This document shows positions 1-64,000 of a stretch of DNA of 64,000 nt, in pieces (position 1 is the stretch's first letter; every line of letters starts with the position of its first letter). Both the position numbers and the translations under genes were made by a program. The stretch covers positions 43,503,847 to 43,567,846 of the forward strand of contig CP154954.1 in the NCBI GenBank assembly GCA_039621445.1, read 5' to 3'. This stretch comes from Euglena gracilis. Taxonomy: Eukaryota. The notes below the pieces were generated by a model. That model ran no database searches. It was given only the letters and a program-made list of their open reading frames with translations, and had not been told where the DNA came from.

Positions 1-1000
1 CACGAGGTTCTGACAATGCGCAGGGTTTTCCCTTCAGCCCTCGCATCAACAACCCACGCCCCCGGGTTCGCCTTCAAACGCCAGGTTCTCGCCCGACCCT
101 TCCCCCTCTTCACGGCTCTATCCGACCGCTCCAGCCCAGTTCTGGCGGGCTTCCCATCGGAGGGCTGCAGAGTGAGGCCAGGACTCGGTGCGCGGTGATG
201 GAGGGCGGTCGGTGTTGGCCCAAATCCAGCCACGCGGCTTTCCATCCCCCCACAAGCGGGCTGAGACACGTGAGGTGGTGGGAACCTGCTTGGAGGGGAG
301 TGTCACTTGGGTTTGAGCGGGAGAAACGCTCTGGGGACGTCAACAACCACGGTTGTCCTCGGCCAGTGAAAAACCATCCGCAAGGACACACACAATGTCC
401 AAATATGCTACAGTCGACGGGAATTGGGGGAAATAAAAAAGATGCAAAAAAAACAAAAACGATGGGAGGAGATATGATGGGGGGAACACAATATGGACCC
501 TCAAAAAACGCGACGCAAAAAAAACTCAAAATGGAAAATGAATTCTGCAAAAAAAAATTAAAAAAGTGCAGAAAATGGCAGTAGTTGTTCATTATGTTTA
601 AAAAAAAAATGCCCAAAGTCAGACGCTGATAGAATTCTCAAAGAAGAGTAGCAGTATCAAGACTCTGTGCCGATCTGGATCCAAAAAAGTGATATATTTC
701 ATTACTCCCTGTCATTTTTTGTCTGGAATTTGATTACCCCTGCAAATGACTCCTCTTCAGGGCTTAGGAACGGTGCGAGGAAAATGGAACACAAAAAAAA
801 ATGACGGAGAAGTCCAGTGGCTTCTCATACTCCCACAATTCCCATTATTTTGTGACCGCACAATCAACACCCCCCCCAACGAACACACCTGTGGATTCCA
901 GAAAAATTGGGGCGAAAACAGGGGAGCGGCCCGAACCCCCCCCCCCAGGTCACCAACCGCCTGGGGGTGGCTTGCTCCGCTGGTAGGCGCTCCCCTTCCG

Positions 1001-7171
<6,171 letters not shown>

Positions 7172-8052
7172 CCCCGGGGCGGGTCGCGTGGCCCGCGAGA
7201 CAGCCCGGAGAGAGAGGGGGAGGCAGGGCGGGGCTGGGCAGGGGGGACGCATCGCGCGCCTGTGCAGCCCTGCGGCCCGCCGGGACTCCCCAACCGGACG
7301 CAAGCGCCGTGATCGGTGGGGCTTGTTGCACAGCGCCGGCCCGCCGTGGCGACACGTCATTCATTCCCTTCGTTGAGGGGGCGCTGCGGGGGCTTCATTT
7401 GCTTTGCGGTCTGGCTGCGCTGTGTCCCATATCCATCACTCTGTTGGTGTCCAGGACTGCGTCGCATTGTCTTGCATTAATGGTCCAGGCATCCCCTTCA
7501 TAGGGTTCCCTGTGAGTCTGTGAAGGAGCACCTCTGCTGCCCACTGTTGGTGTGTCACCCAATTCCCCCCAAAAGACCAAAATCAGAAACCGGAAATGCA
7601 AGGCTTTTCTCGCCTCCAAAGCCACCCAAATCGTCGTCCATCACCAAAAATGCTATCTTTGACCAACTTTGGCAAGAATTTTGGGGTGTTTGTGGTCATT
7701 GCGAGGGTCAGATTTTCACCAACAATTCCTTGATTTATTACCCCCCCCCCTTTCGGCCGACCGCAGGGGGGGGGGGTTACAGGTTTCGAAGGTTGGCATC
7801 GCAATACGCCACACCGCAAAACAATACAAAATTAGAATAGCTTGGCACAGCAAAAGTGGAACACAACAATGGGTTTCAGAAACAGATCCGGCGTTGGTCC
7901 AACAAAACCCAAAGGGCTGCGGTAGACGGGGACCTGGTCCGCGGTCTGCGTTTTTTCTCCTGCCACTCCTCCCCAGGCTTCCCCGCCCGCGGCAGGCATC
8001 GGCGGTGCGGCAGACCCCGGTTGGCGGGGGGCCCGCGGCCGACCCCTGACCC

Positions 8053-15834
<7,782 letters not shown>

Positions 15835-16397
15835 GCTCCCCCAGAGTTGCTTTTTTGGTACGACGATCCGTTGTGCCAAAACTCAGCTGCCATGGGGGAC
15901 CAGATGATGAAGCCCTTTGCAGTAAAAACGTTGCAAAATATGCAAGGGGGCCAAACCAAATTGTTTTTCCGTGCACCGAAAATCACGAAAAATGAGAATC
16001 GGGGGGGAACCAAGGCGAATCTGGGCGAATTTCGTTGTATTTGGGGAGGATTTTGTTTACTTTTCGGAATAATGTTAGGATTGGCGAAACAGAAATTGGC
16101 CAAATTTAGGAACCAAGTTAGGTAGGACGTTAGTCCCCATTTGAAAGATTTTGGGGTCGTAGTTCTTCAGAATTTTACCAAAATCCAACCGAAATTCTGC
16201 CCAACTCGGTCCTAATCGGGACCTAACTATCCCTAAGTCCGTAAAATGGGATCAGCCAGGAGCGCGGTCGGAACCCTGACCCTATCCCAACCAATAACCC
16301 CGACTGCCCCCGAAGTCGGACCCGCGGGCCGCCATACTCCCCCCCATGGAGATGTTTAATGCCCCCCCGGGGGGCCATTGAACACCAGCTGCCATGT

Positions 16398-16429
16398 AAT
16401 ATATATATATATGTATATATTTATATATA

Positions 16430-16491
<62 letters not shown>

Positions 16492-16520
16492 TGTATGTAT
16501 GTATGTATGTGTGTGTGTGT
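16398..16520 (+). repeat. (TA)n/(TATG)n microsatellite
   Basis: Seen directly in the sequence. Confidence 0.95.
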
Positions 16521-17311
16521 TTTATGTGTGTGCATAAATTTATAACAGCATCCAAAATACCAGGATATTTCGGAGGGGGGTAAATTTAAATAATTTGGGA
16601 GGTGGTTTTCTAGGACCCCCATGCTTTTCCCTTCGGCTATTGTGAAGCCTTGGATTTTTTTTCTGAGATGGGACAAGATTCTGGCTAGGGTCAGGGTTGT
16701 GGTTCTTTTTTTGGCAGTTAGGTGTGATTTAGGTCAAATGAAAGCCTGAATTTAGGCCTCAACCCCCCCCCAAATTAAAACCGGGTCTCATTTTCAGGTC
16801 CGTTGCGTGGTCGTACTTTGATTTTTTTCTTGACCGACCCGGGCCCGAAAACCCCATCATTTTACAGGTTCCCAAAAACATTGAAACATTTTTTCCTTCT
16901 ACGCTTCGTGCCATGTGTAAATTGGTGTAAGTTGACATTTGGCATGTTTTTTTTGAGCTTCAAAATTTGAAAATTTTGAAATTTTATCATCTTTTTGTGT
17001 ATCACATTGGAGTTTTTGATAATTCTTCAAGGAAAATTTACACTGTCTCCGTCAGGGGGGGGGCGTTGTTTTTTGGGGGGGTCTTGTTTTGGATTTTCGC
17101 TCGATCGGCCCAGGAGGGGTCACATTTTGGGGGGGGGGTTCTTATTTGGGGGGGTTTAATTTGGGACTAAATCTTGGCCTTATCTCCGGGGATTACCTGT
17201 CAGCACCGCGGGACTGAAAATCCGAAAAGTCGAACCTGGGAGCTGCCATGCCCCCCCCCAGAGATGCGTAATGCCCCCCCCCCGAGGGAGGCCATTACGC
17301 ATCCTGCTGTC

Positions 17312-17450
17312 ATATATGTGTGTATGTATGTATGTATGTATGTATGTATGTATGTATGTATGTATGTATGTATGTATGTATGTATGTATGTATGTATGTA
17401 TGTATGTATGTATGTATGTATACATATATATATATATATACACACACACA
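17312..17450 (+). repeat. (TATG)n/(TA)n microsatellite
   Basis: Seen directly in the sequence. Confidence 0.95.
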
Positions 17451-18684
17451 TCCCCCTGCCACATGCCTGTGAAGGAATCAAGCAGGGTGGAAAATCATCA
17501 ATTTCCCTCTCTGAAAGGGACACATCGCTACAACAAAATTGAGGCAAATTCAACGTCAAATAAAACGTCAAAAGTGCCAAAACTACAGAAGTTGTGTTTT
17601 TTATTTAAATAAATTGCATTTTGGGTGCTTTTTTTGAGTTCGAGCATTTCGCCCAAACACCCCTCCCAAATAAATTTCGTGAATCTGGACAATTTTGGGC
17701 CGTTTTAGGGGGGGTTTCAAAACAAAAAAAAAAAAAACGGTTGTGCAATTCGCACCAGCTAAGCCAAATAATAAATCCCTCTGAAATGTGCCTGCTGGAT
17801 GCTCCCCACGACTCCAGATGGTTCTGGTCAAAGACCCGCCGGATACCGATGGGGGATCACCGGCAAGAAATGCGGTGTCGTTTATATGGGGTCATCATAT
17901 ATCCAACTGCAATGATGGAATATGCCGTCATTAGTCTTCTTCTTCCTCTTCTTGTTTCCCTTATCTGTGTCTTGTCTGTCATTCACCTTGAACTTGGCAA
18001 AAATGTGTTTGAAAATTGGTTAAACAGGCGCTTTCCTATTTTTTTTTGTTACAAGACACCTTGGGGAGAGTTATTCCGATTTACAATCTGCTTCTTTGGT
18101 CATCAATTGGTCAAAGAGGGGCGACATTTTTGGATGGTTGTTAGGGGGAGCGTACAATCTTGCATGTTGGTGGCAACCTTGGTCAGGGGGGGGGATTATG
18201 ATGGAGCCAAGGCGTTGCCACAGAAATCGCATCGAGCAGTATTTACCGGAGCTGCGCATCGTCCAAGAACACACCCAGAGCCTGTGATGGTGCCCACGTG
18301 TGGGTTTGTGGTGTTGATGTCTGCAAATGGTGCTCCAGGTTTGCGAATGTTTCGACCTTTTTATGGGTGGGACATTTTTCAAAAACCAGTCGCCCGTCGG
18401 CCGCTCTGGCACTTGTCCCAAAATCAAAGTGTTTTTTGCAAAAGATTCCAGACAAGTTCCAGCAGGGGGGGGGGGGGCATTTTCAGCCAGTCCTGGTCGA
18501 TCCCCCCGTCGGGGGGGGGGTCCGGAGCCAAAGCCAGAAGAGGAAACAAGAAGGAAAAGAAAAGCGGCAGAACGGGCACTCCCGTTCTGCCGCACCAGGC
18601 CGGGAGTCGGCGGGGTCGCGGTCTGAATGGGCCCCGCCTCAACGTGGAAGTGAAGCGCCCCCCCCCCCACAACGCTCCTCTCAG

Positions 18685-18862
18685 CCCTGGCGTCGCCGTC
18701 GCCCGCCAGGCCCTCCTGCAGCTCGCCCTGACGGAGCGCAGCGCCCTGCAGTCCGCATGGGCCGAGGAGGCGGCCGCTCTCGCCCGGCACCGCCCCACCT
18801 GGTTGTGGGGCTTCCTGCCAGCGTGGCTGGCCCGCCGCCTGCCTGCCTGGCCCGCCTGGCCC
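18685..18862 (+). CDS. Probable orphan coding exon, unknown product
   Basis: GC3-rich frame PGVAVARQALLQLALTERSALQSAWAEEAAALARHRPTWLWGFLPAWLARRLP follows a pyrimidine tract plus CAG. It is followed by a (GT)n tract like other exons here. Partner exons were not identified. Confidence 0.45.
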
Positions 18863-18944
18863 CCCGTCACCCCCACCCCCGGAACAACCAGCGTCCACCC
18901 CCCTTTGCATCATGTGCGTGCGTGCTGTCTCATCATCATGCATC

Positions 18945-19636
<692 letters not shown>

Positions 19637-21432
19637 CATGTGCACGCGTGCGTACGTGCGCGCGCAAGTGTCAGGGCGTAGCTCAAGAGCATTTGAAGGG
19701 GGCCAACCAGCAGCTCTTTTCCAGTTGGTGGCATCGGACCCCACTCAATGAGTTTCGTTTATTTTCCAGCCCCCCAAATGGCGGATTTTTGGTTTTCGGG
19801 GGTACAAAAATGGGCCAAAAAAATGGGCAAAAGTGGCTCGGAAAAGGATTGGCCAGTGCAAATTTCGGGTCAAAACATTGACTTGTTGCACAATTGGCAG
19901 TTTTTTTTTCATTTTTGAGGTTTCGATTCTTTGCCACCTGGTTCGACCATCAGTTTGATACCCTTAAAGGGGGGAGGGGTGGCAGCAGCATTTTTCCAGC
20001 ATGCCAAATTTTCTGGTTTGGCTGGACTCAAAAAGGGCCACCAAAGTGCTCAACAGTTGCTCCGAGCTTTGCATTTAACCCAAAGCTTGTACGATGGATA
20101 CTGTCCGATAAAAAATCATTTGTATTGTGTCGCAATTCGCAAAGCCAAAAGAAACAGGTGACAAATATATCATGATAAAATACCATAATTATGCTTCCAC
20201 CTGACAACCACTTAAAAATTAGTTCTATTTTTTCCGTTTTTTTGGGAGGGGGGCAGAGGAGTTTTTTCAAGCAATCAACCACCACACCCACATCATATCA
20301 TCACCCATGTCATCACCCACCACAAGCACAGGGACGAAATAAAAGGCGCGGTCTTGTACATGATCCACCTTCAGCTTGGCAAAACATGTAAGTTTGAAAT
20401 TGTAACATCCCATTCAATTTAAGTTGGCTTCTTTATTAAATTAAAATGCCACGTCGACTGCAGTTGATTTACCCCCCCCCAAACTACTGTGCTGGTATGT
20501 TGTTTGGACATTCGACGTCGGGATTCAAGGGATTCATTATTTGGGAGGGTTGTTAGGGCGAAATTCCTCAACCCAAAAAAGCACCCAAAATGCAATTTTT
20601 AAGAAAAAATTCAGCAACTGCACGATCGGAACAGTGAACTCCATCAACTCACAACATGGGAAAAGAACTGCACAGAATGGAAAGAAGCACATCAAAAGCA
20701 AGAGGTATTGCAGAAACTGGGGCCCTACTGGGAAATTGGTGACGATGGGGGGGCTTTTATCTGTTGGCACATTTGGCGTTTTCGAGGGACAAAAAAGCAG
20801 CCAGACCATTCGGGCTTCGCACACTCTGGGGGCGAGATCCTGCTTTGTGTGCCGGCTGTTTTGTTGTTTGTGCTCTTTTTGGCGGGGTGCTTCTCACTGC
20901 TTTTTGGTGCCGGAGTTGGTGGATATTAACGTCCTTCGAAAACATCAGATGGCAACGTGCGCAGACAAATTGACATCCGAGGATGAAACTGTATTCAACA
21001 ATTCGTGGAGAAAACTATTCTTCAGCGAGGGCAATGCGGCGAAACTGTTGGCAGAATCGTCCCCGGAATCACTAGTCGCCGTCATCGCGGCCGGGCAAAA
21101 CTGGCTGGGAGGCGGATGGCACACGAGCTGACACAGGTGGCGATGGCGACACCTCGGGCTCCGCACTTTGCCATTCTGAGGCCATGCCTTGCTCGCCGGC
21201 GGTTTGCTGCGTGATTGTTCGCTGCGCTTGGTTAGGAGGTCCCGCTTAGTGCCCTTTTTTGCCGGAGTTGGCTGATTCTTAACTTGCCTTTCGACACCCA
21301 GAAGAAAGGCAAAGAGTTCACGAACGAAGAAGAACCGAGAAAAGAAGTCAATATCGATTCAATATCCAGAAGAACACGAACCAGACGAATATCAATTGAG
21401 AATTCGATTATCAATTTTCAATTTTGACTTCA

Positions 21433-22539
21433 ATGAACAATGCAGTGGAGAAGAAATTGGAATTGCATCTCCACGGACGTCCTGGAGCAGTGGCCGCAGA
21501 AGCTGGAGAACTTGGAGATGCGGTCAACACGTGGCAAACCGTGGCCGTTTTCCTCCCCAGACCCCCACCCCAGAAATTTCCCAGCCCAAACCCCTCCCCA
21601 GTGACGGCCACGGTCCTTGGACCACTGTGGCCAGAAGGCCCAAAAGACAAAAGTCAGACCCAGCCCTTGGTGGGCAAAGGAGGGGCCATGAACACTACAG
21701 GGGCCATGGGGGCCAATTTTACAAGCAAATCCCCTCAGGAAGGGGCAGAAAAGATCTGTCAAACCCCCCCAATTCATCTTGCACAAGAGCCCCTCTCAAG
21801 AGGAAAAGGGGGGGCCACAGCGCCCCCCCCAGATTTCCAGTGGGGTTGGAGGCCAACAAGAAATCAAGGCCTAGAAGAACAACAGATGGATTACGGAAAA
21901 AAATTTACACATGGAGACCTTGGAGACCAGCAGGGTGGACCCACAGTGACCACCAAGAAGCTAAGGAAGCTGCTGGAGAAATCCCCCGAGGGACCCACAG
22001 TGGCCCTCTGCCAAAAAAGGGGGGAAAAGGGACCCACAGTGGCACTTTCAATGACCCAGCCTCAGGAGGAAAAGGGACCCACAGTGGCCCTTTTGGAAGA
22101 GGGGCAGAAACCCCTCCAACATTTACTTCTCAATTCCCAATTATTCAATCAAGGGGGGACCCACAGATGCCCCCCTATGGTATGTCAACCAACCACATCA
22201 ACATGGAGAAGACCTGATAGGCCAAACAGGGGCATTAAGCCCTACGGTATGTCTTCCAACAACAAGATCCTCCAGAGAGGTCAGCAGAGAGGGAGAGAGT
22301 GCATGCACATCCCCCCAGAAAAAAATTCTTTTTCCAAGGGCCCAAGCCCTAGGGGACCTAGGGGTGCAATGTCCATCACCCCCAGCCCAGCCCCCCCAAA
22401 ATCATCTTATCCAGAAAGTAAATTCAATGGAGGAAATGAAGAGAGACACCCCCCTCCATCAAAGGTTGCAAAAAGGCTTAAAATGTCCAACACCTCCAAC
22501 CCAGCCCCCCCCCCAAAAATCATCTTATCCAAGAAATAA
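21433..22539 (+). CDS. DIRS-A gag-like ORF1 (Pro-rich, with GPTVAL repeats)
   Basis: Long ORF between the left ITR and RT. Assigned by position only. Confidence 0.55.
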   Translation: MNNAVEKKLELHLHGRPGAVAAEAGELGDAVNTWQTVAVFLPRPPPQKFPSPNPSPVTATVLGPLWPEGPKDKSQTQPLVGKGGAMNTTGAMGANFTSKSPQEGAEKICQTPPIHLAQEPLSRGKGGATAPPPDFQWGWRPTRNQGLEEQQMDYGKKFTHGDLGDQQGGPTVTTKKLRKLLEKSPEGPTVALCQKRGEKGPTVALSMTQPQEEKGPTVALLEEGQKPLQHLLLNSQLFNQGGTHRCPPMVCQPTTSTWRRPDRPNRGIKPYGMSSNNKILQRGQQRGRECMHIPPEKNSFSKGPSPRGPRGAMSITPSPAPPKSSYPESKFNGGNEERHPPPSKVAKRLKMSNTSNPAPPPKIILSKK

Positions 22540-22544
22540 ATTCC

Positions 22545-24335
22545 ATGGAGGAAATATGGGGAGACACCCCCCTCCATCAAAGGTTGCAAAAAAAGCTTGA
22601 AATGGTGGACAAAAAATGCCCCCCAACAACATGTCAACTCATCAGGGATGGCATTCAACCCCCCTGGGTCAGCCCACCAAAATTGTCCACGCACCCAAAG
22701 CCCAGAGCAAATTTGAACCTACCCCAAGCAGAAAAAATACTGCAGGATCACGAAAAATCTGGATCCGTAAAGAGGGTGAAGGATTCAACCACCCAGCACC
22801 TGATCCCCTGGTTTCTGATTTCAAAACCAGAGGGGGGGCAGAAAAAAGGGAGATTAATAAGCGATTGCAGGGACTTAAAACAGAGGTTCCACGTGAAACC
22901 TTTCAAGCTGGATCACATCCAGCACTTTTTTCCAGTGTTGGAAAAAAGCCACTGGGCAGCAAAAATTGACCTAAAATATGCTTACTTCCACATCCCAGTG
23001 AGCCAGGCCCTAAAGCCACTTCTGAGACATCAGGTGGGGGGCAGACCTGGGAATTCCAGGCAGGCAGTTTTGGCCTGAATGTAATGCCCCAAATTTTCAT
23101 GTCAGTAATGAAAACATTCGAAAAGCTGTGGAGGAAAAGGGGCATCCAGGTATTTATTTACCTGGACGACATTTTACTGGTAGCCCCAACACAAACATCT
23201 TACAAAATCACCTAAACACAGTGGTCATGTATTTAATCAAATCAGGATTCAAAATCAATGTAAAAAAAGTCCACCCTGCAGCCCACCCAAATTGTAAATC
23301 ATCTTGGGTTTCAACTAAACTTCCAAGAGGTAAAATTACAGGCGCCCCCCCAGAAAAGAAAAACAGTAAAAAGGAGCTGGGAAAACTGGTGAGAAAAGAT
23401 TACATGTCAAAAAGGCAGTTGGCTGTCATTTTAGGCCAAATCAGATGCAATCTAATGGCCCTGCCCTTTCTAAGGGCCTTTACAGATGCCCTGGCAAATT
23501 TTCCGGTGGAAAATTACACAGCCCCTTGGGACTCAAAACACCCCATTTCCCAAAGAATAAAGGAGCAATTAAGAGAAATAAAAAACCTACTGGACTCCTG
23601 GGGGGGCAGACCCTTCACCCAAATTGCAACCAGAGAGTTGCACTCAGAAAGCAGTACCCATGCCTGGGGGGGGGGGGGCTGGACATTCGAACAGGCAAAA
23701 TTGTGCAACAATTTTGGAGAGATAACTCCACTTTGCACATAAATGTCAAAGAATTAAGTGCAGCAATAAACACAGTACAAAGCCTCAGCCAGCCAGGAGA
23801 AACTGTGTCCATGTCAGTGGACAATCCAGTAATTTTCTATTGCTTAACAAAGGGGTGGGGCAGAAAAGACTCCTTCAATTCCATGCTAAGACCTTTTTTC
23901 AAATGGTGCATGGAACACAACATAAACCTGCAAGTAAAGTGGGTCCCTTCAAAGGAATGCCTGGCAGACCCCATAAGCAGGTGGGAAATGGACAGGGGGG
24001 ATTCCCTGGACCCCCAACTATTTCAATGGCTGAGGCAGCAGTTCAAAAATTACATAAGCCTAAAAACAGAACTTTTTGCCTCACCAGGCAGCAAAAAAAC
24101 TGCCACAATTTGTGGCCAGGTGGCCCCACTGGGAGGCCACAGCAGTGGATGCATTGCAATGTCCACTGGACAACATGGGGGGACGTCATGCAAACCCCCC
24201 CCTGGTCTGTAATTCAAAATTTCTCACCAGATTAAGAATGTTTCCACAAGCCAAAGTTTTGATGGTCACCCCCTACTGGGATTTAGCCACATGGTGGCCC
24301 CAGTTAATAAAAATGAAGGTACCAGGGACCCCTGC
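22545..24335 (+). pseudogene. DIRS-A RT-RNase H-adenine methyltransferase-like pol (frameshifted)
   Basis: RT: HLIPWFLISK, RLISDCRDL, KIDLKYAYFHIPV, YLDD (23159-23170). RNase H: HINVKEL..VDN..WVPSKECLADPISR. MT: ELFASP..FVARWP..VDAL..ANPP..VTPYW. Confidence 0.9.
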
Positions 24336-24399
24336 CTGAAAATTACTCCTTACAAGGGTGTGTTCACCAATTGCAGGGGGGAAGAAATGCCACCCCCCA

Positions 24400-25300
24400 G
24401 ATGGCCCCTGCTTTGCATGATTTTGCTCAGGCAAATTCTGGAGGGGAAACAAGTACAACATTCAACCATTAACGATTTCCTGGGCAGAAACACCAGTTTA
24501 AAGCGTTATCAAAGCGCTTTTACACTTTTATGGGTAATTTTGGACAAAATGGGGGTACCCTCCCTGAAGTCACCTCTGACCAAGTGGTTGACGCAAGTGG
24601 TTGACGCCTTAATTCAACTGTTTCAATTTTCAAAGGCCCAAGCACGCAATGCATACAGTGCTATGCTATTGATCCCTGGCTTTGGTGGCCTGAGGTTCCA
24701 TGCGATGTTGGCCCCTTATAAAAGGCTTTGGAACCAAAATTTGGAGATATGGTGCATTCTGGGAAACACTCCCAATCCTCCTGGGGCTTGCACAGTCCCC
24801 CCTGCCCTCCGATATATGTACATTGTGTACAGAACTCTGTTTACGAATCCTCTGTTTATACAGAAGTTCAGATTTGGCACGGGTCCAAAGAACCACCAGT
24901 GTGTTGGGGGGGCACCCTACATCAAAATTAAACGTAAAGGTCAAAAACGTTATAAGTGGGAGCGAGTTGTGTCCATTCCCCAGTGCCCCCAAATCAGTCC
25001 CTTTCATTTAATGATGTCTTATGTGGCAGCAACACGTTTCCTTATGAAACGTGTGGGCCCCCTTTTAATTACGTTAAAACCCCCCTACAAAGCCATTAAG
25101 GGAGATACCATTGCTTCTATCACCAAAGAATTTTTGACCAAACTGGGGGTACCCACCCAGGTTTGGGGACCCCACTCCACCAGAGGGGCAGGGGTTGGTT
25201 TGCTCAAAAAAAATGGCCTTTCTGCCCAAGAAGTTTGTGAAATTGGTCAATGGAAGGGGGTGGAGGCTTTCACAGCCCACTATCAAGACTTGGTGCCCAA
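24400..25300 (+). pseudogene. DIRS-A tyrosine recombinase (frameshifted)
   Basis: LYRSSDL, then HSTRGAG (25173) and GQWKGVEAFTAHY, giving the catalytic R..HxxR..W..Y set. Confidence 0.88.
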
Positions 25301-27183
25301 GGTGCTTTGGAAGGTGCCCTGGCCCCCCTTTTTTCAGTGCACAATCTGGCATCACAAAAAAAATGGCAAAGTGCGGAGCCCGAGGTGCCTCGTACTCCCT
25401 CGAGGCAAGCCGACCAGGGAGGCAGCGACACCGAGGGCGAAGCACAAAGACATTGTGAGCCCGACCCCCCACACATATACAAAAATTTGTCTTCAAACCC
25501 CCTCGGTCAGAAGATGGGGGCCAGGGGGGGGAGGTGAGGGGGGACCCCCCAGGGAAAAAGAAAGCGCCATGGTCGACACGTCGGAGAAAATGCAGCCAAC
25601 TCCGGCGAGGCGGCACTAAGCGGGACCTCCTAACCCAGCGCAGCGAACAACCGCACAAAAAACCGCTGGCGTGCAAGGCATGGCCTCACAATGTCTTTGT
25701 GCTTCGCCCTCGGTGTCCCTTCCTCCATTTTCGGCTTGCCTCGGTACGACTCCAGCTAAGTCGGAGACTACAGGAATTTGTTCTTGTACTCGGTGGCGTT
25801 AGCAGGAAGTGTGGAAGTGCCACTGATCGACTTGGGGCACACACCAGCGGACGTTGCGTTCAAATTGGCTGAGCGTTGGCTGGAAAAGATTTCGAAGAAA
25901 GACAAGGGGATGACGGAGAGAGCTGAGCGGTCGGCGATGGATGATGACGCCGGAGAAGACGAGGAGGACAACGACAACGACGAGGCAGATGAACGGCTCC
26001 CCTGGCAGGAGGAACTGGCGCCTCTGGCGCCAGAGCTGGCAACGTGCCTTCGGCACGCCGAAAAAGGAGATCGACTACCGTGAAAATAGGGTTTGGGGAG
26101 CTACCAAGGTATCAGGGGATAAAAGTAAGAGCGGAAGATAATAATCATGGTTCAGACGGAAAGGGGGCTTGGGACAAGCAGCTGAAAACATAACAGCAAA
26201 AGATGTTGCACCTGGAGAGGATGGTGGCATGCCTGTATGGCAGTGTTGATGCAGATTATCAAATATTGGCACAACAACTGTTTTTTGCTGTAGCAGAGCT
26301 GGAACAGACGCTGCTGAAGGAGAGGAAGAAGTGCAGCATTCCTGGGGCAATCCCAAGTACAAGTAACAGGCTCTTCTCCAAGGAAGATTTGGCAGTTGAC
26401 AAAGCCCAATGGGCTCTGAATCAAGCAGGCTTGACTCCAGCCTTCTCCAGACATTCTATGTCTCATTTTCCCATTCCCACAGGGAACAAAGGGTTCAAGT
26501 TCAAACTTGGGAAAGGAAAAGGCTATGGGAGCCAATTGAAATCTTTGAGAGGAAAGGGCAATTGCAGCCAATGGAGACCATGGTGGTCCAAGGGGTATAA
26601 ATCCCCTCTGGAAAATTGCCTCTCCCCCCTCATTTTATCAGGAAAGGCAATGGCAAGGCCTGAAGCATCAAAGACCCCAGGAGGGGGTGAAATGAGCAAG
26701 GTCAACACCAGAAGGAATCAAGGCCAGCAGGCCCCACCTGCCCATGGAGGGCAAGCCAGAAACCAAGATTGATTTGGGGAGAGATCCCCCAGCTGAGCCC
26801 CCTGCTGACCACTATCCAGATGCCATCTCCAGCCTTGCAAGGGCTCCTGGAAGGAGGGAATTGGCCCACACCACACTCCCCCCCAGAGGAGTGGGAGAAG
26901 GGAATCATTCAAGGACTGGATTTCAGAGAAAGGGCATGGCTGGGGGTGCCATTGTTTCAGAGACTGAGGGAATGTTTGCCATGGTGGCAGAAAAATGCAA
27001 ACCAGTGTGTAGTGTCACTAATTCAAAATGGTGTGCAACCAGACCACCATCTACCCCAGTCTATGCCAAAAAGACAGCAGCAAAAGTCAGCTCAAGAAAT
27101 CAACTTGGCTGCAGAAATCCTGAGGGAGTACCAAGGCAGTGGGGCAACCAAAACAACTGCAAAATGCCACAGGAACTGCCCAC

Positions 27184-28003
27184 TGTCGGCCGCCGGCTTT
27201 CGCCGGCAGCCAAAAATTGCCAGAAAGCGCAAATTTCAAAGTCGCGGGTAACAGCCAACCAGTTAAAAAAACCCGCGACTTAAATTGGAAGCGGGTCAAA
27301 TTTCTAAGACCTTTCGAATTCTGTTTTTTCACAGAACTTGAGGGGTTTTCCCCATTATTTGGCAAAGAAGAAATACATTGAATTGGATTTGATCAATCAC
27401 ATTGTTGAATTGGAATTGGCAATTACATTGTTGGGCATTACATTGTTGGTTGAATTCATTGAAGGATTGGTTTGAAGGAGACCCTACAACACCGCCACCC
27501 TCACCGCCACTCCTATTCCCTATCCCCTCTTCCTTGCCCCAGGTTGTTTTTTTCATTACATTCAGTCACTCTCACAGATTTCCAACAGTGTGTTTGCTTC
27601 TCCAGTGGGTTGGGATTCATTTCAGATACAGTGGGTTGGTTTGTGGGTTGGTTTGTGCAAGAGAGTGTGAGAGAGAGAAAGAGAGAAAAGTGAGATTTCA
27701 GAGAGAAAAGTTCGATTTCATTGCAAATGGCAGATTTTTCGTTTTTCACAAAAATTTCGGAAAACTTTGAAAAAACGATCCTACGCGCCGGCTGGGGTTG
27801 GGGAAATCACCTGGGTGAAAAAATGGGGGTTGGCTTGAGCCCACCAATTCCCCGAGAAAGCACAGGCCCCACCCCGGAAACACCCACCCCCCTGCTGTCG
27901 GTGGTTATCCACGACGGCGAGGACCCCCCCGGGCCCTCGGCCCACCGGGACTCGCCGGTCGCGGGGGCGACCGGCGGCGCACAGGGGGTGGGGCCGGTGA
28001 ACA
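27184..28003 (+). repeat. 5' LTR
   Basis: TGTCGGCC...GGTGAACA, followed by TGG. Confidence 0.93.
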
Positions 28004-31000
28004 TGGTTAGCAGATGTTGGCTCACTGACTTCGTCAGTGAGGTTTTTTCAGATTCGGTGAACGTCGTTGCAGAGATTTGTTCCGCTGCCTCTGCCAGCAG
28101 AATCAGTGCAAAGTTTTCAGATTCGGCTGAAATCACAAGCAAAGGTTGTTTCACTGACCCAGTCAGTGAAAATTTTTCAGAGACGGTCGACACGGTCACA
28201 GAGTTTTGTTCTGGTGGCTGTGCCAGCAGAATAGTGCACGAGGACAGTTTCATCAACCCTGTGGTCTGTGAATTTTCAGAAGAATCTGCAGAAATCTGCT
28301 CGTTTCCCAGTCAATCTGTCCGAATTTCAGATTGTGATGAAAATTTTCTGAGATCTTTGGCAGAAAGCTGTTTTCAGAACGAAAAGGAAACTGAATTTTC
28401 TGCAGCCCAGTTTTCGGAACCTGTGGCATCATTGCAAATCATGATGGAATCTGTGGCAGAAAATAATTTTCAGGCTGGAGAAACTTTATTGGCTTCAGGA
28501 TTTTCAGAATCGACACAGGAATCAGATTCTGATTCTGATTCGGGGAGGGGGTCATTTACATGCATTAGGCCCATCATGGTGGTAGGGCCAGAAAATTTAC
28601 AACTGGTTCCACTGCATGGCAGTGACGACGAATCAGAACCCCCAACATACGAAAGCGAATCAGAGGAAGAAAAAGGAGCTGAAAACGCCATAATTCAGGA
28701 AATGGTTATACAGAGAATGAAAGCTGCTGGCATGTGGCCAGTAAATTTTTCAGGTTTTCAGCAAATTTCTGTGTCATCACGAGACAGCAGCCCAGGGCCA
28801 GAACAAAAAATTTTGTGTTTAACAGCCCAGCCAGAACCATTGCTGTTAACACAGAGTTCAGAATCCCAGTCAGCACAGCCAGCTGCAGCCCAGCTGCAGG
28901 TTTTTCAGCCAGCCCAGCCGTTTTTGGCTGAGATATCTGTCCCAGCCCAGATGCCTGGGCAGGTTTTTCACCCAGCCCAGCAGTTTTCGGCTGGGCCATC
29001 TGTCCCAGCAATCATGGAGCCAGCCCAGATGACTTCACAGGTTTTTCAGCCAGCCCAGCAGTTTTCGGCTGAGTCATCTGTTCCAGCAATCATGGGACCA
29101 GCCCAGATGCATGGGCAGGTTTTTCAGCCAGCGTTAACAGTGTCTTCAAACACAGGCCCAGCCCAGATTTTTCAGCCAATTCAGCCAGATTTTCCACAGA
29201 CCCAGCCACAGAATTTACAGCCAAACACCAGTTTTTCTGCAGAAACTGGGTCCGAAAACCCTGAAAATCAGCATGATGTGGAAATGGAATCGGGCTATGG
29301 CCAATCTGATGATGATTGGAACAACTGGGGTGAAGAAATCAGTTGTAAAATTGAATGTTTACATGGCAGACTTTTGGTGCAGGAAGGAAAAAATCCTGAA
29401 AAAAACGGCTGAAAATCTGGTGGGAGAGGCAGAAAACAGGATAAATCAGGCATTGGCCATGTCACAGGGGCAGACATTGAATCTTGTGAATGAGGCATTG
29501 GGCATGCATGATGGGCGAATGGCTGATCACATTGCCATGGTGAAACGTGAAATTCAGGCTGAACTGAGTGCAACTGTAAACGACTTGCTTTTGCAGTTTC
29601 AGCAAAATGGTGAAATGGTGCAAAATCTGGCCCAATGCCAAAGGCATTTGTTGAGTGTGGAAATGGAACGGCAGTTTGCTGAAAAAGTGAAGAAAGTGGA
29701 GGATGGAGTAAACACGTTTTTTGAGGCCCAGGTTGAGGGGTTGAGAAAAAATGAGAGGGATTTTTCTCAGAAACTGTCGATTTTGGAAAAATCTGTGGGG
29801 GAGATTCACGTGGTGGTGCAACAAGTGGGGGAGAAGGAAAAACAGCAGGAAATTGCTGTTAATCAGGTCAAATCTGCATTCGGTGAGCTAAGCTCTAGTC
29901 TGGAGGGACGCTTTGGGATCATTTTTCAGCAATGCAAAGGTTTGGGGGAGACTGAGTGTGCCAAATTTCAGGCGCAGGCTGAGAAATTGAAGGAATTTTC
30001 ACAGTCCCTGGAGCGAGAGAGCAAAGCTCTGAATGATCGTTTGGGGAGGTTGGAGAATTTTCTGGGTCGGAAAGATTTTCCCATTGAGAAAGTCTGTGAC
30101 CTGATTAACAAGAGTGAGGAAACAATTCGGTTGGAGGTGCAAAGGGAGTTGGGGCTGCAAACGAGAAAGAATTTGGAGGTCATTATCAGTGAAATGTTGC
30201 AGGAAAGGTTGAGGCTGAGTGAAAGGGAGGGGCAGTTTGAGAAAGTTCGGGCTGAAATGGAAAATTCGATGAAACAGCAGGTTGGAGTTTTACTGCAACA
30301 GCAGTCCAGTGAACTTTTTAAAGAACAGCAGGAGCAGAAAAAACTACAGCAAAAGCTGGATTTATTTCAGGCTGAGTTTTTGGTGATGAAAAATCAGCAA
30401 GCTCAATCTGCCAAATCTGCGACAGTGGATCTGACAAAGGAAACGAGAGAAAAATCAGCTGGAAACCCAGAAATCGAAGAGTTTGATCTTTTTGGTTACA
30501 ACGATTTACCTGTGATCGAGAAAAATCCGGTTGAAATTGAAGGCTATGAATACGCTGAACCAGGGTCACATGCGACACATGTCAGGCAGGTTTGTGCACG
30601 ACCTGTGGGGGCAGTGCCTGCAGGTGCAGGGCTGGTTTCATCAAATGCAGTGGCAACGCATCAATTGATGAAAAACCTGGTAGCTCCAAATTTTTCTGGA
30701 CAGCCAAAAGACTGGTCGTCCTTTGTGCGGGATTGGGATCAATATTTCAGGACGTTGGTTATTTTGCAAAATGGACATATGTCTGATTCACTCAAACTTC
30801 AGCTTTTTGCAATGACGCTGGACGACACAAATCAAAAGGAATTGCAATTCCGACTGGAATTGAACGGAAAAAACTCTTTTCGAGGAGGAATTTGACAGGC
30901 TTGAAGGGAAATATGCTGGAATCCCAACACACCTGTGCCAGAAAAAAATGGTATGATGTGAACCTCGTGAACCAAGGGAAAATTACCGTACGGGAATGGC

Positions 31001-31982
31001 GAGATTTTGTCATAAATTTCAGAATAGCCTGGAGACAGGTGAAAAGCGCCACTGACGATGAGGCAGAAAGACTGGTCAAGGGAAAACTGCCAAATTTCAT
31101 TTTGCATTGGGTCGCCGATGAGGAGGAAAGGAAATCAACGTGTGGACCGAAAGTCAAAATGTACCCTGGAGTGCCTGCAACCTGAGGAAAACATTATTTG
31201 TGCCGTGGAACGTGTCACTGGGGAAAAGCCCTGCAAGGTTTCGAAAGTTTCACCGCTGGAGTTCGAAGTCTTTTTGCCCAACACTACGATTTGCGACAAA
31301 CTGAAAGAGGTCAGTGGGAAACCAATCACAGGCACGGATAAAAGGATCAAAATTGTGGAGGAACAGCCAAAAATGGGAGCTGAAGAAATTTTCCGTTTTG
31401 TTGAGCGAAAATTGTCATCCAGGGATTCTCAAGACATAATACACAGTTCCAGAGAGCCAAATGGGTTTGGAAATCGGAGGGCCAGGTCTGCAAAGGCAGA
31501 TCGGGCCAAGGGGTCCAGGACACCCTCCACAGCACGGTCAGCAAAGGGGGGCGAAACGGTGGCAAAACCGTCCGTTGGAAAACCAGATTCACAGGTGGCA
31601 GCTCCTGCGACCAATGCAAACGTGCACCCCCCAGTGCAAAATCCAGTTCCAGTGATTTCGATCACAGTCATTGCCACCAACCCCCCCGGTTATCCTACTC
31701 ACAACCCTCCAGCAATCTCAATTTGGCAATGAGGGGGGATGGAGAAACGATTCTGGGTGGAATTCCAATGCCAATGCCAATTTTCAGGGAAATCAGTGGT
31801 GGAACTCAAATCAACAGAATTTTGATTCGCAGTCTGGTGGTGGCAAAGGCAAAGGCAAAGGAAAGGGCAAAGGAAACAATTCCTGGGAGAAAGGAAACAA
31901 TGGAAATGACTGGTCTAGGGGAAAGGGCCAGGACGGTGGAAAAGGCAAAGGCAAAGGAAGGGGGAAAGGAAACCGTTGCTAG
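28003..31982 (+). pseudogene. Gypsy gag-like ORF (frameshifted; QVFQPAQ repeats, coiled coil, GKGKG-rich C-terminus)
   Basis: A chain of overlapping ORFs (to 29412, 29273-30895, 30892-31185, 31058-31732, 31671-31982). A capsid-like segment PNFSGQPKDWSSFVRDW is present. Confidence 0.7.
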
Positions 31983-32105
31983 GATAGCCGGGGTGGACCG
32001 TTCGGGACGGGAGCCGCCCCGGGCTCGCATACCCAGCCCCACACAAAGACATACACAAATCCCAGGTGGCAAGAAAAATCTCGTGCGAGTGAAAACGAAA
32101 GCACG

Positions 32106-33140
32106 ATGAAAAATCTGCCATACCAGGAGATCTCTACACAAGGTGTGTCCAGTGTGTCGGGTGCGTGCATGCGTGACGTGCAAATCTGTGACTCGGCCCA
32201 AATCTGTAAAAAATCAGATCCCATAAGGGATCGTGCACAGCCTTCCGTAAAGAAAAGAGCTTTAGACCTTTTTTGCGGTAAAGGCTCGGTTGGGGATTGC
32301 CTGAGAGAGCAGGGGTTTAAGGTTGTGTCAGTGGACATAAACCCCAGATTTAACCCAACCCACTGTGCAAATGTTTTGGAGTGGAGATATTGGAGGTACC
32401 CCCCCGGATATTTTCAGATCATTGCTGCGGGGGTGCCCTGTACAGAATATAGCTTGGCCAAAACATTGGGAGTCAGAAATTTGGAGGGGGCAGATCGGCT
32501 GGTCAAAAAAACTTTGGAGATTGTCGAATACTTCAAGCCAAAATTGTGGTGGATTGAAAATCCCCGTCATGGACTTTTGCGGAAAAGACCCTGTGTTCAA
32601 AATCTGACTTTTGTCGATGTTGATTATTGTCAATTTTCAGATTGGGGATATCAAAAGCCCACCCGAATCTGGGGGAGCGAAAATCTGAGCAAGCTACAAA
32701 ACAAACTTTGTGATGGCCAGACCTGCCCGAATTTGATTCCTGGGGGGAGGAGTCACCGAGAAAAGTTGGGAGGATATGGAATGACAGTTGGTACTCAAAA
32801 AAAATGGAGGATGCCCAAACAACTGGTGGAGTATTTGTTAACCGTGTTGGAACGAAAAAGCGGATATCGTAGGGAGGATTATGCTGTTAGGAAAGTTTGT
32901 ATGGAGGAAATTGAGAAGGAATTTCGGGTTAAGGCGGAACGGGATTGTTTTGCAACCAGCCAAAATGCCAGGTGTGAAAAGTTTTACGGGGAGGATGATG
33001 ATGCCATGAAAAAGGATTGGGGGGCGGAGGAAACGTTGTGGATGAATCCCCCCTGGACTTTGTGGCCTGAGGTGGCTGAAAAATTGCAAAATTCCAATTG
33101 TCGGGCAATTTGTATTTGCCCAGACTGGAACAGGAGGTGA
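32106..33140 (+). CDS. Fused C5-cytosine DNA methyltransferase plus Dam-like N6-adenine methyltransferase (3' end truncated)
   Basis: C5 motifs: DLFCGKG (I), VSVDIN (II), AGVPC (IV, 32436), IENP (VI, 32556), QKPTRIW (VIII-like). These continue in frame into DCFAT..NARC..DAMKKDW..WMNPPW (33045)..ICPDW. Confidence 0.88.
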   Translation: MKNLPYQEISTQGVSSVSGACMRDVQICDSAQICKKSDPIRDRAQPSVKKRALDLFCGKGSVGDCLREQGFKVVSVDINPRFNPTHCANVLEWRYWRYPPGYFQIIAAGVPCTEYSLAKTLGVRNLEGADRLVKKTLEIVEYFKPKLWWIENPRHGLLRKRPCVQNLTFVDVDYCQFSDWGYQKPTRIWGSENLSKLQNKLCDGQTCPNLIPGGRSHREKLGGYGMTVGTQKKWRMPKQLVEYLLTVLERKSGYRREDYAVRKVCMEEIEKEFRVKAERDCFATSQNARCEKFYGEDDDAMKKDWGAEETLWMNPPWTLWPEVAEKLQNSNCRAICICPDWNRR

Positions 33141-33786
33141 TGGGAGGATGGGAGAATGATGGGAGGATTTTGAGGGGAACCCGTTGGCGGGTGTGGGCCT
33201 TGTTGATCGATAGAAGGCAACCCTCCCAGGGGGGGGGCAGCCCCAGGGAAGAAAAAATTGGTGCGGCTGAAAAAAAGAATGTTGAGGGGGACGAAAACTC
33301 GGGGAGGAGCAAACTCGGGGAGGAGCGAAAAAAGGGGGGGGAGGACGGCGAGTTAAACAGGCAAAGGGGAACAAAAGAAAAAAGGGGAAAAAAACGGCCA
33401 GAATGATTCGGGGGGGAGGACAGAGGTGAAAACCTCATTTGTGAGGAAAGGGTTGATAGGGGGAAGGATCCTGGACCAAAGGTGAAATGACAAAAAATTG
33501 GAAAGGAAAATGATTGGCGGGGTGTGGAATAAGAGAAGTGAAAAAATTGATGAAAAACATTAAAGGATGTGGAATTGTTGTGGCAATTGGTCTTTTTCCA
33601 TGGTTGGCAAAGCATTTTTATTTCACAAAGAATGAGCAAGCCCCGTGATTTGCGGGGTGTTGTGACACAAGTTCGGGAAAGACGGAGGGGTCGCACATTT
33701 GTGGGAAATGGGACACGGCTTGGACGGTTGGTTGGGTTGCCGGGGGGTTGGACCAGGAATTTGAGTGATGAGGGGGGGGTTGCCAT

Positions 33787-35189
33787 TTGGAGGGAAGTGA
33801 CCCCCCAGTGACAAGTTATCAACCGAAAATTGGGAGGGGGAAGGACAAAAAAGAGGAGGAACGGGTAGTCAAGTTGAGGGAACAAGTTTTGGAAGATTAC
33901 CGGGGGACGGTATTTCGGTCATCGCCATTTCCAGACCCCCCCGAAAGAGGACAATATGGTTATGCATACATACCTTTGAAGGAGGGGGCAAAGCCAACCA
34001 GACAGAAGCCTTTTTTCATGCACGGTGAGAGGAAAGAGGCACTTGAAAAAATCACCCAAGACTGGCTCGACAAAAAATACATTGAGCCAGCCACAGCCAA
34101 AAATTCAGAATGGCTGTCCCAGACTTTTCCAGTTCCAAAAAAATCCAACGATTTTCCGTGGAGGGGGGTGGTGGACCTCAGGGGGCCAAACAGCCAAACA
34201 AGGCGATGCAACTACCCCCTACCCAAAATTGAAGACATTTTGGTCAAACATGGTGCAAACCAAATGTTTTCGATTATCGATTTGAAGCAAGCTTTTTTTC
34301 AACAACAACCCTTACACCCAGAAAGTCGACCCATAACGTGTTGTTTCACCCCCAAAGGGATTTTTCAGTGGAGGGTGAACGTAATGGGTTTGACAAATGC
34401 CCCCCAGCAATTTCAGCAAATGATCGATGACCGTTTGACACCAGTAAGGGATATCGCCACAGGGTACATAGACGACATACTGGTGGGGACAACGGTCGGG
34501 GAAGGGGAGGATCTAGTGGGGGCACATGAAAAAGATTTGAGAAGGGTGTTGGAGGTGCTGAAAACAGAACTTTTGGTGGCTGATGAATTCAAAGCCAAAC
34601 TTTTTGTGGAGGAGGTTGAATTTTGTGGACAAATTTTAGGAAACGGGACTAGGAGGCCAGCACCGGGTAAGTTACGAGCGATCGAAAAGTGGGAGGTTCC
34701 AAAAACAATTACGGCTTTGAGAGCCTTTTTCGGATTCACAAATTATTACAATGCATACATTCACATGTATGCGGAAGTAGCTGCCTGGTTGCAAGACAAG
34801 TTGAAAGTCCCCAGGGAGGTGGGAAAGAAAGGAAGTCGAAAACCTGTGGAATTTGATGGGGAGGATTTAAAAGCTTTTGAGGAACTGAAAAAAAGGTTGT
34901 GTTCGGGCCTGATGTTGCAACGAGTAGACCCAGATAAACCCTTTGTGCTAAGGGTTGATGCCAGTGGGTACGCCGTTGGGGCAACGTTAGAGCAAATGAA
35001 GGAGGGGGGAGGAAGACCCACAGTCCAGGATGTGATTGAGAAAAAAACTGTGCCAGTGGCTTTTATGTCTCGAAAATTGACCGAGGGGCAAAGAAAATGG
35101 ACCCCCAGGGAGTTGGAGACGTATGCCATAATTTTGGCACTACAAAAATGGAGAGTTGGATTGGATTGCAACCCGTTTTGGTTTTAACC
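33787..35189 (+). pseudogene. Gypsy reverse transcriptase and RNase H (5' part)
   Basis: WRGVVDLRGPN, IIDLKQAF, MGLTNAP, YIDD (34465), VDASGYAVGA, AFMSRKL, RELE. The frame is broken at ..PVLVLT. Confidence 0.93.
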
Positions 35190-36791
35190 GTTATAACCAC
35201 CCCCCTGGTGGGGGGTTACACGAACCCATTCGGTGGACAAATGAGAAGTGCTACCTCCACCCCAGGGTTGGATGGGAAGCCATTCGGTATTGAGGTAGGT
35301 GGTAGGGGGGGGTCCCGACCACCCCGCGGGTGAGGTGGAAGGGGGGGGTCCGGGCCCCACCTGCCCCCCCCTCCTTGACAGGTGCTAAAAAATAGCAGAA
35401 AATTTTCTTCCAGCGCTGCGCGCCGGAAAATGAGCAAAAACACCTCTTTTGCTGACCTTTGGCCATATTGACCATTTTTTGATGTGCTGGTTTTTTCCCC
35501 CCAAAAATGTTTAAAAAATTTCAAAAAATGAGCATTTTTGGATCGATTTTCAAAAAAATCAGGGATTTTTGACCGTTTTCGACCCGATTTCTGTCCCTTT
35601 GCCCGGTCCGACCCCCCCCCCTCAAGGCTTCCCATCCAACCCTGTCCACCCCCCCTCCAGGAAACTGTCCTCCCAAGAAAATGTTGTCTGCACCCACCCG
35701 TACGTAGGGGGACTTGTCTCCTGCCCTTGTATCCAGTGACCATTTTCCTCAATTTTTTTAAGTTATTGATTTTTTTTTGTTTTCAAAGAGGCAATTTCCG
35801 GGGTCAAAGAATTCCAAACTTTTTTCAGGCTCTGGTGACAAATCTTGTGAAAAAAGCTGCTTTTACCCAAAAATTACCGTTCAATTTTTTCCCACTGACC
35901 TCAGACCTGCCTGGGAAACTGTCTTCTCTCTTCCGTACCTGGCAGTCTTTTTCAGTCGGGTGCCTGCCCCACGGGGGGGGAGGGGTTCAAGGGGCAGGCA
36001 CCCCACAGCACCCCTGCCGATCCCCGCGGGGGGATATGATTTGGGGGGGTGGCAGGCATCCCAATCCCGCAGGCAACCTATAGCACCCACCCCACCTCTC
36101 CCCCCGGTTAAAAAAAAGCCTGGTGCCTGCTGACCTGACCTCCTCTGTACTCGCTGATTTGTCCGGAGACAGTTTCCCAGAAAGAGGGGAGGAATTCTGT
36201 GCTTGCACTGGAAACTGCCCTGCCGGTGAGTCAGACACCAACACCACCGCACCAACGCTGCCGCCGGTCCAACAGCGACGACCCCGACGCCCACGCCCGA
36301 CGTCGCCCTCCTCCAACAGATGCAGCCTCCTGAGGTCGCCCGCAGCCTCCCAGCAGCCCCGCAGCCCCCTTTCAGCCCGCGGCGCCCTGGACGCTGTACC
36401 CTCTGGCAGCCCTCTCTGACCCTCTCTGACAGTGTGGACCTCAGCCCCCGGCAGCCGCCTGGCAGCTTTCTGACAACATTGTGACATTGTGATGCCGGGA
36501 AACTGTGCTTTACCCTGTGTACCCGCCAACCTAACCTTTCGTCGTACCCTGGACCTGTCTCCCACCCCTGCACATGCTGATTTGTCTCCTTGTTTTTTTC
36601 TCCAAAAAGCCAATTTCCAGGGTTAAAAAATTCCGAACATTTTATCCAAGCTTCCAGTCACAAATTTGTAAAAAAAAAATGCTTTTCGGGTTTTTTTTTC
36701 GTCACTGGGGGCCAATAATTCAACTTTTCCCCCTCTGACCCTGACCCGCCCGGGAAAGTGGCCCAGCTGTGTACGCGCCTGGCCCCCCCCC

Positions 36792-39700
36792 CAGTGGGTC
36801 GGCAAGCAATGGTGTGTATTCGCTGACTTCTCAGGGACCTTCTCCTATCTCTGCACTTGCTGATTTGTCTGGAGACAATTTCCTAGGGGTCAGGTGTGTG
36901 GGCCAATGAACACAAAAATACAACTTCTTAAAAGACTTTGGGGAAATCGAGTAAGCAAATTACACAATGACTGAAAGAGAGCAAAATGGGGAAAGAACCA
37001 ACTCCAACACAACTTTTGTGTTATACAGACCATCGGCTCTACCCTGACTGCACTGCTCCTTGCAATCACGGTTTTTGGTGGTGACACCACGTCGCCACCC
37101 CACTCCACATCCTCTGCAACCCCCGGGCCGTGTCCGGATGACCTCGCTTGGCCTCGGTTCGCCCTGGCCGAGCGAGGGTTCCCGGCGCGGAACGGGGTGC
37201 TACACCAGCCACCTGAAACCCCATCGCCTGAACCACCGACTCCCACAACTCTGGCTCAACCCCCGAAGCCCCACAGCTCTGGCTCAAACCCCGAAGCCCC
37301 ACAGCTCTGGCTCAACCCCCGAAGCCCCTGGCCACCTTGGGCCCACCCCCGCAGCTCTGGCCACCCTGCCCCCCCCCCCAACCCCTGCAGCTCCCGCCCC
37401 CCCCCCACCCCCGCAGCTCTGGCCACCCTCCCCCCACCACCCCCGCAGCTCCCGGCGACCCACACTGCCCCCCTTCCCAGCTGCCCCGCAGCCCCCTTTC
37501 AGCCCACGCCGCCCTGGACGCTGTACCCTCTGGCAGCCCTCTCTGCCCCTCTCTGGCAGTGTGGACCTCAGCCCCCGGCAGCCGCCTGGCCGCTTTCTGA
37601 CAACATTGTGACATTGTGATGCCGGGAAACTGTGCTTTACCCTCTGTACCCGCCAACCTAACTCGTACCCTGGACCTGTCTCCCACCCTTGCACATGCTG
37701 ATTTGTCTCCTTGTTTTTTTCCCTCCAAAAAAGCCAATTCCCAGGGTGAAAAAGTTCCGAGCATCTCATCCAAGCTTCCAGTCACAAATTTGTAAAAAAA
37801 AATGCTTTTTGGGTTTTTTTCGTCACCGGGTGCCAATAATTCAACGTTTCCCCCTCTGACCCTGACCCGCCCGGGAAAATGGCCCAGCTGTGTACGCGCC
37901 AGAGGGGGGGAGGTTGGTTATTGGGATTTTGTCCCTACCCCTCAACCCGGAAATAGTTTTCCCGGGAAACTGTCCTTGACCCTCTGTACCGCACCGGGGT
38001 GGCTATTTTCGGAGTGAGTGACTTTTTGGCTCCTCCCTGGGAGTGGGGTGGGGTCGGCCACCTGGACCAAAGGCGGCGGGAATTTTTTGGGGGTTTTTTT
38101 GACCAAAATTCATTTATTTTCAGCCAATTTTTTTTGCCATTTTGTCATTTTGGCCAAGTGGCCAAAGTGACTGACCATCCCCCCTGGGGGGGGGGTAGGG
38201 TGTGGGTGATTGGTTTTTGGAAGTGGGTGGCTGGTTTTTTAAAAAGTCACTGACTGGATTTTTGAAAATGGAAAGTGACCCCCCCCCCCAGTGGGTCGGA
38301 AAGCAATGGTGTGTGTTCGCTGTCTTCTTAGGGACCTTCTCCTATCTCTGCACTTGCTGATTTGTCTGGAGACAATTTCCTAGGTGTCAGGTGTGTGGGC
38401 CAGTGAACACAAAAATACAACTTCTTAAAAGACTTTGGGGAAATCGAGTAAGCAAATTCCACAATGACTGAAAGAGAGCAAAATGGGGAAAGAACCAACT
38501 CCAACACAACTGACTGCACTGCTCCTGGCAATCCTGGTTTTTGGTGGTGGCAAAGGAGGCTGCCTGCAATGACACCACGTCGCCACCCCACTCCACATCC
38601 TCTGCAACCCCCGGGCCGTGTCCGGATGACCTCGCTTGGCCTCGGTTCGCCCTGGCCGAGCGAGGGTTCCCGGCGCGGAACGGGGTGCCACACCAGCCAC
38701 CTGAAACCCCATCGCCTGAACCACCGACTCCCACAACTCTGGCTCAACCCCCGAAGCCCCACAGCTCCGGCTCAAACCCCGAAGCCCCACAGCTCTGGCT
38801 CAACCCCCGAAGCCCCTGGCCACCTTGGGCCCACCCCCGCAGCTCTGGCCACCCTGCCCCCCCCCAAACCCTGCAGCTCCCGCCCCCCCCCACCCCCGCA
38901 GCTCTGGCCACCCTCCCCCCACCACCCCCGCAGCTCCCGGCGACCCACACTGCCCCCCTTCCCAGCTGCCCCGCAGCCCCCTTTCAGCCCACGCCGCCCT
39001 GGACGCTGTACCCTCTGGCAGCCCTCTCTGCCCCTCTCTGGCAGTGTGGACCTCAGCCCCCGGCAGCCGCCTGGCCGCTTTCTGACAACATTGTGACATT
39101 GTGATGCCGGGAAACTGTGCTTTACCCTCTGTACCCGCCAACCTAACTCGTACCCTGGACCTGTCTCCCACCCTTGCACATGCTGATTTGTCTCCTTGTT
39201 TTTTTCCCTCCAAAAAAGCCAATTCCCAGGGTGAAAAAGTTCCGAGCATCTCATCCAAGCTTCCAGTCACAAATTTGTAAAAAAAAAATGCTTTTCGGGT
39301 TTTTTTCGTCACCGGGGGCCAATAATTCAACGTTTCCCCCTCTGACCCTGACCCGCCCGGGAAAATGGCCCAGCTGTGTACGCGCCAGGGGGGGGGAGGT
39401 TGGTTATTGGGATTTTGTCCCTACCCCTCAACCCGGAAATAGTTTTCCCGGGAAACTGTCCTTGACCCTCTGTACCGCACCGGGGTGGCTATTTTCGGAG
39501 TGAGTGACTTTTTGGCTCCCCCCTGGGAGTGGGGTGGGGTCGGCCACCTGGCACCAAAGGCGCCGGGAATTTTTTGGGGTTTTTTTTTGACCAAAATTCA
39601 TTTATTTTCAGCCAATTTTTTTTGCCATTTTGTCATTTTGGCCAAGTGGCCAAAGTGACTGACCATCCCCCCTGGGGGGGGGGGGGGGTAGGGTGTGGGT

Positions 39701-42246
39701 GATTGGTTTTTGGAAGTGGGTGGCTGGTTTTTTAAAAAGTCACTGACTGATTTTTTGAAAATGGAAAGTGACCCCCCCCAGTGGGTCGGAAAGCAATGGT
39801 GTGTGTTCGCTGTCTTCTTAGGGACCTTCTCCTATCTCTGCACTTGCTGATTTGTCTGGAGACAATTTCCTAGGTGTCAGGTGTGTGGGCCAGTGAACAC
39901 AAAAATACAACTTCTTAAAATACTTTGGGGAAATCGAGTAAGCAAATTCCACAATGACTGAAAGAGAGCAAAATGGGGAAAGAACCAACTCCAACACAAC
40001 TGACTGCACTGCTCCTGGCAATCCTGGTTTTTGGTGGTGGCAAAGGAGGCTGCCTGCAATGACACCACGTCGCCACCCCACTCCACATCCTCTGCAACCC
40101 CCGGGCCGTTTCCGGTGGACCTCGCTTGGCCTCGGTTCGCCCTGGCCGAGCGAGGGTTCCCGGCGCGGAACGGGGTGCTACACCAGCCACCTGAACCCCA
40201 TCGCCTGAACCACCGACCCCCACAGCTCTGGCTCAACCCCCGATGCCCCACAGCTCTGGCTCAATCCCCGAAGCCCCTGGCCACCCTGGGCCCACCCCCG
40301 CAGCTCTGGCCACCCTGGGCCTCAACCTCCGCAGCTCTGGCCCCCCCCCCCCCCCCCCCCCGGCAGCTCTGGCCACCCTCCCCCCCCATCCCACCAGCCC
40401 CGCAGCCCCCTGTCAGCCCACGCCGCCCTGGACGCTGTACCCTCTGGCAGCCCTCTCTGCCCCTCTCTGGCAGTGTGGACCTCAGCCCCCGGCAGCCGCC
40501 TGGCAGCTTTCTGACTGGCAGTGTGGACCTCAGCCCCCGGCAGCCGCCTGGCAGCTTTCTGACAACATTGTGACATTGTGATGCCGGGAAACTGTGCTTT
40601 ACCCTCTGTACCCGCCAACCTAACTCGTACCCTGGACCTGTCTCCCACCCTTGCACATGCTGATTTGTCTCCTTGTTTTTTCCCTCCAAAAGCCAATTCC
40701 CAGGGTTAAAAAGTTCCGAGCATCTCATCCAAGCTTCCAGTCACAAATTTGTAAAAAAAAATGCTTTTCGGTTTTTTTTTCGTCACCGGGGGCCAATAAT
40801 TCAACGTTTCCCCCTCTGACCCTGACCCGCCCGGGAAAATGGCCCAGCTGTGTACGCGCCAGGGGGGGGAGGTTGGTTATTGGTATTTTGTCCCTACCCC
40901 TCAACCCGGAAATAGTTTTCCCGGGAAACTGTCCTTGACCCTCTGTACCGCACCGGGGTGGCTATTTTCGGAGTGAGTGACTTTTTGGTTCCCCCCTGGG
41001 AGTGGGGTGGGGTCGGCCACCTGGCACCAAAGGCGGCGGGAATTTTTTGGGGGTTTTTTTGACCAAAATTCATTTATTTTCAGCCAGTTTTTTTTTTTTT
41101 TGCCATTTTGTCATTTTGGCCAAGTGGCCAAAGTGACTGACCATCCCCCCTGGGGGGGAGTAGGGTGTGGGTGATTGGTTTTTGGAAGTGGGTGGCTGGT
41201 TTTTTAAAATGTCACGGACTGATTTTTTGAAAATGGAAAGTGATCCCCCCCCCAGTGGGTCGGAAAGCAATGGTGTGTGTTCGCTGTCTTCTTAGGGACC
41301 TTCTCCTATCTCTGCACTTGCTGATTTGTCTGGAGACAATTTCCTAGGTGTCAGGTGTGTGGGCCAGTGAACACAAAAATACAACTTCTTAAAATACTTT
41401 GGGGAAATCGAGTAAGCAAATTCCACAATGACTGAAAGAGAGCAAAATGGGGAAAGAACCAACTCCAACACAACCGACTGCACTGCTCCTGGCAATCCTG
41501 GTTTTTGGTGGGGGCTGAAAGGGGGCTGCGGGGCTGCTGGGATGGGGGGGGGAGGGTGGCCAGAGCTGCGGGGGGGGAGGGTGGCCAGAGCTGCGGAGGT
41601 TGTGGCCAGGGTGGCCAGAGCTGCGGGGGTGGGCCCAGGGTGGCCAGGGGCTTCGGGGATTGAGCCAGAGCTGTGTGGCATCGGGGGTTGAGCCAGAGCT
41701 GTGGGGGTCGGTGGTTCAGGCGATGGGGTTCAGGTGGCTGGTGTAGCACCCCGTTCCGCGCCGGGAACCCTCGCTCGGCCAGGGCGAACCGAGGCCAAGC
41801 GAGGTCCTCCGGACACGGCCCGGGGGTTGCAGAGGATGTGGAGTGGGGTGGCGACGTGGTGTCATTGCAGGCAGCCTCCTTTGCCACCACGCCGCCCTAG
41901 ACGCTGTTCCCTCTGGCAGCCCTCTCTGCCCCTCTCTGGCAGTGTGGACCTCAGCCCCCGGCAGCCGCCTGGCAGCTTTCTGACAACATTGTGACATTGT
42001 GATGCCGGGAAACTGTGCTCTACCATCTGTACCCGCCAACCTAACCTGTCCTCGTACCCTGGACCTGTCTCCCACCCTTGCACATGCTGATTTGTCTCCT
42101 GGCTTTTTTTCTCCAAAAAGCCAAATCCCAGGGTTAAAAACTTCCGAACATTTTATCCAAGCTTCCAGTCACAAGTTTGTAAAAAAAAATACTTTTCGGG
42201 TTTTCTTCGTCACCGGGGGCCAATAATTCAACTTTTCCCCCTCTGA
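36792..42246 (+). repeat. Tandem array of about 1.49-kb units (3 full plus 1 rearranged; a partial unit lies upstream)
   Basis: The unit start CAGTGGGTCGG..AAGCAATGGTGTG recurs at about 36792, 38289, 39779 and 41253. Units contain GCAGCTCTGGC subrepeats. Confidence 0.92.
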
Positions 42247-43470
42247 CCGGGAATCGAACCCACGACCTCCCGGCTCCTCGGCTAGCGTCATGCTTCCAGA
42301 CTACCGGTGGGGACAAAGGAGGTCCTCACCTGGCGGTTCACCGGTCTCCCGCCTGGCAGCCTCCTGAGTCCCCAGTGCCGATCCGCAATATCCCATAGTC
42401 GTGTACCAACCCACGGCGATCCCCACACTCCCCTTCCTAAGGAGCGACCGGAGTGCGCTCTTCACGACTCCTTTTTGATCGCTGTCGGGCCCTTGCGAGT
42501 CAGGGGTGCTGAGTGCCCTTGTAAGTTAACTAACCTCAGGCGCTAACCTTAAAAGCTAACCCAGGCGCCCACAGAACTAGCCAGGGGACTTGACCCAACC
42601 AGGGGCCTACAGTTTCAATGATGAAACAATTAGGATAATCCCCTCCTAACTGAATTTTAACCACTGACCACATTTTAACCACTGACTCCCACAGGGCTCT
42701 GTCACTACTCTGTCCTTACTCAAGCTGATTATCCATTTGCCATTGGCATATCTGGTTCAAGTTTCAAGTCAATTCAAGTTGTCAAGATTTCATGGGAAGT
42801 GGAAGTTGATTATCTGTTCAAGTATTGGTCCGGTGATCTGAAGTGAAGTCTGAAGCAGCAGTTGTTGCTGCTGGTGTGCCTAAGAAGCGCCAGTTCGCCG
42901 GCACCGAAGACCTTCACTGACCACGACCACCAATTTGAAAGCATTTCGCTGCTTTGAGCAAGACCTACAGGTGTTTTATACCCGATTTGTGACCCCCCAA
43001 GGACCCACCCCACACCAACCCCAAAAAGGAAAAAGGTCTTTTTAACCGAAGAAAATTAAACAATTTTTAACAAAGGCCGCGCGCGGAATTGAAATAAAAC
43101 TGGGCAGGGTAATCCATCCTACGCGGGGACAGGGAAACCCCGCGGACCTGGAACAAGCGGAGCAGCAAAGGGGGTTATCCCGTACAAACCCTCTGCTACC
43201 ATGTGGGCTCTTTGTTTTACGGCTCGTGTTCGCTGCCACAGGAGGCGCCGGTGCCTCTCACCGTCCCGGGCCGGACGCCAATTTCCGGCCCGGGAATCGA
43301 ACCCACGACCTCCCGGTTCGTCGGCTAGCGTCACGCCTCCAAACTACCGGTGGGTACAAAGGGGGTCCTCACCTGGCGGTTCCCCGGTCTCCCGCCAGGC
43401 AGCCTCCTGAGTCCCCAGTGCCGCTCCGGGATATCCCATAGTTGTGGACCAACCCACGGCGATCCCCACA
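42247..43470 (-). mobile_element. TRIM (miniature non-autonomous LTR retrotransposon) with a tRNA-like segment in its LTRs
   Basis: 5' LTR at 43470-43202 (269 bp, TGTGGG..CCCACA). PBS TGGTAGCAGAGG at 43201-43190. About 760 bp of non-coding interior. PPT AGGAAGGGGAG at 42438-42428. 3' LTR at 42427-42247, truncated. Confidence 0.85.
43284..43354 (-). ncRNA. Degenerate tRNA-like sequence (A and B boxes) inside the TRIM LTR
   Basis: CCACCGG-TAGTTTGG...GAGGTCGTGGGTTCGATTCCC has tRNA spacing but imperfect stems. A second copy lies at 42247-42311. Confidence 0.6.
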
Positions 43471-44492
43471 CCCCGAAGGCGTCGCCCGCTCCAGCACGCA
43501 CCCCTGCCAAGCCCCCGGGGGCCTTTGGCCCCGGGGTACCGGGCAAGGCGGGGCGGCACCTCGAGGGTTGGGGCCCAAGGATCCATCAGGCACACGATAC
43601 GTTTTTTTTGGGGGGGCAGTCCGCCCCTCCCATGGGCAAAGACGGGCCCACGGGCTCAAGGGGGCGCCTCGCCGGGCAGCGTGCCCGGAAGCGCCTGCCC
43701 CCTTCCCCGTGTACCACCCCTCCCCGACAGCACGCGCCACACACGGCACGTGGTGCCACCGCTTCGTGCGTTCAAAAATGAAAAAAAAAAATTTTTTTGG
43801 AGGGGGGGCGGGCACCCCGGACCGGCAAAGGAGTCCAATTTTTAATTGCATGGCAATTTTTTTGAGGAGGGGAGTGTGCGCGGTCCGAGGGTGCCCGCCC
43901 CAAGGGGGGGCTGAAAGGGGCCACAAAGGGCCGCGAGGGGGCTCCAAGGCCCCTAAGGGCCTTTTGAGGCCCCACTGGCCCCCAAGGGGGCCCCACAGCC
44001 ATTTTACCAAGGCAAGGGTAGGTAAAGGAGGGGGCAGGTTGAGGGGGCCAACAGGCAACCCCCAAGGGGATGCGCAAGCCCTCCTGGGCTTTGCGCAAGC
44101 ATGCGCACCCCCTTGGTGGGCGCCCAGATGGCACAATTCATTAAGAATTGCGCAGAGTATACCAAGTAGCCCCCCCAGCTGTAGCCCCCCTCCAATTGTA
44201 CATTTTCTGTGCACCGGGCTCTGTTTTTTATCTGTCATTTGGCGTCAATTGTTTTGCATTGCAAGTGCCAATTCAAAGTACAAATGAAGGAAAGTTCAAA
44301 TTACAATTACAATATCAAGTTCAAGTCTCATTGACCAAGTATCCAAGTTCATTTGGTGAGCCAAAAGTATGTAATTTTCAACATCACCATCCTTACCAAC
44401 ACCCACTCCTACCCCACTTTTCCTCCAAGGGGAAAACCCCCACCAGGTGGGCCCGACGGGCTCAAACTTGAACGATCATACACAGGTTGCGC

Positions 44493-47400
44493 CACCAGGG
44501 GTCCCCAAACAGGGACCTCAGGAGGGGCAATCTTTACACCCTGTGCAGTGCCAAAAGTCTGAAAGACAGAATTATTCCCCACCTCAGCTCCGGAAGGGAC
44601 ATCTCAGAAACCATTTCTGTGCTCTGCGATTTTTTCAAAATGGGTAATGGGTCCCAAACAGCAGCATACCTCTGAACTGAACGATTCCATCCCTTTTTCA
44701 CTTTTGTAAGTAAAGGGTGAAACCGAATGGACTCCAACCCAGGTAAATTTTGGAGAGAGGCATACGCACATCGAGCATCAGACTGTGAAAGTTTGTGTAA
44801 GGTCCAACAGGGCAGTGGCCAGCTCCGTCTTGGAGACTTGCAAGGGCTCCAATCCTGTCTGTTGCAAAATAACAAACAGTTTTCTGAATGCACTGTCATA
44901 ACGCTTCAGGGGTCCCAAAGTCCTCAGGACATTGTCAATGTCTTGATGTGGCACTTTTTGCTGTTCCAAAAGGAACCTGATACCACTGTGCAGGCCAGGG
45001 GCCATTTTGGCCTTGGCATTGATTGCCCCCAACGATTCCTGAACATTCCCTCCCTGGGGGGTATGACCAACATTCCTGTCCCTGGTTTTTACATTTTGAT
45101 TAATAGGGGCCACCATGGACTCGAAAACCACATGGATGTCACCAAAAGGAATTTTACCTGCTTGTTCAGTCTCAGTCTGATGAGCCAAGGAAAAATCACC
45201 TTCCAGGGGGGGGGGGGGTTGGCATAAGCATCTCTGACTGAAGACAGGTCGCATTTCAATGCATCCACCAGAGAAGCTTGGTGGTGGGGCCATCTGGCCA
45301 CAAAGTTTTGGAATTTTGCATTTCCTGGAGGTGCAAACATGCCTGTGTCTGGAGTAATGTCTGTTCTGAAAAACTGCAGGATTTGGGTGAACAGGTCTGG
45401 GCACAGGGTATAATCCCCCCTGTCCTGCTCCCATCTTGTGAGGGGGTCTGCCAACATTTCTGATGAAGGAAACCACTGGACCTGCAGTTGGACATGGTTT
45501 TCCCAACACCAGTGAAACAGAGGTTCCAGAATCTGATTGAGGTGCTGTTTTCTGCCACCCCACTTGGTGAGATAACTCAGTGCCACCTGATTGTCTACAT
45601 TTAGTAGCTCAGTTTCTCCATGCTGAGCAAAGGCTTTTACTGTCTGTACTGCTGCCATCAGCTCTTTTACATTTATATGTAAACAACTTTTCTCCCTCCA
45701 AAATTTTTGGACGATTCGATTTTGGGAGGAGTCTACTCCCCCCCATGCCCATGTGGAGGAGTCTGAATGGAGCACCCTTTTGCCTGTTGGAGAAAAGGTC
45801 TGCCCAGACCTGGTTGCAGGTATGCCTTTAGGACTTTGATTTCCCCCTTCAGTTTTTCTGGGATGTCTATGCAAAAATCCCAGCCCATTTCCTGATGCAG
45901 CTGGCTGAACTTTAATAGCTCCTGGGTTACCAATCTCAAAAATGGTAGAGCAGGGAAGTAACTTCTGATTTGTCCCAGAATGCTTGAAATATTTCTGCAA
46001 CTCAATTTTTGGGCCAGTACCTCCTTGCCCAGTTCCTTTCTGATGGTTTTTAATTTGTGGGGGCCACCTTCAGTTGACCTTTTTCCAGATCGATTATGAA
46101 CCCCAAGTGTTGCAGTCTTTGGGTGGGAGTAAACACATACTTTTTCTCGCTGACCTTGAACCCAGCCTCCCCTAATGTTTTCAGCACTGTTAAAAAATGC
46201 TTTTTGACCGAATTTTCTGTTGAACCAAACAGAATGATGTGGTCCAAATGGACGAACACCTGCAATCCCTTTGATCGCCACAGTTTTAGTAGGACTTTCA
46301 TTAGTGACATGAACATTTTTGGGGGGGTGCTTAGGCCAAAACATGCCCCCTGAAACTCCCACAGGTCTGGGCACACCTGAATTCTGACAATTTTTTTGAA
46401 ACCTATTTCCAGACCCAGATGAAAGTACGCATCTTTCAAGTCCAGTTTGACTGACTGCCCAATCCCCTTTCTTCAGAGTGGGGAAAATGGTGGACATGTT
46501 TTCCAGAGTGAACTTTTCTGGACAGCAGAATTGATTTAGATCTCGACAATATGTGATAAGTCGATGCTTGACCCCCTCCCCTTCTGGTTTTGACAACACA
46601 AACCAGGGTACCAGGTGGTGTTCACCGGCCCCACCCCCTGTGCGCCGCCGGTCGCCCCCGCGACCGGCGAGTCCCGGTGGGCCGAGGGCCCGGGGGGGTC
46701 CTCGCCGTCGTGGATAACCACCGACAGCAGGGGGGTGGGTGTTTCCGGGGTGGGGCCTGTGCTTTCTCGGGGAATTGGTGGGCTCAAGCCAACCCCCATT
46801 TTTTCACCCAGGTGATTTCCCCAACCCCAGCCGGCGCGTAGGATCGTTTTTTCAAAGTTTTCCGAAATTTTTGTGAAAAACGAAAAATCTGCCATTTGCA
46901 ATGAAATCGAACTTTTCTCTCTGAAATCTCACTTTTCTCTCTTTCTCTCTCTCACACTCTCTTGCACAAACCAACCCACAAACCAACCCACTGTATCTGA
47001 AATGAATCCCAACCCACTGGAGAAGCAAACACACTGTTGGAAATCTGTGCGAGTGACTGAATGTAATGAAAAAAACAACCTGGGGCAAAGAAGAGGGGAT
47101 AGGGAATAGGAGTGGCGGTGGGGGTGGCGGTGTTGTAGGGTCTCCTTCAAACCAATCCTTCAATGAATTCAACCAACAATGTAATGCCCAACAATGTAAT
47201 TGCCAATTCCAATTCAACAATGTGATTGATCAAATCCAATTCAATGTATTTCTTCTTTGCCAAATAATGGGGAAAACCCCTCAAGTTCTGTGAAAAAAAC
47301 AGAATTCGAAAGGTCTTAGAAATTTGACCCGCTTCCAATTTAAGTCGCGGGTTTTTTTAACTGGTTGGCTGTTACCCGCGACTTTGAAATTTGCGCTTTC

Positions 47401-50400
47401 TGGCAATTTTTGGCTGCCGGCGAAAGCCGGCGGCCGACACCCCCTCCCTTGCGACCTTAGTCGGACACTAAAAACTCCCCCCCCCCCCCCCGTTCCTCAA
47501 CAACGGGGGGGAAATCCTCCAATCGGCACTCCTTCACCCAAAGCCTATGTCCCACACATGCTCCCTTGAACCAACCAAACGGGAAACAAAATTCAGGGAC
47601 TATGGCTTTTAAGTGCCTTCAAGCCTTTGGGAAAGATTCGGTTCACCAACCAATGGATATTTGGCTGCCCCCCCCCCCCGCTTCTCACGGGTGGAATGAG
47701 GGTCTTCACCAAGATCTGCCCCCCCTTCCAACGGGTCGGGGGATTTTTGGTAAAAATTCGGTTGGCGCCCCCCCCCCCTCGGGTCGGGGGGTTTTTTGGT
47801 TCAAATTCGTCAAGCCCCCCCCCCCTCCTCGGGCCGGGGGATTTTTGTCAAAAAAAAAATCAAGCGCCCCCCCCTCTCCTCGGGCCGGGGGGATTTTTGT
47901 CCAAAAATCAAACGCCCCCCCCCTCCTCGGGCCGGGGGGATTTTTGTCAAAAAAATCAAACGCCCCCCCCCCTCCTCGGGCCGGGTTTTTTTTAAAAAAT
48001 CAAGCGCCCCCCCCCCCTCCTCGGGCCGGGGGGATATTTGTCAAACCGAAAGGGGCTCATTATGTGACCATGGACTCCCAACCACATCATCCACATATCC
48101 GATGCTTTGAAAAGGACTCCTTACAACACCACCATATGGGACGTGACGGCAATGTGGGGTAAGGTGTAAGGGCAGCGGGGTAAGGTAGAGGGAGGGAAGG
48201 GAGACAGCGGACGGCAATATAGCGAACGTGCAGCGAATATACTGTGGTGCCCCGGCCCCCTTGCGGGGCCTTTTTTTTACCTTTCTCCATTCTCCTTGCA
48301 AATCCTTGCATCTGTACATTCTCTCTTTCACACACCCGTGCGCATGTGCGCACAAACACACACACGGACGTGCAAAATCGGTTTTTGAATTTTGGTGTTG
48401 GGTTAAAAACAGCACTTTGCCTTCCCATCAGGCTCACCGTAGAGCCTTGGACAGGGCCTTATGGCTCACCTTAGAGCCTACGGCCCACCATCAATTTTTA
48501 GTTCGGACATTATGTCCATTTTCACTTTTTTCTCACGACAATACTTTACAAACTCCCCACTGAAACGGTGAATGAAATTTCCAGCCGGTTCCCAGGTTTC
48601 CTCCCCGTCTTCATATCCGACCCACTTTGTTAAAAACTCCCACTTTCCATCCTTTCCTTTCCGATGCCTTAGAATTTTCTCCACCTCCCACTCATCAGGT
48701 AATGCCTCTTCTTCTTTTTCGGTTCGTTTATAATAAAAAAGAGGCACCCCCTTACCTTCAACTTGGGGTTCCCGATATTCCTTCAAAAAACTCCTATGAG
48801 CTTTTGTCTCTACCCCAGGTTTCATTTCGATTACATAACTCCGTTCCCCCTCTCTTCCCTTCACGACCCCAGGTCCCACCCACCTAGAGTCAAGCTTCTC
48901 ACCCGACCCCTCGGGTCTCCTATACCAAACCGTCGTCCCCACCTTTAGGGGTTCCATTTCTTTCCTCCCCTTATTTATCCTTGCCACCTCCTCCTCGTGC
49001 TTTTTATTGAGTATCCTAGCCACCCTCCCATCAATGTCTTGCATCCTATGGAAAAACTCCACCGAATCCTCACATTCTTTGGGTGGTTGGTAGGGTACCC
49101 CTGCCAATGGTCTTTCCCTTCCAGTCACAATTTCATATGGGCTGAACCCGCTTTCCCCCTTTACGTCGTGAATTCGGTCCAAAGCTTGGGGTAAAGCCTC
49201 AACCCAATTAATTTTTTCCTCCACGTACAATTTTCTCAACACCTCCATTACCTGCTGTCCGGCTCTCTCAACCCTCCCGTTTGCTTGGTGGTGGTACGCT
49301 TGGGAATACGCTTGCCTAATCCCCAAAAGTGCACACATGTTTTTCCACCAAGTGCTTGTAAAATGGCTCCCTTGGTCACTCGAAATGACTGAAGGAACCC
49401 CAAAAGGCCTCCACTGATTTTTCAACATTTCCTTAGCCAACTTGGCACCGGTTAATCCCTTGTCCTTGCATGCAACCCCCACAATCCAACCCGAATGCCT
49501 ATCCACACAAAGGGCTAGGGTGTCATACTCCCCCCCATCGTGTAAAACCCTTGGCATTCGAAACAAATCGATGGCAACACTTGTCATTAATGCAGGGGGT
49601 ATGGGTGTGGACTCGATCGGTCCTTTCAAAATCTCCCCCCTCACACTCGCTTGGCATGTGGAACAATTTTTGCTGCAACTTTGGTTGAGTTGTTTTGCAG
49701 CCTTTTCATCAGCCCAAACAAAACGGATTGCCATGTGTTTCCAAACTTTTTCAGGGCCAACGTGCCCCAAAAACTCGTGAATTTCTTGAATCACCAAGTG
49801 TTGAAAACTTTCAGGCACACACAACTTTTCTTCAAAAAACAATTGACCATTTAGCACTTTGAAACCCTTTGGCCAAATTGAATCGCCTTTGGTAGCTACC
49901 CATTTTTCTTTCCATGTGGGGCAGTGGGAATATGCTTCCCCCCAATCACGCTCCCATACGGGCTTAATATCCTTAGGGGTCGTACTTGGCAGGGCGTCCC
50001 CCACTTCCATACGAGTGTCCCCCCTCGAACTTTCAGCCGTCTCCGGGACAGGGGTCGTCTCCCCCCCCACTTTCTCATCCCAAAAATGAACTCGTTTCTT
50101 TTCTTTCCTGGGCCCTTGTGAGTGGGTGTCCACAGGGGTGTCTTTTCCTCCTGGGTCTACCCCACCCTCGGTTCCCCTCCTTGTGCACTCTCCTTTTTCC
50201 TCCTCGGGTGTTACGTTTTTGCCACTACGGGTGGTCACCCCCCGTATCCAGGCATTACGTAAATTGGGCTGGTTTTTGATTCTTATCTCCAAACACTGTT
50301 TTTCCTCTTCTTTTTCCTCCCGGATAAAATTTTCCATTTCATCCTTGTCTTCGGCTGACCCGTGCTTACTTATGTCCCTTAGGGCCTGTGAAGCTGGGTA

Positions 50401-51471
50401 TGCCCACCGACTAAGGATATCGGCTATGGTGTTTTCTTTACCCGGGATGTATCCCACCGTCAAATCATACTTGGAGAAAATTTGGTGCCATCTCGCCCTC
50501 CTCCCAACCGGACCACTATAAGGACCCCCCTATAACCGTTACACTATAAGGACAGGTGGGGGGGGGTTGTTCGGACCCCCCCTGCGGGCCAGGGGGGGGG
50601 GTGTGGGGACACCCCCCCCACCTAAACTTTGGCGCAGTCCGGGTGACCGATTTTCGGCCCGGCGCTTCGTGCCGGGCCGAAAATTTGACATCCAGCGATT
50701 AAAGCAATTAAAGCGATTAAAGTGCAAGCAGCACATAATGTTTTTTCATCAGCTCAATGGCAAAAAATTACCAAAAACTCCGGCGCGAAGCGCAGGAGGA
50801 AAAAATTGACCTTTTGGGGGGGTCCCGGGTACCCCCCCCCCCGGGTCGGTCCGGACCCCCCGCTGCGGGCCAGGAGGGGGGGGGGGGACACCCCCCCACC
50901 TAAACCATGTACGCCCTCCTTATATCGAACCCTGGCCAACCTGCAACCCCCAACCAGGGGTGGTCGCACCACCAGGTGCCAAAAACAACCCAATTTTCAA
51001 AGCCACCTACAACCCCTGACCAGGGGGGTGCATACTTTGTCCAGGGTTGCAGGTAAAAAAATGCCAACAACCAGGGATGGTCGGTGGACAGGGGGGGGAG
51101 GAGGAGACCAGTAATTCAAATGCGGGGGATGGCTGGGGCTGCGGGGAAACCCCAAAAACAGAAAATTTAAAAATCATGTTCTCAAGCTTTTTTTTTCCGA
51201 GATGGACAAAAGCACACGGAAAAGCAGCGTGTTGGTTCTGGGGGAAGAGGCCACAGTCCCCCTTCGACCCAAATGGGAATCCAAATGAGAGGGGAGAGGG
51301 GGTGATCATGAACCACCTCCCCCTTTTTTCAATGGGAAATAACCTGGTGCAAGCGCTGGGAATTGGGGGGGGGGGGCTTTAAAAAGTGCTTAAAAGGCGC
51401 TTTTTCAGGATGTTTCTTCAAAAAAGTGACAAAAAATGCTGAAAACAGAGGTTTTCCGGAGGAAGTGCGAG
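44493..51471 (-). repeat. Left arm of a 7-kb inverted duplication (copy of 51973-58920)
   Basis: Reverse-complement copy of the DIRS-B 3' part, an LTR (46619-47439), the integrase ORF and the CACTA-ended segment. Confidence 0.95.
48478..50463 (-). CDS. Gypsy RNase H end, integrase and chromodomain (uninterrupted copy, in the inverted arm)
   Basis: YIPGKENTIADILSR; HEFLGH..CSTC (HHCC); IDLF..SDQGSHF..VER (DDE); WVGPG; EWEVEKILRHR..FLTKWVGYE..TWEP. Confidence 0.93.
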   Translation of the reverse strand: MTVGYIPGKENTIADILSRWAYPASQALRDISKHGSAEDKDEMENFIREEKEEEKQCLEIRIKNQPNLRNAWIRGVTTRSGKNVTPEEEKGECTRRGTEGGVDPGGKDTPVDTHSQGPRKEKKRVHFWDEKVGGETTPVPETAESSRGDTRMEVGDALPSTTPKDIKPVWERDWGEAYSHCPTWKEKWVATKGDSIWPKGFKVLNGQLFFEEKLCVPESFQHLVIQEIHEFLGHVGPEKVWKHMAIRFVWADEKAAKQLNQSCSKNCSTCQASVRGEILKGPIESTPIPPALMTSVAIDLFRMPRVLHDGGEYDTLALCVDRHSGWIVGVACKDKGLTGAKLAKEMLKNQWRPFGVPSVISSDQGSHFTSTWWKNMCALLGIRQAYSQAYHHQANGRVERAGQQVMEVLRKLYVEEKINWVEALPQALDRIHDVKGESGFSPYEIVTGRERPLAGVPYQPPKECEDSVEFFHRMQDIDGRVARILNKKHEEEVARINKGRKEMEPLKVGTTVWYRRPEGSGEKLDSRWVGPGVVKGREGERSYVIEMKPGVETKAHRSFLKEYREPQVEGKGVPLFYYKRTEKEEEALPDEWEVEKILRHRKGKDGKWEFLTKWVGYEDGEETWEPAGNFIHRFSGEFVKYCREKKVKMDIMSELKIDGGP

Positions 51472-52900
51472 GGAAGAATTTTTTTGGGCTTTCGGGGGCG
51501 GTCCAGGACCCCTCCAGCACTGGCCGCGTTGGAGCACTGCTGCCCCGGGACCTGCACTGGGGGAGAAACGGCACTACCAGAACCTTGAAAGCAACCCTTT
51601 TATGACTACAAATCAGCTTTGTATTGTCTGACTCCCTCCGAGGCTCGTTGGCCCGGGCCATGTTTGCCCCAACAATCCGTTGTGGACGGGGGGGAATGAA
51701 GTTGGTCCTGGTTTTGGACGGCAACCCATCTCAAAATCAATGCTCACTTGGAACCCTGGAGGATAAGCCAGAAACAAAACTTAAATAAAACTTTGCATGC
51801 GGTCCCTCCACTCCAACTAGGGGTTTTTCTCAAGACCTGGGCGGTCCCCCCACCCACCAACCCACCCCCTTGTGGGGGGGGTTCCGGGGGACCCACTTAA
51901 CTGCTTAATTTTCCCCGAAAATGACCAAAAATCGAGTAAAATTCTAAAATTAGCACCTTTTCAAAAATCGCACTCGCACTTCCTCCGGAAAACCTCTGTT
52001 TTCAGCATTTTTTGTCACTTTTTTGAAGAAACATCCTGAAAAAGCGCCTTTTAAGCACTTTTTAAAGCCCCCCCCCCAATTCCCAGCGCTTGCACCAGGT
52101 TATTTCCCATTGAAAAAAGGGGGAGGTGGTTCATGATCACCCCCTCTCCCCTCTCATTTGGATTCCCATTTGGGTCGAAGGGGGACTGTGGCCTCTTCCC
52201 CCAGAACCAACACGCTGCTTTTCCGTGTGCTTTTGTCCATCTCGGAAAAAAAAAAGCTTGAGAACACGATTTTTAAATTTTCTGTTTTTGGGGTTTCCCC
52301 GCAGCCCCAGCCATCCCCCGCATTTGAATTACTGGTCTCCTCCTCCCCCCCCTGTCCACCGACCATCCCTGGTTGTTGGCATTTTTTTACCTGCAACCCT
52401 GGACAAAGTATGCACCCCCCTGGTCAGGGGTTGTAGGTGGCTTTGAAAATTGGGTTGTTTTTGGCACCTGGTGGTGCGACCACCCCTGGTTGGGGGTTGC
52501 AGGTTGGCCAGGGTTCGATATAAGGAGGGCGTACATGGTTTAGGTGGGGGGGGTGTCCCCCCCCCTCCTGGCCCGCAGCGGGGGGTCCGGACCGACCCGG
52601 GGGGGGGGGGGTACCCGGGACCCCCCCAAAAGGTCAATTTTTTCCTCCTGCGCTTCGCGCCGGAGTTTTTAGTAATTTTTTGCCATTGAGCTGATGAAAA
52701 AAACATTATGTGCTGCTTGCGCTTTAATCGCTTTAATTGCTTTAATCGCTGGATGTCAAATTTTCGGTCACCCGGACTGCGCCAAAGTTTAGGTGGGGGG
52801 GGTGTCCCCCCACCCCCCCCCCTGGCCCGCAGGGGGGGTCCGAACAACCCCCCCCCACCTGTCCTTATAGTGTAACGGTTATAGGGGGGTCCTTATAGTG
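50514..52900. mobile_element. Non-coding segment with CACTA...TAGTG termini at the centre of the palindrome (CACTA-like)
   Basis: CACTATAAGGAC at 50514 and GTCCTTATAGTG ending at 52900, each doubled. Both abut the Gypsy RNase H breakpoint. No transposase was seen. Confidence 0.5.
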
Positions 52901-54935
52901 GTCCGGTTGGGAGGAGGGCGAGATGGCACCAAATTTTCTCCAAGTATGATTTGACGGTGGGATATATCCCGGGTAAAGAAAACACCATAGCCGATATCCT
53001 TAGTCGGTGGGCATACCCAGCTTCACAGGCCCTAAGGGACATAAGTAAGCACGGGTCAGCCGAAGACAAGGATGAAATGGAAAATTTTATCCGGGAGGAA
53101 AAAGAAGAGGAAAAACAGTGTTTGGAGATAAGAATCAAAAACCAGCCCAATTTACGTAATGCCTGGATACGGGGGGTGACCACCCGTAGTGGCAAAAACG
53201 TAACACCCGAGGAGGAAAAAGGAGAGTGCACAAGGAGGGGAACCGAGGGTGGGGTAGACCCAGGAGGAAAAGACACCCCTGTGGACACCCACTCACAAGG
53301 GCCCAGGAAAGAAAAGAAACGAGTTCATTTTTGGGATGAGAAAGTGGGGGGGGAGACGACCCCTGTCCCGGAGACGGCTGAAAGTTCGAGGGGGGACACT
53401 CGTATGGAAGTGGGGGACGCCCTGCCAAGTACGACCCCTAAGGATATTAAGCCCGTATGGGAGCGTGATTGGGGGGAAGCATATTCCCACTGCCCCACAT
53501 GGAAAGAAAAATGGGTAGCTACCAAAGGCGATTCAATTTGGCCAAAGGGTTTCAAATTGCTAAATGGTCAATTGTTTTTTGAAGAAAAGTTGTGTGTGCC
53601 TGAAAGTTTTCAACACTTGGTGATTCAAGAAATTCACGAGTTTTTGGGGCACGTTGGCCCTGAAAAAGTTTGGAAACACATGGCAATCCGTTTTGTTTGG
53701 GCTGATGAAAAGGCTGCAAAACAACTCAACCAAAGTTGCAGCAAAAATTGTTCCACATGCCAAGCGAGTGTGAGGGGGGAGATTTTGAAAGGACCGATCG
53801 AGTCCACACCCATACCCCCTGCATTAATGACAAGTGTTGCCATCGATTTATTTCGAATGCCAAGGGTTTTACACGATGGGGGGGAGTATGACACCCTAGC
53901 CCTTTGTGTGGATAGGCATTCGGGTTGGATTGTGGGGGTTGCATGCAAGGACAAGGGATTAACCGGTGCCAAGTTGGCTAAGGAAATGGTGAAAAATCAG
54001 TGGAGGCCTTTTGGGGTTCCTTCAGTCATTTCGAGTGACCAAGGGAGCCATTTTACAAGCACTTGGTGGAAAAACATGTGTGCACTTTTGGGGATTAGGC
54101 AAGCGTATTCCCAAGCGTACCACCACCAAGCAAACGGGAGGGTTGAGAGAGCCGGACAGCAGGTAATGGAGGTGTTGAGAAAATTGTACGTGGAGGAAAA
54201 AATTAATTGGGTTGAGGCTTTACCCCAGGTTTTGGACCGAATTCACGACGTAAAGGGGGAAAGCGGTTCAGCCCATATGAAATTGTGACTGGAAGGGAAA
54301 GACCATTGGCAGGGGTACCCTACCAACCACCCAAAGAATGTGAGGATTCGGTGGAGTTTTTCCATAGGATGCAAGACATTGATGGGAGGGTGGCTAGGAT
54401 ACTCAATAAAAAGCACGAGGAGGAGGTGGCAAGGATAAATAAGGGGAGGAAAGAAATGGAACCCCTAAAGGTGGGGACGACGGTTTGGTATAGGAGACCC
54501 GAGGGGTCGGGTGAGAAGCTTGACTCTAGGTGGGTGGGACCTGGGGTCGTGAAGGGAAGAGAGGGGGAACGGAGTTATGTAATCGAAATGAAACCTGGGG
54601 TAGAGACAAAAGCTCATAGGAGTTTTTTGAAGGAATATCGGGAACCCCAAGTTGAAGGTAAGGGGGTGCCTCTTTTTTATTATAAACGAACCGAAAAAGA
54701 AGAAGAGGCATTACCTGATGAGTGGGAGGTGGAGAAAATTCTAAGGCATCGGAAAGGAAAGGATGGAAAGTGGGAGTTTTTAACAAAGTGGGTCGGATAT
54801 GAAGACGGGGAGGAAACCTGGGAACCGGCTGGAAATTTCATTCACCGTTTCAGTGGGGAGTTTGTAAAGTATTGTCGTGAGAAAAAAGTGAAAATGGACA
54901 TAATGTCCGAACTAAAAATTGATGGTGGGCCGTAG
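52901..54935 (+). pseudogene. Gypsy RNase H end, integrase and chromodomain (frameshift near 54265)
   Basis: GPVGRRARWHQIFSKYD onward. Same protein as 48478-50463 but split into two ORFs. Confidence 0.92.
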
Positions 54936-55369
54936 GCTCTAAGGTGAGCCATAAGGCCCTGTCCAAGGCTCTACGGTGAGCCTGATGGGAAGGCAAAGTG
55001 CTGTTTTTAACCCAACACCAAAATTCAAAAACCGATTTTGCACGTCCGTGTGTGTGTTTGTGCGCACATGCGCACGGGTGTGTGAAAGAGAGAATGTACA
55101 GATGCAAGGATTTGCAAGGAGAATGGAGAAAGGTAAAAAAAAGGCCCCGCAAGGGGGCCGGGGCACCACAGTATATTCGCTGCACGTTCGCTATATTGCC
55201 GTCCGCTGTCTCCCTTCCCTCCCTCTACCTTACCCCGCTGCCCTTACACCTTACCCCACATTGCCGTCACGTCCCATATGGTGGTGTTGTAAGGAGTCCT
55301 TTTCAAAGCATCGGATATGTGGATGATGTGGTTGGGAGTCCATGGTCACATAATGAGCCCCCCTTTCGG

Positions 55370-55700
55370 TTTGACAAATATCCCCCCGGCCCGAGGAGGT
55401 GGGGGGGGGCGCTTGATTTTTTAAAAAAAACCCCGGCCCGAGGAGGGGGGGGGGCGTTTGATTTTTTTGACAAAAATCCCCCCGGCCCGAGGAGGGGGGG
55501 GGCGTTTGATTTTTGGACAAAAATCCCCCCGGCCCGAGGAGAGGGGGGGGCGCTTGATTTTTTTTTTGACAAAAATCCCCCGGCCCGAGGAGGGGGGGGG
55601 GGGCTTGACGAATTTGAACCAAAAAACCCCCCGACCCGAGGGGGGGGGCGCCAACCGAATTTTTACCAAAAATCCCCCGACCCGTTGGAAGGGGGGGGGC
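55370..55700 (+). repeat. Tandem repeat of about 58 bp (5-6 copies) in the Gypsy 3' non-coding region
   Basis: GACAAAAATCCCCCCGGCCCGAGGAGGGGGGG..TTGATTTT is repeated. The mirror copy is at about 47720-48045. Confidence 0.85.
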
Positions 55701-55978
55701 AGATCTTGGTGAAGACCCTCATTCCACCCGTGAGAAGCGGGGGGGGGGGGCAGCCAAATATCCATTGGTTGGTGAACCGAATCTTTCCCAAAGGCTTGAA
55801 GGCACTTGAAAGCCATAGTCCCTGAATTTTGTTTCCCGTTTGGTTGGTTCAAGAGAGCATGTGTGGGACATAGGCTTTGGGTGAAGGAGTGCCGATTGGA
55901 GGATTTCCCCCCCGTTGTTGAGGAACGGGGGGGGGGGGGCGAGTTTTTGGTGTCCGACTAAGGTCGCAAGGGAGGGGG

Positions 55979-56795
55979 TGTCGGCCGCCGGCTTTCGCCG
56001 GCAGCCAAAAATTGCCAGAAAGCGCAAATTTCAAAGTCGCGGGTAACAGCCAACCAGTTAAAAAAAACCGCGACTTAAATTGGAAGCGGGTCAAATTTCT
56101 AAGACCTTTCGAATTCTGTTTTTTCACAGAACTTGAGGGGTTTTCCCCATTATTTGGCAAAGAAGAAATACATTGAATTGGATTTGATCAATCACATTGT
56201 TGAATTGGAATTGGCAATTACATTGTTGGGCATTACATTGTTGGTTGAATTCATTGAAGGATTGGTTTGAAGGAGACCCTACAACACCGCCACCCCCACC
56301 GCCACTCCTATTCCCTATCCCCTCTTCTTTGCCCCAGGTTGTTTTTTTCATTACATTCAGTCACTCTCACAGATTTCCAACAGTGTGTTTGCTTCTCCAG
56401 TGGGTTGGGATTCATTTCAGATACAGTGGGTTGGTTTGTGGGTTGGTTTGTGCAAGAGAGTGTGAGAGAGAGAAAGAGAGAAAAGTGAGATTTCAGAGAG
56501 AAAAGTTCGATTTCATTGCAAATGGCAGATTTTTCGTTTTTCACAAAAATTTCGGAAAACTTTGAAAAAACGATCCTACGCGCCGGCTGGGGTTGGGGAA
56601 ATCACCTGGGAAAAATGGGGGTTGGCTTGAGCCCACCAATTCCCCGAGAAAGCACAGGCCCCACCCCGGAAACACCCACCCCCCTGCTGTCGGTGGTTAT
56701 CCACGACGGCGAGGACCCCCCCGGGCCCTCGGCCCACCGGGACTCGCCGGTCGCGGGGGCGACCGGCGGCGCACAGGGGGTGGGGCCGGTGAACA
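55979..56795 (+). repeat. 3' LTR
   Basis: Follows the PPT and matches 27184-28003. Confidence 0.93.
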
Positions 56796-58872
56796 CCACC
56801 TGGTACCCTGGTTTGTGTTGTCAAAACCAGAAGGGGAGGGGGTCAAGCATCGACTTATCACATATTGTCGAGATCTAAATCAATTCTGCTGTCCAGAAAA
56901 GTTCACTCTGGAAAACATGTCCACCATTTTCCCCACTCTGAAGAAAGGGGATTGGGCAGTCAGTCAAACTGGACTTGAAAGATGCGTACTTTCATCTGGG
57001 TCTGGAAATAGGTTTCAAAAAAATTGTCAGAATTCAGGTGTGCCCAGACCTGTGGGAGTTTCAGGGGGCATGTTTTGGCCTAAGCACCCCCCCAAAAATG
57101 TTCATGTCACTAATGAAAGTCCTACTAAAACTGTGGCGATCAAAGGGATTGCAGGTGTTCGTCCATTTGGACCACATCATTCTGTTTGGTTCAACAGAAA
57201 ATTCGGTCAAAAAGCATTTTTTAACAGTGCTGAAAACATTAGGGGAGGCTGGGTTCAAGGTCAGCGAGAAAAAGTATGTGTTTACTCCCACCCAAAGACT
57301 GCAACACTTGGGGTTCATAATCGATCTGGAAAAAGGTCAACTGGAGGTGGCCCCCACAAATTAAAAACCATCAGAAAGGAACTGGGCAAGGAGGTACTGG
57401 CCCAAAAATTGAGTTGCAGAAATATTTCAAGCATTCTGGGACAAATCAGAAGTTACTACTTCCCTGCTCTACCATTTTTGAGATTGGTAACCCAGGAGCT
57501 ATTAAAGTTCAGCCAGCTGCATCAGGAAATGGGCTGGGATTTTTGCATAGACATCCCAGAAAAACTGAAGGGGGAAATCAAAGTCCTAAAGGCATACCTG
57601 CAACCAGGTCTGGGCAGACCTTTTCTCCAACAGGCAAAAGGGTGCTCCATTCAGACTCCTCCACATGGGCATGGGGGGGAGTAGACTCCTCCCAAAATCG
57701 AATCGTCCAAAAATTTTGGAGGGAGAAAAGTTGTTTACATATAAATGTAAAAGAGCTGATGGCAGCAGTACAGACAGTAAAAGCCTTTGCTCAGCATGGA
57801 GAAACTGAGCTACTAAATGTAGACAATCAGGTGGCACTGAGTTATCTCACCAAGTGGGGTGGCAGAAAACAGCACCTCAATCAGATTCTGGAACCTCTGT
57901 TTCACTGGTGTTGGGAAAACCATGTCCAACTGCAGGTCCAGTGGTTTCCTTCATCAGAAATGTTGGCAGACCCCCTCACAAGATGGGAGCAGGACAGGGG
58001 GGATTATACCCTGTGCCCAGACCTGTTCACCTAAATCCTGCAGTTTTTCAGAACAGACATTACTCCAGACACAGGCATGTTTGCACCTCCAGGAAATGCA
58101 AAATTCCAAAACTTTGTGGCCAGATGGCCCCACCACCAAGCTTCTCTGGTGGATGCATTGAAATGCGACCTGTCTTCAGTCAGAGATGCTTATGCCAACC
58201 CCCCCCCTGGAAGGTGATTTTTCCTTGGCTCATCAGACTGAGACTGAACAAGCAGGTAAAATTCCTTTTGGTGACATCCATGTGGTTTTCGAGTCCATGG
58301 TGGCCCCTATTAATCAAAATGTAAAAACCAGGGACAGGAATGTTGGTCATACCCCCCAGGGAGGGAATGTTCAGGAATCGTTGGGGGCAATCAATGCCAA
58401 GGCCAAAATGGCCCCTGGCCTGCACAGTGGTATCAGGTTCCTTTTGGAACAGCAAAAAGTGCCACATCAAGACATTGACAATGTCCTGAGGACTTTGGGA
58501 CCCCTGAAGCGTTATGACAGTGCATTCAGAAAACTGTTTGTTATTTTGCAACAGACAGGATTGGAGCCCTTGCAAGTCTCCAAGACGGAGCTGGCCACTG
58601 CCCTGTTGGACCTTACACAAACTTTCACAGTCTGATGCTCGATGTGCGTATGCCTCTCTCCAAAATTTACCTGGGTTGGAGTCCATTCGGTTTCACCCTT
58701 TACTTACAAAAGTGAAAAAGGGATGGAATCGTTCAGTTCAGAGGTATGCTGCTGTTTGGGACCCATTACCCATTTTGAAAAAATCGCAGAGCACAGAAAT
58801 GATTTCTGAGATGTCCCTTCCGGAGCTGAGGTGGAGAATAATTCTGTCTTTCAGACTTTTGGCACTGCACAG
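56796..58872 (+). pseudogene. DIRS-B 3' part: RT, RNase H, adenine-MT-like domain and truncated tyrosine recombinase
   Basis: HLVPWFVLSK, LKDAYFH, HLDH (in place of YLDD), HINVKEL..VDN..LADPLTR, FVARWP..DAL..YANPP. The YR N-terminus ends at LALHR. Confidence 0.88.
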
Positions 58873-59829
58873 GGTGTAAAGATTGCCCCTCCTGAGGTCC
58901 CTGTTTGGGGACCCCCGGTGACTGGGGAGGTCGGCACCAACCCACGCATCCCTTCGGGGGTGGCCACCGACGGGTTCTCTTTTTGTGATCAAATTTTTTG
59001 GGTCAAAAAATGTACCAAAAAAACAGAAGTGCTCACTCGGTTTGAGCCTTGAAAACCTTGAAAAATGCCATGCAATCGGGGTTTGTTTTTAAACCAGGGG
59101 ATCCCCCACCCACCCACCCACTCTTGCCCCCCCCCAGGGGAGTCCCAGGGGACCCACTCAGTTTTTCTCCGAAAAAGGCCAAAAAATCATAAAAAATGGC
59201 ACTTTTTTCAAACATTTTCGGCGCTGAAAAGTATAACTCACTCCCCCCCTGGAAGGACCCCCCCCCGGGGGGCGCCCTGCCCCCCACCGGGGGTCCACGA
59301 CTAAAGAAATATCCTCCATGCAACCCTCCCAACCAAAAAGATCCGGCCATTTCCATTTTGGCCTGGGCACAGGAGGGGGGCGGGGGGGGGGCTGGCTGGG
59401 TAATCCTATGAGGGATGAGTTTGCTTCCGGTAGTGAATACAGAAACGGGGGAACCTTCCCTCAAGAGCCAACCCCCAATTCTACCCCAGAACGTTTGTTG
59501 GGAAATCTCAAACCAAACGCTGTTATTGGGTGTCGAGGGTTCTATTTAATTGTTTGCATCTCTTGTGCGATTTTTTGTAGTCCGACAGTTGTTATCCCAA
59601 AAAAAAAAACACTGACCAATTCTCTTCCTTTTTGTACCAAACTCGGCAAAGAATCCTCATTTGAAAAACCAAAAATGCAAACTAAAAAAAAAACCAGATA
59701 AAAACTCAACCCTCCAAGGAAAACCCAGCCAGGGCTTCCAACCCTCCCTCTGTGGGTTTGCCATCCCCAGAGGGATGGCAAACCCCAGTCTGCTTCCCTC
59801 CAGGGAATTCCTTGAGCGTCCCCCCTCAC

Positions 59830-62800
59830 CGGAGGAGGTCAGCTGAAGAAATTCCCTGCACCACGCCCATGGGCACCAGGTGCCACCCCCGGGCTTGGGC
59901 TTTGGCTGGCGCCAAGGATTGTAAAAAAAACACACAGCAACAGTTCGCTAAAGAAGAATAAAATTTTCCCAATAATATTTCATACAAACACATGCATGCA
60001 CACATCTTTGTGCAGACAACGTATTATCCGGATAAAACTGCACAAAACAAAAAACGACGTAATGACTTTGAGGTAAAAATGCCAAGTTTGGAAAAATTGA
60101 TGATGGTAAAATTCAATATACCTCCCCCCCCTTGTCTAAGCACCGGAAAAGATGGGTAAGAACCGGGGGGGTGCTTATTTTGCCAAAATATGGGTAAGAA
60201 CCATGGGGGTGGTGCTTAGACAAGGGGAAAAAATTTGACAGCAAAAAAAAAACCGGCGCTTCGCACCGAAAAGAGAAAATTCCCCTTATTTTGGAGGTCC
60301 ACTGTTGAACTTACACACATTTGGATGCAGAAATCAACAATACCTCACCAAATCAGGTCCCAGAAGTTGCAGAAATTTCGAAATCTTTGAAAAATTTCCC
60401 TTAAAAATGCACACAACATAAACTTCTCCTTGACGATGACCTTTAAAAAGATGGGTAAGAACCGGGGGGGGGGTGCTTAGACAAGGGTGGTGCTTAGACA
60501 AGGGGGCGGGGAGGTAATGCAGATGGCGAGGGACCGATAACAAGTTGAAATTGGGGTGCCTCGCCCCAACTCCTGTACCCCCACCCCAAATTGACAGACC
60601 TGGGCCTTCCCTTTCCAATCATTGAATCCAACATCCAAAATGAGACTGCTCCATTTGAAATAAAACTTTGAAAATTTGTCCTGGCCAAACAAAGATGGGT
60701 CACAATATCATGTTGTGCGAACATGCACAGAAAAATGCACACGAACACCATTTACCACCCTTGGGCATCCGACGATGGCGATTTTCTTGCTCACGTTTTT
60801 CACCGCACCTTGTTCTTCAGCTTCCTCCACGCGCGGCGGAGGGCGTTCGGTCATGTGCAGGGAACAGCACTGGGGCTGTGCTGCATAGGGGTGGGGCATT
60901 TGATCGATTGATTGCGTCTCCGACAGCCCAAAAAAAAACACGCCTGTTTGATTTCAAAACATACCCACACCAAACAATCAAATTGACAACGTTCCGAGAA
61001 AAAAAACAGCAGACTGCTCAGGGGTGGGTGGGGGGACATGTGAACAAAGGTGTCAAAAGATGCATTAGATACGAGGTTTGGGGGGGAGCTCAATAAAAAT
61101 GAATTTGTGTTCTTTTTTTTGAAGGGAGGGCCCCAGGGAGGTTCCGGGGGACTCACTCAATTTTCCACCAAAGGTGGTTAAAAATCGCGAAAATTGCTAA
61201 AAATAGCAACTTTTTCAAAAATTTTCGGCACTGAAAAAAAATCCCACCACCCGGGGGGGGGGGCTCGGCTTTACCCCCCCAGGGGGGGTCCCCCTGCTCA
61301 AAAATCCTGCCATGGGGGTCCTGGTTGGCTGCACCATCCCCTGGGGGCACTGGCCTGGGGGTCCTGGGAGGGGGGCTCGGGGGGGGGAGGGCGACTATCG
61401 GGGTTAATTTTGGGGTCCAAAAAAACGCACTAAAGAATAAAACAAAATCTGGTGGGATACCCACTCAGCCCCCGGGGAGGAGGTTTGGCCCCCCCGGCAT
61501 CATGAAACTTAAAAAACCTCTGAACTCACGAACGTTGAGCACTGAACCCTGGCTGCGCTGCAGCATCGGCAGGCGGCACAGCGGGCTCCACCGGTGGCAG
61601 CGCTCCAGGCTGCGCCGGCGGTGCGGCAGGCGGTGCGGCGGCAAGCCACTGCCCTTGATGGGAGGGATGGGGCGGCCTGGGTGTCCCATGTCCCCAGCTG
61701 TAGCTGAACACAAACCCTGAGTTCCTTCGAAGCCACCCCAGCGCTGAAGGAGGGTCAGGAAGGGTCAGGAGAGGGTGGTGCTGGGGTGGGGGGGTTAGGC
61801 AACGGCCTGCACGGCAGAGGGGTTGCCGTGCCCGAGGGCTTCGCGAAACCAGGCGACGACGCCAGGCGGTGGGGGCGGCTGCCGGTCCCGCCAGACTTGT
61901 AGGGGGCTGCGGGTGTTGATGAAGGGGGCGGGGGCTTGGCAGCAGGCTTTTTCCCTTTGAAGTTGCACATGTGCCTTGTGTACGTGGGGGAGAAAATTCT
62001 TACTGAAAGATCGGCGCCCCGGAAATACCACAAGGCTTGTGAGGGGCGGACCCCACCCTGCCCTGGACGGGGGTGAGGGTGGTCAGGGATCCCTTCCCCT
62101 TCCCTTTGGGGATTCTTTTCAGCCTTGTCCATGTGTTACGGGGTGGTGTCGGTGAAGTTTGGAATTCTTGGGAAACCATAGGAACACTTTGGGGAGGAGG
62201 GAGAGTCACGGCACACCCTGACCAGGGGTTTTTTTTTAAGGCCGGGAGCCCCCCCCCCCCGGGAACCACTCAATATTCCCAGAAAATGGCCAAAAATCGC
62301 GAAAAATGCCAAAATAGCACCCTTTTCAAAAATTTTCGCTGCCGAAAGGTACAACTCACCAGCCCCTGGGGGGACCCCCGCCGGGGGGTGTTCAGTGGGA
62401 CCCACCCACCCTCCCCCCCCCAGGGGTCCGGAACCAAAAAAACCTCTGACGCTCCTAAAGAAGGGACAAAAAAAGAAAGAAGGAAGAAAGGAAGCCTGGG
62501 TGCAGGACCAGGGCATGTAGGCCCAGGTCCCCCAGGCCGCCCACCGTGATGGCGACCAGGTGGGCCAGCCGCACGCCGTAGTAGGCGGCGTTGTGCCGCC
62601 ACGCCCGGTCTCACTGGCGGATGGCCGGGGGGGGGGGGGCAGGGAGGGGGCCACACTCCAGCTTCTTTCTACCAACCCCCAGGGCGGTGCCTTGTGCTGT
62701 GGAGTGCCTGCCCACAGCAGGGACCCCCGGGGGGGGGGGGTCGGCCCCTGGTGCCTTCCACCCAACCAACCCAGCCATTTTCAGACCCCCCAGCACCGCA

Positions 62801-63052
62801 TATGCTGCAGCACCATCCACCCCAAAACTTGACCCCTTCCAGGTGGGGATAAAAAAAAATGCCCTCCAGCCCCCCCCCCCAAAACACCGAGAGGGGGAGA
62901 GGGGGGAAGTGCGGTGTTGCTCTCCTCAATAAGAAGCTGGTGGGGGTTTTTGAGGCAGGACGTGGCCCACCATAGCCGTTGCCTTCGATGAGGGGGCGGA
63001 GGCGGGCAGCGGTGGTGTGGACGAGAGCGGCAACGGCTAGCGGCGGGGGCCC
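59830..63052 (-). CDS. Partial multi-exon gene, unknown product
   Basis: Exons 63052-62971, 62609-62502, 61937-61813, 61648-61555, 60852-60809 and 59905-59830 join in one frame (..EGNGYDRAWRHNAAYYGVRLAHL..VLQAPAPFINT..NPSAWLAAAPP..AARPNALRRAWRKLKNKPKPKPGG..). Start and end were not found. Confidence 0.6.
60121..60514. mobile_element. MITE with TA TSD
   Basis: TA|CCTCCCCCCCCTTGTCTAAGCACC ... GGTGCTTAGACAAGGGGGCGGGGAGG|TA. Confidence 0.8.
60853..61554 (-). other. Non-conventional intron
   Basis: Starts AGC-CAGGGTTCAGTGC and ends GTGCTGTTCCCTG-CACAT, complementary. The join GCG C|GA CCG is in frame. Confidence 0.7.
61938..62501 (-). other. Non-conventional intron
   Basis: Starts ACC-CAGGCTTCC and ends GGGAAAAAGCCTG-CTGCC. 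The join CTG C|AA GCC is in frame. Confidence 0.7.
62223..62448. mobile_element. CAG..CTG-ended MITE inside an intron
   Basis: TIRs are CAGGGGTTTTTTT and AAAAAAACCTCTG. The 8-bp flanks match at only 4 of 8 positions. A related element lies at about 59077-59345. Confidence 0.55.
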
Positions 63053-63565
63053 CTTTGACAAGAGGGGGGTGATGCAGCCTTTTTGTTTCAACAGATGCTG
63101 AGTGTCTCGGAAATTGTGAGAAAATGACCTGAGCGTCGGAACACCCCCCCCCTCCGTTCCGTCTCTCACCTGGGAATTGAATGTTCCTTTGAAAATTGGC
63201 AATCGATCACTCAAATTGCAGGTGACCCCCCAAAAAGCATCCACCAAAACCAAATGAAAATTACTCTGGCTGCCTCTGTAACACACCCCAGGGAAATTGA
63301 TGGACAGACAGCGGAAACTTAAATGGACAGGTGCAAAACATCGCCAAATCTGAATCATGTCCAAAAGAGGAGTAGGCCAAGAGGGAGTGCCAACGAGATG
63401 GGGTGTGGGCAGGGTGCGACATAAAAGGCAGGTGGGGGGATGACAACCCACAGGTGTCATCCAGGTGGAGAGAAAGACACCCGCCCAAGGACCCCTGCCC
63501 CATGAAAGCCCCCACCCCAGGGTCGGTTCGGACCCTCCAGTCCATGGGGAACCTCACTGAACACC

Positions 63566-63658
63566 CCCGGGCCGGAAATTGGCGTCCGGCCCGGGACGGT
63601 GAGAGGCACCGGCCCCTCCTGTGGCATCGAACACGACCCGTAAAACAAAGAGCCCACA
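63566..63658 (+). repeat. Fragment of the TRIM LTR 3' end
   Basis: Matches the reverse complement of 43202-43294 and ends GAGCCCACA, with no PBS. Confidence 0.8.
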
Positions 63659-64000
63659 GGGGGCCCCCCTTCCCTGGAGGAGGGGGATGCCCCGCCCCCC
63701 CCCCCGTGGAGGGGGTCGGGGTACCCCCCCCCTGGCTGGGCTGCTGGACGAAAAAATTAACCGGTTCCAGGGTTTGCTGCAAGTGGCAGGGGGAAGCACA
63801 CAGACCCAGGGGCAACACCTCATATGGTTACTCGGCCAGCAGATATAAAACGAGCAGGTGCTTCAAGGATTGCAGATGCGGATTCAGGGGGTCGAACAGA
63901 CAACGGCTGGGTTGGCTGAAAGTCAACGGGAGATGAAATCACGGGGGACAGAAACAGAACGCCAGGTTGGGACACTGGCAGGCAACTGTGACGAGACGCT

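What the first reader, a model, noticed from the sequence alone, without database searches (positions are those of the whole stretch)
32106..33140. Chromodomain Gypsy retrotransposon carrying a fused 5mC and 6mA DNA methyltransferase
Seen: between gag and RT, on the element's strand and inside the LTR/TSD boundaries, one frame encodes C5-MTase motifs (FCGKG, PC, ENP, QKPTR). It runs directly into a Dam-like amino-MTase (DCFA..NARC..DAM..W..NPPW). The same element ends in an integrase chromodomain. Known: C5-DNMT-bearing retrotransposons occur in dinoflagellates and a charophyte alga, and Dam-like domains are typical of DIRS elements. I do not know of a described Ty3/Gypsy element with both writers fused, nor of one in euglenids. 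Inference: the element may methylate its own cDNA with two marks (host mimicry or self-regulation) and target chromatin via the chromodomain. This copy is decayed, with a stop at 33140 and no recognisable protease.
Basis: partly seen in the sequence, partly recalled or inferred. Interest (0 to 1): 0.88.

Follow-up and report, generated by a model that had tools for sequence, protein, structure and literature searches.

The report
Euglena retrotransposon with two DNA methyltransferases
This is a damaged copy of a Euglena jumping gene that carries its own cytosine and adenine DNA methylases plus a chromatin-reading domain; it is real and striking, but this kind of element was already reported in a 2026 preprint.

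Summary
ORF 31983-33140 (+) encodes a small C5-cytosine methyltransferase module that runs straight into a Dam-like N6-adenine methyltransferase. It lies inside a Ty3/Gypsy chromovirus with 820-nt LTRs (27184-28003 and 55979-56795) and a CCAC target duplication. An almost identical Pol is EukProt's Euglena gracilis EG_transcript_113.

This copy is broken. It has a ~22-24-aa deletion and frameshift in the DAM, a scrambled protease stretch (33313-33785), and a 17.7-kb interruption in RNase H.

More distant relatives (56-61% identical) keep DNMT-DAM-PR-RT-RH-IN-chromodomain in one ORF. The catalytic Cys and Glu are invariant in 181 of 181 retroelement DNMT domains. AlphaFold models match DNMT3/M.HhaI and adenine-N6 methyltransferases.

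This element kind, named 'EpiLTRs' and described in E. gracilis, was published in a May 2026 bioRxiv preprint. The finding is therefore already known.

What I add as leads:
- The DNMT is a complete ~210-aa virus-type enzyme. Its nearest stand-alone relatives sit in low-GC viral contigs with double-jelly-roll capsid genes and in Tetraselmis virus 1.
- In environmental relatives, the DAM sits in several different positions.

Enzymatic activity remains unproven.

The parts
27180..27183 (.). Left copy of the 4-bp target-site duplication, CCAC
   Evidence: The same CCAC follows the 3' LTR. Removing the element and one copy joins ..QNATGTAH to LVPWFVLSKPEG in one frame.
27184..28003 (+). 5' LTR, 820 nt, TG...CA ends
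   Evidence: Self-BLAST gives 99.3% identity to 55979-56795. The two LTRs differ by 3 substitutions and one 3-nt indel. Ends read.
28004..28020 (+). Putative primer-binding site, TGGTTAGCAGATGTTGG, directly after the LTR
   Evidence: Read from the sequence. Inferred only: no tRNA was available to match (one search found none in the window).
28004..31982 (+). gag-like region: ORFs 27694-29412, 29138-30895, 31043-31732 and 31656-31982, ending in a G/K/N-rich tail
   Evidence: No Pfam family at E<=0.01. Assigned as gag by position only. Most laid contigs lack one base at 31656, which would join frames 31043.. and 31656.. (table 4).
31980..31982 (+). TAG stop separating the gag-like frame from the pol frame; the two are in the same frame
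   Evidence: The downstream hairpin is no better than shuffles (z -0.77).
31983..33140 (+). First pol ORF of this copy: leader, DNMT module and the first two thirds of the DAM, ending at TGA 33138-33140
32250..32852 (+). C5-cytosine methyltransferase module (~200 aa) with motif I FCGKG, PC, ENP, QKPTR and a conserved C..C..C..H set. It is intact in this copy.
   Evidence: Pfam PF00145. PADLOC Type II MTase, E 8.6e-9. Custom HMM 354 bits. 38% identical end to end to a stand-alone 209-aa viral ORF. Only V131I and one synonymous change differ from the family contigs.
32883..33137 (+). DAM (N6-adenine MTase-like) domain, N-terminal part, with DCFA and NPPW
   Evidence: PF05869 41.9 bits. TIGR01712, E 4.3e-10, below its cut-off. 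100% identical to P0203 aa 1-79.
33138..33157 (+). Break in the DAM: about 22-24 codons (WVKNLVAMAVKKIYFPKGTKLFEA in P0203) are missing and the frame shifts
   Evidence: tblastn alignment. HMM positions ~85-106 are absent. The loose end before 33157 spells FPKGTKLFEA (table 7).
33158..33217 (+). DAM C-terminal fragment (DGRILRGTRWRVWALLIDRR), in another frame
33313..33785 (+). Scrambled stretch where the family has the linker and aspartic protease. It is G/A-rich (C 12%) with many frame changes.
   Evidence: Loose ends at 33313 and 33785 spell the intact P0203 sequence, and bin 33486-33759 has no laid contig in 4 of 4 runs.
33772..35187 (+). RT-RNase H ORF (RVT_1 34135-34635; RNase H 34861-35178)
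   Evidence: Pfam. 93% identical to P0203. Nearest solved structure is Ty3 RT 4ol8, E 4.3e-40.
35191..52877 (.). 17.7-kb interruption of the element inside RNase H. It holds a 1.49-kb satellite (36.3-42.2 kb) and one arm and the centre of a 7-kb palindrome.
   Evidence: The RNA-library contig of X20 runs on past 35190 with DHQSLESWTR, as in P0203.
52885..54935 (+). End of RNase H, integrase (H2C2 53596-53766, rve 53890-54123) and chromodomain (54717-54839). A 1-nt frameshift lies at about 54264.
   Evidence: Ty3 7q5b E 1.3e-13; CDYL2 chromodomain E 1e-9.
55370..55700 (+). 47-nt x 6.8 tandem array in the 3' untranslated region
55968..55978 (+). Polypurine tract, AAGGGAGGGGG, abutting the 3' LTR
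55979..56795 (+). 3' LTR
56796..56799 (.). Right copy of the target-site duplication, CCAC
46619..50529 (-). Inverted duplicate of the element's 3' part in the other palindrome arm: LTR copy 46619-47439 and an uninterrupted integrase-chromodomain ORF 48478-50529
   Evidence: The arms differ by 18 substitutions and 11 indels.

Best explanation
This is one damaged genomic copy of the Euglena gracilis 'EpiLTR' family. An intact element is about 12 kb: a Ty3/Gypsy chromovirus whose Pol polyprotein starts with two small, virus-type DNA methyltransferase domains. A ~210-aa C5-cytosine enzyme comes first, then a ~130-aa Dam-like N6-adenine enzyme. These are followed by protease, RT, RNase H, integrase and a chromodomain.

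Shown here:
- the element's anatomy and boundaries;
- the same one-ORF architecture in relatives that are only 56-61% identical;
- invariant catalytic residues;
- the two methyltransferase folds;
- the presence of the DNMT-DAM stretch in contigs of RNA libraries.

Inferred mechanism (my odds about 0.4-0.5):
1. The module travels with Gag-Pol into the particle or pre-integration complex.
2. It is released by the protease.
3. It methylates the element's own new cDNA, or the freshly integrated copy.
4. The copy then carries host-like 5mC in a genome where CpG methylation is the default, plus the 6mA mark of active genes.
5. The chromodomain steers integration.

The window's own copy cannot do this. 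Its DNMT is intact, but its DAM is deleted and frameshifted, its protease stretch is scrambled, and its RNase H is interrupted by 17.7 kb.
For: - Boundaries: 820-nt LTRs that are 99.3% identical, TG..CA ends, a polypurine tract and a CCAC duplication. Removing the element restores a continuous flanking ORF.
- Domains: PF00145 and PF05869 in one frame; RT/RNase H, integrase and Chromo; Ty3 is the nearest solved RT and integrase.
- Organism: Pol is 93-96% identical (100% over the DAM start) to EP00667_Euglena_gracilis_P000113.
- Family architecture: P0124, P0125 and P0121 carry DNMT, Dam, RVT, RNase H, rve and Chromo in that order in single ORFs of 1763-1911 aa.
- Conservation: the PC cysteine and ENx glutamate are invariant in 181 of 181 retroelement and 54 of 54 virus-like DNMT domains. 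NPP[WFY] is present in 38 of 40 near-complete DAM domains.
- Fold of the DNMT-DAM module (pLDDT 83.2): DNMT3B Z 13.9 and M.HhaI Z 13.6, with 198 residues aligned across chain 10..323; Foldseek DNMT3/DNMT1/HhaI at E about 5e-8.
- Fold of the DAM alone (pLDDT 91.2): all 4 chains with Z>=8 are adenine-N6 methyltransferases, namely CAPAM 9.7, E. coli Dam 8.2, ErmE 8.1 and T4 Dam 8.0.
- Expression hint: a 999-nt contig of a probable RNA run covers 32231-33139 with 8 differences and no gap. A metatranscriptome has contigs over 32224-32510 and 32698-33112.
- Prior description: the preprint (sections 8-10 read in full) describes the same kind in E. gracilis and reports more 6mA-methylated DAM-LTR insertions there.
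Against: - No activity is shown for either domain.
- The preprint's expression of eukaryotic DAMs in dam- E. coli did not raise 6mA. It also found LTR expression low or undetectable in E. gracilis.
- PF00145 passes its cut-off by under 1 bit. The NCBIfam dcm and phage_N6A_met matches are far below their cut-offs.
- Only the N-terminal ~140 positions of canonical Type II C5-MTase profiles are matched, so the target-recognition part is non-canonical.
- The RNA label of run X15 is a guess, and DNA carry-over in RNA libraries is not excluded.
- CpG observed/expected in the element (0.47-0.61) is no lower than in the window overall (0.56), so there is no element-specific footprint.
- The window shows signs of assembly trouble: homopolymer indels between palindrome arms and a scrambled stretch. 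Copy-level statements about 'decay' are therefore uncertain.
Confidence: 0.88

Rival explanations
1. The MTase segment is not part of the element. On this reading it is a nested insertion, for example a piece of a neighbouring DIRS-like element or of viral DNA, or it is an assembly chimera.
For: - The preprint itself warns that Euglena DAM-LTRs may reflect nested insertions or assembly artefacts.
- The window holds probable DIRS-like elements with DAM-like motifs.
- It also shows a palindrome, a 17.7-kb interruption and a scrambled stretch.
Against: - The same order (DNMT, DAM, PR, RT, RH, IN, chromodomain) is kept in single uninterrupted ORFs of relatives only 56-61% identical.
- The E. gracilis transcript protein runs from DAM to chromodomain without a break.
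- An RNA-library contig spans DNMT and DAM.
- No repeat or duplication flanks the segment in the self-comparison.
- The DNMT occurs only once in the window.
Confidence: 0.03
2. The two domains are kept by selection but do not write 5mC/6mA on double-stranded DNA. They could act on RNA or on the RNA:DNA hybrid of reverse transcription. Alternatively they could serve as binding or targeting modules, for example by reading methylated DNA or recruiting host factors.
For: - The heterologous DAM assay was negative, and the authors themselves suggest a hybrid substrate.
- The best structural match of the DAM is an RNA cap adenosine methyltransferase.
- The DNMT lacks a canonical target-recognition domain.
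- DNMT2-type enzymes with the same fold methylate RNA. Matches to DNMT2 scored Z 10.4 and 9.9. That DNMT2 methylates tRNA is recalled knowledge, not from a call.
Against: - Catalytic Cys/Glu and NPPW are invariant or nearly so, which argues against a purely binding role.
- The closest stand-alone relatives are viral genes annotated as DNA cytosine methylases. These are annotation only.
- E. gracilis DAM-LTR insertions are more often 6mA-methylated.
Confidence: 0.25
3. The enzymes are active on DNA but serve self-restraint or local silencing. They would mark the element or its surroundings as heterochromatin to limit harm to the host, rather than providing host mimicry or an active-chromatin mark for the new copy.
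For: - In E. gracilis 5mC is near-default at CG, and LTR expression is low.
- The chromodomain has a full aromatic cage, and its best matches are heterochromatin-type chromodomains such as CDYL2 and HP1.
Against: - The DAM would add a mark that the preprint associates with active genes.
- There is no element-specific CpG depletion.
- Nothing here discriminates between the two readings directly.
Confidence: 0.2

Closest known systems
EpiLTRs of Euglena gracilis (Fernandez-Moreno et al., bioRxiv 10.64898/2026.05.21.726589, May 2026). Abstract, sections 8, 9, 10, 19, 20 and term passages were read; supplements were not available.
   Same: An LTR (Ty3/Gypsy-like) retrotransposon with chromodomain, DAM and DNMT in E. 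gracilis. The DAM has NPP[WFY]. The window's Pol is near-identical to an E. gracilis transcript.
   Different: Nothing essential differs: the window holds a broken copy. The text I could read gives no domain order for Euglena. Here the order is DNMT-DAM-PR-RT-RH-IN-chromodomain. The preprint places the DNMT as sister to DNMT4 in a tree of eukaryotic representatives. I find close stand-alone relatives in viruses, which that tree apparently did not include.
Cymbomonas tetramitiformis EpiLTRs (same preprint)
   Same: Chromovirus with DAM and DNMT. Its DNMT is reported to be monophyletic with the Euglena one.
   Different: There the DNMT is appended to the 3' end of pol. Here it is at the N-terminus.
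KnitGypsy-Dnmt3 of Klebsormidium nitens, and SymbioLINE-DNMT and SymbioDIRS-Dnmt3 of Symbiodinium (de Mendoza et al. 2018, PMC5890265; passages read)
   Same: Retrotransposons that captured a C5-DNMT, with conserved catalytic residues and purifying selection.
   Different: Those DNMTs are Dnmt3-type or a Symbiodinium-specific type, they carry no DAM, and no chromodomain is mentioned in that text (0 occurrences). The preprint states that the EpiLTR DNMT acquisition is distinct from them.
DIRS-type retrotransposons with a Dam-like MT domain
   Same: The same small DAM domain (DxFA...NPPW). Probable DIRS-like elements with this motif lie in the same window. The preprint infers DIRS-to-LTR transfer of the DAM.
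   Different: DIRS elements use a tyrosine recombinase and have no DDE integrase, chromodomain or DNMT.
Stand-alone ~210-220-aa viral cytosine methyltransferases: Tetraselmis virus 1 A0A2P0VN45, uncultured low-GC contigs with a double-jelly-roll capsid gene, and Bacillus phage 'C-5 methylase I'
   Same: End-to-end similarity to the element's DNMT module:
- 38% identity, E 9e-47, to L016.
- 33% identity, TM 0.80, rmsd 3.1, to the TetV-1 model.
- 27% identity, E 2e-16, to phage Deep Blue.
The same invariant residues are present, including the C..C..C..H set.
   Different: These are free-standing genes in DNA viruses, not domains of a polyprotein.

Membership tests
Ty3/Gypsy LTR retrotransposon, chromovirus branch | Direct LTRs with TG..CA ends, flanked by a short target-site duplication | tested here: met
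   820-nt LTRs, 99.3% identical. CCAC lies on both sides, and the flanks join into one ORF.
Ty3/Gypsy LTR retrotransposon, chromovirus branch | Pol order PR-RT-RNase H-IN, with a DDE integrase | tested here: met
   The order RT, RNase H, IN is found in the window. PR is seen in the near-identical P0203 and in P0124 but is scrambled in this copy. Ty3 is the best solved match for RT (E 4.3e-40) and IN (E 1.3e-13). No RT phylogeny with reference elements was made.
Ty3/Gypsy LTR retrotransposon, chromovirus branch | Chromodomain at the C-terminus of integrase | tested here: met
   PF00385 38.1 bits, E 1.4e-9, at aa 614-652 of the IN ORF. Window coordinates 54717-54839.
Ty3/Gypsy LTR retrotransposon, chromovirus branch | Recognisable Gag (capsid/nucleocapsid) and a tRNA primer-binding site | tested here: inconclusive
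   ORFs are in the right place but have no Pfam match. A TGG-starting sequence follows the LTR, but no tRNA was available to compare.
EpiLTR (preprint definition: LTR element with chromodomain + DAM + DNMT) | All three epigenetic domains in one LTR retrotransposon | tested here: met
   for the window. for single-ORF relatives. The definition was read.
C5 DNA methyltransferase (PF00145 / DNMT fold) | Motif I (FxGxG), motif IV (PC, catalytic Cys), motif VI (ENV-like Glu), motif VIII | tested here: met
   All are present in the window. Cys and Glu are invariant in 181 of 181 retroelement DNMTs. PF00145 scores 22.9 bits against a cut-off of 22.
C5 DNA methyltransferase (PF00145 / DNMT fold) | DNMT catalytic-domain fold | tested here: met
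   The model is of relative P0124 aa 1-370 (60% identical to the window ORF). DNMT3B Z 13.9, DNMT3A 13.7, M.HhaI 13.6. Foldseek prob 1.00.
C5 DNA methyltransferase (PF00145 / DNMT fold) | Canonical target-recognition domain and motifs IX-X | tested here: inconclusive
   Sequence profiles match only their first ~118-142 positions. The structural alignment to M.HhaI runs to chain residue 323. The ~65 residues after motif VIII carry a conserved C..C..C..H set. I could not inspect model coordinates.
C5 DNA methyltransferase (PF00145 / DNMT fold) | Cytosine-C5 methylation activity | not testable with these tools
None is reported for this DNMT in the text I read.
Dam-like N6-adenine methyltransferase (PF05869 / TIGR01712) | Family HMM match with the catalytic (D/N)PP(Y/W/F) motif | tested here: met
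   PF05869 scores 41.9 bits against a cut-off of 28.1. NPPW at 33045-33056. NPP[WFY] in 38 of 40 relatives. TIGR01712 scores only 39.4 bits against a cut-off of 97, so it is not an equivalog member.
Dam-like N6-adenine methyltransferase (PF05869 / TIGR01712) | Adenine-N6 methyltransferase fold | tested here: met
   Model of P0203 aa 1-129, pLDDT 91.2. CAPAM Z 9.7, E. coli Dam 8.2, ErmE 8.1, T4 Dam 8.0. These Z values are middling. BFVD: a 130-aa Serratia phage Dam, TM 0.77.
Dam-like N6-adenine methyltransferase (PF05869 / TIGR01712) | Complete domain in this copy | tested here: not met
   HMM positions ~85-106 are missing and the rest is in another frame.
DNMT-bearing retrotransposons of de Mendoza et al. 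2018 (Dnmt3-type or SymbioLINE-type) | DNMT of the Dnmt3 clade or the Symbiodinium-specific clade | not tested
   No reference sequences were at hand. The preprint states that the EpiLTR DNMT is a distinct acquisition.

The most novel reading that the evidence does not exclude
The cytosine methyltransferase of these elements is not a trimmed eukaryotic DNMT. It is a complete 'mini' C5-methyltransferase of the kind carried as a free-standing gene by small double-jelly-roll-capsid DNA viruses of protists (polinton-like virus or virophage sized) and by a green-algal giant virus, with a conserved C-C-C-H, probably zinc-binding, recognition part.

On this reading it was captured once. It then became the founding accessory domain of a large, mostly environmental clade of Ty3/Gypsy elements. 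Within that clade its position in Pol varies, and the Dam-like domain has been added, moved or lost several times. Euglena EpiLTRs would be one twig of that clade.

Support:
- The retroelement DNMTs form a single clade (100/98).
- Their nearest relatives are stand-alone viral genes.
- The capsid gene sits near these DNMTs in 11 of 80 loci.
- Several DNMT and DAM positions are seen.

Not excluded: that DNMT4 is closer still, or that transfer went the other way.
Probability: 0.5. Interest if true: 0.55.

Novelty: already known. Interest (0 to 1): 0.4.

Why it matters
Retrotransposons that bring their own writers of both DNA marks, plus a histone-mark reader, show that mobile elements can edit the epigenetic state of their own copies rather than only suffer host silencing. 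Euglena is a good test case: nearly all its CpGs are methylated, and 6mA marks a subset of active genes (preprint).

The leads added here could sharpen the story of where such modules come from. They also give concrete natural sequences for activity tests:
- a viral origin of the DNMT module;
- a wide environmental family with shuffled domain order;
- a conserved C-C-C-H set in the DNMT.

Tried and rejected
- **Own-genome search:** no genome is held for this window.
- **Sequence searches of the PDB with the ORF or its profile:** only weak DNMT1/DIM-2 matches, E 0.003-0.09. These were superseded by the fold searches.
- **Stop-codon readthrough signal after the gag TAG:** the hairpin has z -0.77, and 38 of 200 shuffles fold as well. 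Dropped.
- **tRNA and Rfam scans of the window:** nothing found, so the primer-binding site stays unassigned.
- **CpG, GpC, ApT and GATC statistics:** the element is no different from the window as a whole, so they give no evidence on self-methylation.
- **Pfam on the gag-like ORFs and the flanking DIRS-like ORFs:** no family at E<=0.01, and at E<=1 only RVT_1 at E 0.0031. The DIRS-like label therefore rests on my reading of motifs plus a weak DAM-HMM hit (E 0.0029).
- **Zero laid depth in bin 33486-33759**: with contigs of low-coverage runs, this cannot tell an assembly error from a real unique sequence.
- **Summed contig depths**: not used as copy number.
- **dN/dS:** not computed. The metagenomic relatives are 45-54% identical, beyond synonymous saturation, and no DNA of other E. 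gracilis copies could be fetched.
- **Alignment A3**: it mixed the two domain orders and misaligned, so it was not used.
- **Bacterial promoter/terminator scan of the LTR**: not applicable to a eukaryote.
- **Not used:** The search of protein representatives, complex prediction and the genome search beyond.
Full report
**1. What is at the coordinates**

- FCGKG at 32262-32288
- PC at 32430-32453
- ENP at 32547-32564
- QKPTR at 32646-32675
- DCFA at 32940-32954
- NPPW at 33045-33056

The ORF ends at TGA 33138-33140.

Pfam finds two families in this one frame:
- PF05869 (Dam) at 41.9 bits against a cut-off of 28.1.
- PF00145 (C5 DNA methylase) at 22.9 bits against a cut-off of 22, so the cytosine enzyme only just passes.

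Other libraries agree in kind but are weaker:
- NCBIfam phage_N6A_met scores 39.4 bits (cut-off 97) and dcm 20.3 bits (cut-off 100.65).
- PADLOC Type II methyltransferase models reach E 8.6e-9, but only over their first ~142 of 344 positions.

The database searches remove any doubt that the ORF is real. 217 proteins of similar length match at E<=0.001, out of 933 candidates. 86 longer proteins match at E<=1e-10, out of 1764 candidates. Many of these carry both Pfam families.

**2. The element around it**

A self-comparison gives direct repeats at 27184-28003 and 55979-56795. They are 820 nt long and differ by 3 substitutions and one 3-nt indel. They start with TG and end with CA. An AAGGGAGGGGG polypurine tract precedes the 3' copy, and a TGG-starting sequence follows the 5' copy. 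CCAC flanks the element on both sides.

Taking out the element and one CCAC joins '..QNATGTAH' to 'LVPWFVLSKPEG..' in one frame. This closely parallels '..TTQHLIPWFLISKPEG' of another retroelement at 22.5 kb in the window. It is therefore a true integration into an older element.

Inside the LTRs, the element holds the following, in order:
- gag-like ORFs without Pfam support;
- a TAG at 31980-31982;
- the DNMT-DAM ORF;
- an RT-RNase H ORF at 33772-35187 (RVT_1, RT_RNaseH);
- after a gap, integrase plus chromodomain at 52885-54935.

The nearest solved RT and integrase are those of Ty3 (E 4.3e-40 and 1.3e-13). The chromodomain matches CDYL2/HP1-type domains.

**3. Whose element, and how this copy is broken**

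One database protein, P0203, is 100% identical to the start of the DAM and 93-96% identical over RT and IN. Its record is EP00667_Euglena_gracilis_P000113, 'EG_transcript_113'. It reads DAM, linker, protease (ILIDTGAEANLI), RT, RNase H, integrase, chromodomain, without a break.

Against this reference, the window copy shows four defects.

(a) It lacks about 22-24 codons of the DAM just after ..PDWNRR, and then continues in another frame.

(b) The stretch 33313-33785, where the linker and protease should be, is scrambled.
- Short patches identical to P0203 appear in different frames.
- The stretch is about 180 nt shorter than expected.
- It is depleted of C (12%).

(c) A 17.7-kb block replaces some 10-16 codons of RNase H between about 35190 and 52880-52897.

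(d) A 1-nt frameshift lies in the integrase at about 54264.

Contigs of four public runs support this reading.
- Their loose ends at 33157, 33313, 33785 and 35190 spell the intact P0203 sequence.
- Nearly all contigs lack a base that the window has at 33811.
- No contig could be laid on 33486-33759 in any of the 4 runs.

The flanks of the scrambled stretch are about 99% identical to the family, and the LTRs are 99.6% alike at substitution level. Uniform decay therefore cannot explain this local damage. It is either a consensus error of a long-read assembly or a local rearrangement, and I cannot tell which.

The two arms of the palindrome differ by 11 indels, 9 of them in homopolymer runs. This shows that such consensus errors occur in this window.

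The DNMT itself is intact. Only V131I and one synonymous change separate it from the family contigs.

**4. Is the MTase pair an integral part of the element?**

Yes, for four reasons:
- P0124 (1763 aa), P0125 (1911 aa) and P0121 (1804 aa) are only 56-61% identical to the window ORF. Each carries DNA_methylase, Dam, RVT_1, RNase H, rve and Chromo, in that order, in one ORF.
- A 999-nt contig of a probable RNA run covers 32231-33139 with 8 differences and no gap.
- A leaf-litter metatranscriptome has contigs over 32224-32510 and 32698-33112. The RNA label of the first run is a guess, and DNA carry-over is possible in both.
- No repeat brackets the segment.

**5. Conservation and fold**

DNMT domains: I examined 237 that cover at least 175 of 206 HMM positions. 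They comprise 181 from retroelements, 54 from virus-like contigs, 1 from a phage and the window's own.
- The catalytic Cys is invariant: 181 of 181 and 54 of 54.
- The Glu of ENx is invariant in the same counts.
- Motif I Phe and Gly, the acidic residue after strand 2, and K/T/R of motif VIII are almost invariant.
- Four further residues, C134, C161, C166 and H176 in window-ORF-fragment numbering, are kept in 179-181 of 181. I read these as a probable zinc site. That is an inference.

DAM domains: 38 of 40 near-complete domains have NPP followed by W, F or Y.

AlphaFold model of P0124 residues 1-370 (19-row alignment; mean pLDDT 83.2, pTM 0.58):
- Residues 7-217 match DNMT3B (Z 13.9, 202 aligned, rmsd 5.1), DNMT3A (Z 13.7) and M.HhaI (Z 13.6, 198 aligned, rmsd 3.7, chain 10..323).
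- Residues 225-365 match the cap-specific adenosine methyltransferase (Z 10.6).
- Foldseek's top PDB matches are all C5 DNA methyltransferases, at E about 5e-8.

AlphaFold model of the family's DAM alone (P0203 residues 1-129; pLDDT 91.2, pTM 0.85):
- Four chains score Z>=8, and all are adenine-N6 enzymes: CAPAM 9.7, E. coli Dam 8.2, ErmE 8.1 and T4 Dam 8.0. These Z values are middling.
- Foldseek supports CAPAM at E 3.5e-5.

**6. What is already known**

[quoted passage not shown] I read its abstract, sections 8, 9, 10, 19 and 20, and term passages.

The preprint reports the following:
- It describes DAM-carrying LTR elements. [quoted passage not shown]
- It places their DNMT as sister to DNMT4, in a tree whose references came from a set of eukaryotic DNMTs.
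- It reports more 6mA-methylated DAM-LTR insertions in E. gracilis.
- It found low or undetectable LTR expression there.
- It found no 6mA gain when eukaryotic DAMs were expressed in dam- E. coli.

A four-term search ('Euglena gracilis', retrotransposon, methyltransferase, chromodomain) returns only this paper. Earlier DNMT-bearing retrotransposons (de Mendoza et al. 2018, passages read) have other DNMT types and no DAM.

**7. What the present work adds (leads, not proofs)**

(a) The DNMT module is a complete small viral-type enzyme.
- It aligns end to end with a free-standing 209-aa ORF of metagenomic contig L016 (38% identity, E 9e-47).
- It aligns with the 221-aa 'C-5 cytosine-specific DNA methylase I' of Bacillus phage Deep Blue (27%, E 2e-16).
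- It matches 35 phage records at 92-97% coverage in 30 of them.
- The best BFVD structure match is the 218-aa putative cytosine DNA methyltransferase of Tetraselmis virus 1 (E 1.2e-17, TM 0.80, rmsd 3.1, 33% identity).
- The Atlas's nearest clusters are short viral PF00145 proteins, scoring 0.91.

(b) What the stand-alone relatives sit in.
- Of 80 metagenomic loci found with the module, 8 show protease, RT or integrase next to the DNMT: L002-L005, L007-L009 and L013.
- About 65 are low-GC (23-42%) contigs with the DNMT as a free gene.
- In L016 a gene five ORFs downstream is a major capsid protein (PF16903, E 2.8e-9). Its Atlas neighbours are Preplasmiviricota/Nucleocytoviricota capsid clusters, including Sputnik-type ones.
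- 11 of the 80 loci share that capsid gene.
- L060 has a D5-like primase.
- The free-standing form is very common: 3595 clusters at E<=1e-10 among 3700 candidates, mostly 209-222 aa, with longest contigs mostly under about 26 kb and up to about 50 kb.
- Two virology papers (passages only) list a cytosine methylase among polinton-like virus genes.
- The preprint's main text contains none of the words polinton, virophage or metagenom-.

(c) Phylogeny of the DNMT.
- A quick tree had 106 rows. It used proteins with both domains or at least 1400 aa, plus the loci, dereplicated at 85% from 127 rows. In it, the 69 retroelement DNMTs form one clade (SH-aLRT 95), and the window sits in a 14-row clade of DNMT-then-DAM proteins (98).
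- A careful tree used a random subsample of 48 rows: 24 of 68 retroelement rows plus the window, 20 of 34 virus-like rows, and 3 phage rows as outgroup. It gives the retroelement clade 100/98. The virus-like rows are a single clade at only 64/47.
- This fits one capture from, or shared ancestry with, the viral genes. The direction is not resolved, and DNMT4 was not in the tree.

(d) Shuffled architecture.
- Of the 206 fetched homologues, 32 have DNMT before DAM, 22 have DAM before DNMT, 151 show the DNMT only (many of these are fragments) and 1 shows the DAM only.
- Starred branches force at least 5-6 changes of arrangement on the DNMT tree.
- In the loci, the DNMT lies before PR (L002, L013), between PR and RT (L003, L009), or between RNase H and IN (L008).
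- On a DAM tree, the window family, ten DNMT-then-DAM rows and ten DAM-then-DNMT rows share one clade (SH-aLRT 91). On the DNMT tree, the corresponding rows lie in different major clades. This hints at domain exchange between lineages, but support is modest.

**8. Mechanism**

Shown: architecture, conservation and folds.

Inferred: the module rides in Gag-Pol, is freed by the protease, and methylates the element's own cDNA or new insertion. I give this about 0.4-0.5. The rivals are:
- activity on RNA or RNA:DNA hybrids, or a non-catalytic role (0.25);
- a self-silencing role rather than a mimicry role (0.2);
- a chimera or nested insertion (0.03).

The viral kinship of both domains fits an 'orphan methyltransferase that protects or disguises incoming DNA' logic, but that is an analogy, not evidence.

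**9. Verdict**

The kind is already known. Interest is moderate because of the unresolved function and the new leads on origin and diversity.

Noticed in passing
window 44493-51471 and 51973-58920: A near-perfect 7-kb palindrome (99.4% identical arms, centre near 51.7 kb). It duplicates, in inverted order, the element's integrase-chromodomain, 3' LTR and flank. The arms differ by 18 substitutions and 11 indels, 9 of them in homopolymers. It is either a real inverted duplication or a fold-back assembly artefact.
   Followed up: partly
window 36300-42250: A satellite with a ~1.49-kb unit, about 4 copies at 90-94% identity, GC-rich, with one partly inverted unit near 41.5-41.9 kb. It lies inside the block that interrupts the element.
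   Followed up: no
window 35191-35230 and 52860-52884: The two ends of the 17.7-kb interrupting block look like imperfect terminal inverted repeats (TTATAACCACCCCCC versus the reverse complement CTATAAGGACCCCCC). No target duplication is seen, and about 30-49 nt of the element are missing at the junction.
   Followed up: no
window 22400-25700 (+): A second, decayed retroelement with several features: an RT motif (HLIPWFLISKPEG), an RNase H-like stretch, a weak Dam-like hit at 24064-24336 (E 0.0029 with my HMM), and a C-terminal ORF with a tyrosine-recombinase-like HxxR...Y pattern. It is probably DIRS-like. Pfam support is weak (RVT_1 E 0.0031), and the label rests partly on recalled motifs.
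   Followed up: partly
window 26200-27183 and 56796-58920: The element's target is another probable DIRS-like element of the same type. An NPPPPW stretch lies near 58.2 kb. There are no Pfam matches.
   Followed up: partly
window 31656 and 31980-31982: Most laid contigs lack one base that the window has at 31656. Without it, the gag-like frame runs into a G/K/N-rich tail and ends at a TAG that is in frame with pol. How pol is expressed (readthrough or its own start) is open. The hairpin after the TAG is not significant.
   Followed up: partly
window 33140-33785: A local G/A-rich scrambled stretch (C 12%, G 38%) between flanks that are ~99% identical to the family. This pattern is not that of uniform decay. 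It may be a base-calling or consensus error in heavily modified DNA.
   Followed up: partly
DNMT module, window 32622-32760; loci L010-L080: Four residues (C in DYCQF, C..C in CDGQTC, H in SHRE) are conserved in 179-181 of 181 retroelement DNMTs and in most viral DNMTs. They suggest a zinc-binding mini recognition domain in this small DNMT family.
   Followed up: partly
L016, L012, L018, L021, L033, L035, L039 and others: Marine and freshwater low-GC contigs of about 10-26 kb carry the stand-alone mini-DNMT in a conserved gene block with a double-jelly-roll major capsid protein. They are probably polinton-like viruses or virophages.
   Followed up: partly
P0140 (NCBI EPS62093.1): A DAM-then-DNMT protein of this retroelement family is deposited as a hypothetical protein of the carnivorous plant Genlisea aurea, on a 2.5-kb contig. 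It may be a contaminant from a trapped protist, or a real plant copy.
   Followed up: no
window 18900-19650; 2100-2650, 5300-5600, 8240-8500: A long (TG/CA)n-type microsatellite, and related 8-10-nt periodic repeats, recur at ~2.8-kb spacing in the left part of the window.
   Followed up: no
window 55370-55700 (and 47718-48045 on the other arm): A 47-49-nt tandem array, about 6-7 copies at ~78% match, in the element's 3' untranslated region between the chromodomain and the polypurine tract.
   Followed up: no
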